64,000 nt of DNA from an uncultured Ignavibacteriales bacterium (GTDB lineage Bacteria; Bacteroidota; Ignavibacteria; Ignavibacteriales; Ignavibacteriaceae). A program made the position numbers and the translations under genes. The DNA lies in NCBI GenBank assembly GCA_963834015.1, contig CAWIAG010000004.1, positions 1,749,926 through 1,813,925 on the forward strand. The letters are read 5' to 3'. Within the stretch, counting starts at the first letter, position 1. Each line of letters opens with the position of its first letter. Shown here one piece after another: positions 1-64,000 of the stretch. Below the pieces are notes generated by a model, which was given only the letters and a program-made list of their open reading frames with translations, was not told the DNA's origin and did no database searches.

Positions 1-1157
1 GGGGCTCATGGGCTCCCGTGCTGGCGGCATACCTGCAGAATGAACTTGGATTCAGCGGGGTTCAGGTCGGTGTTATTTATAGTTTACTACCTCTGGCAAC
101 AATTATATCGCCTTTTATCGGCGGACAGATTGCCGACCGGTATTTTTCTTCGGAAAAAGTTATTTCTGCCCTGCAATTGTGCGGCGGCGTTTTACTTCTT
201 TTTATTTCCCGCATTACGGATTATTCAACTATGATGTGGCTGATGACGCTTTACTGTTTATTGTATGCTCCTACATTAGCCCTTACAAATTCAATAGCAT
301 TTATAAATCTGAAAGATTCCGAAAAAGATTTTGGAGTGATCAGGGTTTGGGGAACAATCGGATGGATAGCTGCCGGATGGGCTTTAACAGGCTGGAGGGT
401 TTGGTTCAAAACTCCTAATGCAGCCGGGTTCGGCGGCGACCTTTTATTTCTTGCGGGAATTTTTTCTGTAATAATGGGATTGACGTCATTCTCATTGCCG
501 CATACTCCTCCTAAAAAGGAAATTACAAGTCCGTGGGCTTTTGTTGAAGCTTTTAAAATGATGAGGAACAAAAACTTCCTGATCTTTATAATTATATCCT
601 TCGTTGTAGCAACGGAACTGATGTTTTATTACCAGCTTACTTCGCCGTTCTTAGAATCTGCCCGTATTGGGCTTTCCCCGCAAAGTGTGCCGGCAGTTAT
701 GACAATAGCCCAGATGGCGGAGATTTTTGTGATGGCTTTTCTTCTGCCGCGCTTTATTAAAAAATACGGAGTAAGAAACGTGCTCGTTATCGGCGTGCTT
801 GCATGGCCGGTAAGGTATATTATTTTTGCTATCGGAACTCCCGCCTGGCTTGTGATTGCTTCCCTGGCGCTTCACGGTTTCTGCTTCGTCTTTTTCTTTA
901 CGGCGGCATTTATATACGTCGATACAGTTGCACCGCCCGGTATCCGGCACTCTGCCCAGAGCTTAATAACTTTTGCGACTTATGGAATAGGAAATTATGC
1001 GGGCGCTTTTTTTGCAGGATGGATACAGGATTATTTTACTTCTGCCGGATCGGTAAATTGGACGGGCGTTTTTCTTGTGCCGTGTGCATTGACAATTTTG
1101 TGCGCATTGGCTTTTTTGTTTTTCTTTAAAGTTGATAAATCCGTAATTAAAGTTTAA
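1..1157 (+). CDS. MFS transporter (5' end probably truncated by window edge; frame open from nt 3, tool start is GTG at 18)
   Basis: 379-aa ORF with ~12 hydrophobic segments and MFS-like loops. The reading frame is open to the window start. A 34-bp gap to the next gene suggests an operon. Confidence 0.8.
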   Translation, partial: GSWAPVLAAYLQNELGFSGVQVGVIYSLLPLATIISPFIGGQIADRYFSSEKVISALQLCGGVLLLFISRITDYSTMMWLMTLYCLLYAPTLALTNSIAFINLKDSEKDFGVIRVWGTIGWIAAGWALTGWRVWFKTPNAAGFGGDLLFLAGIFSVIMGLTSFSLPHTPPKKEITSPWAFVEAFKMMRNKNFLIFIIISFVVATELMFYYQLTSPFLESARIGLSPQSVPAVMTIAQMAEIFVMAFLLPRFIKKYGVRNVLVIGVLAWPVRYIIFAIGTPAWLVIASLALHGFCFVFFFTAAFIYVDTVAPPGIRHSAQSLITFATYGIGNYAGAFFAGWIQDYFTSAGSVNWTGVFLVPCALTILCALAFLFFFKVDKSVIKV

Positions 1158-1191
1158 ATATTTTTTGTGGCTCGCTTAACAGGAAAGAATT

Positions 1192-2439
1192 ATGAATAAA
1201 AAAAGAATTGGCGTCGGGATTATCGGCGCAGGCTTCAATGCCAGGTTTCATATTAAATCATGGGTGTCTGTCAGGGATGCGGATATTTTAGGGATATATG
1301 ACAGGAACCCGGAAACTGCTTCCGCCGCTGCAACGCTTGCAAAAAACCTGCGGGTGGGCGAGGCAAAAGTTTTTAAGTCGATTACTGATATGGCCGCCGA
1401 TCCGGGTATTGATGCGCTTTGGATTTGTTCGCCTAATTTTACACGCATAGAAGTGATGGAAGAAATTACTAATGCGGTTTTAACAGGTAAAGCTGATCTT
1501 ACCGGTATCTGCTGCGAAAAGCCTTTGGGAAGAAATGCAGCGGAAGCAGGAAAGATGCTTGAGCTTGTTCAAAAAACGAAACTGCTGGACGGGTATCTTG
1601 AAAACCAGCTTTTTTCTCCCGCAATTATCCGCGGCAGGGAAATTATCTGGGCAAGAGGCGCACGGTTCGCAGGCCGTCCCTACCTGGCAAGAGCGGCTGA
1701 GGAACACAGCGGCCCGCACAAACCATGGTTCTGGGAGGGAGAATTGCAGGGCGGCGGAGTTCTGAATGATATGATGTGCCATTCTGTTGAGGTTGCCAGG
1801 TTTTTATTAACGGAACCCGGTAAACCAAGGAATTCAATTACCCCGGTTAGTGTTTCCGCCCATGCAGAATGTTTAAAATGGCAGAGGCCCGGGTATGCCG
1901 AAATCCTTGCAAAAAATAGTAACGGTACAACAGATTATATAAACCGTCCGGCAGAAGATTATGCGCATGCTCTTGTTGAGTATAAGGATGAGAACGGGAA
2001 AAAACTTATCGTCGAAGCCACAACCTCATGGGCGTTTGTGGGTGCAGGTTTACGGCTGAGTATGGAATTGCTCGGGCCCGAATACTCGATGGCTGTGAAT
2101 ACTTTGGATTCGGATCTTAAACTTTTCCTGAGCAGAAATATCAAAGCGGATGCGGGTGAAGATTTAATTGAAAAGCAGAATGCGGAAAGCGGACTTATGC
2201 CCGTTGTTAGCAATGAAGAGAATACTTACGGATACGATCTTGAAAACAGGCACATGGTAAAATCATTTATTGAGGGTGTAAGGCCAAGCGAAAACTTTAG
2301 CGACGGCTTTAATGTAACGCAGCTTCTGATGACGGCATATATGAGCGCCGAACAGGGTAAAACTATCCCGTTCCCTCATCCGGATCTCCAAACTTTTATC
2401 CCTCTTGTTGCCAAAGGTAAATGGAATCCCGGGAAATGA
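1192..2439 (+). CDS. Gfo/Idh/MocA family NAD(P)-dependent oxidoreductase (cytoplasmic)
   Basis: N-terminal Rossmann motif GVGIIGAGFNARFH. Length of 415 aa is typical of the family. No signal peptide. Confidence 0.85.
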   Translation: MNKKRIGVGIIGAGFNARFHIKSWVSVRDADILGIYDRNPETASAAATLAKNLRVGEAKVFKSITDMAADPGIDALWICSPNFTRIEVMEEITNAVLTGKADLTGICCEKPLGRNAAEAGKMLELVQKTKLLDGYLENQLFSPAIIRGREIIWARGARFAGRPYLARAAEEHSGPHKPWFWEGELQGGGVLNDMMCHSVEVARFLLTEPGKPRNSITPVSVSAHAECLKWQRPGYAEILAKNSNGTTDYINRPAEDYAHALVEYKDENGKKLIVEATTSWAFVGAGLRLSMELLGPEYSMAVNTLDSDLKLFLSRNIKADAGEDLIEKQNAESGLMPVVSNEENTYGYDLENRHMVKSFIEGVRPSENFSDGFNVTQLLMTAYMSAEQGKTIPFPHPDLQTFIPLVAKGKWNPGK

Positions 2440-2443
2440 ATAA

Positions 2444-3005
2444 TGCGAATTAACACGAATTAGGTTAATACGAATTTACACGAATTATCATTACGAATTT
2501 CCACGAATTATCATTACGAATTTCCACGAATTAGGACGAATTCACGCGAAGTATCAGTAGGTGTATATTAAATTAGAGCTTTCATAAAAAATGAAATACA
2601 TTCTTAAAAAGTCCCCTCTTGGGAGGGGTGCAGGGGTGGGTCGAAGCGATTATATTTATAAAACCTCTGCAATTATTTTTATTCGTATAATGAATATACT
2701 GTAATGTTAGTAGGTACCCATATAAGCAGAACAATTACAAGAAATAAAAACATTACAGGTACATAATTTATCGACATGTAGAGAAGGGGCATGCCCTCCC
2801 GATAAGAAATTGGGACAGGCTGTCTTTACGATGCAATGTGTAATGTTGGAAGGCTCCCATAAAGCAGAACTTTTATAAAATATTTAACACACTACAAACG
2901 AAGTTAATACAATCTAATGTGAATTTTGTTCTAAGTCCCAGCGGGACGAAATATTTATAGCATAACAAACCCCAACAAACCTTTTCCTGAATCCCGGAGG
3001 GATGA
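2444..3005. repeat. Composite block of short dispersed repeats. Module A (ACGAATT-type 23-bp sub-repeats) at 2444-2555; module C' at 2701-2733; module B (palindromic GTAGAGAAGGGGC...GGCTGTCTTTACGATG) at 2777-2833; module C at 2839-2876; module D at 2966-3005.
   Basis: Each module recurs elsewhere in the window, and the same modules recur in inverted orientation at 6264-6637. Confidence 0.65.
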
Positions 3006-3106
3006 CATAATAACGGATAAGTACCATGTCTACGCCTAATTATTCACAATGCCGCTTAATAAAATTCTTAATATCCGCGTAACTTAAATGAATTATTAAG
3101 TGTACA

Positions 3107-3304
3107 TTATTCAATCTTAATTTTCTTCTTAAAATCTTCTTCAGATATATTGGAATCTTGTTTCCTGTCTTCTATGATTTTAATACATTCATTGTCTTCA
3201 ATTATCTCAAGCATCTCTTTGTACACTTTATAATCAACAAGAACACTCTTAGGCTTGCCGCTTTTATTATAAAATATTTTCTCTCTGGTTTTTAACTCGA
3301 TCAT
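3107..3304 (-). CDS. Small Phd/YefM- or RelB-like antitoxin-like protein (orphan; no adjacent toxin ORF)
   Basis: 65 aa. The segment SGKPKSVLVDYKVYKEMLEIIED resembles the conserved 'RGKPVAVLISxEEYExLxE' core of Phd/YefM antitoxins. It sits just downstream of the tandem-repeat array. Confidence 0.4.
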   Translation of the reverse strand: MIELKTREKIFYNKSGKPKSVLVDYKVYKEMLEIIEDNECIKIIEDRKQDSNISEEDFKKKIKIE

Positions 3305-3423
3305 TTTATGTCTCCTGAACTATCGGAAAAAATAATTTATTTAACCTCAAAATCAAATTATATCAATGCTATAAGCATTATGATCATAACAATCCTGAAT
3401 AACTTAAAAATAATTCTGTGATT

Positions 3424-3556
3424 GAATTACAATGAATGACAACCGAATGACCATCGAATTACAACGAATGACCATCGAATTACAATGAATGACCATCGAA
3501 TGACAACGATTGACCATTGAATGACCATGATTAACCATCGAATGACCATGAATTAT
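3424..3556. repeat. Tandem array of ~21-bp units (consensus approx GAATGACCATCGAATTACAAC, 6-7 degenerate copies)
   Basis: Read directly: ...gaatgacaaccgaatgaccatcgaattacaacgaatgaccatcgaattacaatgaatgaccatcgaatgacaacgattgaccattgaatgaccatgattaaccatcgaatgaccatg... Confidence 0.75.
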
Positions 3557-3608
3557 GGGCTACGCTTCAGGCAATCAATTCCCCGCAATTTATTTAAAAA
3601 TAAACTAT

Positions 3609-5072
3609 TTAATACACCAGAGTCTGTATTGCGTGCGGCGGAATAGTTACTGCCGCTTCTTTTAATCCGGCGTACAGGCTATAATGTATCTCATTGCCGC
3701 TTTGATTCATTACTACCGTTGCCATCTTACCATTTGGATTTAAAAATGATGCAGTCAGCAGGGCGCTCCTGTTTGAGACGGCGCTTACTCTTCGGGCTCC
3801 CGGGCGTATGAATTTTGAGAAGTGGCCGATATAAAAATAAGATGGTGTGTAAATTAAATTACCGGTTTTTATGTCTGCATGGACAGGTGCAAAACAATAG
3901 TTGCCCACATGATTAGGACCGCCGTTTTCATCAAGAAGAATATTCCAATCCGTCCAGCCGCATGTCCCGTTATTAAGATCATTAATCATTGAGCGGCCGT
4001 AACGCTCTGCATTAGGCCAATAAAAATATTTGGAGGAATCAAATTCTTCTACACAGCCTTCGGTAAATAATATGTTCTTGCAGGGATAATTCTCCCTTAC
4101 GTGTGCAATGTTATCAAACAGTGGCTCGCTGCCCGTCCACGTTTCATACCAGTGGAAACCAAGTCCCCATGCGTATTTTGCGGCGGCGGAATCGGAATAA
4201 ATTACATCAGCCCAATGATTTGCAAAATCCCTGTTATGATCCCAGATTATAATTTTTTTATCCCCAAGGCCGTGATTTTCCATTGCCGGGCCTAAATAGT
4301 TTTTCAGGAAGTCTCTTTCTTCTTCAGCGGTGTAATTACATGATTCAAAACTCTGTACTGCCAATGGTTCATTCTGAATGGTAATTCCCCAAACGGGAAT
4401 ACCCTCCGCCGCATAGGCTTTAATAAATTTTGTAAAGTAATCAGCCCATGATTGGTAGTATTCCGGTAAAAGTTTGCCGCCTTTTAACATGCTTTTATTG
4501 TCCTTCATAAATGCAGGCGGGCTCCACGGGCTGGCGAAGATTGAAATTTCTCCCCCCGCTTTTTCTATTGCCTGTTTGATCAAAGGAATGCGGAATTGTT
4601 TATCATGCTCAATATTAAAGGTTTTCAGTTCTTTATCTTTCGCAGTAACGTAGGTATAGCTCTCGCTGCTGAAATCGCAGCTATTAATGTTTGTACGCAT
4701 CAGTGAATAGCCAATGCCGTTCTGTTTATCGTAATAAGCATTTAATAGTTCCTGCTGTTTATCCGTGGGTAATTTTGCAAAGACTTCCGCAGCAGCATCT
4801 GTAACTGCGCCTCCTATACCAAGAATTTCCTGGAACTGTTTCCCGGGATTTACAAATACGGCGGTTTCAGTTTCAAGAGGCGGGCGAGCTTGTGTAAAAT
4901 CTAAAACGGAAGTTTTGGTAAGCCGTAAGTTTGTACTGTCCGCAGTTGTATAAACAATTATGTTTTCCCATTCGGCAGAGAATTGCTGCTGTGCAAAGAG
5001 CTGCTGAATAATTGATGAACACAGGATCAGCAGGAAAAGGGCCGGGAGAAGGTGGTAGGGGTGTTTTAACAT
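3609..5072 (-). CDS. Glycoside hydrolase family 30 (glucosylceramidase/O-glycosyl hydrolase-like), secreted
   Basis: 487 aa with an N-terminal signal peptide. Contains the GH30-like acid/base segment ITIQNEP and a TIM-barrel plus beta-sandwich layout typical of GH30. Confidence 0.8.
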   Translation of the reverse strand: MLKHPYHLLPALFLLILCSSIIQQLFAQQQFSAEWENIIVYTTADSTNLRLTKTSVLDFTQARPPLETETAVFVNPGKQFQEILGIGGAVTDAAAEVFAKLPTDKQQELLNAYYDKQNGIGYSLMRTNINSCDFSSESYTYVTAKDKELKTFNIEHDKQFRIPLIKQAIEKAGGEISIFASPWSPPAFMKDNKSMLKGGKLLPEYYQSWADYFTKFIKAYAAEGIPVWGITIQNEPLAVQSFESCNYTAEEERDFLKNYLGPAMENHGLGDKKIIIWDHNRDFANHWADVIYSDSAAAKYAWGLGFHWYETWTGSEPLFDNIAHVRENYPCKNILFTEGCVEEFDSSKYFYWPNAERYGRSMINDLNNGTCGWTDWNILLDENGGPNHVGNYCFAPVHADIKTGNLIYTPSYFYIGHFSKFIRPGARRVSAVSNRSALLTASFLNPNGKMATVVMNQSGNEIHYSLYAGLKEAAVTIPPHAIQTLVY

Positions 5073-5103
5073 TGTTTAGCTTTCGTTATTGAATTAAATA
5101 ATA

Positions 5104-5196
5104 TGCGAACTAGAATTAATACGAATTTACAATAATACGAATTTCCACGAATTATCTTTACGAATTTTCACGAATTAGGACGAATTTACACGAAGT
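5104..5196. repeat. Module A repeat copy (ACGAATTT(C/A)CACGAATTA sub-repeats ending ...GGACGAATTTACACGAAGTAG)
   Basis: Near-identical to 2444-2555 in the same orientation. Confidence 0.65.
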
Positions 5197-5208
5197 AGAT
5201 TATGTTCG

Positions 5209-5244
5209 GTGTAGAAGACGGGGCATGCCCTGTCTTTACGGGAG
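5209..5244. repeat. Module B, minimal form: GTAGAAGACGGGGCATGCCCTGTCTTTACGGGAG (20-bp imperfect palindrome AGACGGGGCA/TGCCCTGTCT)
   Basis: This is the shortest member of the B family. Other copies carry 20-40 bp inserted at the GCATGC centre. Confidence 0.65.
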
Positions 5245-5318
5245 ATACGTGAAAAAATTAAAGATGATATAACAATAAAAAATTAGTATGTGATGCAGCA
5301 GGTTGTTAAAGGAAGATA

Positions 5319-5528
5319 CTATCGCCAATGTATATTAGGTTTCCTGTTTTTTTCAGCGCATTCTCTTAGGTACATATTAATTAAATTTTGATAAGAGATA
5401 TCGGTTTCTGAAGCTAATTTTTTAAAATATTCCACCGTGTCATTCTCTATACGAATTGATATTTGCTTCTTGAGTTTCTTTATATAAGGATTACTAGACG
5501 ATTTTGAAAAATCATATTCTTTCTTCAT
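5319..5528 (-). CDS. brnA: BrnA-type antitoxin (ribbon-helix-helix / DUF4415-like); tool ORF extends to 5630 but the start is likely the internal Met at 5528 (or 5543)
   Basis: The segment KKEYDFSKSSSNPYIKKLKKQISIRIENDTVEYFKKLASETDISYQNLINMYLREC matches the BrnA consensus. It lies immediately downstream of BrnT and overlaps it. Confidence 0.7.
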   Translation of the reverse strand: MKKEYDFSKSSSNPYIKKLKKQISIRIENDTVEYFKKLASETDISYQNLINMYLRECAEKNRKPNIHWR

Positions 5529-5529
5529 T

Positions 5530-5820
5530 TTATTTTGCCTCATCGTAATATTTACTTTCAGATTTTGTTGCTTTTCTTGCGGAAATAATCCGGATAATTT
5601 CATCATTCTCTTTATAATTATGCACCACAATAAGAAGATTTAAATTATTAGAAATACCTAAAATAATATATCGTTCTTCTTTGATTGAATGATCAGGATC
5701 AGATATAAGTCGTGCATTGCCATCAAAAAACACGGTCTTAGCTTCTTCAAAAGAAATTTTATGCTTTTTTATATTCGCAAGATTTTTATTTTGATTCCAT
5801 TGGAAACGAATATTATCCAT
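5530..5820 (-). CDS. brnT: BrnT-type toxin (DUF497 ribonuclease toxin)
   Basis: 96 aa: MDNIRFQWNQNKNLANIKKHKISFEEAKTVFFD...IIRIISARKATKSE, a DUF497/BrnT-like fold-family signature. Toxin-first gene order with a 1-4 nt overlap to brnA. Confidence 0.7.
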   Translation of the reverse strand: MDNIRFQWNQNKNLANIKKHKISFEEAKTVFFDGNARLISDPDHSIKEERYIILGISNNLNLLIVVHNYKENDEIIRIISARKATKSESKYYDEAK

Positions 5821-5884
5821 AATGATAATATAATGATATTATAATTATCTACAAAATTCTTATAAAAGGAAATTTATAGAATAT

Positions 5885-5947
5885 GAATTCGCGTTAATGC
5901 AAATTTACACGAATAAGGACGAACCTGCATGCCGGCAGGCAGGTTTG
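5885..5947. repeat. Module A-like fragment (GAATTCGCGTTAATGCAAATTTACACGAATAAGGACGAAC) fused to a palindrome AACCTGCATGCCGGCAGGCAGGTTT
   Basis: Read directly. Overlaps a spurious 67-aa ORF (5905..6108 -). Confidence 0.5.
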
Positions 5948-6263
5948 AGCAAAGGGAAGAGGAGTGCTTGTCCCAAAGTGCTGAAATGTTTGATGATGGA
6001 TAAAATGGCGTACAATGAGTGATTCATTTCAACAGCAATTCGATCCGCCGTTCTCCAGCCTCCGGTCTCCGTTCTGCTGTCTCCGGTCTCCTCTTTATTT
6101 ACAAACAATATTAAAAATAAATAAATAAATTACACTGCTAATTGCCCTGCGATTATTCAAATTTAAAAACTCTGGTAAAAAAATCAGGAGATTTTAAAAA
6201 TTAAAATATTTAAATTTGCACCCGTGTTATTTACATTAAAATATATGCTAACGATTTCTTGTC

Positions 6264-6637
6264 CATTCGTGAAAATTCGTCCTAATTCGTGAAAATTCGT
6301 ATTAATATAAATTCGTATTCCTTTTAAGGAAATTATATCTTTGACATTCTGTTTGACGTATTGAAATACATACGGTGAAGTGTCTTGAATAAATTTTTAT
6401 ATGGGAAATCTGTTTTATTTTTTGCGGCCTACCGATAATTTTACATCTTACATCGTAAAGACAGCCTGCCTATCCCACTTGCCCCGCAGAGTCGGTGGCC
6501 CCGTCTCTACAAAGTGATAAATTATGTACATGTAATGTTTATCATTATTTATAAAAGTTCTTATTTTATGGGAGCCTTCCAACATTATACTTAAGTCCTA
6601 TGTCACCCCGCCGGGGTTCAGGAGAAGGTTTGTTGGT
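6264..6637. repeat. Second composite repeat block, every module inverted relative to 2444-3005. A-inv at 6264-6318; B-inv at 6450-6510; C'-inv at 6525-6548; C-inv at 6551-6590; D-inv at 6604-6637.
   Basis: The reverse complement of each module matches the left-hand copy, e.g. RC(6551-6590) = tataatgttggaaggctcccataaaataagaacttttat versus 2839-2876. Module order differs between the two blocks (left reads A-C'-B-C-D; the right, on the minus strand, reads D-C-C'-B-A), so this is a mosaic of independent elements rather than one clean inverted repeat. Confidence 0.65.
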
Positions 6638-7357
6638 GAGATTTTTTTGCTATAAACATTTCACCCCTCCGGGGTTTGGATATCGTTAATTCAGGTTTGT
6701 GAAATAAGGAGGGAAATAATTATCAATGTTATTGCTAACATTACAATTTTAAGGTAGCTGAATAACGGCAGAGCCGTGAAATGCTGGTAGAATTAAAAGG
6801 AAAAGACAAACACAAGTTAGCATCGTAGATGCGGCATGGTGAATTTGATTACGAAACACCTGTCACCGGAATGCGGTTTAGGAAAGGTTTGATTAGGAAT
6901 TATTGCTACACCCATGCCGTCCAGATTGGACTTAGCGCAACGGATCCGGTTAATGAATCGCTGCATTTCGGAGTGAGTTCTCAGCCCTTTTTAGGCGAAA
7001 AAATTACCAGGATTTTATTAAATTTTAAATTTTAAAAAAACTCATGTTAGCTCCAATAGCATAAACTCTTGATTTTATTAACTTTAAATTTTTATTTTCC
7101 TTGAGCTAAGCTGGATTAAATGATTTGTTTTTAATAAGTTAAATGATTTAACACCTCTTGTTTTTTTTCGCTTTTTTAAAGGTTAAATCCTTTGTATTCA
7201 ATAACTTAATTGATTTTTTAGTGTCAATTTAGGCCCTTTTTATGATATCATTTTGGCATTTTTGGTGTTATTTCCCGTCATATTATGATATTTTTATCTG
7301 TATATATTATAAGGGTTTAGCAAACAGCATAAACCGGAAATTCAAAAAAATAATCCA

Positions 7358-8218
7358 ATGTTAATGAATCAAAATATTCAGGAAATAATCGGACAAAGAT
7401 ATTCATGCCGTTTTTACAACCATGAACCTATTCAGAAAGTGCATCAGCAGGAACTCAGAAAGTTCCTGGAGACTCTGCACACCGGCCCTTTGGGAACACA
7501 TGTTCGTCTTGAACTTGCCGCCGCTGAACCGGAAGAGAGACAATCTTTAAAAGGACTAGGCACATACGGCGTTATCAGGAATCCTGCAGGTTTTATTATA
7601 GGTACGGTAGAACAGGCGCCAGGGGACCTTGAAGATTACGGATACGTTCTTGAGCATGCAATTCTTACAGCTACCGGTATTGGTTTAGGTACCTGCTGGC
7701 TTGGCGGCCCTATTACAAAAAGCAGTTTTGCAAAAAAAATTTCTTTACGGGATAATGAAACAATGCCTGCCGTAGCTGCCGCAGGATATATCGAAGAGAG
7801 AAAAGGAAAAGACGGTGAGATTATTAACTACAGAAGACCGGCCCGCTTGCCTTCAGAACAGTTATTCTTCGCTGATGCATTCGGCAGTGCGTTAATTATG
7901 GAAACTGCAGGCGAATATTCGCAGCCTCTTGAAATGGTCCGTATAGCCCCGTCAGCTTCCAACAAACAGCCGTGGAGAATTGTCAGGATAAATAATGCGT
8001 GGCATTTTTTTCTTCGGCGGACAAGAGGGTACGGCAAAGGGACAGTGTTATTCAGAATTCTCAGGCTCGCCGATCTCCAGCGTGTTGATATGGGTATTGC
8101 CATGTGCCATTTTGAACTCACCGCCCGTGAGCTTGGATTAAACGGCGTTTGGGTTATCGATGATCCAAAAATTCAAATGCCCGGAGGAACGGAATACACG
8201 GCAACGTGGAAAGTTTAA
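7358..8218 (+). CDS. Nitroreductase-family flavoprotein (enlarged, 286 aa)
   Basis: N-terminal IIGQRYSCRFYNHEPI and C-terminal SASNKQPWRIVRI match the two halves of the nitroreductase fold. Confidence 0.75.
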   Translation: MLMNQNIQEIIGQRYSCRFYNHEPIQKVHQQELRKFLETLHTGPLGTHVRLELAAAEPEERQSLKGLGTYGVIRNPAGFIIGTVEQAPGDLEDYGYVLEHAILTATGIGLGTCWLGGPITKSSFAKKISLRDNETMPAVAAAGYIEERKGKDGEIINYRRPARLPSEQLFFADAFGSALIMETAGEYSQPLEMVRIAPSASNKQPWRIVRINNAWHFFLRRTRGYGKGTVLFRILRLADLQRVDMGIAMCHFELTARELGLNGVWVIDDPKIQMPGGTEYTATWKV

Positions 8219-8220
8219 GT

Positions 8221-8260
8221 GCGGATTCACACGATTTGTTAATACGAATTTGCATTAATC
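8221..8260. repeat. Module A-like short copy (GCGGATTCACACGATTTGTTAATACGAATTTGCATTAATC)
   Basis: Sequence similarity to the ACGAATT-type repeats, located directly after the nitroreductase stop. Confidence 0.45.
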
Positions 8261-8336
8261 TTTTCCAGGTATTATTTTACGGCTACAAAAGTAGCCATAT
8301 GGTTACAATAGTATCCATAAACAAAACTGATGAAAA

Positions 8337-8945
8337 ATGATTGTTAACAAATTATTAGAAAAATTATTTAGTGCGCCAAGTAATATTTCTGTAATCAGGG
8401 TGCTGAATGAGAGAGTTACGGGAATAACAGGCAGAGAGACTGCAAGGCTTACCAATCTTACACATCGTTCGGCTCTAAAAGCCCTTACTAATCTGGAAGA
8501 GCTTGGCGTTGTATCTCGCATAACAGGCGGTAGAGATCATATATTTACTCTTAACAGGCAGAAATATATTTCTAAAGAGATCATCTACCCGATTTTTGAA
8601 GCTGAAAAAAAATTTAATACAGCTATCAGATCTTCTTTAAAAAAACAATTATCAAAGTTAACTGATAGCATTATTGTATATGGTAGCGTTGCCCGTAAGG
8701 AAGAAACAATATCAAGTGATTATGATGTCTGCATTGTTTATAACGGGCATTTAAATGATATTGAAAATATTGTCTTAAAACTAAGGGACCGGCTTCATGA
8801 CCAATATTCAATTCAACTTGCTCCGATTTATATCAGAACCGCCGAATTTAAAAAACGTGCACGTAAAAAACTACCCCCGGTGAATGATATAGTTAATGAA
8901 GGAGTGGTAATAAGCGGTAAATCAATTCATAAGCTTCTGCAATGA
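8337..8945 (+). CDS. Nucleotidyltransferase (MNT/MntA-like antitoxin-type) with N-terminal winged-HTH extension
   Basis: The C-terminal half (IIVYGSVARKEETISSDYDVCIVY) carries a minimal-nucleotidyltransferase GS...D.D motif. The N-terminal ~90 aa (RVLNERVTGITGRETARLTNLTHRSALKALTNLEELGVV) looks like a wHTH. The stop overlaps the next gene's start (ATGA at 8942). Confidence 0.75.
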   Translation: MIVNKLLEKLFSAPSNISVIRVLNERVTGITGRETARLTNLTHRSALKALTNLEELGVVSRITGGRDHIFTLNRQKYISKEIIYPIFEAEKKFNTAIRSSLKKQLSKLTDSIIVYGSVARKEETISSDYDVCIVYNGHLNDIENIVLKLRDRLHDQYSIQLAPIYIRTAEFKKRARKKLPPVNDIVNEGVVISGKSIHKLLQ

Positions 8946-9343
8946 AACAACCCGTAAAAAAGATTGATGTAAATAAATATTTGGATTTTATAAAAGTTTC
9001 CGATGACTTTTCAAACGGAAGTGAATCTGCATATACATTCGAATACTATAATGCCGCCGGAGTTTTAGTAATTCATGCTGCAATTGCGCTTGCTGATGCT
9101 GTTACAATCAAACTATCCGGCAAAAAATGCAGCGGTGAAAGTCATTATGATATTATAGACTTATTAAGACTTGTCACTCCACCATCGCAGAATAAAAATA
9201 AATCATTAGATCAGTTCAAAAAATTGATTGATCATAAAAATAAAGTTTCATACTATGGTGATATCTATTTTAAGAAAGATGTAGATAAATTATTAAATCA
9301 TTTCAAAAGGTTTAAATCCTGGGCCGGTATGTTGCTAATGTAA
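8942..9343 (+). CDS. HEPN-domain protein (HepT-like partner of the upstream nucleotidyltransferase)
   Basis: 133-aa all-helical small protein, translationally coupled to the MNT gene. An Rx4-6H-like region, LIDHKNKVSYY, sits near the C-terminus, but Arg is replaced by His. Confidence 0.6.
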   Translation: MKQPVKKIDVNKYLDFIKVSDDFSNGSESAYTFEYYNAAGVLVIHAAIALADAVTIKLSGKKCSGESHYDIIDLLRLVTPPSQNKNKSLDQFKKLIDHKNKVSYYGDIYFKKDVDKLLNHFKRFKSWAGMLLM

Positions 9344-9444
9344 AATACTATCTTTAATTGCATTAAGTTCTAAAAGAGATATTGACTTGATTTTACTATA
9401 ATTTAAACCGGCAGGTTTGTAAGAAAGGCATGAGCTTATTTTAA

Positions 9445-9495
9445 GCGTAAAGACATCCTGTTTGTCCCGCTTGTCCCGCCAAGGCGGTGGTCCGA
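9445..9495. repeat. Module B copy (inverted): GCGTAAAGACATCCTG...GGCGGTGGTCCG, with the insert containing CTTATCGGGA
   Basis: The RC reads ...CGGACCACCGCC...CAGGATGTCTTTACGC. An A-like GAATCACGAATTTTT sits immediately 3' (9519-9535). Confidence 0.5.
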
Positions 9496-9530
9496 TTCCT
9501 TATCGGGAGGGTTAGGCGAATCACGAATTT

Positions 9531-9566
9531 TTTTCCCCTCTCTTTATTAGGAGAGAGGGTGATTTT
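9531..9566. terminator. Probable bidirectional intrinsic terminator between the convergent HEPN (+) and MBL (-) genes
   Basis: TTTT-CCCTCTC-tttattagga-GAGAGGG-TGATTTT: a 7-bp G/C-containing stem flanked by T-runs on the + strand. Confidence 0.45.
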
Positions 9567-9598
9567 GTATCGTCATGAAACAATAAATGTGTGAATGA

Positions 9599-10267
9599 TT
9601 AATTCAAAAGCTCCATGGGAAATGGTTTGCCATGTCCAGGGTACACCATATTTATTTTTAGCTCGTGAAGTTTTTCTAAACTTTTTGTCAGTTCATCATG
9701 ATCCTGAATTATATTTGCCGATTCCGGTTTTTTGTTATTAACAAGTGTATCTCCTGAAAACAAATCGCCCGCGCCGGTTAATATGCCGATTGAGCCTTTT
9801 GTGTGTCCGGGTAAATGTATAACTTTTGCATTGAACCCATATTCCTGCAGGCTCTGGCCGTCATGCAGATAGATATCCGGTGTAAACTGATCCGTATTTA
9901 TTTTTTTCTTCTTTAATTTTCTTAAAAAAATAATAATTGCAAACATGATTTTTCTTGAAAGGTGTTTTACTTTTCTTTTTCCGGGAGAGCCTGATTGTAT
10001 GATTGAATAATCATCTTTGTGCATTGCTATAACGGCATTATATTTTTCCTTAAGTTTTTTACAATTGCCGGAATGATCCCTGTCCCCGTGTGTTAAAATT
10101 ACCAGTTTTAATTTGCCGGGAAGGCAGCCGTTGGAAATTAATTCTTTTTCCAATTTTCCCCATTGCATGGGTAATCCGGTATCTATTAAAATAAAGCCCG
10201 TGCCCAGCTTAAAAAGATAAGCGTTTACAAAGGAGAGTGGAATGGTTTTTATATTTTCGTCAATCAT
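9599..10267 (-). CDS. MBL-fold metallo-hydrolase
   Basis: H-x-H-x-D-H motif in LTHGDRDHSG, later His/Asp ligands (HLPGHT), length 222 aa. Confidence 0.85.
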   Translation of the reverse strand: MIDENIKTIPLSFVNAYLFKLGTGFILIDTGLPMQWGKLEKELISNGCLPGKLKLVILTHGDRDHSGNCKKLKEKYNAVIAMHKDDYSIIQSGSPGKRKVKHLSRKIMFAIIIFLRKLKKKKINTDQFTPDIYLHDGQSLQEYGFNAKVIHLPGHTKGSIGILTGAGDLFSGDTLVNNKKPESANIIQDHDELTKSLEKLHELKINMVYPGHGKPFPMELLN

Positions 10268-10290
10268 ATTTTTATCCTCGGCTTTTATGA

Positions 10291-13050
10291 TTAATTATTT
10301 ATAACGAAGTTATATTTGCCGGATCCGATGTGCAATATAATTTTTCCGCCGGCTGACTGCACCATCTGTATTTCTTTTATCTGCTCTACAGGTTTGCCGC
10401 TTTCAAAGATATTGTCTTTTGAACCTGCCGGCATGAAAACATCCGCCGTGGTGTTGGGCGGAACCTGGATGTTAAGCTGTGTTGAATTATTATCAACTGT
10501 CCAGCCGGATGAAATCATCCCGTATATGGAGTGATATTCTGCTTTGGCATATTTTAACTGTTTTGTTATGTGCGGATCTATAATAATGTTTTTGTAACCG
10601 GGGCTGCCGCTGTCTATATCTATTCCGGCAACACAACTGTAAAGCCATTTGCCGACAGCTCCGTATGCGTAATGATTAAATGAATTCATGCCGTCACTCT
10701 GAAAAGACCCGTTTCTTTTTATTCCGTCCCAGCGTTCCCAAATTGTGGTGGCGCCTTTTGTTACGGGATAAAGCCATGAAGGATATTCTTTTCTGAAGAG
10801 AAGCATATATGCTAAATCCGTGTAACCGTTATCTGTAAGTACCCGGCTGATCCTTGAAGCGCCGAGGAACCCTGTTGTAAGATGCCCGAAATTATTAACA
10901 TCATCCGCCAGGCGTTTAGCCGCCGGTGCAATCATGTCCGCAGGAATAATATTGAAATCCAGAGCCAGTGCATAAGCGGTCTGCGTGTTGGATGCAAGTC
11001 TTCCGTTCTGAGTTATAAATTCTTTTTGAAAGGCTTCTTTAATATTTTTCATTAACGCGGTGAATTCTTGTGCATCCTGTTCATTGCCGAGTATTGAAGC
11101 AATTTTCTGCATAAGGTCTGCGGCATGATAAAAGTATGCAGTGCCTATCAGGTCCTTATCGGTTGTTGCTCCCGGATAGTCTGACCTGTCGGTTGCAAAC
11201 GCAAGCCAATCGCCGAAGCCGACATTTTTATTCCATAAGTAGGAATCGCCGGCAATTTTCTTTATGTAATTAAGCCAGCCTTTCATACAACTGTATTGGG
11301 TTTGAAGTATCCGGGTATCGCCGTAGTTTTGATAGACCGTCCATGGTACGATAATGGCAGCATCGGCCCAGCCTGCTGCACCTCCGCCGTCATTGCCCAG
11401 GATATTTGGAATTACGTGCGGTATCCTGCCGTCTTCAAGCTGATCCGCAGTAAAGTCTTTCATCCACTTGGTGTAGAAAGATGCGGCATCCATATTAAAA
11501 CATGCGGTTGGTGAGAAGACTTCTGCGTCTCCCGTCCATCCTAATCTTTCATCTCGCTGGGGGCAGTCGGTTGGCACATCTACAAAGTTGCCTCTTAATC
11601 CCCACTGGATATTTTTTTGAAGCCGGTTAATTAATGAATCGGAGCACTCAAAATTGCCGGATGGGGTCATATCCGAATGAATCACCATACCGGTTATATC
11701 ATTTAGAGAAATATCGCCGGGATAATTTGTTACAGCCACGTACCTGAAACCCTGGAATGTAAAATGCGGTTGAAATACTTCTGCACCGCTGCCTTTAAAA
11801 GTATATTCAACATTTTGTTTTGCTTTGCGGAGATTTGCCGTATAAATGTTTCCTTCTTTATTCAGTACCTCTGCATGCCGCAGGGTTATTTTATCGCCGG
11901 CATTGCCTTTTAATTTAAATTGAATCCAGCCTACCATATTTTGCCCCATGTCGAAAACCAAATCGCCGTTGGGTGTCTTAAATTCTTTAGCGGGCTTTAT
12001 TGTTTGTGTTATTCTAACGGCAGGCCCTTCGGTTGCTGTAAGAATATCTTTATTGTAATCTTTAACAGTTGTGCCGCTCCAGCCGCTGTCGTCATAGCCA
12101 GGCTTATCCCAGCCGTCTTTTTCCAGCCGTGCATCATAAGTTTCACCGTCATAAATTTCCGACATTAATATCGGGCCGGTGGATGATTTCCATTCCGGGC
12201 CGGATTTAATTATTTCCGATGTCCCGTCCGTATAAGTGATATTGATTTGAAGAAGGAGGCCGGTTTTATCTCCAAAATTATTTGCCTTATAATCCCATGT
12301 TAAAGGTCCTTTGTACCAGCCGTCGCCGAGGATTACGCCGAATGCGTTTTTACCTGACTGGATATTCCGCGTTACATCGTAAACCTGGTATTGAAGGCGT
12401 TTGTTATAGCTGGTCCAGCCGGGAGTGAAAAACCTGTTGCCGATTTTTTCACCGTTGATATGAAACTCATAAAGGCCATGGCATGTTACATAGGCTCTTG
12501 CAGATTTAACGGATTTATGGATTTCAATTTCATCCCTGAGCATAGGGCAGGGGCTGTAATTATTATCGTTTAGTTTCAACTGAGGCTCAATCCATTCAGC
12601 CTGCCAGTCAGATGATTGTAGCAGACCCATTTCCCAGAATGAAACTTCGCTCCATCCGGATTCGTCACCTTCGTTATCCAGGATTTTAACCTGCCAGAAT
12701 ACACGCTGCGCGGATTGCAAAGCGGCGCCGTTATATACAATCTGGTTGGACTGGCCGGAAATAATTTTACCGCTGTCCCATAAAAGATTTTTACCGCTTA
12801 ATAAATCTTTTTCAGACAGTGATGCGCGTACCATGTAAGCGCTCTGCATAATGTTCCTTTTAGAGGAAACAATTTCCCAGCTAAGCCGGGGCTGTTTATC
12901 GCCGATGCCGACGGGATTGAAGATGTAATCCGTCCTGAGATCGGTCACTTTTAATAAGTCAGATGCCATAACAGGATGAAAAAATAGTATAATTTGTAAT
13001 AAAACAAATAATAAAAAGCTGCGGCAGGTATTCCGCGGGAGTAGTCCTGT
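10291..13050 (-). CDS. Glycoside hydrolase family 78 alpha-L-rhamnosidase, secreted (tool ORF to 13161; likely start at the Met preceding signal peptide MTGLLPRNTCRSFLLFVLLQIILFFHPVMA)
   Basis: The GH78 hallmark block GLYEFHINGEKIGNRFFTPGWTSYNKRLQYQVYDVT, plus a C-terminal six-hairpin-like region. About 920 aa. Confidence 0.85.
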   Translation of the reverse strand, partial: TGLLPRNTCRSFLLFVLLQIILFFHPVMASDLLKVTDLRTDYIFNPVGIGDKQPRLSWEIVSSKRNIMQSAYMVRASLSEKDLLSGKNLLWDSGKIISGQSNQIVYNGAALQSAQRVFWQVKILDNEGDESGWSEVSFWEMGLLQSSDWQAEWIEPQLKLNDNNYSPCPMLRDEIEIHKSVKSARAYVTCHGLYEFHINGEKIGNRFFTPGWTSYNKRLQYQVYDVTRNIQSGKNAFGVILGDGWYKGPLTWDYKANNFGDKTGLLLQINITYTDGTSEIIKSGPEWKSSTGPILMSEIYDGETYDARLEKDGWDKPGYDDSGWSGTTVKDYNKDILTATEGPAVRITQTIKPAKEFKTPNGDLVFDMGQNMVGWIQFKLKGNAGDKITLRHAEVLNKEGNIYTANLRKAKQNVEYTFKGSGAEVFQPHFTFQGFRYVAVTNYPGDISLNDITGMVIHSDMTPSGNFECSDSLINRLQKNIQWGLRGNFVDVPTDCPQRDERLGWTGDAEVFSPTACFNMDAASFYTKWMKDFTADQLEDGRIPHVIPNILGNDGGGAAGWADAAIIVPWTVYQNYGDTRILQTQYSCMKGWLNYIKKIAGDSYLWNKNVGFGDWLAFATDRSDYPGATTDKDLIGTAYFYHAADLMQKIASILGNEQDAQEFTALMKNIKEAFQKEFITQNGRLASNTQTAYALALDFNIIPADMIAPAAKRLADDVNNFGHLTTGFLGASRISRVLTDNGYTDLAYMLLFRKEYPSWLYPVTKGATTIWERWDGIKRNGSFQSDGMNSFNHYAYGAVGKWLYSCVAGIDIDSGSPGYKNIIIDPHITKQLKYAKAEYHSIYGMISSGWTVDNNSTQLNIQVPPNTTADVFMPAGSKDNIFESGKPVEQIKEIQMVQSAGGKIILHIGSGKYNFVINN

Positions 13051-13452
13051 CATCTGTATCATGTTGTTGTTCCATTCGTATTTTAAAAATAATTGTTTGC
13101 ATAGAAATACAGTTAAGGTAATATAATTTTTTACGTTCCAGATAATGTTGTAAAACTTCATATTAAAAATAAGCAGTAATTTATTAATTATATTGGCTTC
13201 AGTCGCATGGGCGGAACTATGAAATATCTCTCTGCCAATAATAAGGAATTTTTATTAGCTTTGTATGAGGCTTTGACCAGTTAAGGCAGGTAAAAAAAAA
13301 TAGATTACTATAATACGGTTAGCTTTATTGCATTTAAGCCTGATAAGAGTGAAACATTAAATTAGCGAAGCCTGCCCGTCTGCAGGCAGATGGTTTTCGA
13401 CTTACAAGATAATAATATTAATAATAATTGAATTTAATCCTGGAGATTAAAT

Positions 13453-15363
13453 ATGAATATTGCGCTTAAGAATATTCAGAATATAATTGAGAAAATTAAA
13501 GACGTTAATATTATTTTATACGGAGATTTTTGTCTTGATGCATACTGGGTGCTTGACCCGCGCGGTTCGGAAATTTCCGTTGAAACGGGACTTAAAGCTC
13601 TGGCTGCGGGCAATCAAAAGTATTCACTGGGCGGAGCTTCCAATGTGGCTGCCAATCTTGCAGCGCTAAAACCAAAGCAGGTTAAAATATTCGGAGTGGC
13701 AGGAAGCGATATCTTCGGCCAGGAAATGATAAGGCAGCTTAAGTTTACCGGAATTGATACCGGCGGACTGGTTATTCAGGAAGGAAATTTTGAGACCTAT
13801 ACATTTTCTAAATTAATTCTTGAAGGTAATGAACAGCCCAGGATTGATTTCGGGACGTATAATAAAAGAACTAAAGCTACAGATGATACTATTTTAATAA
13901 ATATCCGCAGCAATATAAAAAGCTCTGATGTAATTGTTATTAACCAGCAGGTTCCTGGCAGCATAACAAACCATGAATTTATTGACGGCTTAAACGAAAT
14001 TGTTAATGATTTTCCCGATAAGATATTCATAGTAGACTCCAGGCATTATTCTGCGGAATTTAAAAATGTATGCATGAAAACCAATGAAATAGAAGCAGCC
14101 ATACTTAACGGCATAAATGCAGAACCTGGAGATATCTTTAATGTAAATGATGTTAAGAAATTTGCGCAAGGTTTGTATGAAAAACATAACAGGCCGTCAT
14201 TCATAAGCCGGGGTAAATACGGTATTATTGCCTGCGATGCAGAAGGAATTCATGAAGTGCCTGGTTTACAATTCATAAAAAAGCTGGATACCGTAGGCGC
14301 GGGTGATACGGCATTAAGTGCTATATCATGTGCGCTTGCTGCAAAAATAAACACGTACGGCGCTATAGAATTTGCAAATTTTGCCGCAGGAGTAACAGTG
14401 CAAAAATTATTTCAAACAGGTACGGCAAGCCCTGAAGAAATATTATCGCTTAGTTCCGATCCTAATTATATATATCAGCCGGAACTGGCTGCGGATATCA
14501 GGTCGGCAAAATATTGGAAAAATTCTGAGATTGAATTATGCGGCAGCAGCCCGGATTTTTTTGAGAAGGGTAAAATTAAACATGCTGTTTTCGACCATGA
14601 CGGTACAATAAGTGTACTGCGTGAAGGATGGGAGCATGTTATGGGGCCAATGATGATAAAAGCTATTCTGGGTGAAAAATATAATAATGCGGATGAATAT
14701 TTGTATAACAAGGTTGTAAACCGGGTGAGGGATTATATTGATAAATCAACCGGGATACAAACAGTGCAGCAAATGGAGGGATTAATTGAACTGATCCGGG
14801 AATTTAATATAGTCCCGAAAGATAAAATCCTGGATAAATTCGGCTATAAAGAAATTTTTAACTATGCATTAATGGAAATGGTGAACAGGCGTGTAGATAA
14901 ATTAAATATGAAAGAACTGGACATCATGGATTTTGCAGTTAAAGGGGCAATTGAATTTTTAAATTACCTGTCGGCAAAAGGAATAAAGCTTTACCTGGCA
15001 AGCGGTACCGATAATGATGATGTAATCAGGGAAGCTAAAGCAATGGGTTATGCCCATTTATTTAACGGCGGAATATACGGAGCTATAGGAGATATAAGTA
15101 GGTATTCGAAAAAAATGGTAATGGAAAAAATAATTAAAGATAATAACCTTCAGGGAACCGAGCTTGTAACTTTTGGAGACGGCCCTGTAGAAATGCGTGA
15201 ATGCAGAAAAGTCGGCGGTATTGCAGTTGGTATAGCAAGCGATGAAATCAGGAGGTATGGTCTAAATGCAGAGAAACGCACCAGGTTAATTAAAGCCGGG
15301 GCCCAGATATTAATCCCGGATTATTCGCAAAGGAAGTATTTACAGGAAATATTATTTGATTGA
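13453..15363 (+). CDS. Bifunctional PfkB/ribokinase-like sugar kinase (HldE/RfaE domain-I-like) fused to a HAD-superfamily phosphatase domain
   Basis: The N-terminal half (ILYGDFCLDAYW...GGASNVAANLAALKP...DTVGAGDT) resembles heptose-7-P kinase. The C-terminal half has the HAD motifs FDHDGTIS (motif I), LASGTDND and GDGPVEMRE (motif IV). RBS GGAGA lies upstream. Confidence 0.8.
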   Translation: MNIALKNIQNIIEKIKDVNIILYGDFCLDAYWVLDPRGSEISVETGLKALAAGNQKYSLGGASNVAANLAALKPKQVKIFGVAGSDIFGQEMIRQLKFTGIDTGGLVIQEGNFETYTFSKLILEGNEQPRIDFGTYNKRTKATDDTILINIRSNIKSSDVIVINQQVPGSITNHEFIDGLNEIVNDFPDKIFIVDSRHYSAEFKNVCMKTNEIEAAILNGINAEPGDIFNVNDVKKFAQGLYEKHNRPSFISRGKYGIIACDAEGIHEVPGLQFIKKLDTVGAGDTALSAISCALAAKINTYGAIEFANFAAGVTVQKLFQTGTASPEEILSLSSDPNYIYQPELAADIRSAKYWKNSEIELCGSSPDFFEKGKIKHAVFDHDGTISVLREGWEHVMGPMMIKAILGEKYNNADEYLYNKVVNRVRDYIDKSTGIQTVQQMEGLIELIREFNIVPKDKILDKFGYKEIFNYALMEMVNRRVDKLNMKELDIMDFAVKGAIEFLNYLSAKGIKLYLASGTDNDDVIREAKAMGYAHLFNGGIYGAIGDISRYSKKMVMEKIIKDNNLQGTELVTFGDGPVEMRECRKVGGIAVGIASDEIRRYGLNAEKRTRLIKAGAQILIPDYSQRKYLQEILFD

Positions 15364-15562
15364 AAATATCAGGATTTTATGTAATATAAACAATTGCGCA
15401 GGAATTATTATATAAGCCGCAATAAATTTTGTTATTCAATTTCGGCAGCTATGCGTATCTGTCTTTTATTCAAAGTATATTACTTTTAATCCTGTTTACG
15501 GAAGGTAAACTGATCCTCCGGAGGCGGACAAGTGAAAGAGTTAAGGGCAAATTTATTAGTAT

Positions 15563-15602
15563 CATTAACAACGCGATTAATCGTGGAGTTAATGATGAAG
15601 CA
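15563..15602. repeat. REP-like 40-bp palindromic element TCATTAACAACGCGATTAATCGTGGAGTTAATGATGAAGCAC
   Basis: Nested inverted repeats (TCATTAAC...GTTAATGA around CGATTAATCG). A near-identical copy lies at 41637-41678. Confidence 0.55.
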
Positions 15603-15830
15603 CCTTATAGTCTTCAACCGTTTTAAGGGTTTACGGTACACTTATAAGAAGTAAGGCAAAACAAATTATTGAATATTTGTGAATGAATTTTAACACAAAT
15701 TCTAAAAGTAGAGCTACTAAAACCATGACTGAAGAGTCAAACATTTAAAGCGCCGGGCAGATTGTAGATAAATATGAAATTTAAAATGTTTTATTTGTTA
15801 TATTCAGGAAAATATTTCTTTTATTAAATA

Positions 15831-17243
15831 ATGGATAACCAAATGGATACAAGACGAGAATTTATTAAAAAAATCGGGTTGAGCACTGCGGCTATAGCAG
15901 TAGGCACATCTTTATTAGACGGCCAGCAAGCTAAGATAAATCCTAAGACAAAGCCTGTTGTAACGGACGCTATGCATTACAACCGTATTATCGGTGCGAA
16001 TGACCGCGTTCATGTTGGTGTTGTAGGTTTTTCACATCGTTTTGAAGACACTCTTAGTCTGGCATTCAAAGCAAATGCTAAAGATATGAATATGGAATTT
16101 ACCGCTGTCTCCGATATATGGAACCAAAGAAGAGATGCCGGTATTTATTATCTGAACGGATTAACGGGAAATAAAATTACCGGGTACAGAAACAATGAAG
16201 AATTATATGAGAAATCAAAGGTTGATGCTGTTATTATCAGTACGGCTGATTTTCAGCATGCTTATCATGCCACGGAAGCCGTAAGGGCAGGGCGCGATGC
16301 TTATGTAGAAAAACCTTTAGCGGAATCGATGGCGGATAATAAAATGGTGCTTAATGCGGTAAAGGAGACAAAGAAAATAGTTCAGATAGGTTCCCAGAGG
16401 CGGAGCGCAAAAAATTATCAGACTGCGGCGGAATATATTAAGTCAGGCAAATTCGGCTTTATAAAGTTTGTTGAAATGACATGGAATGTAAACCAGCCGG
16501 ACCGCTGGCGTTTACCAGATGTAGTGGCTAAGTTAAAAGAGAGCGATACAGACTGGCAAAGATTTTTAGTTAACAGGGAAAGAATACCGTTTAATCCCCG
16601 TATTTATTGCGAGTACCGTTTATTCTGGCCTTATTCTTCGGGTATACCGGGGCAATGGATGTGCCATCAGATAGATACGGTGCATTGGTTTACAGGATTT
16701 AAACATCCTTTGAGTGTTGTTGCGGGCGGAGGAATTTATATGTGGAACGACGGCAGGAAAAACGCCGATACATTAACGGCTATATTGGAGTACGGCCCTG
16801 CCAATGATAAAGACACAACAAAGAGATTTCAGGTTAATTATACTTCAAGGTTTTCAAATTCGGCGGGTGATGTAAAGGAAATATATTACTCCAATGGTGG
16901 AGAGTTAAACCTTGATACAAACAAAGTGACTCCACATGGCGGTTTAACTAAAGAGCATGCTGAAAAATACCCGCAGTTCGGGCTTCATGAAAACCTTCTG
17001 CCTGAATTTGAACTTGCGGATAATAAGATAAAAAGCGTTACGGATGCAAATGCAGGAGCAGACCTGATGACGATTGCACACATGAGGAACTGGATGGAAT
17101 GTATTAGAAGCCGTCAACAACCGCATGCGCCAATTGAAGCAGGGTATAATCATTCAGTTGCAAGCATGATGGTAACAGAATCGTTACACAGAGGCAGAAA
17201 AGTTATTTTTGACGAAGGTAAACAGGAAATTGTAAATGCATGA
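15831..17243 (+). CDS. TAT-exported Gfo/Idh/MocA family dehydrogenase (periplasmic glycoside/sugar 3-dehydrogenase-like)
   Basis: Twin-arginine signal MDTRREFIKKIGLSTAAIAVGTSLL; a Rossmann GVVGF segment; length 470 aa. Confidence 0.85.
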   Translation: MDNQMDTRREFIKKIGLSTAAIAVGTSLLDGQQAKINPKTKPVVTDAMHYNRIIGANDRVHVGVVGFSHRFEDTLSLAFKANAKDMNMEFTAVSDIWNQRRDAGIYYLNGLTGNKITGYRNNEELYEKSKVDAVIISTADFQHAYHATEAVRAGRDAYVEKPLAESMADNKMVLNAVKETKKIVQIGSQRRSAKNYQTAAEYIKSGKFGFIKFVEMTWNVNQPDRWRLPDVVAKLKESDTDWQRFLVNRERIPFNPRIYCEYRLFWPYSSGIPGQWMCHQIDTVHWFTGFKHPLSVVAGGGIYMWNDGRKNADTLTAILEYGPANDKDTTKRFQVNYTSRFSNSAGDVKEIYYSNGGELNLDTNKVTPHGGLTKEHAEKYPQFGLHENLLPEFELADNKIKSVTDANAGADLMTIAHMRNWMECIRSRQQPHAPIEAGYNHSVASMMVTESLHRGRKVIFDEGKQEIVNA

Positions 17244-17249
17244 GTTCTT

Positions 17250-17296
17250 ACGAGACGGGATCGCATAGGGATAAACTATGCCCTGTCTTGTAAAAG
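17250..17296. repeat. Module B-like copy ACGAGACGGGATCGCATAGGGATAAACTATGCCCTGTCTTGTAAAAGG
   Basis: Same AGACGGG...CCCTGTCTT arms with a central insert, located right after the dehydrogenase stop. Confidence 0.5.
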
Positions 17297-17429
17297 GAAT
17301 GTATCTGATAGTATGCTTAAAGTTAATTATAATTCTGTTTTGCTATTGGAAGCGGTTTTAATGCAGTATTCCCGTCTTGTAATAAAGAAGTGTTTTTATT
17401 TATTTAATATTAATTACTAAATAATAATT

Positions 17430-19676
17430 ATGAAATGTCAAATTTATTTCAAATTAAAAACCCTTGCATTTACCGGGCTTCTTTTACTAAATGCATGTGC
17501 AACAAAAGACATTACACAATATGTTGATCCAAATATCGGAGGTGTGGCGCCTTTATTAACAACATTGACTCCGACTGTTCACCGGCCCCATAGTATGGTA
17601 AGGGTATTTCCGGTTACCAAGCCGGGCCTTGATGACCGGTACCTGAGTGATAAAATATACGGTTTTGCATTGAATATGCCCGCGTACCGCAGGGGATATG
17701 TAACAGAGCTTATGCCCACAAGCGGTAAGCTATTATTTAACAAAGATGATTATGCTTCAGTTTACGACCACGACATGGAAGAACTGTATCCATGGTACCA
17801 TAAAGTTTTGCTTGAAGATTATAATATTACTGCTGACTGGACAACCACCGAACGGGCAATACTTTACAGATTTAAATTTAAAGGTAAAGATTCGAATAAT
17901 ATTTTATTCCGTTCAAACAGTGAATCTTATTTTAGAATAGACGGCAATAATGTAATTCAGGGATGGGAAAAATTTGAAAATACAAAACAATTTTTCTACG
18001 CCGAATTCAGCCGGCCGTTTGATAAATCCGGCTCATTTGAACCGGGAAAAATATCAGATAATGAAACCGAAATATCAGGAAGTAAAACAGGAGTATTTGT
18101 TGTTTTTAATAAAGTAGAAAACCCGGTTGAGGTAAGGAATGGAGTTTCGTTTATTGATGAGAGCCAGGCTGCAGATAATCTTCACAGAGAAACAAACGGA
18201 AAGGGTTTTGAATCCGTTAAAGATGAAAGTTATTCCATCTGGAAAAATGAGCTAGGCAAAATACAGGTAGAAGGCGGGACAGAACGGCAAAAGCGGATTT
18301 TTTATACATCGCTTTATAGAAGTATGGAGCGTATGGTGAACATTTCGGAATACGGAAGATATTATAGCGCGTATGATAAAAAAATTCATAATGATAACGG
18401 GCGGCCTTTTTATGTAGACGACTGGCTTTGGGATACATTCAGAAGCCTGCATCCTCTGATGTTAATATTAGATCCTTCTCAGCAGGCAGATATGGTTGAA
18501 TCTTATGTCCGTATGTATGAACAAAGTAATTGGATGCCGGGTTTTCCACAGTTTTTTGGGAATTATCCGGCTATGATTGGATTTCATTCTGCGGAATTAA
18601 TCTGGGATACATTTCAAAAAGGAGTTAGGAATTTTGATTTGGATAAAGCCTATGAAGGTTTAAGAAAAAACGCAACACAAGCCACAATGCTACCGTGGAG
18701 GACAGGGCCAATGTGTTCACTTGATACATTTTATGTACAGCATGGATGGTATCCTGCCAAACCGGAAAACAGCAAAGATCCTGAACCAAGGGTTGACGGG
18801 TTTGAGAAACGGCAGGCCGTTTCAGTAACGCTTGAGCATAGTTATGATGACTGGTGCCTGGCGCAATTTGCCAAAGCGCTTAATAAGGATACCGATTATA
18901 CTTATTTCATGAACCGCTCACAAAACTATCGAAATGTTTTCAATCATGCTACCGGTTTTTTTGCTCCCAAAACGACGGATGGCAACTGGATTGAACCATT
19001 TGATCCTCAATTGTCAGGCGGTATAGGGAGCCGTGCGTACTTTACCGAAAATAATGCATGGACATGGAATTTCAGCGTTCAACATGACATCCCCGGATTG
19101 ATTGAACTTATAGGCGGTAAAGAAGCATTCGTAAAACGTGTTGATGCGATATTTAACGAACCAACAAGTATTGCAAAATGGAGACTTATGGCTCAATTCC
19201 CGGATGGGACAGGATTAAATGGAATGTTTGTCGCGGGTAATGAGCCATCATTCATCATTCCGTATCTTTATAACTATGCCGGTCAGCCATGGAAAACTCA
19301 GAGGCGACTCCGTGAGATAATGAACTTGTGGTTTGATGACCGTCCGCCCGGTATTCCCGGTGATGAAGATGGCGGAGCGTTATGCTCATGGTATGTTTTT
19401 TCAGCTATGGGCTTCTTCCCGGTAACACCGGGCAGCGGCGAGTATGCAATTGGAAGCCCGTTTTTTAATAAAATTCAAATTCAATTACCTGACGGCAACA
19501 CGTTTACTATTGCAGCAGAAAATTGTTCCCAAAAGAATAAATATATCCAATCGGAAGAGTTAAACGGAAAAGAACTAATGTACGCCTTTATAAGTCACGT
19601 TGATATTATTAGCGGCGGTACCCTTAAACTAATCATGGGTGACCGTCCAAATAAAGAATGGGGAATTAATCCCTGA
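17430..19676 (+). CDS. Glycoside hydrolase family 92 (alpha-mannosidase), lipoprotein
   Basis: GH92 signature blocks GNEPSF...PYLY and PGDEDGGALCSWYVFSAMGFFPVTPG. Lipobox-type signal LLLNAC. 748 aa. Confidence 0.85.
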   Translation: MKCQIYFKLKTLAFTGLLLLNACATKDITQYVDPNIGGVAPLLTTLTPTVHRPHSMVRVFPVTKPGLDDRYLSDKIYGFALNMPAYRRGYVTELMPTSGKLLFNKDDYASVYDHDMEELYPWYHKVLLEDYNITADWTTTERAILYRFKFKGKDSNNILFRSNSESYFRIDGNNVIQGWEKFENTKQFFYAEFSRPFDKSGSFEPGKISDNETEISGSKTGVFVVFNKVENPVEVRNGVSFIDESQAADNLHRETNGKGFESVKDESYSIWKNELGKIQVEGGTERQKRIFYTSLYRSMERMVNISEYGRYYSAYDKKIHNDNGRPFYVDDWLWDTFRSLHPLMLILDPSQQADMVESYVRMYEQSNWMPGFPQFFGNYPAMIGFHSAELIWDTFQKGVRNFDLDKAYEGLRKNATQATMLPWRTGPMCSLDTFYVQHGWYPAKPENSKDPEPRVDGFEKRQAVSVTLEHSYDDWCLAQFAKALNKDTDYTYFMNRSQNYRNVFNHATGFFAPKTTDGNWIEPFDPQLSGGIGSRAYFTENNAWTWNFSVQHDIPGLIELIGGKEAFVKRVDAIFNEPTSIAKWRLMAQFPDGTGLNGMFVAGNEPSFIIPYLYNYAGQPWKTQRRLREIMNLWFDDRPPGIPGDEDGGALCSWYVFSAMGFFPVTPGSGEYAIGSPFFNKIQIQLPDGNTFTIAAENCSQKNKYIQSEELNGKELMYAFISHVDIISGGTLKLIMGDRPNKEWGINP

Positions 19677-19715
19677 TGGCTGATTACCCCGGTTTGAAAA
19701 AATAAAGGTAAAAAA

Positions 19716-20957
19716 ATGAAAATATATGTTGAATTTAACAAAATGGTATTAAGTATGATCCTGGTATTTTCTGTTTTGGCCGGAGCACAGAATAATATAC
19801 TTAATAAATCTATCTGCGATTTCGGAGTGCTGCCTCAGAACAGCGGAGCAGAAAATAAAAAACATCTCCAGGAAGCTATTGATTGGGCATCGCCCAGAGG
19901 TGCGGCACTTTATGTAGAGCCATCGGAGGAACCGTATTGTGTAGACGGCGGTATTGTTTTAAAACAAAATGTCTCTTTAATCGGTGTGCACGGCCCGGTT
20001 GGAAGGTCAACCTGTGATATCGAAAAAAAGCACCCGGTTGGAAGTGTTTTCCAAATTGAGGATGAAAATGATCCGTTTATTATAGTAGAAGGCTCAACTC
20101 AAATACGCGGGATCCAGTTCTGGTATCCGAAACAAACATTTAATGATTCATCAAAGATTATTAAATATCAACCGACTATTCAGGTGTCTCATAAAAATTC
20201 CGTGAAGGGAGTAACGCTTTCCTGTCTTACTTTCTATGGAGAGTATATTGCCATGGATTTTAATGCAAGTAAACAATTTGCATGCGAACAGATTTTATTT
20301 GAACATTGCTACGGTTATCCTTTAAGCGGAGAGTTTATAAAAATTTGTTATTGTTATGATATTCCCCGTATTTTACACTGCCATATTAATCCGGCAAACA
20401 TGGCGTATTTAAACAGGAGTTTTCACAAAGAGGTTATTGATGCTGTAGTGGCCAAAGGGACTTATTCATACACAATTAATACAACCGATAACGCAGTTGT
20501 TATGGATATTTTTTCATTCGGAACTTATGGAGGCATATATCTGGGTGAAGAGACTTACGGACAATTAACCAACTTTAATTTTGATTGTGTAGTTATCGGG
20601 ATCCATAAACTGGGAAATAATTCAAAAAACCGTAATTGGATGATTGCACAGGGATCAATTATTTCAAATACCGGCGATAATCAAGAAAATGTTCATCCCA
20701 TTGTGATTGAAGGCGTAGGGCATACATCACTTTCTAATGTGGAAGCTTTCTCAGGTAACAATTCTGCATTAACCACATTTAGTAATTCACAGGACTATAT
20801 CCTTGTGAAAGGGAATGAAAAACTTACTATTTCTATGTCGGGTTGCAGGATGTCTAACTATTTAGCCGACAAACCTATAACAATTGAAAATCCGAAGGCT
20901 GTAATTCAGGCTTCTGATTGTTTTGATAAAAATGGAAATCCGTTTAATATGCATTAA
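19716..20957 (+). CDS. Secreted right-handed beta-helix (pectate-lyase-superfamily) protein, probable glycosidase
   Basis: N-terminal signal peptide. DFGVLPQNSGAENKKHLQEAIDWAS resembles the 'DFGAKGDG...IQAAIDAA' opener of beta-helix glycosidases. Repetitive G/N-rich turns follow. Confidence 0.55.
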   Translation: MKIYVEFNKMVLSMILVFSVLAGAQNNILNKSICDFGVLPQNSGAENKKHLQEAIDWASPRGAALYVEPSEEPYCVDGGIVLKQNVSLIGVHGPVGRSTCDIEKKHPVGSVFQIEDENDPFIIVEGSTQIRGIQFWYPKQTFNDSSKIIKYQPTIQVSHKNSVKGVTLSCLTFYGEYIAMDFNASKQFACEQILFEHCYGYPLSGEFIKICYCYDIPRILHCHINPANMAYLNRSFHKEVIDAVVAKGTYSYTINTTDNAVVMDIFSFGTYGGIYLGEETYGQLTNFNFDCVVIGIHKLGNNSKNRNWMIAQGSIISNTGDNQENVHPIVIEGVGHTSLSNVEAFSGNNSALTTFSNSQDYILVKGNEKLTISMSGCRMSNYLADKPITIENPKAVIQASDCFDKNGNPFNMH

Positions 20958-21022
20958 AATATTAAAAATTGAATTATTTAGAAAATAAAATTATTTACGG
21001 TAATATGCCATTTTAATGAATT

Positions 21023-21063
21023 GTTTAAGTTCCCATGTATTGTACTTAAACACCTGTTTTTTT
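21023..21063 (+). terminator. Rho-independent terminator after the beta-helix gene
   Basis: GTTTAAGT-tcccatgtattgt-ACTTAAAC followed by ACCTGTTTTTTT. Confidence 0.55.
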
Positions 21064-21306
21064 AGATGTGTACCAGCAAACCATTAAATGAAAATTTATT
21101 TTTCATTATGAAAAATCTAAAATATTAAATATGCTCAAGTAATTATAACTTTTGTAATTGTTTTAATTTTTTGTGATTTTTATAAAATAACGACCAGAAA
21201 TAATATTAAATACCGGGATTAACTCCGTGCGGGTAATAATTCCGGCAAAACAAACAGATAAGATTTATTTATAAACTTAATTAAAGTAAGCAGTTCGGAG
21301 GAATGA

Positions 21307-22563
21307 ATGAAGAGAAACTATTATATAGTGGTCTTAATTTTTCTTGTATTTTTTGTCATTTCTCTGATAACGAACATTTTGGGTTCGCTTAACCCGGACA
21401 TGATTACAAGCTTCCACCTGAGCCTTACACTTTCAGCATTCCTGCCTTTTGCATTTTTTATTGCATACGGAGTAATGTCCATCCCGGCAGGAATTCTTGT
21501 TGAAAAATATAAAGAAAAAAAAATAATGTTTGCTGCTTTTTTCATAGCATTCATCGGGGCTTTGATGTTTTCTTTATTGCCGTATTACCTAGTATTTTTA
21601 CCATCGCTTTTTTTAATGGGAGCCGGTATGGCAATGCTTCAGGTTGCGATCAATCCGTTATTAAGAGTTTCCGGAGGAGAAGAACATTTTGCGTTTAATT
21701 CAGTATTAGCTCAACTGATGTTTGGGGGAGCGTCATTTCTTGCACCTATGCTTTTAACATATTTAGTTTCAAATCTAAATAGTACCAAGTCAAATAATGC
21801 AGTTAAGAAAATTTTTTCGGGCATAGTGCCTGCAGGTATAACCTGGGTATCGTTGTACTGGGTATTTTCAATCGTGCTGCTTTTAATGGTTATCATCGTG
21901 TTTGTATCGAAATTCCCCGAGGTTGATAGAAATGAGGATGAAAAATCAGGCAACTGGTCCACGCATGCAAACTTATTTAAAAATAAAACGGTAGTTTTAT
22001 ATTTCATAGGTATTTTTACTTATGTTGGAACCGAACAGGGAGTTTCATACTGGATATCAAAATTTCTTTTTACCTATCATAATTACGATCCTATCAGTAC
22101 CGGAGCATCTATTGTCGGACGGTTTTGGGGCATGATGTCGATTGGTTGTTTACTCGGGTTAGGATTATTGAAATTATTTGACAGCAGAAAGATATTGAGA
22201 GTAGCCGTAATTTTTGCAGCAATATTATTAGCGGCTGCATTATACGGCCCGGGTAACATTGCGCTGATTGCTTTCCCAATGGTCGGGTTCTCTTTGTCAG
22301 TAATGTGGTCGATAGTATTTTCGTTAGCACTTAACTCGGTTGACAGCCACCACGGATCTTTTGCAGGAATTTTATGTACTGCAATTATCGGTGGCGCTGT
22401 GGTACAGATATTAATCGGATGGCTGGGCGATACATTCGGTTTAAGAGCAGGAATGTCTTTTGTTTTTGTTACGCTTGCATACATATTCAGCATAGGGATC
22501 TGGGCAAAACCTTTAATTGCAAATGAAACAATAAAAACAAAGAAACCGGTATCGGGAAAATAG
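21307..22563 (+). CDS. Sugar MFS transporter (FucP/glucose-galactose-transporter-like)
   Basis: 418 aa, 12 predicted TM segments, with a central hydrophilic loop as in FucP-type sugar:H+ symporters. Confidence 0.8.
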   Translation: MKRNYYIVVLIFLVFFVISLITNILGSLNPDMITSFHLSLTLSAFLPFAFFIAYGVMSIPAGILVEKYKEKKIMFAAFFIAFIGALMFSLLPYYLVFLPSLFLMGAGMAMLQVAINPLLRVSGGEEHFAFNSVLAQLMFGGASFLAPMLLTYLVSNLNSTKSNNAVKKIFSGIVPAGITWVSLYWVFSIVLLLMVIIVFVSKFPEVDRNEDEKSGNWSTHANLFKNKTVVLYFIGIFTYVGTEQGVSYWISKFLFTYHNYDPISTGASIVGRFWGMMSIGCLLGLGLLKLFDSRKILRVAVIFAAILLAAALYGPGNIALIAFPMVGFSLSVMWSIVFSLALNSVDSHHGSFAGILCTAIIGGAVVQILIGWLGDTFGLRAGMSFVFVTLAYIFSIGIWAKPLIANETIKTKKPVSGK

Positions 22564-22776
22564 ATTGATTTCACAAATAGTTTAAGATAATGAAAATATG
22601 CCGTTGATAAATTTAAAAGATACTTTCGCAGATACAGATTTAGGCGACTATGAAGCGGGGATATTAAAAGCAGTTGATACGTTGTGCATCAGATCAATTT
22701 TAAGAGTTAAGAAGAAAGTATAAAAGAAGCCCTATGGAAAAAATTCATTTGTTCAATGGCAATTTTAAAAGTATAA

Positions 22777-23742
22777 ATGAGGTTAACCATGCATGAAGTA
22801 ACATGTCTCGGGATAATCGTAGCTGATGTAATTGCAAGAACAGTAAACGCACTGCCGCAGGAAGGTAAACTTGATCTTATAGACCAGCTTGAACTGCATC
22901 TTGGAGGATGTGCGTCAAATGCGGCAGTTGATCTTGAAAAGATTGGAATAAAAACAGCAGTAATCGGAAGGGTTGGGGAGGATGGATTTGGTTCCTTTGC
23001 AATAAATGAAATGAAGCTTAACAATGTTAATGTTGAAGGTATAACAGTAAGTAATATAAGTAAAACTTCTGCTTCGGTTGTTTCGGTTCATTCAAACGGA
23101 GAGCGATCTTTCCTGCATCATATAGGGGCAAATGCAGATTTTGTAACTGATGATATTAACTATCCAATTATATTTAAATCAAAAATATTATTTATTGCCG
23201 GTGCATTGCTAATGCCGCGCTTTGACGGCATCCCTTCATCAGAAGTATTAAAAGCTGCACAGGAAGCAAAAATAATAACAGTAATGGACACTGCCTGGGA
23301 TTCAACAGGTAAATGGATGCAGAAAATTAAGCCATGTTTACCGTATCTGGATTATTTCATGCCGAGCCTTGAAGAAGCTGAAATGATATCGGGTAAAAGC
23401 AAGCCTGAAGATATTGCCGATGTATTCCTGGAGGCAGGAGTAAAAACAGCTGTAATAAAACTCGGTTCCAAGGGCTGTTATATTAAGAATAAATCAAATG
23501 AACAATATAATATTGGAGCATTCTTGGGAATTAAAACAGTTGATACAACGGGAGCCGGAGATTCATTTGCCGCCGGATTTATAACGGGAATACTCCGCGG
23601 ATGGGATATTCCGGCGTGCGGTGAATTCGCCAATGCTGTGGGGGCACATTGTGTTATGAAAGTAGGAGCTACATCAGGGATAAAAAAATTTGATGAGATA
23701 ATGGATTTTATAAATTCAAATAAAAAAAGAAATGTAAAATGA
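22777..23742 (+). CDS. PfkB-family carbohydrate kinase (ribokinase/fructokinase/KDG-kinase-like)
   Basis: DTTGAGDSFAAGF ATP-binding motif; N-terminal GIIVADV and GG; 321 aa. Confidence 0.85.
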   Translation: MRLTMHEVTCLGIIVADVIARTVNALPQEGKLDLIDQLELHLGGCASNAAVDLEKIGIKTAVIGRVGEDGFGSFAINEMKLNNVNVEGITVSNISKTSASVVSVHSNGERSFLHHIGANADFVTDDINYPIIFKSKILFIAGALLMPRFDGIPSSEVLKAAQEAKIITVMDTAWDSTGKWMQKIKPCLPYLDYFMPSLEEAEMISGKSKPEDIADVFLEAGVKTAVIKLGSKGCYIKNKSNEQYNIGAFLGIKTVDTTGAGDSFAAGFITGILRGWDIPACGEFANAVGAHCVMKVGATSGIKKFDEIMDFINSNKKRNVK

Positions 23743-24284
23743 CAAATAAAACCGAACTTGAATATGCAAGAAGCAGGGCTTTGAATTACTTCCTAAAGGC
23801 TAAAATAACTCTTTCTGAGAAAGAAAAAGAAAACATTGAAGTAGCCGATTTTGGACTAAACAGGTTAAATGAAATAGGCCTTCAAATTCTTGTCTATGTA
23901 AATACAGAAAGGTGCTGTGCCAAAGAGCTTGTCCTTTTCCCTTATCAAATATGCCCTGAGCACCGTCATCCGGATATCAATGGAATCCAGGGAAAAGAGG
24001 AAACATTCAGATGCCGGTTCGGGAAAGTGTACTTATATATTGACGATGAGCCTTCAGAAAACATTTCTGCTGTTATTCCAAAAGATAAACAGAATAGTTT
24101 TACCGTAAAACACGAAATAATTCTTAATCCCGGCGATCAATATACACTTAAACCCGGAATCCTTCACTGGTTTCAGGCTGGCTCAAAAGGTGCAGTAGTA
24201 TCGGAATTTTCGACCAGGAGCAGCGATGAATCTGATTACTTTACCGACCCTGAAATAAAAAGAATACCTGAAATTGAATATTAA
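23739..24284 (+). CDS. Cupin-fold sugar isomerase of the D-lyxose/D-mannose ketol-isomerase family
   Basis: 181 aa. LVLFPYQICPEHRHPDINGIQGKEETFRCRFGKVYLYID matches the metal-binding core of D-lyxose isomerases. The start overlaps the upstream kinase stop (ATGA). Confidence 0.6.
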   Translation: MTNKTELEYARSRALNYFLKAKITLSEKEKENIEVADFGLNRLNEIGLQILVYVNTERCCAKELVLFPYQICPEHRHPDINGIQGKEETFRCRFGKVYLYIDDEPSENISAVIPKDKQNSFTVKHEIILNPGDQYTLKPGILHWFQAGSKGAVVSEFSTRSSDESDYFTDPEIKRIPEIEY

Positions 24285-24347
24285 AAATACATAAAAACCC
24301 GAAAAGCGATTTTAAATAGCCTGATTTTAAAATAATACGGATATAAA

Positions 24348-25208
24348 ATGGGAATACTTGGTATTGATATTGGTGGCACGAATATTCGTACCGGATTGGT
24401 AGAAGACAATAAATTAGTTAAGGTTGAATCCATTGAGGTACCCAAAAGCGGTACTAAAGATGAAATAATTAATAACATAGTTACAATGATCCAAAAGTTC
24501 AGCACTAAAAAGATAAATGGAATAGGCATAGGTGTACCAAGCGTGGTTGACATTGAAAAAGGTATTGTATATGATGTTCAGAACATTCCTTCATGGAAAG
24601 AAGTTCATCTTAAGAAAATATTAGAAAAAGAGTTTAAGGTTCCCGTCTATATTAACAATGATGCCAACTGCTTTGCGGCGGGTGAGAAATATTTCGGCAG
24701 CGTGAAAAAGTATAAGAATATTATCGGCTTAATAATTGGTACGGGGCTTGGTGCGGGTATTATAGTTAACAATCAATTATACTCGGGAAATAATTGCGGA
24801 GCCGGCGAATTCGGGATGATACCCTTTAAAAATAATAATTATGAATATTACTGCTGCGGCCAGTATTTTAATAATGAATTTGGTAAATCGGGTGAAGAGA
24901 TTTTAGCAAGTGCTGAAAAAGGTAATCGCCTTGCTTTAAAAATATTCGACGAATATGGTTCTAATTTAGGCGAAGCCATTAAAATGATTATGTATGCCTT
25001 AGATCCCGAAGTAATTATTCTTGGGGGATCAGTTAGTAAATCATATAAATTTTTCGAAAAAGTAATGTGGAAATCGATAAAAAGATTCGCATATGCAAAA
25101 TCCGCTGCCAAAATAAAAATTGAAGTTTCTAAAGTGAAACATATTGCCATTCTGGGAGCTGCCGCAATATACCTGGATGTGCAGGAAAAGAACTCAATAA
25201 TAAATTGA
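24348..25208 (+). CDS. ROK-family sugar kinase (glucokinase/fructokinase/NagK-like)
   Basis: N-terminal GIDIGGTNIRTGLV ATPase motif; length 286 aa. It lacks the Cys-rich zinc motif, so it is a kinase rather than a repressor. Confidence 0.85.
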   Translation: MGILGIDIGGTNIRTGLVEDNKLVKVESIEVPKSGTKDEIINNIVTMIQKFSTKKINGIGIGVPSVVDIEKGIVYDVQNIPSWKEVHLKKILEKEFKVPVYINNDANCFAAGEKYFGSVKKYKNIIGLIIGTGLGAGIIVNNQLYSGNNCGAGEFGMIPFKNNNYEYYCCGQYFNNEFGKSGEEILASAEKGNRLALKIFDEYGSNLGEAIKMIMYALDPEVIILGGSVSKSYKFFEKVMWKSIKRFAYAKSAAKIKIEVSKVKHIAILGAAAIYLDVQEKNSIIN

Positions 25209-25410
25209 ATAATAAAAATTATGATTCTTATACATTGCCGCATTGATAATTAATTCAGGGCGGCAAGCTAAATATTGAATTATCAGAGAACGCAAAAGAG
25301 TAGATTTTAGGGAAGTGTAACGTGAAGTTAACAAAATTACCGTTTTTTATAAATTTTAATATGAATTAGGTAAATTTAGTTAATGTATAAATTTTAATAA
25401 CAGGTTAAGC

Positions 25411-25935
25411 ATGAAAAAACATTTGTAATTTTAGTTTTGCTAATATTTACATACACTGCGTGGGCACAGCCAATACGCCGGGCGGAATATCCGCGTCCTC
25501 AATTTGAGCGGAGTACGTGGATAAATCTTAACGGTACCTGGACTTATTCGTTTTATTTTGGTAATTCCGGCAAAAACAGGAATTTACAGGATAGTAAAGG
25601 TTTTGATGATAAAATTATTGTTCCTTTCTACCCGGAAAGTAAATTGCCCGGTGTTGAGCACAAAGACTTTATAAATAATATGTGGTACCAGCGTAAGATT
25701 TCAATTCCTGCCGGCTGGAGCAATAAAAATATCTTATTGAATTTCGGAGCAGTTTACTATCTGACCGAAGTTTATATCGACGGCAAATTTATAGGCCGGC
25801 ACTTCGGAGGGACGTCTTCATCAAAAAGTATTTGAAAAACGTTTTCACTACTGGGCAGATAAACTTGGTTACCTGACCTGGAGCGAGTTCTCAAGTTGGG
25901 GATCAGATTATAATAATGTAGAATATTATGAATAG
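25411..25935 (+). pseudogene. Decayed GH2 (beta-mannosidase/beta-galactosidase family) remnant: frameshifted start plus large internal deletion
   Basis: An ATG at 25411 is followed by an A6 run. Adding one A restores a perfect signal peptide, MKKTFVILVLLIFTYTAWAQ, continuous with the 25437..25835 ORF (GH2 sugar-binding N-domain motifs W...GxxxxLxFxGV...VYIDGKFIGRHFGG). A second frame at ~25845-25935 encodes ADKLGYLTWSEFSSWG, a fragment of the GH2 catalytic domain. No downstream remainder exists. Confidence 0.6.
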
Positions 25936-26443
25936 TCTGCAGCATGGTTAAAGGTTTGAAATACTCTACAATTATTTTGAATCTTTTCATCGAAGTTCAG
26001 TTTAAAAGCAATTTTAAAGCTTAATATTATAAAATTGCGTTCGATGTCCAGATAAAATAGATGAATCAAACGAAAATATTTTGTCAAAAAAAATGTGCTG
26101 ATTTTGTAGAAAAATAAATTTGCCAAACGAATCAAATTTTATTGCCGGAATACAGAAGTACCTCTGCAGCACTATGATCCAGGCAGGTAGATTTAAATCA
26201 ATAAAAAAAATGATGCTTATAAAGTAATTTAAGCTCATACTAAAGGAAGTGTGAAACATAGTTAAAAACTCTTAGTATTTCCTCTCTTTGTTTTTAACTA
26301 TCGAGAGGATTTTTTTTAAGACCGGGTGTTGAAGCAATCTTATTTATAGCATACATTATTAGAGAGAATTTTAAATTTTAAATACTATATCTCTATTTAT
26401 TAAACAATTATTAAATAATGAAAAAACAGATATAAAAATTATA

Positions 26444-27838
26444 TTGGGAAAAATGATGAGAAATCTAAACGCCATATTATGTGTAATTCTAATTTGCATA
26501 AGCTTACACGCCGGCGACAAGGGATGGACAAATTTATTTAATGGCAAAAATCTTGACGGTTGGAAAGTATTAAACGGTACTGCAGAATTTAAGGCTGAAA
26601 ACGGCTGTATTATTGGGATATATAAACCCAATACACAAAATACTTTTTTGGCAACGACGAAGAATTATGAAAATTTTATTCTTGAATTAGAAGTAAAAAT
26701 GGATACGTCATTAAACTCCGGAGTGCAGATCAGGAGCAGTTGCCAGGCGGATTATAGAAACGGGGTTGTTCACGGAGACCAGGTGGAAATAGACGGGTCT
26801 TCACGTGCATGGAGCGGCGGTATTTATGATGAGCAGGGCAGAGGATGGTTATATAATCTTGAGTGTAATCAAAATGCTAAAGCCGCATATAAAAACGGGA
26901 AATGGAATAAATATCATATCGAAGCTATCGGGAATAATATCCGCGTTTGGATTAACGGAATTCAGACGGCAGATCTTGTAGACGATACTGCCTTAAGCGG
27001 ATTTATTGCATTACAGATACATAGTATTGATAATAATATTAATACCGACCGCACTGTCCAATTTAAAAACTTAAGAATGAAGTCAACGAATCTTGACAAA
27101 GAGAAACGCCCCGAATCAAATAAAATTCCCCAAATAAGTTTTCTTAAGAACAAACTTACAGAAAGAGAAAAAAAAGAAGGATGGAAATTACTATGGGACG
27201 GTAAAACAACAAACGGCTGGCGCGGTGCAAAATTGGATCACTTTCCTGAAAAAGGATGGCATGTTACTGATGGAATTCTAACAGTAGAAAAAAGCGGCGG
27301 ATATGAATCAAGAAACGGCGGGGATATTGTAACCATAATGAAATACAAGAATTTTGAACTGGAAGCTGACTTTTTGTATACCAGGGGTGCCAACAGCGGG
27401 ATAAAATATTTTGTTGATACGGATTTAAATGACGGGCCGGGTTCGGCGATAGGCTGTGAATACCAGATACTTGATGATGATGTTCATCCCGATGCAAAAC
27501 TGGGTGTAAACGGCAACAGGACATTAGCTTCGCTTTACGATCTAATCCCGGCTAATGCTCTTATTTATTCCCCGCATGAAACCACACCTAAACGTGTAAA
27601 TAAGTATGGCTGGAACAGGGCTAAAATAGTGGTTGAAGGAAACCATGTTGTTCACTATTTAAATGGAATTAAATTGGTTGAATATGTTCGCGGAACACAG
27701 ATGTGGAGAGCGCTTGTTGCATACAGTAAGTACAAGAAATGGCCGAATTTTGGCGAACATGAATATGGCAATATTTTGCTTCAGGACCATGGTGATGAAG
27801 TATCGTTTAAAAACATTAAAATTCGTGAGTTGAAGTAA
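26444..27838 (+). CDS. Secreted protein with two tandem DUF1080 (3-keto-disaccharide hydrolase / LamG-like) domains
   Basis: Two copies of the DUF1080 opener ([16 protein letters not shown]... and [18 protein letters not shown]...), each with the conserved G..QIRS / H-rich core. Signal peptide present. Confidence 0.8.
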
Positions 27839-27903
27839 ATTTTAATAAGGTTTGATTATTTTAACTTCATAAAAAACAGTTACTGGTTGATTCATTATAA
27901 TAC

Positions 27904-27946
27904 GCAGGCTCTCACAGAGTAAATTCAGAGTGAGCGCCTTTATTAT
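27904..27946 (+). terminator. Possible terminator after the DUF1080 gene
   Basis: GGCTCTCAC-agagtaaattcaga-GTGAGCGCC followed by TTTATTA. The stem has one mismatch and the loop is long. Confidence 0.3.
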
Positions 27947-28448
27947 GGAGATCAAGAAGGAAGTAAAAAAGGATACAACCCGATGAAACCGGGTAGAAAT
28001 TCGCATTATATGATAATTGCATTTGTAAGGGATTTCATAAGGATTACGCATCGTAGTCCCGGTATACCCTTGGTGGGCCGCCCATTTTATTGAATAGGAT
28101 TAAAATTTTTTTACAGAGGCGCCGAGAAGGAAGTTAAATTAAATGCCTCACTTCTTAATAATTTGTCGCTTAAATATTAATTGTTTGCCCTGAATAATAG
28201 TTTTTATGATGAAAGTTATCCTGCCGGAAATCCTTTCTTTTGCCCATTCCTATAAAAATTCTTGTAATTAATTAATAATTTGAGCAAATTTAAAAATTCA
28301 AAATGAGTTCTGAAGTTATAATCGGAATCCTGCATCCGGAAATTTTCAAAGAATCCGTTAGCAAAAGGCTTTAATAAAGTTTTTGGCCTGTAGAATTTAA
28401 AATTATCAACATGTTTCAATTTTTAAATAATTAGATAGAGGAGAGATA

Positions 28449-29111
28449 ATGAGCAAAGTAATAAAATTCGGCGAGGATGTTGAAGGATATAACATCCCTG
28501 TATTAAATGAACGTGAAGTAAGGGCATCCGCTGGAATATTTTTTTTAGCTATGTTTATTTCATTAATGCTGGTAATATATAATAACAATTTTGTACCTAT
28601 AAAGTATCTTATAACTATATTTTTAACGGATTTTATAATCCGGGTTTTCATTAATCCAAAATTTTCACCATCATTAATAATCGGGCGCTTGATTGTCGGC
28701 AATCAATCCCCTGAATTTGTCGGCGCCCGGCAAAAAAAATTTTCCTGGATAATTGGAATAGTATTATCTTCCATAATGTTCATTTTCCTGGTAGTAGTAA
28801 ATGCATTCAGCCCTATTACTGGTATAATCTGCCTTACTTGCCTGATATTCTTATTCTTCGAATCCGCATTTGGTATTTGCTTAGGATGTAAGGTTTATTC
28901 AATGATCTATAAAGAAAAAGCTCAATATTGTCCGGGTGAAGTTTGTGACGTAAAATCAAGAAAAGATATTCAAAAAACTTCCGGGATTCAGTTATTGATT
29001 GTTTTCGGGTTTATTATATACATTTTACTTGCCGCATTTTTATTCAGTAGTAATTTTAATAAGAAACCATATGATTTGTTTGGAATTTATAAATCCGCAC
29101 AAACTAAATAG
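28449..29111 (+). CDS. Integral membrane protein (DUF4395-like)
   Basis: 220 aa with four hydrophobic segments and a C-terminal FGICLGCKVY motif. Assigned from memory of the family consensus. Confidence 0.55.
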   Translation: MSKVIKFGEDVEGYNIPVLNEREVRASAGIFFLAMFISLMLVIYNNNFVPIKYLITIFLTDFIIRVFINPKFSPSLIIGRLIVGNQSPEFVGARQKKFSWIIGIVLSSIMFIFLVVVNAFSPITGIICLTCLIFLFFESAFGICLGCKVYSMIYKEKAQYCPGEVCDVKSRKDIQKTSGIQLLIVFGFIIYILLAAFLFSSNFNKKPYDLFGIYKSAQTK

Positions 29112-29341
29112 TATAAATTTTATTTTAGCCTGTAGTTTTATTTATTGCATTTCATCCCTTTTAGGAATGGTATTTTTAGAAGGAAATCATTTTGGAATAA
29201 TCCAACTTGCGTAAAACCGGTTGGTCTTCAGCTTGCAGATTCCTCTTTTAATTTGCCTTACAGATTTGGTAAAAATTATATTATGTTAGAATTAGATAAT
29301 GAAAATTAGATATAAGAAATACTAATCAGGAGTTAAAGTAT

Positions 29342-29518
29342 ATGGATGTTAAAATTGAAAATGGTAAATTAACTATAGTAATTGATTTGCAGGAACCGAC
29401 ACCAAGCGCCTCCGGGAAAACATTGGTTGTTGCAACAACACACGGAAATACGCCTACAAAATGTTTAATTAATGGCAAGCCTGTAGTTATAGGATTGAAT
29501 GCTTATATTAAGAAATAA
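29342..29518 (+). CDS. Small conserved-looking hypothetical protein (58 aa; below the ORF-track cutoff)
   Basis: An AGGAG RBS lies 9 nt upstream of the ATG. The product, MDVKIENGKLTIVIDLQEPTPSASGKTLVVATTHGNTPTKCLINGKPVVIGLNAYIKK, is non-low-complexity. Confidence 0.4.
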   Translation: MDVKIENGKLTIVIDLQEPTPSASGKTLVVATTHGNTPTKCLINGKPVVIGLNAYIKK

Positions 29519-29694
29519 ATTACGTAAGGTTTTTATGGGAAGGGTCTGGTGCATAATAATGTATAAGTACAGTACAGACTTACCCTTATATATATCCTTG
29601 TTCCTATCCGCTTCGAGAGGGAAATTAATATTGTATTGCGTGGTGAAAAAGGCTCTTAAAAAGGCGGAATATTTTAGTTAAAATATTAAGCCTT

Positions 29695-30804
29695 TTATTT
29701 AAACATAGTTGAAATTACTTCAGGATTACCATGCTCAGGGACAAACGGTAAACCAAGGAATGCTGCTATTGTGGGTGCAACCTGCTTGTTGTAAAGCTGA
29801 CTTTTGCTTTGAACTTCACCAAGCGGTGGAGTGTCCGGTCCGATGACGGCCAGCCACGTTTCCCCTGATTCGGGAATACTTGCTCCGTGCTCCATCCAGT
29901 TCCGTTTAAAGTGATCGCCCCTGCCGTGATCACATAACAAAATTAGTGTGGTTTTATCTTTGTACTGCGGGTCAGATTGTAAAAACCTCCAGAGCTCTGC
30001 AATACACCTGTCGGAAGCATGTACCTGCTCCAAATAATAATCATACAATCCCCGATGAGCTAAATCGTCTGTGCCGTCAAATCCGAGAAAGGCGACACGC
30101 GGATGATATTCTTTTATGTATTCAAATCCTATGTAGTAAGTTAACAGATCCTCACGCACATCGCCGCCGAGAAAATGCGGATCCCCGGATTGTATTTGAT
30201 TAAGCAATTTCATTTCCGGCGACAATTGTTTGCCCGGTATAGCTAACTGTTCACTGCCGCTGTTTATTAAAAGCTTAGAGCGTTCCCTGTTAAGAATTGA
30301 CGGGAATACATCCCATGAAGTAAATACGACAACCTGATCCTTAAAGTCTTCCTGCTGATTTATGAATTCCAAAACATTCTTGTTCGGGTTAAGATTTTTA
30401 TGGTTGCTGTTTATATTAGTATCAGGGTAACCGGTAAACATTTCATTATATCCGGGATATGAAAACTGATACCTGTTTGCTACATTAACAAAGTTCCCGG
30501 TTGTGCGGTTCCCGTACAATTGTCCATCAACAGCAATTACATTCCAAAAAAATGGCAATAATTTTTTACGACTTTTTTCGGGAGTGGATGCGCCGAACAA
30601 GTACTTAATGTCTTCGGGTTCCTTTGTGAAATTTTTATTATTGGCTATAGCAGTATCAATTCCTCCAAATAATTCCTGCCATCGGAAACCATCCAGTGTT
30701 ATAATAATAACATTTTCCGTCCGCCTGTTTTGAGTTTGAGCGGAAGATAAAGAAATACCAATTACTGTGGCTAATAAAACGAAATATATTTTTGTTTTTT
30801 CCAT
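29695..30804 (-). CDS. Secreted alkaline-phosphatase-superfamily enzyme (type I phosphodiesterase / nucleotide pyrophosphatase-like)
   Basis: Signal peptide, then IIITLDGFRWQE (the metal-ligand Asp/Thr region of the PF01663-like family) and a downstream DHGRGDH metal site. Confidence 0.7.
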   Translation of the reverse strand: MEKTKIYFVLLATVIGISLSSAQTQNRRTENVIIITLDGFRWQELFGGIDTAIANNKNFTKEPEDIKYLFGASTPEKSRKKLLPFFWNVIAVDGQLYGNRTTGNFVNVANRYQFSYPGYNEMFTGYPDTNINSNHKNLNPNKNVLEFINQQEDFKDQVVVFTSWDVFPSILNRERSKLLINSGSEQLAIPGKQLSPEMKLLNQIQSGDPHFLGGDVREDLLTYYIGFEYIKEYHPRVAFLGFDGTDDLAHRGLYDYYLEQVHASDRCIAELWRFLQSDPQYKDKTTLILLCDHGRGDHFKRNWMEHGASIPESGETWLAVIGPDTPPLGEVQSKSQLYNKQVAPTIAAFLGLPFVPEHGNPEVISTMFK

Positions 30805-31099
30805 GGTTATTATAATATCTATCTAAAAATTAATAAGTAAAAAATGTTACACAAAATCAGATGAATTTTATGTTCGACATAAAGAAGTTCATGAAACTAT
30901 TGTTTAAATAAAATAATCTACATAATGACCTCAAGGCCGGAGCAGTAAATACCTAATCCCCAGCTTAAACCTGCTCGTCTTCCCGTGCAGGCAGGCAGAA
31001 GCCGGGGATACTAAAAAAATAATTGTCAAACAATCCCTGAAGATTACAACGATAAATATATTAATACGGCGAAACAGCGTTCCGCAGTACAAGAGCTTT

Positions 31100-32902
31100 T
31101 TATATATCGGATTTTGGGGCTTCCTCTTTCAGCTTGTCGTGGACCATCATACCGATGAGAACATTCATTATTGATCCGTCACCGTCTGCACCGCCTCCTG
31201 CAATAATATCCGGCACCCATTTATTTGCACTTCCGGCCAGGTTCTTAGAGACTTCTATTGCTGCGTAATTGCTTGACTGCATCGATTTAATTTTTAAGGT
31301 AATTACATCTGCTTCAGCCGTACCAACCGCTTTAATTTTCTCTCCCTCAGCGGCGCCTACTATCTTGAGGACGGTAGCATCCGCTTCTGCGTTAATAGTT
31401 TTTGATTTAGCTTCACCTTCGGCTTTTTTTATTGCTGCCTGCGCCGCGAAATCATTTATCTGAACCGTACGCTCAATGCTGACGACGTTTGCCTGTGTAT
31501 CCGCCATTGCTTTAGCCTGCTGAAGATCTTTTCTTGTTTCTTCGGCTAGCCGTTGTGTGTCATACGTAATTTTTTCCTGCTCGGCTATTTTCCGGTCAGT
31601 CAGGGTTTTCATCAGTTCCGCAGGAGGTGTAATATCTCCTATTAGAGTATCAACGGCGTTCACATTATAGTCGATAAGCGCTTCACTAATTGAAGCCTTT
31701 GCCTCTGACTGCCGTTCACTACGTTTTTTTAAAAAATCAATTACATCAGACCGTTGGGCAGCATTGCGGAAGTAATTTCCGATAGTGGGTTCGAGAACCT
31801 GAGTAACCAGGTTGGGCATATTTCCAAACCGGGCAATTACTTTTGGCGCATCGTTTCGTGGTATGTGGATGATTTGACTTACGTCAAGGTTGAAGGTAAA
31901 TCCGTCAAAGGACCTGACTGTGATAGTTGATAGTTTCTCATCCAGCTTATGAGCTTCGCTTTTATTTGTAGCCCAATTAAGGACAACATTTGCCGTAGGA
32001 ACAATTTCAACCTTGTGAGTGTATGGATTTATAGGATATTTCCCGGGATCCAGGGGCTCAATCCAAACGCCTTTTTGGCTTTTTGAGACAAGATTACCAT
32101 GTTTGAAAGTATCTCCTGTTACATCCTTACCTTCTTCTCCTACATAGGCGATGACAACACCGACATTAGCAATTGGTACGTCCGTCATTGGTTTCTGTTC
32201 AACTGTAGCGAACTTAGGGTTCAAGAAATAACGGCCCGCAAGAATAACCTGTTCCTGCAAACCTTTGTAGCCGCCGTTTGTTATAAATGTTTCCGGATCC
32301 TGATACATATTGTGCCCGGGAATTTCCTTGCCGGCAATTTCCCCTGTTGGTAGCGGTTTCCCGTCTTTTGTAGTTACAACACCGACCATATTGTCGGGAA
32401 TTTCAACTACATCCTCGGTATAAACTGTAAACAATGATGTATTAATCCTGTATGTACCGGGAGGTATAATAGAAATCTGGGGACCACGCTCGCCGCCGTT
32501 TTCAATAAAGGCACGTGCATCCTGGAAAGATTTACATTCCACTGTTCTAGCAAGGACTCTACCGCCGGAAAGTGGTTTACCATCACGTGCCTCAACAGTT
32601 GCGATTTGGTTTCGCTCGACAGTAATAAATTTTTGCAGCTTAATAATATATTGCCAAGGCCACAACCAAAAGTGAATTCCGGGAGCGAGAGTGTCTGCCT
32701 GAAGCCCTGCTTCACCCTTTAAGGCGATGATCGCCCCGTCAGGGAGTGTCCTGTTCCTGCCAAGCAGAACCCATTTTTTGTTAACAATGCCGATTGAATC
32801 TTCCGGAACCAATACTACTCCAAACAGTCTTAGTACCAGTTTATTTGCTATTAGAATTATTATGATTAATAATACCCACCAAAAACTCAATACTGTATCC
32901 AT
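31100..32902 (-). CDS. Flotillin-family SPFH/band-7 protein (FloT/YqiK-like)
   Basis: N-terminal TM segment, an SPFH domain, and a long Ala/Glu/Lys-rich coiled-coil tail (AEADATVLKIVGAAEGEKIKAVGTAEADVITLK). 600 aa. Confidence 0.8.
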   Translation of the reverse strand: MDTVLSFWWVLLIIIILIANKLVLRLFGVVLVPEDSIGIVNKKWVLLGRNRTLPDGAIIALKGEAGLQADTLAPGIHFWLWPWQYIIKLQKFITVERNQIATVEARDGKPLSGGRVLARTVECKSFQDARAFIENGGERGPQISIIPPGTYRINTSLFTVYTEDVVEIPDNMVGVVTTKDGKPLPTGEIAGKEIPGHNMYQDPETFITNGGYKGLQEQVILAGRYFLNPKFATVEQKPMTDVPIANVGVVIAYVGEEGKDVTGDTFKHGNLVSKSQKGVWIEPLDPGKYPINPYTHKVEIVPTANVVLNWATNKSEAHKLDEKLSTITVRSFDGFTFNLDVSQIIHIPRNDAPKVIARFGNMPNLVTQVLEPTIGNYFRNAAQRSDVIDFLKKRSERQSEAKASISEALIDYNVNAVDTLIGDITPPAELMKTLTDRKIAEQEKITYDTQRLAEETRKDLQQAKAMADTQANVVSIERTVQINDFAAQAAIKKAEGEAKSKTINAEADATVLKIVGAAEGEKIKAVGTAEADVITLKIKSMQSSNYAAIEVSKNLAGSANKWVPDIIAGGGADGDGSIMNVLIGMMVHDKLKEEAPKSDI

Positions 32903-33123
32903 ACTATATTTTCCTCCTATTTTTTTGAGCCGGTTAAAGATTTTACGTGGAGCTAAAGAGTTGACAACGTAAAATAAATAAGAAATAAAACGAAATCAAG
33001 ATAAGCATTAAATTATAGTTTTGGCTCTATTATTTTACGACCTTTTTACTTTAATTGTAACTGTTCATTAAGAATTGTTTGCTCTTTAATTTAAAATATA
33101 ATTACATAACTATTCAGAGTGTA

Positions 33124-34017
33124 ATGGAAGGTATTGTTTTCGATATTCAAAGGTTTTCACTACATGACGGCCCAGGGATAAGAACAACAGTGTTTCTAAA
33201 AGGCTGCCCGCTGCATTGTGTATGGTGTTGTAACCCGGAATCGGTTAAAAACTCGCCTCAATTGGCTTTTATCGAAAAGAACTGCAGTATGTGCAGGAAC
33301 TGCATTACGGCGTGTAAAGAAAATGTATTTTCTTTTTGCGGCGAGAACCTGAAAACCGATTTCTCAAACTGCAATTTGTGCGGAGACTGTATAGAAGCAT
33401 GTGATACAGGAGCATTAAAATTATTCGGCTATAGGGTAAGTGCAGATGCCGTTATTGCCGAGGTTATTAAAGATATTAGTTTTTATAATAATTCCGGCGG
33501 CGGCCTGACGCTTTCAGGCGGTGAACCGCTAGCACAACCGGACTTTGCGATTGAAATTCTTGAAGGTGCAAAGAAATATAATATCCATACCTGTGTTGAG
33601 ACTTCAGGTTTTGTAAATAAAAATTTAATTTTAAAAACTATACCGTTTATCGATATGTATTTATTTGATTTTAAAATTGCATCCGAATCCATGCATCAAA
33701 AATATACAAGTGCCGGCAACAGAATGATACTTGAAAATTTAGAGCTATTAATTAAAAACGGATGCTCTCTTATTCTCCGGTGCCCCATTGTCCCGGGGAT
33801 AAATAATGATGAAATGCATTTCAAAAGCATTGCGGAATTATCAAGGAAATATCCCGGGCTTAAAGGTGTTGAGCTTATGCCTTACCATAACTGGGGCATA
33901 GATAAATATAAACAAACAGGAGTGGAACCTGATTTTAAATTCGGATCAGGAACGAAAGAAGATAAACAAGTTTGGATAAAAAAAATTAGTTCATTCGGCG
34001 GGAAAAATATTTATTAA
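33124..34017 (+). CDS. Glycyl-radical-enzyme activating enzyme (radical SAM, with two auxiliary ferredoxin-like 4Fe-4S motifs); tool ORF starts at 33079
   Basis: Canonical GRE-activase N-terminus FDIQRFSLHDGPGIRTTVFLKGCPLHCVWCCNPES (CX3CX2C). Also CSMCRNCITAC and CNLCGDCIEAC (Cx2Cx2Cx3C) and the LSGGEP SAM motif. Confidence 0.85.
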   Translation: MEGIVFDIQRFSLHDGPGIRTTVFLKGCPLHCVWCCNPESVKNSPQLAFIEKNCSMCRNCITACKENVFSFCGENLKTDFSNCNLCGDCIEACDTGALKLFGYRVSADAVIAEVIKDISFYNNSGGGLTLSGGEPLAQPDFAIEILEGAKKYNIHTCVETSGFVNKNLILKTIPFIDMYLFDFKIASESMHQKYTSAGNRMILENLELLIKNGCSLILRCPIVPGINNDEMHFKSIAELSRKYPGLKGVELMPYHNWGIDKYKQTGVEPDFKFGSGTKEDKQVWIKKISSFGGKNIY

Positions 34018-34142
34018 TTGGCGTATAGGTGAAAATTGGTTCAATCATGGTGTTTTATTAAAATTAATATTGTATGATGCTTCGCTTATAATTATTTAAT
34101 TTTAGCCTGCATAAACAAATTAACAATAAGTAATTTATTTGT

Positions 34143-36389
34143 ATGATTACTGCAAACGATTTAGCTGTTTTACTCACGGAGATGACGCGTGTTTATAGGG
34201 AAAACACAAATAATAAATATATGCGCGAAGCTGCATTTCTGAAAGTTCAACAAAAGGCATTGTTCACTCCTATAGAAAAAGACGATTTATTTGTTGGGAG
34301 AACGAAGCAATTACCGATTGGATTTTTACCACAGTCCGATGAAGGGTCCCTTGGTTATTATATCCATCCCGTTGCAATTAAACAGCTTTTGGACGATCCC
34401 GTTCTGACTGCCGGGAACCAAGTAAAGCTTAAGGAAATTGAACAATTCTGGAATGAAAACTCCACAGTAACAAAAGCCAAATCGGCTTTCACCACGGATA
34501 TGATGAAAGCGCTGCCGAGCGACATGTATACCACAGAATCAGGTATAGCTTTTACATTATGGAGAATGAGCGGAGTTCAATTAGATTATGCAAAATTAGT
34601 CAGGCTTGGGATACCGGGTTTAAGGGATGAAATAAGAAAACGAAACTTAAACGCAGTCCCCGGTACGGAGCGATGGAATTTATACCAGTCAATGCTGAAG
34701 GCTCTTGATAACCTGGTTGAATTATGCCAAAGTTATTCGAACGAAGTACGCAGGTTATATAAAGACGAGACCGATACCGGCAGGAAAAAAGATTTAGCTG
34801 AGATGGAGCGCATCCTTCATAAATTACCTGAATCAAAGCCCGGGAGTTTCCGTGAGGGGATTCAATTAATTTATATTTATAATGCCGCGGACGGAGCCAG
34901 AAATTACGGCAGACTGGACAATGCACTGGCTGATTTATACTGCACGGATATTGAAAAAGAAATTATCGACAAGGAAGAAGCAATCCGGCTGCTTTCCGGT
35001 ATGTGGCGGCTTATTATAGACCGCGGCTACAGGTATGACAGCAGGATAATAATAGGAGGCAAAGGAAGGTTTAATGAAGAAAAAGCAAATGCCCTTGCCG
35101 TGACGATTATAGAAACTACACGCAGAGTAAAAGATATAGTGCCGCAATTGGCTTTGCGCTTCAATAAAAATCAAGACCCGGTTTTGTATAATATGGCACT
35201 GGATATTATAGGCGAAGGCAACCCTTACCCGATGCTGTATAACGACGATGTTAACATCCCGTCAGTTATGGAATCGTTTGACATCCCGGAAAATGAAGCC
35301 GAACATATTATCCAGTTCGGGTGCGGCGAATATGCGCTCGACCATAGAAGCGTAGGTACACCAAGCGGGGTGATAAATTTACTTCAGGCGCTGAACGTTA
35401 CAATTAATAATGGGATTGATCCCGTTACACAAAAACTAATGGGCATGCCGACAGAGCGGTATACAAAGTACGGCGAGTTTGAAACGTTTGATGACCTTCT
35501 AAAAGCTTATAAAGAACAGGTTGAATATCATGTGGATTTTCTTGCCAAACATGAAGAACTTGAATATTTGTATGCGGGAAAAGATGCAGCATACTTATAC
35601 TCAAGTATGCTGATGGATGACTGTATTGAAAGAGGAAAAGGAATTTATGAAGGAGGGATCAGGTACCTGGGAGGGACGCTTGAATCCTACGGCAACAGCA
35701 ATACGGCAGATGCTCTTACCGCAATAAAAAAATTAGTTTACGATGAAAAAATCCTTTCAATTTATGAATTAAAGAGCTGCCTTCAGGCAAATTTTTCCGG
35801 CTATGAGCGCATTCAGAAAAAAATGTTAAACTGCCCTAAGTACGGAAATGATAACGAAACGGCAGATAACATGTTGCTTGAAGTGCATAACCATTTATGC
35901 AATTATACATTAAAGCAAAAACACAGCACATCTCTTCATTCATATCTCGTGGTTGTTATAAATAACGATGCAAATACTATCATAGGCGAACATACATCAG
36001 CGTCGGCGGATGGGAGAAAAGCATTTGCTTATATGAACCCGGGCAATGCCCCTGTGGACGGGATGGACAAAAACGGAGTTACTGCATTCCTGAATTCTAT
36101 TGTTAAACCGGATACGCGGATACATGCAGGAGCAGTGCAAAATATGAAATTTTCAAAAGAAATGTTTTCAGAGTACCGGGATAAATTAGAAATTCTGCTG
36201 GCAACGTACTGGCAAAACGGCGCTGCCCAGGCAATGCTTACGGTTGTAGGGCGTAACGACCTTGAGGCTGCTATGGAACACCCGGAACTTTATCAAAACC
36301 TTTTGGTACGTGTGGGAGGCTTTAGCGAGAGATTTGTCAATTTACCACGGCACACTCAGCTTGAAATATTGAACAGAACTTTGTACTGA
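34143..36389 (+). CDS. Glycyl radical enzyme (PFL-family; eliminase-type GCxE active-site loop), substrate unknown
   Basis: 748 aa. C-terminal glycyl-radical motif VRVGGFSERFVNL about 30 aa from the end. Mid-protein Cys loop QFGCGEYALDH (Cys plus Glu at +2, as in the glycerol/propanediol dehydratase, CutC and HypD class). Adjacent dedicated activase. Confidence 0.75.
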   Translation: MITANDLAVLLTEMTRVYRENTNNKYMREAAFLKVQQKALFTPIEKDDLFVGRTKQLPIGFLPQSDEGSLGYYIHPVAIKQLLDDPVLTAGNQVKLKEIEQFWNENSTVTKAKSAFTTDMMKALPSDMYTTESGIAFTLWRMSGVQLDYAKLVRLGIPGLRDEIRKRNLNAVPGTERWNLYQSMLKALDNLVELCQSYSNEVRRLYKDETDTGRKKDLAEMERILHKLPESKPGSFREGIQLIYIYNAADGARNYGRLDNALADLYCTDIEKEIIDKEEAIRLLSGMWRLIIDRGYRYDSRIIIGGKGRFNEEKANALAVTIIETTRRVKDIVPQLALRFNKNQDPVLYNMALDIIGEGNPYPMLYNDDVNIPSVMESFDIPENEAEHIIQFGCGEYALDHRSVGTPSGVINLLQALNVTINNGIDPVTQKLMGMPTERYTKYGEFETFDDLLKAYKEQVEYHVDFLAKHEELEYLYAGKDAAYLYSSMLMDDCIERGKGIYEGGIRYLGGTLESYGNSNTADALTAIKKLVYDEKILSIYELKSCLQANFSGYERIQKKMLNCPKYGNDNETADNMLLEVHNHLCNYTLKQKHSTSLHSYLVVVINNDANTIIGEHTSASADGRKAFAYMNPGNAPVDGMDKNGVTAFLNSIVKPDTRIHAGAVQNMKFSKEMFSEYRDKLEILLATYWQNGAAQAMLTVVGRNDLEAAMEHPELYQNLLVRVGGFSERFVNLPRHTQLEILNRTLY

Positions 36390-36411
36390 CAGCCCGCATT
36401 TCGTGTAATTA

Positions 36412-38256
36412 TCAGATGGTTTTTATGTAATCCAATACGTTTAGCAAGGCAAGATAGTTATCTACCAAAAAACCTTCATAACCCCAACATTCGTTTTTCC
36501 ATGTTTTCCAGTCTTTTGTCATTTCACTTCCGCTGCAGTATCCCTGAAATGCATTTGTTTTATAGCTTTCAAGCAGCGGGAATAATATTTCTTCGGCTTC
36601 ACGGTGCATATTTAATTTGAAAAGTGCATGAATAGTATAATACACGTAACATCCACTGGCGCCCCCGTTTTCATATACCTGAAAATTCTGATAGCCGTAA
36701 CGCGGATTCTGGTCGGTGTAATCCTTATCTGCGATTGGAACCAGGTTGCCGGGCAATCCCAGTCGGAAATCCGTAAAGCCGACTTGCTTCATTTTACCGA
36801 GTAGTGTCAGCATAATTTTTTTAGCTTCTTCCATACTAATAAGATCATAACAAACGGCAACACTGTTAACAAAGGTAAAATAATAATCATGCAATTGCCC
36901 GTCTTCACTGCGCCAGCCTGCCAGAATTCCCGTTTCGGGATTATAAAATTTTGAAAAGTATTGGCTCTTAAGTTTATTTGCAAAAGCTGCAAAGTAAAGG
37001 CTGTCTCCAGAATATCCAAGCGTTTCTGCAACATCTGCCAGTAAAGTTAAAGCTTTGTAAGCCAGGGCGTTCGAATAAGCGTCATCATGCCCGAAACCGA
37101 TTGTATCCCACCAGTTTGCCGGCCGTTTAAAATCTTCTTTGCTCCAGCTATTGGAATTCCCCGAATATCCGTATTCAATAATCCCGTCATGATTTCTATC
37201 TGTGGCAATCATGCCTGCAGCCCAATCCTTAACCGCGTTATAGTTTTGTTTTGCCCAATCGTTATCTTTTGTATCCATGATATAATAACACGCTGAAATA
37301 ATAAGTGAAGGAGCGCTGTCCGATGAATCGAATTTACTTTTCCATACATCGCCTTTATAACCAACCTGTCCGTAGGCTTTCATTCCACCGATATATTCAT
37401 CCAGTGAATTCCTGACAAGATCCATAGCGCCGACGCCTTTTACAAGTTCGGGAGTATGCCGCGCCATTTCTGCATAAATAAAAACCGTAAATGCACATGC
37501 GTCGCTTGCGGAATTATTGGCAAGGCTCCGTATGCGCGGGTTTAATTGGAAAATATTAATATAATTGCGCTTGAAACCGTCAAACCTTGAATCGTTTTTT
37601 ATTTTATCAATAACAGGATAAACAGCAACAGGATCAAAGCGATAAGTAATATCCGGATGATCAATAGAGGCCGGAGAAAAAACTAATTTTACATAAGGGT
37701 CTTTAACGTCGCGGTCTGCATCATAATAAACGTTTGCGCCGGGGTCGCTACAGTAAATACGAAAACTTCCCAGTCCCGGGAAATGCAATAAGCATGGAAA
37801 ATTTACAATGTTTTTCCCGGGCATTATTCCCAACATGGTACAGTGATTTGTTTTATGTGAAAATGTGATTGAAAAGGGAAGGAAATTTTCTTTTTTATTG
37901 TACCTTGTACGGATACTAAAAGTATGAGGGTGCATAATAAATTGCCAATCAGGTATATCTCCCCGGCTACCTTTTGAAAGGTATGATATGCTATCTGACT
38001 TTACAATACTTTCATAATTTATTTCAGGTTTTTGACCTTTTAATAATAAAAGGTTTTCCGGGAATTGCCTGCTGCCTAAACTATCAGCGGAGAAAAAAGA
38101 TAACTCAGGGCGGGCTCTTAATAATTGTAATTTAAAGAAAGGTGACTTATAAGTGAAATCCTTTCCTGTATCCGGCAAAAATGCTAAAGGTGTTGGTATT
38201 CCGGCAGCAATAGCAGCCAGTGCAGTCTTTTGAATAAATTGACGGCGCGAAATCAT
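36412..38256 (-). CDS. TAT-exported hypothetical protein (614 aa), possibly (alpha/alpha)6-barrel glycosidase-like C-terminal domain
   Basis: Twin-arginine signal MISRRQFIQKTALAAIAAG. Aromatic- and acid-rich C-terminal half (WWDTIGFGHDDAYSNALAYKAL). No confident family assignment. Confidence 0.65.
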   Translation of the reverse strand: MISRRQFIQKTALAAIAAGIPTPLAFLPDTGKDFTYKSPFFKLQLLRARPELSFFSADSLGSRQFPENLLLLKGQKPEINYESIVKSDSISYLSKGSRGDIPDWQFIMHPHTFSIRTRYNKKENFLPFSITFSHKTNHCTMLGIMPGKNIVNFPCLLHFPGLGSFRIYCSDPGANVYYDADRDVKDPYVKLVFSPASIDHPDITYRFDPVAVYPVIDKIKNDSRFDGFKRNYINIFQLNPRIRSLANNSASDACAFTVFIYAEMARHTPELVKGVGAMDLVRNSLDEYIGGMKAYGQVGYKGDVWKSKFDSSDSAPSLIISACYYIMDTKDNDWAKQNYNAVKDWAAGMIATDRNHDGIIEYGYSGNSNSWSKEDFKRPANWWDTIGFGHDDAYSNALAYKALTLLADVAETLGYSGDSLYFAAFANKLKSQYFSKFYNPETGILAGWRSEDGQLHDYYFTFVNSVAVCYDLISMEEAKKIMLTLLGKMKQVGFTDFRLGLPGNLVPIADKDYTDQNPRYGYQNFQVYENGGASGCYVYYTIHALFKLNMHREAEEILFPLLESYKTNAFQGYCSGSEMTKDWKTWKNECWGYEGFLVDNYLALLNVLDYIKTI

Positions 38257-38793
38257 ATTTCACCTATTTTAAGAATTTAAAAAAATAGAATTAAACGTCC
38301 TTTCCGGCCAGGGAACCTGGTTGTCCGGACATTATTTTAAAACCATAAGTAATTATAACAAAAAGAAAATGATGATTCAGTTTTAATTCAGACTGAAATC
38401 TAGTCAGTCAAAGTTAATCAGATTCCATAATATATTTCAAAGTTATGAATAGGGAAGCGCCATTTTAAACAGAGTCTTTAAAACGAAGTGTTATTTATAA
38501 AACGGATGAACCTCACTTGATTAGGCTAACATTCATTTTCAGAGATTTTTATGCAGATTAGTTTTCTTATAAAAGTATATTTAAGTTTAGAATTATTATA
38601 CCAGCGCTATTCTCCTTCATTCAACTCAATACTTAACCCTGCCCGGTAATCAGAATACGGATAAGCCGGCAATATTTGCAGATTATTATTTCCTGGAGGC
38701 TATTAAAAGATACCTGGCTTTATAGAGAAAAAAAACGGGAACGGGAGACCGGATATTTAAATCGAATGAGACATTCAGGATTTATTTACGTTA

Positions 38794-38976
38794 TTACAAC
38801 CTTTTTGTCAACAGAAAGAGCTTTTGCCTGATAGCCAATTCTTTCACTATTTCACGCATCACTTCTCTATCGTATTCCCTAAAGAAATCAAGCTCACCAA
38901 ATAATTTTATTAATGTTTCATCTTCAAGATGCTTTAATGAAACATGTACTTTCAATATTTCTTTTTTCATAATCAA
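38794..38976 (-). CDS. Small ORF (60 aa) resembling the N-terminal part of a cNMP-binding (Crp-like) domain; possibly a gene fragment
   Basis: LFGELDFFREYDREVMREIV resembles the cNMP-binding opener. It lies 20 bp downstream of the hybrid kinase gene. Confidence 0.25.
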   Translation of the reverse strand: MIMKKEILKVHVSLKHLEDETLIKLFGELDFFREYDREVMREIVKELAIRQKLFLLTKRL

Positions 38977-38995
38977 TTAAATTTTTTATTAAAGA

Positions 38996-41359
38996 TTAAT
39001 TCGTTTTAACCAATCCTTTTATCATATCAATTAATTCTTTTTTATAGAACGGTTTGGCTAGATAGCTTGTAAATCCCTGCTCCAGGAACATTCTTTTATG
39101 CTTCTCGGAAGCATAGCCGGTAATTGCGATTGAGGGAGTTTCCCGATAATTATCCAACTGCCTGATTTGTTTTAAGACTTCTATCCCGGACATGCCCTGG
39201 CCAAGGTTGATGTCTATAAGGAGCAGATCAAAGTTTGAATTTTTTGCACGATTAACCGCCTCTTCGCCGTTATTAACTGAAGATATCTCCCAGTATTTTT
39301 TTAAAAACATCTCTACTACCTCTACATTCAACAAGTTATCCTCAACAAGTAGTATTTTTAATTGTCTATTAAGGAGCGATTCCAGCGATGATAAATTGAT
39401 ACCCGTGCCAGTTACCGTAGTGGGCTTATTATTAAAAGGGATGTTACATTTATTAACAGGGATGAGTACTGAAAAATTCGATCCCTTGTGCCATTCACTT
39501 TCAACCAGGATTTTAATTCCCAATAATTGGGCCATCCTGTTGGCTAATGATAAGCCTAATCCCAATCCTTCAAATTCCCGGTGGAAGCCTTCGCTTACCT
39601 GCCTGAACTTCCGGAAGATAATCTCGTAATTTTCCTTTTTTATACCTATGCCCGTATCTTTCACATTAATTAATGTAAATTCATTTCCCTCATATCTAAT
39701 CTCATTATTTAATTCAACACGAACAATACCCGTTTTAGTATACTTAATTGCATTTTCAACCAGGTTGGAAATGATACCGTATAAAAGATATTCATCGCTT
39801 ATTATTTTAATCCCGTTTTGCGGGATGTCAAGTTCAAATTGCAGATTTTTTTCGGCTGCCCTCTGTTCATAAGATGATTTGAGAGTTGTGCAGAAAAAAT
39901 TCAAATCAATTTCTTTATAATTCGGTCTATAGTTTTTACTTTCAAGCTCCGTGGAGGCAAGTATTAAATTCAAAGTTTGCAAAAGGCGCTTCCCGGAGAG
40001 TGTAATTTTTTCAATTATTAAAGACAACTCAAGATTCTTTTCATTTTCCGATAGCAGTTGAGCAAAACCGAGAACTGCATTTAACGGTGTTCTTAGTTCG
40101 TGCGATATGTTGGCGATAAGCAGGGATTTTGTTTTATTCGCTTCTTCCGCCTCACCTTTAGATTCTATCAGTTCCGCCTCAATTTTTTTGCGGTTTGTTA
40201 TATCATCTTCCACAGAAAGGAAATGGGTAATTACACCTTCATCATTTCTAACCGGTGATACAGACACAGACACAGGGCAGTATTCTCCCGATTTCTTCTT
40301 GATCTCCAGTTCCCCTTTCCAGTTATTGCCTGCAAGGATAGTGTTACAAAGGTCTTTGTAAAGTTCTTCCGTTTGCCGGTCTGATTTAAATATCCGGGGA
40401 GACTGCCCTATCAATTCTTCTTTCTCAAAACCGGTCAACCCGGTCATTTGCTTGTTACTGTAAATGATCTGCCCGTTAATACCGGTTAAAAAAATACCCG
40501 ACGAAATTTGTTCAAGGGCAGTTGAAAGTAAACGGAGCTGTTCATTTGCGGATTTTGATTCGGAAATTTCATACTGGGTGTATTTTTCTTCCAATTCTTT
40601 TAACTTATTTTCTGCCGATTTTCTTAATTGAATTTCATCCTGTAAATTGTTGATCGTATGCTCGAAAAGAATATTTTTTTCCTTAACAAGCATACTGAGC
40701 TCATCGTTCACTCTTTCCATGTCATGTATTTTTTTCCTATGAAGAGAGACATTGCTGCATGTACCGTATAACCGGGTTATAAAGGGCATGTTTGACTCCC
40801 GCACCGGGAAAAACGAAAAATTATACCATGCAATATTTCTTGTGCCGTGCAGGAGCCTTATCTCCACAAATTTTCTTTCCCCGTTTATAGCCTCTGCCAG
40901 GGCCTCCTGAAAATAAGAATAATCGTCATAATGAAGAACGTTTCTGCTTAAATCAACATCCAGTAATGTTTCAAACGGGTACCCCATTTGATCTGAAAAA
41001 TTTTTATTTATCCATTCCAATTTCAAATTGTTTTTGCCGGAAACTATGATTGAAAAGATAAAATCGGTAAAAAGCCCTGTGATAAAATTTAAACGTTCCT
41101 GAACAGATGCATATTGTTCTATCCTGGTGTTTATTCCATTAATTTCATCTTTCAATTTTTTTATAATGGATTTTGCTTCAGTAATTTTTTCAGCTTGAGA
41201 ATTTATGATCAGTTCCTTTTCATTCTCTGAATTTTTGTTATTGCCTACTTCGGGATTTTTACCCGGGGCCAGGTTAATTCCGTTATTATTCACATTTTTT
41301 GAACTTTCATCTTTTGAACTCATATTCTCCCGCCTATTCTTTTGTAAATTTATTTTCAT
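38996..41359 (-). CDS. Cytoplasmic hybrid sensor histidine kinase / response regulator with PAS domains
   Basis: Low-complexity N-terminus, coiled coil, PAS-like segments, HisKA (NISHELRTPLNAV), HATPase_c (GTGIGI), and a C-terminal receiver (LKILLVEDN...DLLLIDINL). Confidence 0.85.
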   Translation of the reverse strand: MKINLQKNRRENMSSKDESSKNVNNNGINLAPGKNPEVGNNKNSENEKELIINSQAEKITEAKSIIKKLKDEINGINTRIEQYASVQERLNFITGLFTDFIFSIIVSGKNNLKLEWINKNFSDQMGYPFETLLDVDLSRNVLHYDDYSYFQEALAEAINGERKFVEIRLLHGTRNIAWYNFSFFPVRESNMPFITRLYGTCSNVSLHRKKIHDMERVNDELSMLVKEKNILFEHTINNLQDEIQLRKSAENKLKELEEKYTQYEISESKSANEQLRLLSTALEQISSGIFLTGINGQIIYSNKQMTGLTGFEKEELIGQSPRIFKSDRQTEELYKDLCNTILAGNNWKGELEIKKKSGEYCPVSVSVSPVRNDEGVITHFLSVEDDITNRKKIEAELIESKGEAEEANKTKSLLIANISHELRTPLNAVLGFAQLLSENEKNLELSLIIEKITLSGKRLLQTLNLILASTELESKNYRPNYKEIDLNFFCTTLKSSYEQRAAEKNLQFELDIPQNGIKIISDEYLLYGIISNLVENAIKYTKTGIVRVELNNEIRYEGNEFTLINVKDTGIGIKKENYEIIFRKFRQVSEGFHREFEGLGLGLSLANRMAQLLGIKILVESEWHKGSNFSVLIPVNKCNIPFNNKPTTVTGTGINLSSLESLLNRQLKILLVEDNLLNVEVVEMFLKKYWEISSVNNGEEAVNRAKNSNFDLLLIDINLGQGMSGIEVLKQIRQLDNYRETPSIAITGYASEKHKRMFLEQGFTSYLAKPFYKKELIDMIKGLVKTN

Positions 41360-41376
41360 TACTTCCTGTTACCGGA

Positions 41377-41410
41377 GGTATACCCCCGCCGCCGCCGGCG
41401 GGGGTATACC
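41377..41410. promoter_or_regulatory. Exceptionally GC-rich perfect hairpin GGTATACCCCCGCCG-ccgc-CGGCGGGGGTATACC in the 5' leader of the hybrid HK gene
   Basis: A 15-bp perfect stem read directly from the sequence, 18 bp upstream of the minus-strand start codon at 41359. Confidence 0.5.
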
Positions 41411-41578
41411 CTCTTTTGAATAATGCTGTTATGCAGAACTATTAACTTGCGGCCTTTTAATAAAAATTCATTTTTATTGAATTTTACCTGTTAAAAGTTC
41501 TGATTCAAAAATGGTAAATAGACTGAAGAGCGGGTATAACAGATTGTGTGATACTCTTGTAACAGAATTAAACGCGGC

Positions 41579-41597
41579 TGTCACAGATTATGTGACA
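41579..41597. promoter_or_regulatory. Palindromic operator-like site TGTCACA-GATTA-TGTGACA, with a half-site-like copy ACAGATTGTGTGA at 41539-41551
   Basis: Perfect 7-bp inverted arms about 220 bp upstream of the hybrid HK start, with a related direct copy 40 bp away. Confidence 0.35.
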
Positions 41598-41636
41598 AAG
41601 TTATAGGATTAGAGGGACGAAAGGGTTATAAAGAAA

Positions 41637-41678
41637 TCATTAACACCGCGATAAATTGCGGTGTTAATGATTAAGCAC
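41637..41678 (-). terminator. REP-like palindromic element acting as terminator of the PKD-protein operon: TCATTAACACCGCG-ataaatt-GCGGTGTTAATGA followed by TTTCTTT on the minus strand
   Basis: 14-bp stem. Near-identical to the element at 15563-15602, including the flank GTTAATGAT(T/G)AAGCAC. Confidence 0.55.
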
Positions 41679-41693
41679 AGGGGATAAGGGAAA

Positions 41694-44600
41694 TTATTCC
41701 CTGACTTTTACTGTTAAGTTAAATGATTTCTTAACCCTGCCGCAGACTGTACCGGTTTGGTCGTCAACAAGCAGTTCAACTTTATATATTCCTTCTTGTT
41801 TATATTTATGAAATACAATCGGCAAAGCAGATGATTCACCATCCCCAAATTTCCAGACTATCTTTAATAAATTCCCATCGGCATCGACCACGTTGGATGC
41901 ATCGAATTTAACTTCGTCATTTGCACTGTTTATATAAACAACAGAATCCTGCAATTCAGGAATCTGAGGCGGTTCAACTGCATAAACCAGTGTTGAATCA
42001 CTATAAAAAATATTATTCATTCCATCGCTCAAAACAAAATAGTAAATATATTTACCGCTTTTCTGAACAGAATGATTTAATATCCTGCTATCGGAGTTAA
42101 ATAAACCGTTTTTGCCGTTCCATTTAAATTTAAACTCGGCGTCTTTAAATTCCGTTCGAATTACCGGGTTTACGGTAAACATCTCCCCGGCACAAACATT
42201 GATAGATTTGGGAATAGAGCAATCCGGATAATTAATTACTTTCAGGTACTTTGTAGATTCACTAATGCTGTTTTGAGTATTTAATTTGTCTTTGACCACC
42301 AGCCTTATCTTATTTAAACCTGTGCGGCTGAAAATCGTTTTAAATTCAGCTTCATGTGAAACATCAACATCATTTACATACCATTCAAAATCAAGTTCAC
42401 CGCCGGAGTTGGAAGATTTGCTTCCATCCAGTTCAATCTGTTCATTTACAAATAAGTATTCAGGCAGTGAAAAATCAGCAACAGGCTCATCAAAAATATT
42501 TAAATAAATTGTATCCCTGTCGGTGTTATTCTCAACATTTGTATTATCGGTAACTGTTAAAATAACCCTGTACTTCCCTTTGAAAGAATAGGAATGCAAT
42601 ACGGAAATTCCTTTACCGGTAGAGCCGTCGCCGAAATCCCAAATATATTTGGATATACTACCGTCGGGGTCAAATGATTTTTTACCGTCAAATGAAACCG
42701 GTTGATAAACTGCAGCCGTTTGTACAGAACCTATTTTTGCAACCGGGGGAGCATTAACAGAAACCGGCTTTAAAAATAAAGCGGAACTGCATTCATTTTT
42801 AGAATCCGTTTGAATTCTAAGAGTTACGGTAAAATTGCCGGACTTTGAATAGGTGTGGTTTACAACTTTTCCTTTTGTGTAAGAACTATCACCAAAATCC
42901 CAGTTATAATCTGTAATGTTTCCCACACTAGTTGAACTGGAAGATGCATCAAATACCTGCAAAGAATTCTGAGGAATGGAATCGCATGAAGCAAACGAAG
43001 CATAAGGAGCGTCCACAACCGTAACGGTTATCTTATCTAAAGATGTATTATCGCAGCTTCCTTTTTCATTTCCCGTAATCGTGAGCGTAACTTTATATTT
43101 GCCCGTCTTATAGTATGTGTGAACAGGCCTTGCCCCGGCGCCGGTTTCGCCATCGCCGAAATCCCAATCATAGCTTGCAATGGTTCCTCCGGCAGCGGTG
43201 GATTTAGAACCGTCAAATTTAATTTGTGAATTGGCACAAATAATAGTATCGCTGCCCGCGTTTGCAATAGGCGCTTCGTTAACATTCAAAAGTTTTGTAG
43301 TAATAGCCGAACTGCAGGCTAAACCGGAATTATCGGTTACTGTTAAAATAACTTTATGCGCCCCGCCTTTTTTGAATACTTTAAATACACTGCTTCCTGA
43401 TAAATGGGAAGAATCATCAAACGACCATAAATAATCCAGTTGAGTATTGTCGAAAGACCTGGATTTTAAACCGTTCAATATTACTATATCGCCGGCACAA
43501 ACTGTAGTATCAGCTCCTGCATCAGCAACAGGAGGGCGGTGAATTTTTACTGTAATGTTTTTCTTTACGGAAGAATTAGACAAGTTAAGCCCGTCGTTTA
43601 CCGTTAATGTAACCGGAAAAACACCGTAGTCCTTAAAATTATGAGTAATAATTCCGCTTCCCAGAACTTCCTTTTGATCCGGGAAAGTCCAGGAGTAGCT
43701 CAACTGGTCGCCGTCCGGATCGTATGAACCCGAGGCATCAAAAGTAATTATTTTATTGCACGATTCAATATATTCCTGTGTCTTTATAACAGGCGGCGTG
43801 TTGATCTTTATGTATATTGTGTCCGGGACATTAGAATTGGCAACACCGGCATTGTCGGTAACAGTTAAAACTGCGCAGTACAAACCCGATTTATTGAATG
43901 ACCTTTCTACTACTTTTCCTGTTTTCATCAAGCCGTCGCTGAATACCCATGAATAGAATTTTATAGTACCATCGACATCGTATGATTTGGAGGCATCAAA
44001 CCTTAACTTTTGATTCGGGACGGCGATGGCAGTATATTCAATTTTAGGAACCGGCGGCGAGTTGACTATTACTTTTGCATAATCCACACTTGATAAAGGC
44101 TTAACAAAATCATCTGTAACTTCAAGCCCTACTGTATAAGTTCCGGGTTCTTTGAATGCATATTCAAACCGTCTGCCTTCCGAAATGAATTTATTATCTA
44201 CAAACCACCTGCTTTTGAGGGCTCTTCCATCGGGATCAACGGAGCGCGAGCTGCTGAAGCTAACCGTTTGTCCCGGGGCAACCACCTGGTCCGGGCCTAT
44301 ATCCGCAACCGGCCTTCTATCTATTATTACTTTTGAAGTATCAAAAGCAGAATTATTCTTTGCTTCGGTATTATCATATACCTGCAGTGTAACAGTGTAA
44401 GCACCGGCTGTTCTGTAAGTATGCGAAACTGTTTTCCCTTCATCAGTATAGCCGTCTCCAAAATCCCAGATATATCTTGTAATAGTGCCGTCTACATCGT
44501 AAGATTTTGAACCGTCAAAAACTGCATAACCGTTGTTCAGGTACTGATCATTTACAATTTTTGCAACAGGCTGCGCATTAACCGTGATTTCAACAGAGTC

Positions 44601-46472
44601 AATATTAGTATCGGTAACGGTTTCCGAATTATCCCTGACTTTTAATGAGACTATATATTTACCGTATTTAGGATAACTGTGGTAAACTTTTATGCCGCTG
44701 GCTATGGTTCCATCCCCAAAATTCCATTCGAAGTTATTAATTTTATAGCCCTCTGTTGTAGATTTTGAACCGTCAAACAATAGATTTTCATCAGTTGCCA
44801 CAACCCTGTTGGAACCAAGATTGGGAACAGGCTGGTTATGAATTACAACGTTTACGAATGCCGACGAAGTATTATTTGATGCATCGGTATTATCTTTAAC
44901 TGTTAATTTTACCTTGTAACTTCCGGTTTCAGAGAAGCTTTGTGTAACAATTTTTCCTTCTTTTTTACCGAGGGTTCCGAAATCCCAAATATACTGCACA
45001 ATATTTCCATCAGGGTCAAAGCTGGGCGAAGCATCAAAAGTTAACGGTTGACCAGGGGGAGCAGTAAGCCTTTCTTTTGTCTTTGCGACAGGCTGCATAT
45101 TAATGAATATTGAAATGCCGGTTGTATCAAGATTACAAACCTGTTTGGAAGTTTCTTCAACCGTTAGAACAACTGAATACCTGCCCGGATTTTTATAAGT
45201 ATGTAATACTTTAATTCCGCTGCCTGTCTCACCGTCTCCAAAAGACCAGGTATACTTTGTAAGATTGGGATTGTTTACAACTGATTTACTTCCGTCGAAT
45301 TGGACCTTCTCATTAAGCGCCCTGACCAAATCGGTGCCGGCATCAGCTTTTGGTTTAGGCAATATATTAACTTCGTAAGGTTCCAGTTTTGCGCGGGTGA
45401 TAGCATTTGACTGTTCTTCCACCAAAACTTCTTCGTTATATTTTCCCGGGCCGGGAAATTCCTGCCAACATATATCACCATTGCATTTTGCAGCCGGCCC
45501 GTCAGGCCAGTTAAAAATTAAACCATAATTTTCAGGTGAATTTGTGCCCGAAAAATCGAGTTCGGCGCTAAAGCAGCCGGTTTGTTTTATTTGCTTTACT
45601 ATGTTGGGTATAGTTGCCGGTACTTTATTATAGTAAGGCAGTTGAATGGGAAGTTTTTTCCCCTGCTTGTCTGTGAAATAAAAAGTTATATCATTTATAC
45701 TGTGCATTTCAGGGCCGAAATCGAGAGCACATAAATTACCCCTTTCATATTTACTCAAAGGAACTTTTATGCTTGACCAATTTTGGGGATCATTTTCAGT
45801 CAATGGAATTCCATCCCGGAGCAGAGTACTCAGGGCGATATTAGTGCCGTCAAAATCAAAGGTATGAATATTTATTTCGTCATCATTCTTGCCGGGCATG
45901 GTTATAAAAGAAACCTTCATTGGATTTTTCGCCAGTTGAATTGTCGGCTCATAAGAATAAAACTTTACATTATTTATTGTCCTGTTCTGGGATGGTTCGG
46001 AACTGATAAACAATTCAAATACGTTGCCGTCATGGCCTTCGATGCCCTGGGAAACCAGAGTATATACAGACCCGGAATCATTGGGGACACCTGCAAGCAA
46101 TGCCCAGCGTTCAAGATATTTTTTATCATTGCCTACTTCAATTTGTTTAATCAAACTGCTTTGTATTCTTGCCTTAAAATCACCGGGGCTTAACAAGCTG
46201 TCTTCCGGAATTTCACCTTTGTAAAGAGAGAACCGGAACTTAGAATCCCAATTTCCAATTCGTTCATCTAAAGAAGAGCCGCATGCAGCATCAAAAATCC
46301 TGACATAGGCCATACCTTTATAGCCGGCCGGCAGTTTAAAATGAATGGCCTGAATATAGTTGTCATCGCCTTCACCCGGGCTAGCCTGGGGGCCGAAATT
46401 TATAAATCTTAACCTTGTTTGAGCGTTTACAATAAGAGGCAGTAATAACAATAGTAAAAGTAATTTTTTCAT
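41694..46472 (-). CDS. Giant secreted multi-PKD-domain surface protein (1592 aa)
   Basis: Signal peptide MKKLLLLLLLLPLIVNAQ, an N-terminal ~350-aa unknown domain, then about 12 PKD repeats (recurrent W.FGDG...H.Y...G.Y.V.L.V.D). No T9SS CTD. Confidence 0.85.
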   Translation of the reverse strand: MKKLLLLLLLLPLIVNAQTRLRFINFGPQASPGEGDDNYIQAIHFKLPAGYKGMAYVRIFDAACGSSLDERIGNWDSKFRFSLYKGEIPEDSLLSPGDFKARIQSSLIKQIEVGNDKKYLERWALLAGVPNDSGSVYTLVSQGIEGHDGNVFELFISSEPSQNRTINNVKFYSYEPTIQLAKNPMKVSFITMPGKNDDEINIHTFDFDGTNIALSTLLRDGIPLTENDPQNWSSIKVPLSKYERGNLCALDFGPEMHSINDITFYFTDKQGKKLPIQLPYYNKVPATIPNIVKQIKQTGCFSAELDFSGTNSPENYGLIFNWPDGPAAKCNGDICWQEFPGPGKYNEEVLVEEQSNAITRAKLEPYEVNILPKPKADAGTDLVRALNEKVQFDGSKSVVNNPNLTKYTWSFGDGETGSGIKVLHTYKNPGRYSVVLTVEETSKQVCNLDTTGISIFINMQPVAKTKERLTAPPGQPLTFDASPSFDPDGNIVQYIWDFGTLGKKEGKIVTQSFSETGSYKVKLTVKDNTDASNNTSSAFVNVVIHNQPVPNLGSNRVVATDENLLFDGSKSTTEGYKINNFEWNFGDGTIASGIKVYHSYPKYGKYIVSLKVRDNSETVTDTNIDSVEITVNAQPVAKIVNDQYLNNGYAVFDGSKSYDVDGTITRYIWDFGDGYTDEGKTVSHTYRTAGAYTVTLQVYDNTEAKNNSAFDTSKVIIDRRPVADIGPDQVVAPGQTVSFSSSRSVDPDGRALKSRWFVDNKFISEGRRFEYAFKEPGTYTVGLEVTDDFVKPLSSVDYAKVIVNSPPVPKIEYTAIAVPNQKLRFDASKSYDVDGTIKFYSWVFSDGLMKTGKVVERSFNKSGLYCAVLTVTDNAGVANSNVPDTIYIKINTPPVIKTQEYIESCNKIITFDASGSYDPDGDQLSYSWTFPDQKEVLGSGIITHNFKDYGVFPVTLTVNDGLNLSNSSVKKNITVKIHRPPVADAGADTTVCAGDIVILNGLKSRSFDNTQLDYLWSFDDSSHLSGSSVFKVFKKGGAHKVILTVTDNSGLACSSAITTKLLNVNEAPIANAGSDTIICANSQIKFDGSKSTAAGGTIASYDWDFGDGETGAGARPVHTYYKTGKYKVTLTITGNEKGSCDNTSLDKITVTVVDAPYASFASCDSIPQNSLQVFDASSSSTSVGNITDYNWDFGDSSYTKGKVVNHTYSKSGNFTVTLRIQTDSKNECSSALFLKPVSVNAPPVAKIGSVQTAAVYQPVSFDGKKSFDPDGSISKYIWDFGDGSTGKGISVLHSYSFKGKYRVILTVTDNTNVENNTDRDTIYLNIFDEPVADFSLPEYLFVNEQIELDGSKSSNSGGELDFEWYVNDVDVSHEAEFKTIFSRTGLNKIRLVVKDKLNTQNSISESTKYLKVINYPDCSIPKSINVCAGEMFTVNPVIRTEFKDAEFKFKWNGKNGLFNSDSRILNHSVQKSGKYIYYFVLSDGMNNIFYSDSTLVYAVEPPQIPELQDSVVYINSANDEVKFDASNVVDADGNLLKIVWKFGDGESSALPIVFHKYKQEGIYKVELLVDDQTGTVCGRVKKSFNLTVKVRE

Positions 46473-46482
46473 CTTTGTGTCC

Positions 46483-48801
46483 CTAATTTTTATTTAGCAA
46501 CAAGTAAGTTTTTTTGTTATTTAATTTATCTTCAAGTGTAACCGATTTAATCCGGGGCTTAATGTTATCTGCGCACATAAATGTCAGCTCATAAAGCCCG
46601 GCAGCGGAATTATAAGGCAGAATTTCGGTAAGCCTACTGCCATTTAAACTTAGTTCAACTTCAGCCGATTTACTTAGGCCTGTTTCATCATCAGCCTTAA
46701 CGCTAATTTGATAAAGATTATCGCCTATAATTTTTATATCCGATGATATTAACTTAGGAGGCTGGTCATCGCAAATGATTTTCTTTTCCAATGATTTAAT
46801 ATTTCCGTCTTTATTAACCGCCTCAATTGTAAAGGTGTTGTTAAAGCCGGTTAAATCCTGGGGGGAGTTGAATTCATTTTTTTCATTTAACGGAATTTTA
46901 ACTCCATTAATAAATAATTCTTCAGCACCTAAAACTTTGCCGCTAATGTTTATCTTTTTGTGATTAACAAAAGAAGGTACCGAAGGGTCAAGGATAATTT
47001 CAATGTTTTCGCTTTTCTTCAATACATTAAATGTTGAACTTTTTTCGAACCCGGCGGGTGTGATAACATTAATTAAAAATATTTCACCCAAATTATAAAA
47101 TGGAATTGAAAAATCACATTTGCCCAGAGAATCCGAGTAAGCAGTATATAACGATTGAGAATTTAATGATTCAACCCGAACGCGGGACAGGGGCCGTGTT
47201 GATAAATTAAGATTTAAAATATTTTTGGATGTATAATATGTTGAACTGCGGGTCAAGTCGCCGAAAACCGAATCCGATATTTTAATTTCGGGATCGGACT
47301 CAACAATAACTTTTCTATATATAGTGGTTGCATTACCGATTGGATTTTTTGACTCAATTTCAATTGTATTTTTACCTTCATTTAAAACTAAATCATATTC
47401 AAAACTGCCGTCAGTGCCTGTTACAACTTTATTATGGTTGACTAAAACCTTGCACCCGGAATTGGTTTTGCCTGTTATCTTCAGGCCTGTACTCCGCGAA
47501 ATAAAATTATCTGCGGGAAAATAAATATTTAAAAACGGTTTTGCCGTATCATGTAATATTATAACCGACCTGATCTCCGAAAATGGCCCGGGCAAACCCA
47601 GGCTGTCCACCGAACAAACATGCCAGTAATAAACGCCGGGCTTCAGCCCTGAAATTTCCAGCGAGCTGCCGGTATTTTTGTTGTATGATTTATCCACTAT
47701 TTTAAATGTTCCCGTGGTTGAAATTTCCATCGAATAATCAGGTACACCCGGGGCATTCTGCCAGTTAAATTTTACATTATTCCCTGTAACAGAAGAAAAA
47801 TCTTCCGGGTAGATTAATTCCGGCGGGGGGATTAATTTCCTTGGCTTTGACGGGTAACCGCCGTTAGGAATAACAGAACCCTGGTTTTTCTTTACGATAA
47901 CCGACGAATCCTTTACGCCGAGTGTAATTTCGCCGTTGTAATTTGCCAGCTTTGCATTTGCATTATTTTTTTCGATCCAAAAATATTTAGAGTTGATTTT
48001 TGTCCTTACGCCGGGAATATCAAGGTCGAATTTTTTCTTAGGGCTGTTCAAAAGCATTGCATAAGCATTACCTTTTTCAAGTTTAATTTTTGTATCGGTA
48101 TTATTCCCTATAACATCAACGCGGGATATTTGTATCTCTGCCTCCGAATTTTCATAAAGCTTGATCTGGCTTAGGTCATTAAAAGTAATATTAGCTAATG
48201 ATAAAGATAAAGTTCTTGCCCAGTCATTCTCTTTCAGGTTGTCGTATAGTTGGGCATTCTCCCAGTTTAAAACCGAAGGGAACATTTTTTGGACCGTGCC
48301 TTTTTTATACGAAATTACGGCATCCAAAGTTTTTTCTCTTATTTCCATTGTCTGGTTGTATGCTTTTTTTGCAAGTTTCACGGCTTCTATCAGATAATCA
48401 TGGGATGCATCAAAATCCAGGGAATTTTTAGCTTTTAATGCGTCATAATAATTACCTGATGATTTTTCCAAAAGATCGGGAGAGAGAATTTTAGCGCCTG
48501 CTTTAACTGCATCCTGTATGCTCCTGGAAGCATCATCAAACAATTCCAATAAATCTTTTACTTTCTTTTGTGGAATTGTTACCTCAACAGGTGATTGAAC
48601 GCTGCTTAGATCTTTGATGTTATTATATTTCAGTATATAAGTCCAAAGATCAGGATCGCTGAAATAATCCCGGGCTAACTTTCGCACGTCGGTCTGGTTG
48701 GTAATTGTAACCCGGATATTATCTTTTGTCTGAGCATTCAGGCTGAAGTATTGAAGCAGCATAAATGACAAAGCGGCGAATAAAATAATTTTACGAAACA
48801 T
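46483..48801 (-). CDS. Secreted multidomain protein: LysM-like N-terminus, FecR-like segment, FN3 and Ig-like domains
   Basis: Signal peptide. IRVTITNQTDVRKLARDYFSDPDLWTYILKYNNIKDLSSVQSPVEVTIP is LysM-like. KYFWIEKNNANAKLANYNGEITLGV is FecR-like. The FN3 motif YYWHVCSVDSLGLPGPFS is shared with the T9SS proteases. 10-bp spacing to the PKD gene. Confidence 0.65.
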   Translation of the reverse strand: MFRKIILFAALSFMLLQYFSLNAQTKDNIRVTITNQTDVRKLARDYFSDPDLWTYILKYNNIKDLSSVQSPVEVTIPQKKVKDLLELFDDASRSIQDAVKAGAKILSPDLLEKSSGNYYDALKAKNSLDFDASHDYLIEAVKLAKKAYNQTMEIREKTLDAVISYKKGTVQKMFPSVLNWENAQLYDNLKENDWARTLSLSLANITFNDLSQIKLYENSEAEIQISRVDVIGNNTDTKIKLEKGNAYAMLLNSPKKKFDLDIPGVRTKINSKYFWIEKNNANAKLANYNGEITLGVKDSSVIVKKNQGSVIPNGGYPSKPRKLIPPPELIYPEDFSSVTGNNVKFNWQNAPGVPDYSMEISTTGTFKIVDKSYNKNTGSSLEISGLKPGVYYWHVCSVDSLGLPGPFSEIRSVIILHDTAKPFLNIYFPADNFISRSTGLKITGKTNSGCKVLVNHNKVVTGTDGSFEYDLVLNEGKNTIEIESKNPIGNATTIYRKVIVESDPEIKISDSVFGDLTRSSTYYTSKNILNLNLSTRPLSRVRVESLNSQSLYTAYSDSLGKCDFSIPFYNLGEIFLINVITPAGFEKSSTFNVLKKSENIEIILDPSVPSFVNHKKINISGKVLGAEELFINGVKIPLNEKNEFNSPQDLTGFNNTFTIEAVNKDGNIKSLEKKIICDDQPPKLISSDIKIIGDNLYQISVKADDETGLSKSAEVELSLNGSRLTEILPYNSAAGLYELTFMCADNIKPRIKSVTLEDKLNNKKTYLLLNKN

Positions 48802-48803
48802 TT

Positions 48804-50741
48804 TTAAACCTCATTGAATACCGGTAGTGAAATAATAAATTCCGCACCATTACCTTTTTCACTCTTAAGCATTATCTCTCCATGCATTAACTCAACAAGT
48901 TTTTTTACAATTGATAATCCCAACCCTGTTGAAAAATCCCCGCCTACAGGCTGTGCTGAGAGCCGGGCAAACTTTTGGAATACTTTTGTTTTATCTTCTT
49001 CTGTAAAGCCGGGCCCCTCGTCTTTTATTCGTGTTTCAACCATCCTGCAATCTTCTGATAAGCCGATAGATATAAAAATATTTTTATTAACCGACGAAAA
49101 TTTTATTGCATTGGATAAAACGTTTTGAATTACCTGAAAAGTTAAATTGTTATCAGCAAAAACATCTTTCACATCATTATTATAGTTATCAATTATTGCC
49201 AGATTTTTTTGTGAAATATTTTCCAGGTTTTGTTTTTTAAGTTCCGTAATAAGAGGGATTAAAGAAACTTTTTCCGGTTTAATATTTATTTTACCCTGTT
49301 CAATCGTGTTAATATCCAGCAAATCTTTAATAATCAAAGACATCCGGTTCGAGGTTTTAATTATAGCGCTTAAAAATTCATTCTGCTGTTCCCCTGAAAT
49401 ATCTTCATCATGTTTTAACGTATCGGCAAAGGAACTTATGGCAAACAAAGGATTTTTTAAATCATGTGCGGCGATAGCTAAGAATTCATCCTTTTCTTCG
49501 TTTAACTCCAAAACCCTTTTATATGCTTTTTTTAATTCTAAATTTGATTCTTTCAACTCATTCGTCCTGTCTTCAACTTTTTTCTCTAAGTTTTTATTAT
49601 ACTCTTCCAATTGTTCTTTTTGATCTGCAATCTCCGCGAAATTCCTTTTCAACTGTTTACTCATCTTTGAAAGCGATTCATTTAATAATCCTATTGAATC
49701 CTTAGCTTTATAATCCACGCTTACATCAAAATTTCCGCTGCTAATGAGTGTGGACGCTTTCGCCATATTTATAATAGGGCGGCTGAGATGCTTTGAGAAA
49801 AGTATGGCAACAATAACAGACAGTATTACACTGATCCCTGCAAAAAATAAGAAAAAGAGAAGAGCCTGGTTAACAACCGCATAGGCAGAACTTTTGCTGA
49901 TAATTGAAACAACAACCCAGTTAACAGCTTCCGCCGGTGAGAAAGAGGAAACAAAATTACCAAGCTGCGGATCCGAATAATTATTTACCAAAGCAACTTT
50001 GTTTTTATTATTTACTAATGATTGTGCATCTGCTATTATTTGATCAGGCAGTTGCAATAAAAAATTATTAGTTAAAAATTTCTTGCCTGTAGCATCAGTT
50101 ACAAACAAGGTTCCGATCCTGTTTAATAAATGGTTTTCAAGATCGGAAACTATATCACGGAGGTCTAGCTGGCAGACCAAATATGACGATGAGGATTTAT
50201 TCAATTTAACGCCGGTAACTTCCCAGCAAATCCATGTTTCCAGAGCTTTATTATATACGGGAGTTGAGATAAAAGGAAGCTTGCGGTTTTTAATATCAAA
50301 AATACCGGGGTCAATTTTTTCCTGTGAACTGTCTACGGGAATAATTTCCCTGCCGCCTTTTTTAAGAAAATCCTTTCCTGTAAAAAATGCCTGGTTATAA
50401 CTACCGTTGTTATCCATAAAAAGCGAAATTGAAATAATATTATCTATTTTTCTTATATTTGAGATCATAAATTCTATTTTTTCGTTGGCAGAGATATCAG
50501 GATTCTCAATGGTACTTTTAATTAAGTCCTGAATTTCAAGAGATTTATTTATTTTAGAATTTATGCTTGAAGAAATTGCGTTGGATGAGAAAATTAATTT
50601 TTCATTTATATTACCTCTCAATTCATTTAAAATGAGGGAAGTAATACTGTAACTAATTAATAAGCCCGGCAGTATAGCCATCAATAGCATTAATATTCCC
50701 AGCTTTATCTGCCAGGGTATCCCATTTAATCGAATTGTCAC
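48804..50741 (-). CDS. Membrane sensor histidine kinase (extracytoplasmic sensing domain, HAMP/coiled coil, HisKA, HATPase_c)
   Basis: Two TM segments flank a ~270-aa periplasmic domain. IAAHDLKNPLFAI is the H-box. C-terminal G-boxes GLGLSIVK. 2-bp gap to the downstream gene. Confidence 0.85.
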   Translation of the reverse strand: MTIRLNGIPWQIKLGILMLLMAILPGLLISYSITSLILNELRGNINEKLIFSSNAISSSINSKINKSLEIQDLIKSTIENPDISANEKIEFMISNIRKIDNIISISLFMDNNGSYNQAFFTGKDFLKKGGREIIPVDSSQEKIDPGIFDIKNRKLPFISTPVYNKALETWICWEVTGVKLNKSSSSYLVCQLDLRDIVSDLENHLLNRIGTLFVTDATGKKFLTNNFLLQLPDQIIADAQSLVNNKNKVALVNNYSDPQLGNFVSSFSPAEAVNWVVVSIISKSSAYAVVNQALLFFLFFAGISVILSVIVAILFSKHLSRPIINMAKASTLISSGNFDVSVDYKAKDSIGLLNESLSKMSKQLKRNFAEIADQKEQLEEYNKNLEKKVEDRTNELKESNLELKKAYKRVLELNEEKDEFLAIAAHDLKNPLFAISSFADTLKHDEDISGEQQNEFLSAIIKTSNRMSLIIKDLLDINTIEQGKINIKPEKVSLIPLITELKKQNLENISQKNLAIIDNYNNDVKDVFADNNLTFQVIQNVLSNAIKFSSVNKNIFISIGLSEDCRMVETRIKDEGPGFTEEDKTKVFQKFARLSAQPVGGDFSTGLGLSIVKKLVELMHGEIMLKSEKGNGAEFIISLPVFNEV

Positions 50742-50790
50742 TTTAAGTTTCTATAAAGTTGTAGATTCGATTTAAATATAACTTTTTTTT

Positions 50791-51438
50791 ATGATAAAAA
50801 TAATTGTTGTAGACGACCATCCGATGCTTCGCGCCGGGCTGGTTCAAACTATCAGCCGGGAGCCCGATCTTAAGGTCCTTGATGAATGCGGTAACGGGGA
50901 GGAACTGATCTCAAAAATAACCGGAAACGAGTATGACGTTGTAGTGCTGGACATTGACTTACCAGGGCGAAACGGGATTGAAATATTAAAAGAAGTAAAA
51001 AAGATAAATCCAAAGCTTTCCGTCCTAATTTTGAGCTCATTTCCTGAAGAAAGATATGGTGTGCGCGCCATCAAGGCAGGTGCAAATGCTTATCTTACAA
51101 AGGGGGACGATACAAAAATAATAGTTGAAACAATAAGAGGAATTAAAGGCAATAAAAGAAAAATATCACCTAAACTGGCTGAAATTCTTGCAAATGAATT
51201 AAATGACATATCGGATAAACTACCTCACGAACGATTATCGGACAGGGAACTTGAAGTGATGAGGCATATTGCGCTGGGGAAGTCTACAAGTGAAATCGCC
51301 GTTTTGCTCTCACTCAGTGTGAATACGGTAAACACATACCGTGCAAGGATATTAGAAAAGATGTGCTTTAGTTCAAATACGCAGATAGCTATTTATGCTT
51401 TGGAGAATGGGCTTCTTGACAAAGCTTCACGAAGCTGA
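50791..51438 (+). CDS. NarL/FixJ-family response regulator (REC + LuxR-type HTH)
   Basis: IIVVDDHPMLRAGL...VVVLDIDLPGRNG receiver, then RELEVMRHIALGKSTSEIAVLLSLSVNTVNTYRARILEKM LuxR HTH. Divergent from the HK operon. Confidence 0.85.
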   Translation: MIKIIVVDDHPMLRAGLVQTISREPDLKVLDECGNGEELISKITGNEYDVVVLDIDLPGRNGIEILKEVKKINPKLSVLILSSFPEERYGVRAIKAGANAYLTKGDDTKIIVETIRGIKGNKRKISPKLAEILANELNDISDKLPHERLSDRELEVMRHIALGKSTSEIAVLLSLSVNTVNTYRARILEKMCFSSNTQIAIYALENGLLDKASRS

Positions 51439-51487
51439 GATTATAAATAAAACATTAGTTAAGCTACCTCTAAACAATAGAATATAT

Positions 51488-52420
51488 ATGAATAATAAAA
51501 AAATTACTTTCGCATTAGTTCTTGCATTGTTATTTGCCGGAACGGCTTTTTCTCAACAAAAGATATATGATGAACATGTTTTTGTTTATAAAGTTGTGCA
51601 GGGGGATGAAATAAAGGCAAATATATTTGTCCCCAAAACGGGGCGCAGGCATCCCGTATATATATACTTCCACGGAGGCGGATTTATATTCGGCAACCGG
51701 GATAACGGGCTGCCGGATGCATTGCGGGATAAACTGATTGAGCATGATTATGCTGTCGTATCCGCAGATTACAGGCTGGCGCCTGAAACAAAACTTGCCG
51801 GGATTACGGAAGACGTAAGGGATGTTGTAAACTGGATTAGAGAGAACGGCGCAAAGCAATTTCAAATTGATGAAAATAAAATTGCAGTATCGGGAGGTTC
51901 GGCAGGGGGGTACCTTGCAATTACTGCGGGGTATAATGTAAATCCACCGGTGCAGGCAATAGTTGAAATATCGGCACCAACCGGGTTTACAAGTATGAGT
52001 ACACAAATGGGCGATACATCAATCCTGAAGCAGCCTGGCCCTTATGATATTGTTAAGGACCCGATAGTTTCATACGGTGATTATTCCACCAGGGTGGATT
52101 TGTGGCGGTTCCTTTCGAAAAACAGATTAGGGCTTTATGAAATTTTTGGTTTTGATGTAACGCAAGACAGCGTCCGCCTTCAAAATTACACTCTCTCCAA
52201 TCATATTAAAAAAGGATATCCACCAACGCTCATTGTGCATGCTAAAAATGATCATCTTGTAGATTTTTTGCAGGCGGAAAAATTTTATAATTTACTTCAG
52301 GAGAAGGGAGTTGAATCGGAATTGTTCACAGTAGAGAACGGGCATTCCGAGGAAGTAATAAATAATTATCCTGAAGTTGTGGATAAAATTATTAAATTTT
52401 TGGATGCACGTTTGAGATAG
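51488..52420 (+). CDS. Secreted alpha/beta-hydrolase esterase/lipase (HGGGF oxyanion motif, GGSAGG nucleophile elbow); tool ORF starts at 51395 overlapping the regulator
   Basis: Signal peptide MNNKKITFALVLALLFAGTAFSQQ, then HGGGF and SGGSAGGY. Confidence 0.8.
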   Translation: MNNKKITFALVLALLFAGTAFSQQKIYDEHVFVYKVVQGDEIKANIFVPKTGRRHPVYIYFHGGGFIFGNRDNGLPDALRDKLIEHDYAVVSADYRLAPETKLAGITEDVRDVVNWIRENGAKQFQIDENKIAVSGGSAGGYLAITAGYNVNPPVQAIVEISAPTGFTSMSTQMGDTSILKQPGPYDIVKDPIVSYGDYSTRVDLWRFLSKNRLGLYEIFGFDVTQDSVRLQNYTLSNHIKKGYPPTLIVHAKNDHLVDFLQAEKFYNLLQEKGVESELFTVENGHSEEVINNYPEVVDKIIKFLDARLR

Positions 52421-52769
52421 AATTATTATTAATTTAACAATTATTAGCTTGCTTTTTGCAGTCAATATTGTTTAATTTTGTCCTGATATTGGGAAATGGA
52501 GTTTAAGTTTCAGGATTAAGTGTTCTTCAGGGTTAATTTATTAAGGGTGCAGGGAACATGAATGAAAATTCCAACATAAAGGGAAAATTATTTTTACCGA
52601 TAATTACTTATCTCAAAGATTTTGTTTCCGTTAGTGAAGTCATAACCTATATGAATTTTAATACAATATGCTATAATTAAATAGTAGTATGTCTGAACCT
52701 ATGTTAAAAAATAAAATTGCTATGGTGGATTGTAAATAAAGAGTAAATTAATTCAAAAAGGAGAGTACA

Positions 52770-55700
52770 ATGATTCGATCTATAGTACTGAGTTTTTTGT
52801 TTTGCAGTTTACTTCTTGCTTCATCCGGGGTTAAAGAGAGGCGTTATGCACCCGGCGAAATTATTATTAAATATGAAAAGGTAGGGCAAAGAGCAAGGGG
52901 GTCAGAGATAATAACCCAGCATAAAAGCTTTGTTGATAATTTAGAACTAAACATGAAGGGTTTAAAAATAAAAAGTTACTCTCCTGTTTTCAAAAGTTTA
53001 ATTAGGGAAATGACTGACAAAAATCTTACCGAGCAGGAGGTAGTTGAGAATAAAGCTGTTACCAAAAAAAATAAAACATCATCATCTTTTATTAAAAAAA
53101 TAACTTTCTCAAATATCCTTTTACTCAAAATTGATTCAGTAGCAGATATCTTAGAGTTAGCTTCAACTCTAAATAATAACCGAGATTTATTGGCCTCAGA
53201 GGGAATGAGAATTGTTTACGCCGAACCGAATTATTTAAAAAAGACAAGTGTAAACCCGAATGATCCTTTGTATCCTCTGCAATGGTCCTATCGAATAACT
53301 GATGTAGCTAATGCCTGGGATACTACGGAGGGAAGTCCTAATATTAAGATTGCAATTGTTGATACAGGAGTTGATCCAACACATCCGGATTTAATTGCAA
53401 ATCTTATTCAGGGCTATAATTTTGTTAATATCGATACAGACTACTACAAACAAGATTCTAATATAACCTTACTTCCGGGAGAAATTTATACGCAACCCGG
53501 ACCTAATTGTACCGACTATAATGGTCATGGGACTCACTGTGCAGGTATTGCTGCGGCAGCCGGAAATAATGGAATCGGAATTATCGGTGTAGCTCCAAAT
53601 TGTAAGATTATGCCTGTTAGAGCTGGTTTTAGTCTTATGGTTGATGGACAGGAGGAAGGTGTTCTTGAAACTACTTCTATCGTGGAAGGAATTAATTATG
53701 CAGTGGATAATGGTGCAAATGTAATTAGTATGAGTTTTGGTGGCGATAGTTCGAACCTTGAAGAAGAAGCTATTCAGAATGCTTATTACAACAATGTAGT
53801 CTTAGTTGCTGCTGCAGGGAACAACAGTTCATCTGAAAAGTTTTATCCGGCTGGATACAGTGAAGTATTAGCAATAACATCAGTAGATTCAACCAGGTCC
53901 GCTTCTTCATTTACTGAATATGGATATTGGACGTCTGTTGCAGCACCTGGAGAAAATATAATTTCAACTGTACCGTTAACTGGAGGTATCCTTACCGATC
54001 CATCCGGTTATAAGGTATTATCCGGAACTTCAATGGCGTCTCCTTTCGTTGCCGGTGAAGTTGCATTAATTTTATCGCACAATCCTTCTTTATCCAATAA
54101 TCTAATATATCAAATAGTCAGAACTGCAGTTAGTTCGTACTATGCGAGTAATAATTATATAGGTACCGGAATCGTTGATGTAGATAAAGCTTTTATAGGA
54201 ACCGGAGCTTGTATAGCAAAAATTACTGTTCCGTATAATATAAACAATCTGTATATATCCAAGGGAAATATAAGTATTTCCGGAAGAGCATCAGGGTTAT
54301 TATTCCGTAATTATTATTTGCAATACTCAGATTATCAAAATTCAACTGCGATCTGGCAGTCCGCAGGACAAATTTATACTACTCAGGTTGATAGCGGTTA
54401 CCTTGGAACTGTTAGTATAGCACAACCGGGGGTTTATTATATAAGGCTGGTAGTTACAAGCACTAACAATATACAGTATACAGATATAATCGGACCTGTT
54501 ACAGTTGATAACAGATTGAAATCCAATTGGCCGGTTTCAACAGGATCTCCCATCGGTTCTACGCCGGTACTTTCGGATATCTATGGGGACGGGAATGTTG
54601 AGGTAATATTTACAAGTTCAAACGGTGAAATCTATGTTGTAGATCAGAATGGCAATAATAAACCTGGCTGGCCTGTAACATTACCTAATTCCAGTTCTAA
54701 ATCCCAAGTTGGTTATACAAGCCCGGCAGTTGGGGATCTGGACAATGACGGTAAAAAAGAAATAGCAGTGAGAGACGGTCAGTTTATTTATGTATATAAA
54801 AATGATGGTACCATGAGGAATGGATGGCCGGTATCTTTAGGTACAAATATATTTTCGGGAAATGCAATAGTAGGCTCACCCACTATTGCTGATATTAATA
54901 ATGATGGTTATAAAGAAATACTTGTAACATCTCTTAATGGTAAAATATTTGCATTCGATCGTAATGGTTACATTATTTCCGGCTGGCCGGTATCAGTACC
55001 GATTAATTCTGTATGGGCTACTTTGTATTCAACTCCAGTAGTATCAGATATAAAAGGTGATGGTAACGTTGAAATAATAATCCAATGCATTGATGAGTCT
55101 TCCGCTAATTCTATTGGCTACCTATATGTATTTGATAATTTTGGAAATGTTCTTCCCGGCTGGCCGCAAACAATAGGAGGGGGATCATGGACTTCCCCTA
55201 TAACTGCAGATATAAACAATGATGGGCAAAATGAAATAATTGCATCTTCATTTTTGCCGTCCGGTTCTTCATCAGGTTCAATAGGTCTTTACGTTTTTAA
55301 TCCGGCCGGCAGCTTACTAAAAGGATTCCCTGTGCAGTTGAATGATGTGTCCTTTGGATATTATAATATTAAAGCAGGGCTGTCAGCCGGAGATATAAAT
55401 AATGACGGTTATAAAGAAATTATCGTTGCAAGCAGCCAATTGAATTCACTATGGGCGGTTGACAGAAATGGTAAAGTACTCTGGAATTCACAACCAAGCG
55501 AGCCATGGGAGTATAATTTTGCGTCGGTTCCAATTATTGCGGATATCAATAATGACGGCAAACCTGAAATATTAGTTTCTAAATACAATAATACAAATCA
55601 AACCGGCAAAATTATTGTTGTTAATAACACCGGGCAAATAATGGAAAGTCTTTCTTGTGTTCTTCCGGAACAGATATGGGCTACTCCTTCTATTGGTGAT

Positions 55701-57404
55701 ATTGAAGGGAATGGCAATCTCGAATTAATTTGCGGGTCTATTCAGGGCAACGTTTTTTGTTGGGACCTGGGTGTACCATTTGATACTACCTTGATGATCT
55801 GGCCTACATATCAGCAAAACTATCAGAGAACCGGGAGTATTGATCTGCTCAAAACCATACCTGCAGTTACTCATTTAACAGAGCCGCCAAATAATGCAGT
55901 TATTCAACCCGGGGAAATTACTTTTTCCTGGAATCCTGTCCCGGGAGCTCTTAAATATAATTTCGAACTATCTGATTCAATTTCTTTTAATGATATTATT
56001 TTTCAGGATACCTCAATGTCAGCAGTATCCCTTATAGTTGATTCAGTCCAGAGCAGCAGTAAGGGATTAAAGGCAGGTCTGAAAAACACCAGGACTGTAA
56101 GTGCAATTAAAAAGTTAATCACGAATGATAAAAAAATTATAGATCCCAAAAAACATCTAACAGGATTGAATGATGGTGTAAGGTATTATTGGAGAGTAGC
56201 TTCATTAGATTTGATAGGATCAAGTCCTTTTTCGGCAATAAATTCATTTTCTACAATTTTAAATGCACCCGGAACACTTTATGCCCTGGCGCTTCCTTCA
56301 GAAAGAGTAGTATTAAACTGGTCCGGTACATCAAACAATAACACGGGATTTATAATACAAAGGAAACTTTCTACAGATACTATCTACACTGTAATTGATA
56401 CTGTTAAAACAGATACAATCAGTTTTACAGATACAACATTGACATCAATAAATACGTATAATTACAGAATAGAGGCATATAATCAAATAGAAACTTCTGC
56501 ATTCAGCAATGTAGTAACAATAGCAACCCTTCCGCCTTACCCAGCCGCACCTACATTAATAGCTCCAATAAACAATGCATCTATCCTTACAGGTAGTTTA
56601 TATTTAAGCTGGATTAGTTCTGCGAATGCAAGCAGCTACCGGTTACAGGTCTCAACAGATTCGACATTTAAAACATTCTTTTTAAATGATTCGGTTCTTA
56701 CTACCACAACATTTCAGGTAACTAATCTGAGTGACGGCTTAAGATATTACTGGAGAGTAAATTCAAAAAATGTTACCGGAATAAGCATATATTCCGGGGT
56801 GAATTCATTTTCAACAATTTTAAATGCACCTCAAAATTTAAGTGCAATTGCAATGTGGGGTTACAAAGTATCACTTACCTGGATAGGCAAAAGCAATGAT
56901 GAATCTGGTTATATAATTGAACGCAAGCTTAGCAAGGATACTTCGTACACAATTATAGACTCATTAAAACTAAAGGTTACAAGTTTTACTGATTCATCGT
57001 TAACAGCAGTAAACACATATAATTATAGGATAACTGCATATAATGCTTTGGGTACTTCAGGATTCAGTAATGTTATAACTGTAAATACAATAACCTCGGT
57101 AGAAAATAAATCCCGTCAGATACCTGTGAACTATGAATTATCCCAAAACTTCCCCAACCCGTTTAATCCAATAACAGTAATAGAATATGGACTACCGGTA
57201 CAAAGCCGGGTAAAGATTGTAGTCTATAATATATTGGGAGAAGTTGTAAAAGAACTTGTAAATTCTGTTCAGAGTGCGGGATACCATTATATGGACTTTG
57301 GAGGGAACATGAGTTCAGGCGTATACTTCTATAAGATAGATGCAAAAGCCGTTAACAACTCAAGGCAGTTCATGCAAATTAAGAAAATGATGCTTTTAAA
57401 ATAA
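52770..57404 (+). CDS. T9SS-secreted S8 subtilisin-family peptidase with FG-GAP/VCBS-like beta-propeller repeats, FN3 repeats and a type-A Por C-terminal sorting domain
   Basis: Asp/His/Ser triad blocks IAIVDTGVD, HGTHCAGI and GTSMASP. About 10 repeats of the D(I/L)(N/D)(N/G)DG(Y/K)KEI type. FN3 modules with YYWRV. The C-terminus NFPNPFNPITVIEYGLP...YFYKIDAKA...KKMMLLK is a canonical T9SS CTD. Good RBS AAAGGAGAG. Confidence 0.9.
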   Translation: MIRSIVLSFLFCSLLLASSGVKERRYAPGEIIIKYEKVGQRARGSEIITQHKSFVDNLELNMKGLKIKSYSPVFKSLIREMTDKNLTEQEVVENKAVTKKNKTSSSFIKKITFSNILLLKIDSVADILELASTLNNNRDLLASEGMRIVYAEPNYLKKTSVNPNDPLYPLQWSYRITDVANAWDTTEGSPNIKIAIVDTGVDPTHPDLIANLIQGYNFVNIDTDYYKQDSNITLLPGEIYTQPGPNCTDYNGHGTHCAGIAAAAGNNGIGIIGVAPNCKIMPVRAGFSLMVDGQEEGVLETTSIVEGINYAVDNGANVISMSFGGDSSNLEEEAIQNAYYNNVVLVAAAGNNSSSEKFYPAGYSEVLAITSVDSTRSASSFTEYGYWTSVAAPGENIISTVPLTGGILTDPSGYKVLSGTSMASPFVAGEVALILSHNPSLSNNLIYQIVRTAVSSYYASNNYIGTGIVDVDKAFIGTGACIAKITVPYNINNLYISKGNISISGRASGLLFRNYYLQYSDYQNSTAIWQSAGQIYTTQVDSGYLGTVSIAQPGVYYIRLVVTSTNNIQYTDIIGPVTVDNRLKSNWPVSTGSPIGSTPVLSDIYGDGNVEVIFTSSNGEIYVVDQNGNNKPGWPVTLPNSSSKSQVGYTSPAVGDLDNDGKKEIAVRDGQFIYVYKNDGTMRNGWPVSLGTNIFSGNAIVGSPTIADINNDGYKEILVTSLNGKIFAFDRNGYIISGWPVSVPINSVWATLYSTPVVSDIKGDGNVEIIIQCIDESSANSIGYLYVFDNFGNVLPGWPQTIGGGSWTSPITADINNDGQNEIIASSFLPSGSSSGSIGLYVFNPAGSLLKGFPVQLNDVSFGYYNIKAGLSAGDINNDGYKEIIVASSQLNSLWAVDRNGKVLWNSQPSEPWEYNFASVPIIADINNDGKPEILVSKYNNTNQTGKIIVVNNTGQIMESLSCVLPEQIWATPSIGDIEGNGNLELICGSIQGNVFCWDLGVPFDTTLMIWPTYQQNYQRTGSIDLLKTIPAVTHLTEPPNNAVIQPGEITFSWNPVPGALKYNFELSDSISFNDIIFQDTSMSAVSLIVDSVQSSSKGLKAGLKNTRTVSAIKKLITNDKKIIDPKKHLTGLNDGVRYYWRVASLDLIGSSPFSAINSFSTILNAPGTLYALALPSERVVLNWSGTSNNNTGFIIQRKLSTDTIYTVIDTVKTDTISFTDTTLTSINTYNYRIEAYNQIETSAFSNVVTIATLPPYPAAPTLIAPINNASILTGSLYLSWISSANASSYRLQVSTDSTFKTFFLNDSVLTTTTFQVTNLSDGLRYYWRVNSKNVTGISIYSGVNSFSTILNAPQNLSAIAMWGYKVSLTWIGKSNDESGYIIERKLSKDTSYTIIDSLKLKVTSFTDSSLTAVNTYNYRITAYNALGTSGFSNVITVNTITSVENKSRQIPVNYELSQNFPNPFNPITVIEYGLPVQSRVKIVVYNILGEVVKELVNSVQSAGYHYMDFGGNMSSGVYFYKIDAKAVNNSRQFMQIKKMMLLK

Positions 57405-57459
57405 CGACAAATGTCGCCTCAGAAACAGTTAAATTTAGAAAGAACAACTGAGGTGACAA

Positions 57460-58302
57460 ATGGAAATAAGGAGGACGATATTAAATAGAAGGCAAACAAA
57501 AAGTTCGGAAGGAGAGTTCATCTATGAGTTAGAGAACTCGTATGAGCTCTCTCCGAAATTAAGTGAATCGATATTAGTAACAGCAAAAGAATGTTTGCTA
57601 AGAGACCACCAATTGAAAGAAGGCCAGATAGAAGTAACGGTAATAGAAATAGAACAGAAAGCAGGACAAGTAATAGAGAAGCTGGAAAAGAAGAAAGTAA
57701 GATTGACCATAGACAATGGAATTGAAGATATAGAAGTAATAAAAGGATATGGTCTGATATCACTACGGCAAATAAAAATAGAAAGGATAACCGAAGAAGC
57801 GATAGAACAAGGAGGAGTATTAAGCCAGGAAGATTTGGGAAAATATTTAGGATGTACGGTAAGGACAATCCAACGGGATATAAAGCAGATAAAGAAGAAA
57901 GGGATAGAAGTAGTAACAAGAGGATATCTACATAATATAGGCAGAGGTCAAACACATAAGGTAAAGATAATAGGGCTGTATTTAGACGGACAAACGTACA
58001 GCGAAATAAAGTTAAGTACAAAACACAGTGTGGGAGCTATAAAAAGATATTTAGGAAGCTTCGTAAAAGTATTGATGTCACAAAGCAGAGGGATATACGG
58101 GACAAAAGATATAAGCATAGTAACAGGGATAAGCGAGGTATTAGTAAAGCAATATGCAGAGTTGATAAGGGAAAGTAAGAAGGATAAGACAAGGAGAGAG
58201 AATTTAAAGCAATTGGTAGAGAGAAGCAGCTATAGGGAAGGGATAAAAAAAACAGTAAAGAGCTATTCAGAGCCTCTGGCAGCTATGATGGGAGGCTTAT
58301 AA
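57460..58302 (+). CDS. Lys/Glu/Arg-rich protein with several HTH-like modules (possibly DUF1670-like); hypothetical DNA-binding protein
   Basis: 280 aa with repeated modules of the form LSQEDLGKYLGCTVRTIQRDIKQIKKKGIEV, TYSEIKLSTKHSVGAIKRYLGSFVK and DISIVTGISEVLVKQYAELIRE (resolvase/Tc1-type HTH pattern). GGAGG RBS. Confidence 0.7.
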   Translation: MEIRRTILNRRQTKSSEGEFIYELENSYELSPKLSESILVTAKECLLRDHQLKEGQIEVTVIEIEQKAGQVIEKLEKKKVRLTIDNGIEDIEVIKGYGLISLRQIKIERITEEAIEQGGVLSQEDLGKYLGCTVRTIQRDIKQIKKKGIEVVTRGYLHNIGRGQTHKVKIIGLYLDGQTYSEIKLSTKHSVGAIKRYLGSFVKVLMSQSRGIYGTKDISIVTGISEVLVKQYAELIRESKKDKTRRENLKQLVERSSYREGIKKTVKSYSEPLAAMMGGL

Positions 58303-59105
58303 TGAGTTTGAACCAGACAAGGGACAGATATGAAAGCATAAACAAAAGGAACTTTCATAATGCGATAATAAATTTATTAGAGAATGAATACAAACTGCTG
58401 GGTTCAAGAAAAGTGTTGGAGATGTTGGCCGATGATATAGGGGATCTTCATAGAGAATATTACCCTGGAAAAAATCAAGTAGGATTTGGAGAGATAGTAT
58501 TCACAACAACAAAAGACGATGGACAAAGGCAGAGCTATGGCAAGAAGACGGAAGATTATGCAACAATAACATTAGCTTTGCCATTGATAACGAAGGAAGA
58601 TGTAGAAAGAAGGATATATTTTAAGAAAGGCGACAGAAATAGTAATTATCGACATAGAGAAGCCAGAGACATAGAAACCATGGTAAGATTATTAAAGAGT
58701 GCAAAAACTCAAGGAGGACTATTAAGTGGGGCCGAGTTGAGTATGCTGATGAATCGGAGCTTAAGTACTATACGGAAATACCTGGATGCATATAGAGAGA
58801 AGACGGGAGAGATATTACCATTAAAAGGATATGTATTAGATCAAGGGAGTTTGCCTACGCACAAAGGAATAATAGTCAGTTTGTACGAGCAAGGAATTTC
58901 ACCGGCAGACATAGTACTAAAGACCGGTCACAGTCAGGATGCAGTAGACAGATATATTAAGCATTATGAACAAGTAAAGAAACTGATAAGAAAAGGATTG
59001 ACGGAAGAATCAATACAAGAAATAACAGGCAGGTCGATGAAAGTTATTAAAGAATATATTAAGTTGTACAAAGATCTTAATCCTGTAAGTGAACTGAATA
59101 AGTAA
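58302..59105 (+). CDS. Paralog of the upstream gene: multi-HTH protein (possibly DUF1670-like)
   Basis: 267 aa. N-terminus alignable with the upstream protein (ENEYKLLGSRKVLEML...GEIVFTTTKDDG versus ENSYELSPKLSESILV...GQIEVTVIEIEQKAG). HTH-like modules LSGAELSMLMNRSLSTIRKYLDAYREKTG, ISPADIVLKTGHSQDAVDRYIKHY and SIQEITGRSMKVIKEYIKLY. Start overlaps the upstream stop (TAATG). Confidence 0.7.
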   Translation: MSLNQTRDRYESINKRNFHNAIINLLENEYKLLGSRKVLEMLADDIGDLHREYYPGKNQVGFGEIVFTTTKDDGQRQSYGKKTEDYATITLALPLITKEDVERRIYFKKGDRNSNYRHREARDIETMVRLLKSAKTQGGLLSGAELSMLMNRSLSTIRKYLDAYREKTGEILPLKGYVLDQGSLPTHKGIIVSLYEQGISPADIVLKTGHSQDAVDRYIKHYEQVKKLIRKGLTEESIQEITGRSMKVIKEYIKLYKDLNPVSELNK

Positions 59106-59175
59106 AAAAATACCAGGCGACAAATGTCGTAATAGTAAATAACCAATTATGTGAGGCCATTTTATATGTTTAAAG

Positions 59176-59212
59176 TTGGAGAGTTGGGGCATGCCCCGGC
59201 TTTACAACACTA
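59176..59212. repeat. Module B-like copy GAGAGTTGGGGCATGCCCCGGCTTTACAACAC
   Basis: GGGGCATGCCCC palindromic core with ...CTTTAC... arm, as in the other B copies. Confidence 0.4.
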
Positions 59213-59624
59213 CAAAATCCTTAAAGGTGATCCTCACATTTAATAATTTTTATTAGCCATTCAATATTATAAGCCATTTAAATCCCAAAAGAGTTTACCC
59301 ATTAAAAAAAACTGGGGATATGACGGCGCGCAATGATTAATTTAGGGCGTTTTTTATTGACCTACTAAATAATAGTTTACTAGTTAATTTCATTCCCGGT
59401 AAATGAATAAAACATTTCTGCACAGGCATTATTACCGGATTATTTGAACCGTATCAGGGATTTTGCTGGAGAAAAATTTCATCTGAACCTATGACTTATT
59501 ACTCCGTTCATTTATCTGAACTAATATCTCCTCCGGTATACTCTCATTTTAGAGAGAATGATTCAAAAGTAGTTCGAATAATATAAGAGTTAATACGTAT
59601 TAGAATATTGTTTTAAGCGAGGTA

Positions 59625-62600
59625 ATGATGCTGCGAAAATTACTGATTAGTATAATATTTTCCGGAATAGTGCTTGTTGGGCAAACGATAAAAGATATAA
59701 AATATGTACCGGGAGAAATTATTATCAAATATGAAAAGACAGGGCAAAGCGCAAGGGGCTCAGATATAATAACCGAACATCAAAATTTCGTAGATAATTT
59801 AAAACTCAGTATGAAGGAGTTGAAAATTAATAGTTACTCACCTGTATTTAAAAGTATAGTCGAAGAAATGACCGAAAAAAATCTTACCGAAAAAGAAGTT
59901 ATTCAGCATAAAACGTTAAACAGAAAAAACATTATCACATTATCACGAATTAAAAAAACAACCTTTTCCAATATCCTGCTTCTTAAAATTGATCCGGCAG
60001 TGGATATTAAGGAAGCGGCGTTAAGTTTAATTAATAATCCCGATATGCTGGCATCACAGGGAATCAGGATAGTTTATGCCGAACCAAATTATTTAAAAAG
60101 AACAAGCATAACCCCGAATGACCCGTTATATACGCAACAATGGTCCCACCGTATAACTAATATAGAGAAGGCATGGGATACAACAGAAGGGAGCCCAAAT
60201 ATTAAGATAGCTATAATTGATACAGGGGTAGACCCGGCACATCCTGATTTAATGGCCAACTTAATTACGGGACATAATTTTGTTGACATAGATACAAACT
60301 ATTATAAATTATTTGCCACTCTGCTGCAGGGAGAAATTTATACACAGCCGGGAACTAATTGTACTGATTACAACGGCCATGGAACACATTGCGCAGGTAT
60401 TGCTGCTGCAGTGGGCAACAATGGAATCGGCGTCATCGGAGCGGCACCAAATTGTAAAATCATGCCGGTAAGAGCAGGCTTCAGCATTCTGGTTGACGAC
60501 CAGGAATACGGCGTTCTGGAAACCGCTACTGTTGTTCAGGCAATAAATTATGCAGTATATAACGGTGCAAATGTAATAAGCATGAGTTTCGGAGGGGATA
60601 GTTCAAGCCTTGAAGAGGAAACAATTCAGAATGCTTATTATAATAATGTAGTGCTTGTAGCCGCTGCCGGTAATAATGATTTTGCAGCAAAACAATATCC
60701 GGGAGGATATAATGAAGTACTTGCAATTACATCTATAGATTCGATTCAAAACTGGTCGACATTTTCTAATTACGGATTATGGACTGCAATTGCCGCGCCA
60801 GGTGAAAATATTGAATCGACAGTACCGTTAAAAGGCGGAGCTATATGCGATAGTACGGGTTACAGGGTATTATCCGGAACGTCAATGGCAACTCCGTATA
60901 TTGCGGGTGTTGCCGCATTAGTGTTATCACATGACTCTTCGATGTCCAATAATTTGGTTTATCAAACACTCCGGAGTTCTGTAAACCCGGCATACTCAAG
61001 TCCTTATTATATAGGTACAGGAATAATTGACGGATCAAAATTATTTTCCGGATCGATAGCCTGCATATCGAAAATTACTGCGCCGGATAATATTAGTAAT
61101 TTATATATAGTTAATGGAAACATAAACATTTCAGGAAGGGCTTCGGGAAAATTATTCAGTAATTATACCTTTGAATATTCTGATTATCAAAGAGTTACTC
61201 CTGATTGGCAGCCCACCGGGCAAACTTTTTCTACACCAGTAGACAGCGGTTTATTAGGGACCGTTAAAATAACTCAAAACGGGATTTATTATATAAGGCT
61301 AAAGGTTACCAGCACTAATAATCTAGTATACAGCGATATTATCGGACCTGTTACAATAGATACCCGGCTAAAAGCAAACTGGTCTGTTTCAACCGGGGCT
61401 CCAGTAAGTTCTTCACCGGTTTTATGCGATATTGACGGGGATGGAAATGTTGAGACAATATTTACCAGTTCCAACGGCGGTATATATGTATTATACCAGT
61501 ACGGCAATAATAAACCCGGCTGGCCTGTGTTTACTTCGAATATTTATTACGGCAGGTCTGTTTTGGGTAGTTGCAGCCCTACCGTAGGCGACCTGGATAA
61601 TAACGGAAAAAAAGAGATAGTAGTGAGGGACGGCAGGTACATTTACGTATATAATTCAGATGGTTCACTCAGGAGCCCGTGGCCTATAGATTTATCGGGA
61701 GATTCATTGGGTTATATTAGTGGAAATGCTTTGTACGGCTCACCTGCAATTACAGATCTTAATAATGACGGTTATAAAGAAATAATTGTAACATATCTTG
61801 ACGGCAATATATTTGCTTTCGATAGATTTGGGAAGGCTGTACACGGTTACCCGGTAAGAGTGCCGACAAAATATATGTGGGCTACTGTATATTCAACGCC
61901 TGTAGTTTCGGATTTAAATGGGGACGGCAAAATTGATGTAATAATTCAAAGCTGTGAAGCTTCGACATCCATTTCTAAAGGATATATATATGTTTTTGAC
62001 CGGTGGGGAAATGTGCTGCCCGGCTGGCCGGAACAATTTGGGCTGGGTTCGGTTAATTCCCCCATCACTGTAGATTTAAATAATGATGGAAAAAACGAAA
62101 TAATTGCTTCCTCATTTTTAAGAGCTGATTCAGCAAATAGTTTAGGTTATTTCGGTATTTATGCTTTTAATAGTGAAGGCAATGTGTTAACAGGTTTTCC
62201 CGTACTACTCACAGATTCTGTATCGGGGTATTATAATCTGAGCGGGGGGATTTCAGCAGGGGATATAAATAACGACGGTTATAAAGAAATTTTAGTTGCC
62301 GGCAGCGGGGGTAAGTATTCTTTATGGGCCATAAACAGGTACGGAAAAATACTATGGAGTTCACTTCCAAGTGAACCGGGTGAATATAATTCCGGCTCGG
62401 TTCCCGTTATTGCAGATATCAATAATAACGGAACTCCCGAGATATTAGTTTCAAAATACAATCAAAATAATCAGACCGGTAAAATATTGGTAGTTAATAA
62501 CACCGGACAGATAATGGAAAGCCTTTCCTGTGTGATCCCGGAATTTCTGTTTGCTTCACCATCCATCGGTGATATTGAAGGGAATCATAAACTGGAATTA

Positions 62601-63053
62601 ATAACCGGGTCAGCAAGCGGAAACCTCTATTGCTGGGAATTGGGTTCCCCTTATGATTCTTCAATGTTAATCTGGCCCACATATCAGCAGAATTACCAGC
62701 GGACTGGCGGTTTTGGGGTGCAGACCAATGTACCAACGGCTATAGCCGCCGGCAATAATAGTAAATTACCTGCTGAATATTCAATCCGGCAGAATTACCC
62801 TAACCCGTTTAACCCTGCGACGGTAGTAGAATATGGATTGCCGGTACAAAGCCGTGTAAAGATAGTTGTTTATAATATATTGGGTGAATTTGTAAAAGAA
62901 ATTGTTAATTCGGTGCAAGGTGCTGGTTATTATAATGTAAACTTCGAAGGAGGTAATCTTAGTTCGGGAGTTTATTTATATAAAATAGATGCAAAAGCCG
63001 TTAATGGTTCAAGAGAATTCACGCAAATAAAGAAAATGATGCTTCTAAAATAA
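59625..63053 (+). CDS. Second T9SS-secreted S8 peptidase / FG-GAP propeller protein (paralog of 52770..57404 lacking the ~400-aa FN3 block)
   Basis: Same catalytic blocks (IAIIDTGVD, HGTHCAGI, GTSMATP) and repeats, and a CTD NYPNPFNPATVVEYGLP...YLYKIDAKA...KKMMLLK. About 75-80% identity to paralog 1 over aligned parts, as judged by eye. Confidence 0.9.
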   Translation: MMLRKLLISIIFSGIVLVGQTIKDIKYVPGEIIIKYEKTGQSARGSDIITEHQNFVDNLKLSMKELKINSYSPVFKSIVEEMTEKNLTEKEVIQHKTLNRKNIITLSRIKKTTFSNILLLKIDPAVDIKEAALSLINNPDMLASQGIRIVYAEPNYLKRTSITPNDPLYTQQWSHRITNIEKAWDTTEGSPNIKIAIIDTGVDPAHPDLMANLITGHNFVDIDTNYYKLFATLLQGEIYTQPGTNCTDYNGHGTHCAGIAAAVGNNGIGVIGAAPNCKIMPVRAGFSILVDDQEYGVLETATVVQAINYAVYNGANVISMSFGGDSSSLEEETIQNAYYNNVVLVAAAGNNDFAAKQYPGGYNEVLAITSIDSIQNWSTFSNYGLWTAIAAPGENIESTVPLKGGAICDSTGYRVLSGTSMATPYIAGVAALVLSHDSSMSNNLVYQTLRSSVNPAYSSPYYIGTGIIDGSKLFSGSIACISKITAPDNISNLYIVNGNINISGRASGKLFSNYTFEYSDYQRVTPDWQPTGQTFSTPVDSGLLGTVKITQNGIYYIRLKVTSTNNLVYSDIIGPVTIDTRLKANWSVSTGAPVSSSPVLCDIDGDGNVETIFTSSNGGIYVLYQYGNNKPGWPVFTSNIYYGRSVLGSCSPTVGDLDNNGKKEIVVRDGRYIYVYNSDGSLRSPWPIDLSGDSLGYISGNALYGSPAITDLNNDGYKEIIVTYLDGNIFAFDRFGKAVHGYPVRVPTKYMWATVYSTPVVSDLNGDGKIDVIIQSCEASTSISKGYIYVFDRWGNVLPGWPEQFGLGSVNSPITVDLNNDGKNEIIASSFLRADSANSLGYFGIYAFNSEGNVLTGFPVLLTDSVSGYYNLSGGISAGDINNDGYKEILVAGSGGKYSLWAINRYGKILWSSLPSEPGEYNSGSVPVIADINNNGTPEILVSKYNQNNQTGKILVVNNTGQIMESLSCVIPEFLFASPSIGDIEGNHKLELITGSASGNLYCWELGSPYDSSMLIWPTYQQNYQRTGGFGVQTNVPTAIAAGNNSKLPAEYSIRQNYPNPFNPATVVEYGLPVQSRVKIVVYNILGEFVKEIVNSVQGAGYYNVNFEGGNLSSGVYLYKIDAKAVNGSREFTQIKKMMLLK

Positions 63054-63133
63054 TGCTCGTCCACTTGAGCCTTACTCCAGAGGTGAGCCTCACGTATAGT
63101 AACTAAAATTAAACGGTAATTTAATTATTTTAT

Positions 63134-63165
63134 CCGGAACGGATCACACGTTCCGGATTTTTATT
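63134..63165 (+). terminator. Rho-independent terminator after the second protease gene
   Basis: CCGGAACG-gatcaca-CGTTCCGG followed by ATTTTTATTAT. Confidence 0.7.
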
Positions 63166-63311
63166 ATATCTAGATATCTTGCTCTTGTACAAATTAATAT
63201 CAAAAATAGATGACTTTGTGCTAAGTATTTTCTTGCTTCATGTATCCGTTTTTGCTTTATTTTGTATGCTAAAAATTAAAAAACTACGAATTGGTATAAA
63301 TGGGAGTATTT

Positions 63312-64000
63312 ATGGATGTAAATATTTTTTCTAAGGATGTTTTGGATGAAGCAAGTTCACTAAAAATCCTCAAAAAAAATTTAAAAGGGCGGAAACTAAT
63401 TGAGGGAATAACAATAGACGGACCGGATTCGCTTGACCTGGACGATGCTATTCAACTGGATTATACGGGTGACGGTTATGTCCTTCATGTATCAATTGCG
63501 GATGTTTCAGCTTTTATTAGGCCCGGTTCCGGGTTATTCAATGAAGCAATTAAGCGCACTATGACGCGTTACCTGAGCGATGGAAATATCCCGATGCTGC
63601 CCGAAATTATTTCGGAAGGAAAACTTAGCCTGTTGGAAAATGAAGTAAGACCGGCGCTCACATTTTCAATTACACTGACGCCCGACCTTGAGCTAGACCA
63701 GCTTACTATAAAGGAAACAATATTTAAAAACCGGAGAAGACTTAACTATACTCAAGTCGATTATATAATCGATTCATGCCCCGATGATCCCGATTACCGG
63801 ATGCTAAACGACTGTTATATTCTTGCAAGAAGATTGATGGACAAAAGAAGACAATCCGGAGCATTAGTCATTTTTGATTTACAGCGGCTGCTATTCACCA
63901 ATGAAGACGGTCAGTTAATGCAGATGAAATCTGAAGATGCACATAAATCCAATATAATTATCCAGGAGTTTATGATATTGACGAACGCCGCTGTTGCAGA
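63312..64000 (+). CDS. RNB-domain exoribonuclease (RNase II/R family), 3' end beyond the window
   Basis: SLDLDDAI (the RNB Mg-binding DxDDA-like motif) and later RNB-family blocks. GGGAG RBS 5 nt upstream. The ORF is open to the end of the window. Confidence 0.75.
   Translation, partial: MDVNIFSKDVLDEASSLKILKKNLKGRKLIEGITIDGPDSLDLDDAIQLDYTGDGYVLHVSIADVSAFIRPGSGLFNEAIKRTMTRYLSDGNIPMLPEIISEGKLSLLENEVRPALTFSITLTPDLELDQLTIKETIFKNRRRLNYTQVDYIIDSCPDDPDYRMLNDCYILARRLMDKRRQSGALVIFDLQRLLFTNEDGQLMQMKSEDAHKSNIIIQEFMILTNAAVA

Follow-up and report, generated by a model that had tools for sequence, protein, structure and literature searches.

The locus considered here consists of four genes within a 64-kb window (the whole stretch of DNA that was analyzed): a gene for a membrane sensor histidine kinase (HK), followed on the same strand by genes for a secreted FecR-like protein and a giant PKD-repeat protein, and a divergently oriented gene for a response regulator (RR; Table 1). 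The gaps of 2 bp (HK/FecR-like) and 10 bp (FecR-like/PKD), from which an operon had originally been predicted, agree exactly with the coordinates in the list of open reading frames, and the corresponding gaps in the 12 orthologous loci of Ignavibacteria range from –38 to +35 nt, which suggests that the three genes are co-transcribed. Together with a single terminator-like hairpin closing the series, this spacing would fit translational coupling and a matched dosage of the kinase and its partners. The hairpin, likewise predicted, is present downstream of the PKD gene; its identification is a matter of stem length and position only, because the scan as a whole did no better than shuffled sequences (10 terminator-like sites vs 9.1 expected). 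It is contained in a palindromic element with a related second copy in the window, both copies being intergenic; two copies in 64 kb lend modest support to the label 'REP-like' first given to it.

Table 1. Genes, domains, and sequence elements of the locus, with positions in the 64-kb window.
Feature	Position	Strand	Description
Terminator-like hairpin	41635..41672	-	15-bp stem, 8-nt loop, tail TCTTTAT; 21 nt past the PKD stop codon
Palindromic element, ~44 nt	41635-41678	.	Contains the terminator-like hairpin; second copy at 15560-15603
PKD protein gene	41694..46472	-	1592 aa, ATG start (ORF list)
PKD-repeat stalk	41697..45593	-	aa 294-1592; Pfam
pkdN head	45603..46415	-	aa ~20-290; two β-sandwich domains; conserved acidic motifs EGDDN, FDxxCG..D, G[HND]DGN
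FecR-like protein gene	46483..48801	-	772 aa, ATG start (ORF list); LysM-like/helical/FecR/FN3-like/4x Ig-like (Pfam and AlphaFold model, pLDDT 86)
FN3-like and four Ig-like domains	46501..47817	-	aa 329-767; model; Pfam Glucodextran_B; weak Big_6, Cadherin-like, fn3
FecR-type β domain	47866..48321	-	aa 161-312; Pfam; all-β in model
LysM-like β-α-α-β unit	48574..48717	-	aa 29-76; in model E29-33, H39-47, H50-59, E72-76
HK gene	48804..50741	-	645 aa, GTG start (ORF list)
HK extracytoplasmic sensor domain	49887..50624	-	aa ~40-285; probably divergent dCache_1-type, common to cyclase-output sensors
RR-HK intergenic spacer	50742..50790	.	49 bp, AT-rich, divergent; presumed promoters of RR gene and HK operon
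RR gene	50791..51438	+	215 aa, divergent from HK operon (ORF list)

The spacer between the RR and HK genes varies from 48 to 111 bp among orthologous loci, and no conserved regulator-binding motif was evident by eye across the spacers of 14 loci. A scan for sigma-70 promoters was uninformative (35 sites vs 33 expected), and the promoters of Ignavibacteria may deviate from that consensus. Rfam gave no match within 38000-53000.

Domain architectures of the four products

The HK has the order TM1, extracytoplasmic domain, TM2, HAMP (residues 315-365), HisKA (417-483, 56.7 bits), and HATPase_c (531-641; Pfam), with the two hydrophobic segments (10-39 and 285-324) flanking a loop of about 245 residues and the H-box-like sequence AAHDLKNPL visible in the translation; its GTG start is consistent with the orthologue in locus L001. 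The RR combines Response_reg (4-115) and GerE (148-203) domains in Pfam, i.e., a receiver domain fused to a GerE/LuxR-type HTH of the NarL family, with its best NCBIfam match, to the UvrY/SirA/GacA family, falling under the cutoff of that family. The two proteins accordingly display the domains of a classical two-component system (HisKA and HATPase_c in one, a receiver and a DNA-binding domain in the other), and the position of their genes suggests that they may be a cognate pair. The extracytoplasmic domain of the window HK lies below every Pfam Cache threshold, but over this region it is homologous to relatives that match dCache_1 (8 of the 10 members of the sensor family; best E = 1.1e-10). 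Via these relatives it can be assigned as a probable divergent dCache-type domain; none of the 10 family members, nor the window HK, gave a Pfam match to CHASE2.

The FecR-like protein earns its name from a Pfam FecR match above the cutoff, as had been predicted (residues 196-292, 28.9 bits vs 24; E = 1.6e-6), and additionally contains an Ig-like Glucodextran_B domain (422-500). Its sole hydrophobic segment is N-terminal (residues 5-23) and resembles a cleavable signal peptide. The two further domains named in the original prediction emerge chiefly from the structural model: LysM has no Pfam match in the window protein, but the model shows a β-α-α-β unit of this kind, and relatives have LysM Pfam matches or names; the FN3 domain has a weak sequence match (E = 0.03), but residues 329-416 form a β-sandwich in the model. 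The model also shows an extra three-helix segment. Foldseek returned only tandem-Ig proteins for the FecR-like protein, and a sequence search of the PDB gave nothing significant. The 69 full-length relatives are of very uniform length (about 730-830 residues), with the FecR domain as the best-conserved stretch of the family alignment. That domain match is the only point in favor of Fec-type cell-surface signaling, wherein a TonB-dependent transducer would act through the FecR-like protein as its anti-sigma regulator. Neither an ECF sigma gene nor a TonB-dependent receptor occurs in the module or among its conserved neighbors, in the window or at related loci, and the FecR-like protein, with its signal peptide, has neither a cytoplasmic anti-sigma domain nor an internal TM segment, i.e., it is no transmembrane anti-sigma FecR; the anatomy hence rules out such a system, to which we attach a very low probability.

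The multi-PKD protein, of the size originally noted, contains 13 PKD_4 stretches in Pfam (E = 5e-248), and its architecture is that of an N-terminal head belonging to no Pfam family followed by about 14 PKD-type domains. This head, which we termed pkdN, matches no Pfam family, and no solved structure is close to it in fold; its conserved Asp residues include D36, D61, D69, and D206. A third sandwich in the N-terminal model is PKD-like, as the tail of the pkdN profile also matches PKD repeats. A word-index homologue search gave a single match for the 376-residue PKD head and two for the sensor-domain alignment, probably swamped by low-complexity TM words, and these results were replaced by an exhaustive search of representatives and hmmsearch on the fetched loci. 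The exhaustive search recovered the head in 281 clusters among 1.84 billion representatives. It is also found as a stand-alone protein of about 325 residues, which in a subset of loci directly adjoins Reg_prop/Y_Y_Y hybrid kinases. Judged by these sequence comparisons, pkdN is an unannotated domain family. A lead to MtxA, a 313-residue protein of unknown role likewise encoded with signaling genes (PMC4439547), was set aside as peripheral, the Pfam MtxA_N match being weak in Desulfobacterota relatives and absent from the window protein.

For export, the PKD protein carries nothing beyond an N-terminal segment resembling a Sec-type signal peptide, and Pfam and NCBIfam detect in it no T9SS C-terminal domain (Por_Secre_tail or type B CTD) and no anchor; a location in the periplasm is at least as likely as one on the cell surface. 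Separately, a nearby S8 protease gene (52770..57404) codes for a protein with a sub-threshold Por_Secre_tail match at residues 1461-1530 (25.6 bits vs a cutoff of 27).

Phyletic spread of the module and exchange of its outputs

Co-occurrence of the triad in related genomes had been set beforehand as a test of the original prediction, and the prediction withstood it: the synteny of divergent RR, HK, FecR-like, and PKD genes is retained in every one of the 12 Ignavibacteria genomes, although the proteins share only 33-82% identity and the flanking genes differ. The LuxR-family regulator, too, proves to be part of the conserved module, with its divergent position kept in all 12 of these loci and additionally in L019. 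Beyond Ignavibacteria, the pair of FecR-like and pkdN-PKD genes recurs in Desulfobacterota, the alphaproteobacterium Bauldia, and many metagenome contigs, where the gene order shifts (HK-FecR-PKD, FecR-PKD-sensor, FecR-sensor-PKD, or PKD-sensor-FecR) and adjacency is kept.

Of the 29 informative contexts, 26 place beside the pair a membrane sensor whose extracytoplasmic domain is of this same divergent dCache type. Fused to this domain is a histidine kinase in 17 instances and a class III nucleotide cyclase in 8, the remaining one being cut off. A profile built solely from N-termini of HKs matches the N-termini of cyclases encoded beside such pairs in L020 (E = 4e-51), L021 (1e-43), L104 (4.5e-41), and L017 (3e-24); cyclase-output versions of the module include L020 (from Bauldia), L021, L025, L032, L034, and L104. 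These cyclase-type loci mostly encode no locus-specific regulator nearby. The comparisons support the four genes being a single conserved signaling module and show, at the level of gene content and homology, that the trio has been inherited together across phyla while its cytoplasmic output was exchanged, being a histidine kinase at some loci and a class III nucleotide cyclase at others. The literature searches found no published description of the FecR-like/PKD/sensor triad. The combination, earlier called unusual, is indeed rare, and none of the papers searched describes it; it nonetheless constitutes a widespread conserved module and a variant of the LysM-FecR accessory theme (PMC5192318).

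Candidate roles of the exported proteins

As the best explanation, to which we give about an even chance, we propose a tripartite envelope sensor, with both secreted proteins serving the dCache kinase as co-sensors; the support comes from comparative genomics and models of the monomers. Both exported proteins would be retained in the cell envelope, with the FecR-like protein tethered to peptidoglycan via its LysM-like unit, and together they would provide the sensor with its input. The pkdN head, probably Ca2+-binding, may capture or report an envelope or polymer cue, and the FecR domain, a module known to pass signals between envelope proteins, would relay the state of the PKD protein to the dCache domain. 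The HAMP domain would then switch the kinase, leading to phosphorylation of the divergently encoded NarL/LuxR regulator, which would control transcription, possibly also that of its own operon. In other lineages the same input apparatus would feed into cAMP or cGMP. Several points count against this proposal: NarL-family regulators are not usually partnered by HisKA-type kinases; a stalk of ~14 PKD domains would, if extended, be far longer than the periplasm is wide; and three contexts (L013, L015, and L103) have no adjacent sensor.

Moreover, the conserved adjacency and input domain are also to be expected if the sensor merely regulates both genes via a small dCache ligand. In that case the dCache kinase alone would sense a small diffusible ligand and, via the LuxR-type regulator (or cAMP/cGMP elsewhere), switch on the two adjacent genes for a structural, matrix, or adhesive envelope apparatus, the exported proteins being outputs. 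We regard this main rival as possible, though less likely than the co-sensor proposal. The dCache_1 domains matched by most of the sensor family are typically small-ligand receptors, two-component systems commonly adjoin the operon that they control, tandem PKD/Ig architectures are typical of structural or adhesive proteins, and the three loci just mentioned keep the pair without an adjacent sensor. A further parallel is the Sinorhizobium meliloti FecR-domain protein encoded beside a CHASE2 cyclase, which is a Clr/cAMP target dispensable for signal perception (PMC5498481). However, the kinase gene is the first of the same tight operon, which implies that the kinase is made in a dosage similar to that of what is supposed to be an abundant structural protein; FecR domains serve in signaling and not as structural modules; and the cyclase loci, with a diffusible messenger and mostly no regulator of their own, make a purely cis-regulatory link harder to explain.

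The head-plus-long-stalk architecture and the established connection to signaling would also suit the reading first offered for the locus, in which an adhesin displayed on the cell surface attaches to a surface or to another cell and passes this contact on to the kinase inside. We nevertheless consider contact sensing of this kind quite unlikely: beyond the Sec signal peptide the PKD protein has no export or anchor signal, being devoid of a T9SS CTD (the sub-threshold match in the neighboring protease notwithstanding) and, in Pfam and NCBIfam, of T1SS/RTX motifs, an autotransporter barrel, or a sortase motif. Further, what is conserved of the module across the 29 contexts includes no outer-membrane component, and a lineage-specific export route is hard to reconcile with its occurrence in phyla whose secretion systems differ.

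Extending the co-sensor proposal, we would tentatively, and with rather less than even confidence, envisage a new class of three-protein extracytoplasmic receptor, in which the dCache sensor would join with the FecR-like protein and the pkdN-PKD giant and which would be widespread in Ignavibacteriota, Desulfobacterota, Alphaproteobacteria, and uncultured lineages. Here, the very long Ig-repeat protein with a Ca2+-dependent head might probe the envelope or an external polymer, either mechanically or in the manner of an antenna, with the peptidoglycan-tethered FecR protein passing its state to a phosphorelay or cyclic nucleotide, and pkdN would be a signaling-associated domain also used in stand-alone form by the Reg_prop/Y_Y_Y hybrid kinases. 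How membrane sensors come by their signals is understood for only a minority of bacterial kinases and cyclases, and the module offers a concrete and phylogenetically broad case: one extracytoplasmic sensor domain always comes with the same two large secreted proteins while the output is swapped, so that the dependence of a sensor on accessory proteins can be put to a direct test. Should the giant PKD protein prove to be an input device, bacteria would have a novel means of sensing their envelope or surroundings; should it be cargo alone, the locus would be an ordinary, locally regulated envelope-protein operon.

Comparison with known systems

The module comes close to the operons of LysM-FecR proteins (COG4254), which are shared with CHASE2 sensor kinases and a regulator controlling biofilm formation in Burkholderia; examples are 'BiofilmReg' of Burkholderia contaminans and PA4035/PA4036 of Pseudomonas aeruginosa, and the accessory protein is predicted to be periplasmic (PMC5192318). 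In both cases, a secreted LysM + FecR protein and a sensor kinase with a large extracytoplasmic domain occur in one operon with a response regulator alongside, the FecR domain of the window protein being detected by Pfam and its LysM-like unit by the model and in relatives. However, the sensor domain there is CHASE2 and here probably of a divergent dCache_1 type; the regulator there is of the OmpR/CreB type and leads the operon, and here is of the NarL/LuxR type and divergent; and only here are there the extra three-helix segment, the FN3-like and four Ig-like domains (772 residues in all), and the giant pkdN-PKD protein as an obligate third partner. Poorly understood as it is, the LysM-FecR accessory-protein theme is thus extended past CHASE2 sensors.

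The S. meliloti cluster of CyaD1/CyaD2/CyaK (CHASE2 cyclases), Clr, and SMc02177/SMc02178 has a membrane cyclase near a periplasmic FecR-domain protein, in parallel to the cyclase-output versions of the module. There, the FecR-domain protein is a downstream target unneeded for signal perception (PMC5498481), the sensor domain is CHASE2, and there is no PKD giant. In the Fec system, the FecR domain contacts its signaling partner in the periplasm (PMC5498481). FecA-FecR-FecI and the present module are alike in having a FecR-type β domain in the periplasm, which in our proposal would relay a signal between envelope proteins; they differ in that the output here is a two-component system or nucleotide cyclase rather than an ECF sigma factor, with no TonB-dependent transducer or transmembrane anti-sigma segment.

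In the LuxP-LuxQ, TorT-TorS, and ChvE-VirA systems, the sensor kinase relies on an accessory protein in the periplasm. The proposed logic is comparable, with a secreted partner encoded beside the kinase binding the cue and modulating the extracytoplasmic domain, but those partners are small solute-binding proteins, whereas here they would be two large multidomain β-sandwich proteins with no solute-binding fold and a predicted role. Finally, LapD-LapG-LapA, the control system of a giant repeat adhesin, similarly links in one chain an inner-membrane protein that has a domain in the periplasm, an intermediary located there, and the N-terminal region of a giant repeat protein. The four proteins of the locus include no GGDEF/EAL receptor, LapG-type protease, or T1SS/RTX adhesin (Pfam, NCBIfam), and the direction differs: Lap signaling runs inside-out, whereas the kinase and cyclase outputs of the module imply outside-in signaling.

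Organization and conservation of the module in Ignavibacteria

The genes for the histidine kinase (HK), the FecR-like middle protein, the PKD giant and the divergent NarL/LuxR-type response regulator (RR) agree exactly in their coordinates with a mechanical ORF list, which also confirms the gaps of 2 and 10 bp that the original prediction placed between the three minus-strand genes; Pfam recovers the HK, FecR-like, multi-PKD and LuxR-type domains it had named (see table). The RR and HK genes are divergent across a 49-bp spacer. The region is AT-rich (GC about 0.34-0.42), and all four proteins have their nearest relatives in Ignavibacteriaceae/Melioribacteraceae MAGs.

A scan for relatives of the middle protein, with one genome per species, retrieved 12 loci, all 12 from Ignavibacteria. 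In each of these, tblastn recovered the divergent RR, HK, FecR-like and PKD genes in identical order and orientation (except on one contig, which ends inside the FecR-like gene), with the PKD gene scored by its homologous N-terminal 375 aa; the co-occurrence in relatives on which the original prediction had made itself depend is thus retained. Protein identities are 60-82% for the RR, 46-82% for the HK, 38-68% for the FecR-like protein and 33-76% for the PKD head, the flanking genes show no conservation across the 12 loci, and the gaps remain tiny (HK to FecR-like about -38 to +32 nt; FecR-like to PKD 5-35 nt). Together, these features establish the triad and the RR as a conserved functional unit, and, from this layout, the triad is likely co-transcribed.

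Directly downstream is the gene for a PAS-HisKA-HATPase-REC hybrid histidine kinase. L001, the closest relative, is the only other locus to have it there (63% identity), and hence it falls outside the conserved module. About 18 nt upstream of the start codon of this kinase gene, an otherwise AT-rich spacer contains a perfect 34-nt palindrome (GGTATACCCCCGCCGCCGCCGGCGGGGGTATACC) of very high GC content, with 11 GC pairs in its 15-bp stem. The PKD stop codon is followed 21 nt later by a hairpin whose stem spans 15 bp and whose tail is rich in T. This terminator-like structure had been called REP-like, and the underlying ~44-nt palindromic element (ATCATTAACA[A/C]CGCGAT[T/A]AAT[C/T]G[T/C]GG[A/T]GTTAATGAT[G/T]AAGCAC) does have a second copy, with just two within the window; each lies between genes, and they share one orientation. 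The element may represent a small family of repeated extragenic palindromes in this genome. On the other side, an alpha/beta-hydrolase ORF as listed shares 44 nt with the 3' end of the RR gene; its translated sequence suggests that the protein actually begins at a Met further downstream, ahead of a signal-peptide-like segment (MNNKKITFALVLALLFAG...). The gene is not kept beside the module in the other loci compared.

Coordinates of the module and associated features (window positions, residues of the named protein, or positions in the named locus)
Feature	Position	Strand	Size	Annotation
PAS hybrid kinase	38996..41359	-		PAS-HisKA-HATPase-REC
34-nt palindrome	41377-41410		34 nt	
~44-nt element, copy 1	15560-15603	+		
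~44-nt element, copy 2	41635-41678	+		terminator-like hairpin after PKD gene
PKD giant	41694..46472	-	1592 aa	13 PKD_4 stretches (Pfam)
PKD head, first two sandwiches	aa about 20-290			
PKD head, third sandwich	aa about 294-370			PKD-like
FecR-like middle protein	46483..48801	-	772 aa	Pfam FecR 196-292, Glucodextran_B (Ig-like) 422-500
FecR-like model, signal-peptide helix				first element
FecR-like model, LysM-type unit	aa 29-76			beta-alpha-alpha-beta
FecR-like model, three long helices	aa 78-155			
FecR-like model, FecR beta domain	aa 161-312			
FecR-like model, FN3-like domain	aa 329-416			beta-sandwich
FecR-like model, four Ig-like domains	aa 424-767			
HK	48804..50741	-	645 aa	GTG start; Pfam HAMP, HisKA, HATPase_c
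RR	50791..51438	+	215 aa	Pfam REC, GerE/LuxR HTH
Alpha/beta-hydrolase	51395-52420	+		BD-FAE/Abhydrolase_3
Peptidase_S8 subtilase	52770-57404	+	1544 aa	FG-GAP repeats, two FN3 domains
Sensor-less locus (Desulfobacterota)	L013: 5601-8015	-		
Tandem PKD giants	L034:9881-19110; L104:5026-14360		about 960-990 and about 2120-2155 aa	pkdN head on both copies
Locus with Tad genes past triad	L102:13136-17137	+		three, consecutive (PF13400)
Extra kinase after triad	L017:18611-21544; L101:16385-19363		977-992 aa	
Stand-alone pkdN loci (examples)	L082:2536-8668; L086:9842-14476			

The secreted proteins

The structure model of the FecR-like protein (mean pLDDT 86) has a low pTM because the protein is a chain of beads. 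Neither LysM nor FN3, both of which had been claimed for it, has a significant Pfam match in the window protein; they are backed by the model and, for LysM, by matches or names in its relatives. The head of the PKD giant is modeled as three beta-sandwiches (pLDDT 87.5, pTM 0.83), the first two of which, termed pkdN, belong to no Pfam family and have no close relative of solved structure. In the family alignment, D36, D61, D69, N150 and D206 are invariant or almost so, with DxDxGG- and GNDGN-like motifs whose likeness to known calcium loops suggests that the head might bind Ca2+.

In both proteins the sole hydrophobic segment is N-terminal and ends in 'NAQ', and neither carries a surface-export or anchoring signal that could be recognised; Por_Secre_tail is not matched by the PKD giant in Pfam or NCBIfam. 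The original reading of the PKD protein as a surface adhesin in a contact-sensing operon would have to do without an export signal and without an outer-membrane partner conserved in the module, and we consider it improbable. Nearby, the C-terminus of a Peptidase_S8 subtilase has a sub-threshold match to this type IX secretion sorting domain (Pfam; 25.6 bits, cutoff 27), weak sequence evidence for such a system in this organism.

Secreted stand-alone pkdN proteins of about 325 aa occur in about 60 metagenome loci (L035-L100), usually downstream of a 480-650-aa protein combining a PD40 beta-propeller with PKD. In a subset, a Reg_prop/Y_Y_Y hybrid histidine kinase (about 1070-1290 aa) follows after 4-315 nt; of the 36 loci with sufficient flanking sequence, 15 have a kinase within 7 kb. 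These loci tie the unannotated domain to periplasm-sensing kinases in a second, separate way.

The triad across phyla and its exchangeable outputs

The 69 full-length members of the middle-protein family vary remarkably little in length, and the family reaches Desulfobacterota at about 28% identity. In the gene neighborhoods of the distant members, the FecR-like gene invariably adjoins a PKD giant (about 1350-1970 aa) that shares homology with the window protein over its first ~375 aa. Searched exhaustively with HMMER, 1.84 billion representatives yielded 281 clusters matching the PKD head at E<=1e-3 (172 at E<=1e-10), with the match almost invariably N-terminal in proteins of about 1600 aa; in Bauldia sp. 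(Alphaproteobacteria) and other lineages the FecR-like gene again lies beside these.

Such pairs usually adjoin a third gene, whose membrane-protein product combines HAMP with either HisKA/HATPase or a class III nucleotide cyclase domain (Guanylate_cyc). A profile of the N-terminal 330 residues, built from kinases only (window, L001-L012, L018, L019), matches the cyclase N-termini of L020 from Bauldia (E 4e-51), L021 (1e-43), L104 (4.5e-41) and L017 (3e-24), indicating that one extracytoplasmic domain is joined to different outputs. Among informative, non-duplicate contexts, 26 have an adjacent sensor (17 kinases, 8 cyclases and one cut off at a contig end), and in three (L013, L015, L103) none was found within 8-10 kb. 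Over the same set, and as far as each contig reaches, the FecR-like and PKD genes are neighbors everywhere but in L103. The sensor domain is always accompanied by the FecR-like/PKD pair, in the orders HK-FecR-PKD, FecR-PKD-sensor, FecR-sensor-PKD or PKD-sensor-FecR. By sequence it is probably a divergent dCache_1 domain: that Pfam model is matched by 8 of 10 family members (best E 1.1e-10). The window HK does not match it, and its topology, with a loop of about 245 residues between hydrophobic stretches at aa 10-39 and 285-324, fits the dCache type. We regard it as established that the three extracytoplasmic components are inherited as a set, with a variable output.

Several loci elaborate on this plan. 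In L034 and L104 the PKD giant is tandemly duplicated between the FecR-like and sensor-cyclase genes. In the sensor-less L013, genes divergently upstream of the pair encode a nucleotide cyclase that looks soluble and a cNMP-binding/PatA_N protein, and L102 carries Tad genes just past the triad; such neighbors may point to partners or downstream effectors. The lineage of L017 and L101 (order FecR-like, sensor-cyclase, PKD giant) has an extra kinase overlapping the PKD stop codon; its ~700-aa N-terminal region shows only sub-threshold Reg_prop-like similarity, and it aligns end-to-end with group-B Reg_prop kinases at 20% identity (E 1e-31), mostly over the kinase core.

A possible input apparatus and its relation to known systems

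Past gene content, we infer the mechanistic steps as follows, giving an even chance to the proposal that the two secreted proteins are the sensor's input apparatus. The LysM-like unit would tether the FecR-like protein to peptidoglycan, the latter would pass the state of the PKD giant on to the dCache-type domain, and HAMP would switch the kinase, leading to phosphorylation of the divergent RR; in other lineages, the same input would yield cAMP or cGMP. As the kinase is the first cistron of a tightly packed operon, its dosage would match that of its partners, which is unexpected for mere structural cargo and favors an input role. The cyclase versions, with a diffusible output and mostly without a locus-specific regulator, count toward the same role, as does the FecR domain, a signal-relay module in its founding system. 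LysM-FecR proteins encoded with CHASE2 kinases (PMC5192318) offer a precedent. The main rival, that the sensor binds a small ligand alone and the secreted proteins are merely its regulated targets, we hold to be possible though less likely. In its favor, an S. meliloti FecR-domain protein encoded beside CHASE2 cyclases is a downstream target dispensable for perception (PMC5498481). Regulated targets would also predict the conserved adjacency and input domain equally well. The two explanations are compatible and not exclusive, since autoregulated co-sensors are common.

The anatomy of the module rules out a Fec-type sigma/anti-sigma system, and the module lacks the defining features of Fec signaling, Lap-type adhesin control and T9SS cargo; MtxA of magnetotactic bacteria bears a weak, peripheral resemblance only. 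Literature searches found no description of the FecR-like/PKD/sensor triad. The nearest described system is the 'BiofilmReg' operon of Burkholderia, with a Pseudomonas counterpart, which combines LysM-FecR (COG4254), a CHASE2 kinase and a regulator (PMC5192318). The two have in common the logic of an accessory protein and a sensor; however, the sensor domain here is not CHASE2 but probably dCache-type, the accessory protein is much larger, a giant pkdN-PKD protein is an obligate partner, and the regulator type differs. The module is less exotic than a 'contact-sensing adhesin', and its conserved, modular, output-swapping nature goes beyond what a reading of the single sequence could know: it is an accessory-protein-associated membrane sensor, a variant on the FecR theme with an unannotated domain family, whose three-gene signature across phyla is well supported.

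Follow-up and report, generated by a model that had tools for sequence, protein, structure and literature searches.

A cassette of two DUF1670 genes, probably one copy of an undescribed insertion-sequence-like family that targets the ends of T9SS genes

Results

A two-gene cassette lies between inverted repeats

The window, by which we mean the whole 64-kb stretch of DNA that was analyzed, contains a 1.7-kb cassette between two paralogous protease genes. Its features, together with two related sites elsewhere in the window, are as follows.

26207-26227, + strand: target-like site without an element, where a disrupted sorting-domain ORF ends (AAAATGATGCTTATAAAGTAA; host hexamer AAGTAA)
57381-57398, + strand: host target, the last conserved sorting-domain codons of protease 1 (AAG AAA ATG ATG CTT TTA, K K M M L L)
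57399-59136 or 57401-59138, + strand: the element, 1738 bp; the AA dinucleotide limits placement of the junctions
57399-57404, + strand: left hexamer AAATAA (Lys codon plus stop), assigned to the element, which now ends the protease ORF; junction at or within 57399-57400
57405-57419, + strand: left terminal inverted repeat, the CGACAAATGTCG palindrome (57405-57416) plus CCT
57412-57458, + strand: 5'-UTR hairpin, stem 57412-57422 with 57448-57458
57460-58302, + strand: orfA, 280-aa DUF1670 protein (PF07900, E 4.6e-46; HTH_11 match)
57518-58021, - strand: 167-aa antisense ORF rich in Leu and Ser, which we do not count as a gene
58302-59105, + strand: orfB, 267-aa DUF1670 protein (PF07900, E 1e-49)
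59115-59129, + strand: right terminal inverted repeat, AGG plus the CGACAAATGTCG palindrome (59118-59129)
59130-59136, + strand: 7-mer TAATAGT (family YWATAGT), element-borne, outside the right palindrome; the last constant bases of the element
59137-59142, + strand: displaced host Lys-stop AAATAA; right junction at or within its first two A's
63033-63053, + strand: target-like site without an element, at the end of protease 2 (AAAATGATGCTTCTAAAATAA)

A sequence-only reading of this DNA had drawn attention to a 12-mer found on both sides of the cassette. The repeat is real: CGACAAATGTCG has exactly two sites in the 64-kb window, 57405-57416 and 59118-59129, and allowing one mismatch adds no other (chance expectation 0.14). 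The left copy abuts the stop of the 1544-aa protease ORF (52770-57404). The right copy does follow orfB, but it begins one base before the position first reported (59119-59130) and lies 12 nt, not 14 nt, past the orfB stop (59103-59105). The further claim that the extended flanks are inverted complements also stands: CGACAAATGTCGCCT (57405-57419) and the reverse complement of AGGCGACAAATGTCG (59115-59129) are identical at 13 of 15 positions, the central AA/TT being the only mismatch. The 12-mers mark the ends of the cassette, each forming the palindromic core of a terminal inverted repeat of about 15 bp.

The coding strand is purine-loaded in a way that sets it apart from the rest of the window, as had been noticed. 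Purines make up 70% of orfA and 65% of orfB, compared with 46-59% in 30 other window ORFs of at least 150 aa, and at third codon positions the purine fractions are 0.78 and 0.66, compared with 0.42-0.56 in the other window ORFs. GC skew and AT skew are both 0.26-0.46 over 57400-59200, and about 0-0.2 elsewhere in the window. The long Leu/Ser-rich antisense ORF, correctly called an artefact, exists because the sense strand is rich in purines and poor in pyrimidines. The non-coding parts of the element comprise a 55-nt 5' UTR and 12 nt past orfB; a scan for sigma-70 promoters and terminators found nothing exceeding background.

OrfA and OrfB are DUF1670 paralogs under purifying selection

Both proteins match the Pfam PF07900 (DUF1670) model nearly from end to end, with 157.4 bits for OrfA and 169.0 bits for OrfB against a gathering cut-off of 25 bits. 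This bears out the assignment first proposed, to a family that itself has no assigned function. The two are paralogs, as proposed, with 30% identity over the C-terminal 130 aa (E 1e-12). Their genes overlap by one base (TAATG), through which orfB is translationally coupled to orfA. OrfB consists of an N-terminal alpha/beta domain of unknown fold, followed by a winged HTH and two three-helix HTH modules. Profile searches of both proteins against Pfam and NCBIfam gave HTH matches besides DUF1670 and no catalytic domain, fold searches gave HTH modules only, and Foldseek against the PDB gave no match with E below 0.3; the earlier description of multi-HTH proteins lacking a catalytic recombinase domain is upheld. 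The sole sequence match among solved structures, 8vd6, is a de novo designed helical repeat and irrelevant. Plasmid and phage collections held no homolog. PHROGs and PADLOC yielded weak HTH matches only, and PADLOC did not place the pair among anti-phage defence systems (a weak WYL-HTH match for OrfA, E 7.5e-4; no match for OrfB).

Each protein has more than 1000 relatives (1016 for OrfA), and natural A-B fusions and fusions of three to four units occur. His187/Lys188, His210 and Arg217-Tyr218 of OrfB, all within one HTH module, are invariant across DUF1670. Their counterparts in OrfA are His166, Lys167, His189 and Tyr197. In diverged copies dN/dS is 0.04-0.2 over both genes (0.08-0.20 for orfA), with synonymous sites saturated. 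The genes remain intact in these copies, and the estimates place both of them under strong purifying selection. One Anaerolineae locus carries degraded DUF1670 genes and is uninformative. A recent foreign or archaeal origin, which the resemblance to DUF1670 had been thought to imply, is not indicated, because the G+C of the cassette (36%) equals that of the host and the closest relatives lie in Ignavibacteriota, Bacteroidota and Cloacimonadota MAGs.

The cassette is mobile and multi-copy

The suggested search for further copies was productive, and it found more than 1000 metagenome relatives. On five large contigs the long-read MAG CAVXRO carries six copies, whose identity is 98.7-99.7% over about 1760-1810 bp; a second long-read MAG, CAXXPU, has at least nine, 98.8-99.9% identical over about 1850 bp, also on large contigs. 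The flanks of all these copies are different. Elements 99.9-100% identical to that of the window were found in other samples with two other right flanks. These copies show that the element is mobile and multi-copy, although this evidence for transposition comes mostly from MAG and metagenome contigs, in which repeats can give chimeric joins (some were seen). Many metagenome relatives sit on contigs of 1737-1745 bp whose first bases are AAATAA and whose last are ...GTAAATA. Clades only about 25-30% identical have the same two-gene unit with other flanks, and GGnCAnnTGnCC palindromes near those of their ends that were reached. There is also a gene-less miniature derivative of 286 bp with the same kind of ends (L033, 315-601).

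Comparison of copies also defines the ends. The centre of the left repeat is AA, TT or AT depending on the copy, with the arms remaining complementary, and the dyad symmetry of the right repeat is maintained by covariation across subfamilies (7 compensatory cells; observed value reached in 1/500 shuffles). The 7-mer TAATAGT/YWATAGT does not vary between copies, irrespective of the flank. In other subfamilies the left 12-mer differs from the right one, and each is constant across copies at different sites; the 12-mers are element-borne palindromic cores, which contradicts the proposal of an att-flanked module.

The empty-site search at the window locus (left flank, N{0,30}, right flank) had no match in JGI metagenome contigs, nor did a circle or tandem junction (right end, AAATAR, left end). 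Element-only Logan contigs run from element end to element end and are not circularly permuted, and therefore give no sign of abundant circles. The protease 2 paralog was considered as a proxy for the empty site and set aside, its downstream DNA not being alignable by eye with the right flank of the element.

The element inserts before the final Lys codon of sorting-domain genes

The host DNA immediately left of the element is the 3' end of the gene for protease 1. Over its C-terminal 100 aa this protein matches the model of the T9SS type-A sorting domain, TIGR04183 Por_Secre_tail. In 37 of 38 distinct left flanks the element directly follows an ORF ending in ...[KR]KMxLx and is co-oriented with it, and the ORFs sampled have TIGR04183 sorting domains: nine of ten upstream ORF ends, that of the window's protease among them, scored above the 23-bit cut-off. 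The tenth is the end of hcp, encoding hydroxylamine reductase. This single exception keeps a similar DNA string, which argues for recognition at the level of DNA. Together, the 38 independent sites give AARAARATGnTnYTnnTn, then AARTRR, as the target logo, and the targeted genes end in ...KKMxLLK-stop. The consensus matches three times in the window, with none expected. The right flanks show no conservation. The orientation of insertion is always the same, and the point of entry separates the final Lys codon of a gene ending in the T9SS type-A sorting domain from the last Leu-type codon before it. Any T9SS sorting-domain gene 3' end can serve, so the position between two protease paralogs, to which meaning had been attached, is incidental.

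The hexamers at the two junctions behave differently. The left one is only ever AAATAA or AAATAG (38/38) and is constant per subfamily, being AAATAG in 6/6 and 9/9 copies of the two multi-copy MAGs. The right one is always a Lys codon plus stop, but varies even between copies about 99-100% identical (AAATAA 17, AAATAG 9, AAGTAG 5, AAGTAA 5, AAATGA 3, AAGTGA 2). Left and right agree in only 8 of 36 copies. On the evidence of these alignments, the left Lys-stop (AAATAR) travels with the element, and the host's original (AARTRR) is pushed to the right end. Since the element supplies its own Lys-stop, the host protein stays as it was. Nor is there any target duplication beyond the shared AA (2 bp): duplications of 6 bp or 12 bp were considered and rejected, since the hexamers disagree in 28 of the 36 copies, and the 12-mers, which do not change within a subfamily, are unlike at the two ends.

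The left end pairs with the orfA ribosome-binding site

The left arm of the 5'-UTR hairpin (57412-57422) consists of the 3' half of the palindrome and an anti-Shine-Dalgarno sequence, CCTCAG; the right arm (57448-57458) consists of CTGAGG, the orfA Shine-Dalgarno, and TGACA, and the loop holds a conserved TAAATTT box. The predicted RNA has a minimum free energy of -17.1 kcal/mol (z -5.4). In 15 subfamily sequences, pairing holds in 91% of cells, 9 cells are compensatory, and none of 500 shuffles attains the observed value; the anti-Shine-Dalgarno stem is also seen in a clade of distant relatives. These data show that the left end of the element pairs with the orfA ribosome-binding site through the hairpin. 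Such a structure would keep orfA translationally silent on read-through transcripts of the host gene, and a transcript initiated within the loop would be translatable for orfA. A search for a structured RNA or ribozyme gave no Rfam match at E 1 or lower.

Comparison with known mobile elements

The element shares two general features of insertion sequences: several near-identical copies at different sites per genome, and, in all subfamilies, defined ends with terminal inverted repeats and sharp boundaries. It has no recognisable transposase of the DDE, DEDD, HUH, Ser or Tyr type and no target-site duplication, the AA dinucleotide being the most that could be duplicated. IS630/Tc1-mariner elements are alike in terminal inverted repeats, fixed-dinucleotide insertion and a tandem-HTH DNA-binding region, and HTH_23/HTH_29 and the IS630 model match OrfB weakly. 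The element nevertheless falls outside that group: it has no DDE domain (NF033545, whose cut-off is 100 bits, reaches 19.8 bits over the HTH part only), its dinucleotide is AA and not TA, with a variable base before the left hexamer, its target of about 24 bp is gene-specific, and its inverted repeats are not outermost, further element bases lying beyond them. It is likewise distinct from small serine recombinases and IS607, as its proteins have no resolvase catalytic domain by sequence or fold and no conserved serine in the N-terminal domain. IS110/IS1111 elements also insert site- and orientation-specifically into a host sequence that recurs, and duplicate little or nothing, but our element has no DEDD transposase, its 55 nt and 12 nt of non-coding DNA are too small for a guide or bridge RNA (with no Rfam match), and no circle junction appeared in the metagenome scan.

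Integrative islands that rebuild a 3' end, which use tRNA/tmRNA- or protein-gene-targeting integrases, resemble it in replacing the displaced gene end so that the product is unchanged. Here, however, only two codons are replaced, by a 1.7-kb element that has inverted-repeat ends and no tyrosine or serine integrase, and insertion is into a class of genes present in many copies, not into one locus.

Discussion

We conclude that the cassette is probably one copy of an undescribed, IS-like mobile family whose only genes are two DUF1670 paralogs and which targets the ends of T9SS genes; we put the probability of this reading at roughly 0.7. In the literature searched we found no paper on DUF1670/PF07900 and none joining T9SS, an insertion sequence and a target site.

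Other explanations account for parts of the data. If the two genes were a resident operon that regulates the tandem protease locus or directs recombination there, flanked by a repeat through chance, their all-HTH products and their place between protease paralogs would be readily understood. Yet the cassette follows dozens of unrelated sorting-domain genes and once hcp, its copies are about 99-100% identical with sharp boundaries, and the 12-mer belongs to conserved inverted-repeat ends; these many unrelated sites refute the view that the pair is a fixed regulator of the flanking proteases, and we give it almost no credence. An IS200/IS605-type single-strand "peel-and-paste" mechanism, in which the 12-mers would be subterminal hairpins served by a Y1 HUH enzyme in trans or by OrfA and OrfB as a non-canonical equivalent, fits the geometry better: strict orientation, no duplication, palindromes beside both ends whose symmetry is kept by compensatory changes, and a target-like hexamer at one end of the element, the true target lying in the opposite flank. 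We consider it very improbable all the same. Searches of Pfam and NCBIfam found no HUH/Y1 domain such as that of TnpA, the hairpins are very short and weak (the right-end one has just 5 bp and is marginal as ssDNA, -2.8 kcal/mol, z -1.6), and the conserved target is 18 nt, compared with 4-5 nt in IS200/IS605, and lies on the side of the element-borne hexamer.

The cassette might instead be non-autonomous cargo, its ends served by a conventional transposase or recombinase encoded elsewhere (a master element or a host Xer-type enzyme) and OrfA and OrfB being passengers, for example regulators. Neither protein shows a catalytic fold, and the 286-bp derivative implies that the ends can propagate without the genes in cis. 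On the other hand, diverged copies keep both genes intact and under strong constraint, the palindromic ends and the two-gene unit vary together across clades only about 25-30% identical that have different targets, the flanks have no other gene in common, and a passenger is not expected to be kept so uniformly in a 1.7-kb unit without space for a further gene. We regard cargo as unlikely. Of the earlier suggestion of a non-autonomous mobile cassette, the mobility therefore stands and the non-autonomy is not supported, because the genes are intact and constrained, each has over 1000 relatives, and a gene-less miniature exists beside the full element.

If the IS-like reading is correct, OrfA and OrfB would work jointly, probably as a heteromer and possibly as A2B2. 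Through their resolvase/Hin-like and winged HTH modules they may bind the dyad-symmetric ends and capture the target; an AAnATG motif is common to the target and the palindrome half-site CAAATG. DNA exchange would take place at or beside the AA dinucleotide, where a 2-bp crossover and a 2-bp staggered cut both fit. The chemistry could come from the DUF1670 proteins themselves or from a recruited host enzyme. Tentatively, and with the odds against it, the pair may be a new transposase or site-specific recombinase that combines HTH modules with a small domain of unknown fold, has the invariant His/Lys, His and Arg-Tyr as its active site, and makes a scarless 1.7-kb insertion at a target of about 24 bp with an exchange region of at most 2 bp. 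Type II topoisomerases and Spo11 carry their catalytic tyrosine on winged-helix domains and offer an analogy in principle. The conserved His, Lys, Arg and Tyr may, however, only bind, because they are placed where Hin/resolvase-type HTH domains touch DNA. Should two such small proteins perform the chemistry, they would form a new recombinase class with a long, programmable-looking recognition site, of interest to mobile-DNA biology and genome engineering.

The mobile-element context, the ends and the target are new information for DUF1670 and give it a first biological context; at 50% identity the family divides into at least 773 clusters, and metagenomes from sediment, soil and bioreactors contain thousands of its copies. 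The choice of target is unusual, in that a multi-copy "safe harbour" is provided by the conserved codons at the very end of genes for type IX secretion cargo. The element also defines an IS-like family invisible to standard transposase-based annotation. It breaks assemblies, and the resulting 1.7-kb contigs are mis-binned into unrelated MAGs, "archaeal" ones included.

Comparative evidence that the cassette is a mobile element

The exact 12-mer CGACAAATGTCG, which the sequence-only reading had seen on both sides of the cassette, occurs at 57405-57416, immediately 3' of the stop codon of a 1544-aa S8-type protease ORF, and again beyond orfB; these are its only two sites in 64 kb even at one mismatch (0.14 expected). 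The second copy had been placed at 59119-59130, 14 nt past the orfB stop; it is present, one base away at 59118-59129, and the actual distance is 12 nt. The flanks of the 12-mers form the inverted repeat that had been described, CGACAAATGTCGCCT versus AGGCGACAAATGTCG.

Features of the cassette in the window
57399-59136 or 57401-59138: element (1738 bp); host DNA from 59137 or 59139
57460-58302: orfA, overlapping orfB by 1 base
58302-59105: orfB, overlapping orfA by 1 base

As suspected from the sequence, orfA and orfB are paralogs that match the Pfam family DUF1670 nearly end to end (E 4.6e-46 and 1.3e-49); NCBIfam, PHROGs and PADLOC added only weak HTH matches. The reported purine loading of the coding strand, unlike the rest of the window, was also borne out: GC and AT skews in the interval are 0.26-0.46, purine content is 70% in orfA and 65% in orfB versus 46-59% in all other long window ORFs, and third-position purine is 0.78 and 0.66 versus 0.42-0.56. 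The G+C content of the cassette is identical to that of the host. Purine loading is 64-70% in Ignavibacteria-type copies (window 57460-59105) and absent, at 55%, in Cloacimonadales copies (contig L052, 2107-3930), and is therefore no inherent property of the family.

More than 1000 relatives, about 80-93% identical, were found for each of the two proteins, and a large part of them lie on contigs of 1737-1745 bp, as long as the cassette. These contigs start AAATAA-CGACA... and end ...TAATAGTAAATA, the pattern that a dispersed repeat leaves in assemblies. The metagenome-assembled genome (MAG) CAVXRO holds six copies, 98.7-99.7% identical, on five large contigs, and CAXXPU, a long-read Cloacimonadales MAG, at least nine (98.8-99.9%); in these species-representative genomes no two copies share their flanks. 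Two further right flanks, from other samples (L005, L009), adjoin an element that matches the window copy at 99.9-100% identity. Strong purifying selection acts on both genes (dN/dS 0.08-0.20 for orfA and 0.04-0.07 for orfB), and synonymous sites are saturated. An empty allele and a circle junction were looked for in JGI metagenome contigs, and neither was found. On this comparative evidence, largely from MAGs, the cassette is shown to be a mobile element, and a fixed regulatory operon, proposed earlier as a pair controlling the flanking proteases, is excluded.

Several element-only or very short contigs (L013, L014, L027, L030, L041, together with proteins P0070 and P0344) are assigned to MAGs labelled archaeon, Nanoarchaeota, Arcobacter or Syntrophaceae; L014 retains a T9SS sorting-domain fragment upstream. 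These host labels probably arose when a high-copy repeat was wrongly binned.

Ends of the element

Aligning copies within one genome gave sharp boundaries and a constant order of parts.

Order of parts, left to right, in every copy
1, left: hexamer AAATAG or AAATAA
2, left: 12-bp palindrome nnnCA(A/T)(A/T)TGnnn, then CCT
3: the two genes
4, right: AGG, then 12-bp palindrome
5, right: constant 7-mer (C/T)(A/T)AT(A/G)GT
6, right: hexamer AARTRR

By these alignments the 12-mers are part of the element. At all six CAVXRO sites the left 12-mer is TGCCATTTGGCA and the right TGCCAAATGGCC; in other subfamilies the palindrome arms are CGACA, GGACA, TGACA or TGTCA. The outer mismatched positions show that one end is an inverted version of the other; the exact direct 12-mer in the window results solely from a perfect palindrome whose centre happens to be AA on both sides. 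Compensatory changes preserve the dyad symmetry: 7 cells are compensatory, and the observed value was reached in 1 of 500 shuffles.

Smaller units were also observed. On L033, positions 315-601 hold a MITE-like miniature derivative of ~286 bp that lacks the DUF1670 genes; it lies directly 3' of a sorting-domain ORF end (..NKMVLV), with left end AAATAA GGACAATTGTCC and right end GGACAAATGTTT TAATAGT AAATAA. Solo units of 25 nt, each a perfect 12-bp palindrome followed by TAATAGT and AAATAG, lie at L017 3841-3865, 3' of a full element's right-end hexamer, and on the minus strand of L072 at ~3453, 3' of a sorting-domain ORF's Lys-stop (GGAAGATCTTCC, GGAAAATTTTCC). Their palindromes are unlike those of any full element seen, and they may be excision scars, relics or minimal elements.

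Target and junction

In 37 of 38 distinct left flanks, the element lies in frame and co-oriented after an ORF ending ...[KR]-K-M-[ILVM]-L-[LMIV]; the ORF ends tested, that of the window's protease among them, belong to the T9SS type-A sorting domain (TIGR04183). As a nucleotide logo the target reads AARAARATGnTnYTnnTn and is followed by the hexamer; no conservation was seen in the right flanks. The sole exception (L053, 2080-2106) lies at the last codon of hcp, a gene for hydroxylamine reductase (..ENMMAGK-stop), whose DNA, AAAACATGATGGCAGGG|AAATAG, partly matches the consensus, which argues for recognition of DNA rather than of protein function. Insertion at the final codon of a whole class of genes is an unusual choice of target.

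Within an element lineage the left hexamer does not vary (AAATAG in 6/6 and 9/9 copies), and neither an AAG codon nor a TGA stop occurs there (each 0/38). The right hexamer varies among copies about 99-100% identical yet in every case consists of a Lys codon followed by a stop codon (AAATAA 17, AAATAG 9, AAGTAG 5, AAGTAA 5, AAATGA 3, AAGTGA 2), and only 8 of 36 copies have the same hexamer at both ends. It follows that the right hexamer is the Lys-stop with which the host gene originally ended, and these comparisons show the new one at the left end to be supplied by the element. No duplication exceeds 2 bp, and we infer exchange at the first two A's or next to them.

The window contains two more target-like sites, 26207-26227 and 63033-63053, both unoccupied. 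The former (AAAATGATGCTTATAAAGTAA) ends a frameshifted T9SS sorting-domain ORF (25437-26227); its natural hexamer, AAGTAA, is of a kind that none of the elements seen has at its left end. Directly after some right ends lies DNA resembling the left end of a degenerate second element (L029 3835-3875 and L017 3860-3900, AAATAG TATCAAATGATACC...; L067 3844-3885, ...TTGGCACCTCAATAATGGAT), consistent with recurrent insertion into a target that the left junction recreates.

A hairpin over the orfA Shine-Dalgarno sequence

Just 3' of the left palindrome, CCUCAG pairs with the orfA Shine-Dalgarno sequence CUGAGG, in a helix that reaches into the palindrome's 3' half (MFE -17.1 kcal/mol, z -5.4 in the window). 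Across 15 subfamily sequences 91% of cells are paired, and the stem switches in a compensatory manner between CCUCAG/CUGAGG, CCUCGU/ACGAGG and CCUCAA/UUGAGG; the observed value was reached in 0 of 500 shuffles. Other complementary pairs occur in more distant clades, and the P0418 clade also has an anti-Shine-Dalgarno stem. Because the element lies directly 3' of the host stop codon, and no terminator-like site was found ahead of it, read-through transcription is likely; the hairpin would keep orfA silent on such transcripts. Hairpins silence read-through transcripts of IS10 and IS50, which the proposed arrangement resembles. A TAAATTT(G/A) box is conserved in the hairpin loop, at 57430-57438 of the window and at homologous positions (columns 26-34 of alignment A4). 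It is similar to the -7 promoter element of Bacteroidota (TAnnTTTG) and may provide the element with a promoter of its own.

The proteins and a possible mechanism

OrfB was modelled with AlphaFold2 on a 78-sequence alignment (pLDDT 87).

Predicted domains of OrfB (AlphaFold2)
Residues 1-117: N-terminal domain (three helices, beta-hairpin, helix)
Residues 119-168: winged HTH
Residues 187-230: three-helix HTH module
Residues 235-260: second three-helix HTH module

Invariant or near-invariant in the family are G63, R129, P173, G176, D180, G182, H187, K188, H210, Y218 and Y252 (OrfB numbering), which form the motif LPxRGxxHDxGxxxTHK...HSxxxVDRYI; OrfA retains equivalents of R, RG, G, HK, H and both Y. 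In HTH domains of the Hin/resolvase type, the corresponding positions belong to the recognition helix and the minor-groove arm, so the invariant residues may be DNA contacts rather than catalytic. Natural A-B fusions of 532-546 aa (P0200, P0205, P0224) and larger proteins, 930-952 aa long, that comprise at least three DUF1670 units (P0153, P0156, P0158, P0165) contain no other Pfam domain; such fusions support joint action of OrfA and OrfB.

With mobility, ends, target, junction logic, gene constraint and anti-Shine-Dalgarno hairpin all established by comparison, we propose that an OrfA/OrfB heteromer would bind the dyad-symmetric ends and the target, whose best-conserved bases, AAnATG, resemble the palindrome half-site CAAATG, and that DNA would be exchanged at AA. 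That the DUF1670 proteins themselves perform catalysis has a probability of about 0.3; a recruited host enzyme is a similarly tentative candidate, and an unlinked conventional transposase is improbable. A single-strand model like that of IS200/IS605 agrees with the geometry, but its enzyme is missing, the hairpins are marginal and the target is too long. The most fitting description of the element is an insertion sequence or site-specific integrative element with unrecognised recombination machinery. The literature searched gave no mention of DUF1670 or PF07900 and no link between T9SS sorting domains and insertion-sequence targeting, and plasmid and phage collections yielded no homolog.

A broad family of two-gene elements

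Clustering at 50% gave 773 family representatives (E 1e-3 or better). The P0396, P0418 and P0451 clades, only about 25-30% identical to OrfB, each have two overlapping DUF1670 genes, in different, non-sorting-domain contexts. In the P0396 and P0418 clades, palindromes of the GGnCAnnTGnCC type adjoin each of the two ends; in the P0451 clade they adjoin the left end, and the DNA covered stops short of the right end. The recurring two-gene unit makes the DUF1670 pair the signature of a broad element family, in which sorting-domain targeting is the speciality of a subfamily in Ignavibacteriota, Bacteroidota and Cloacimonadota. Contigs L078-L084, which represent the distant P0396 clade, show identical elements between a recurring set of left and right flanks in shuffled combinations; the cause is either chimeric assembly at the repeat or recombination of one copy with another.
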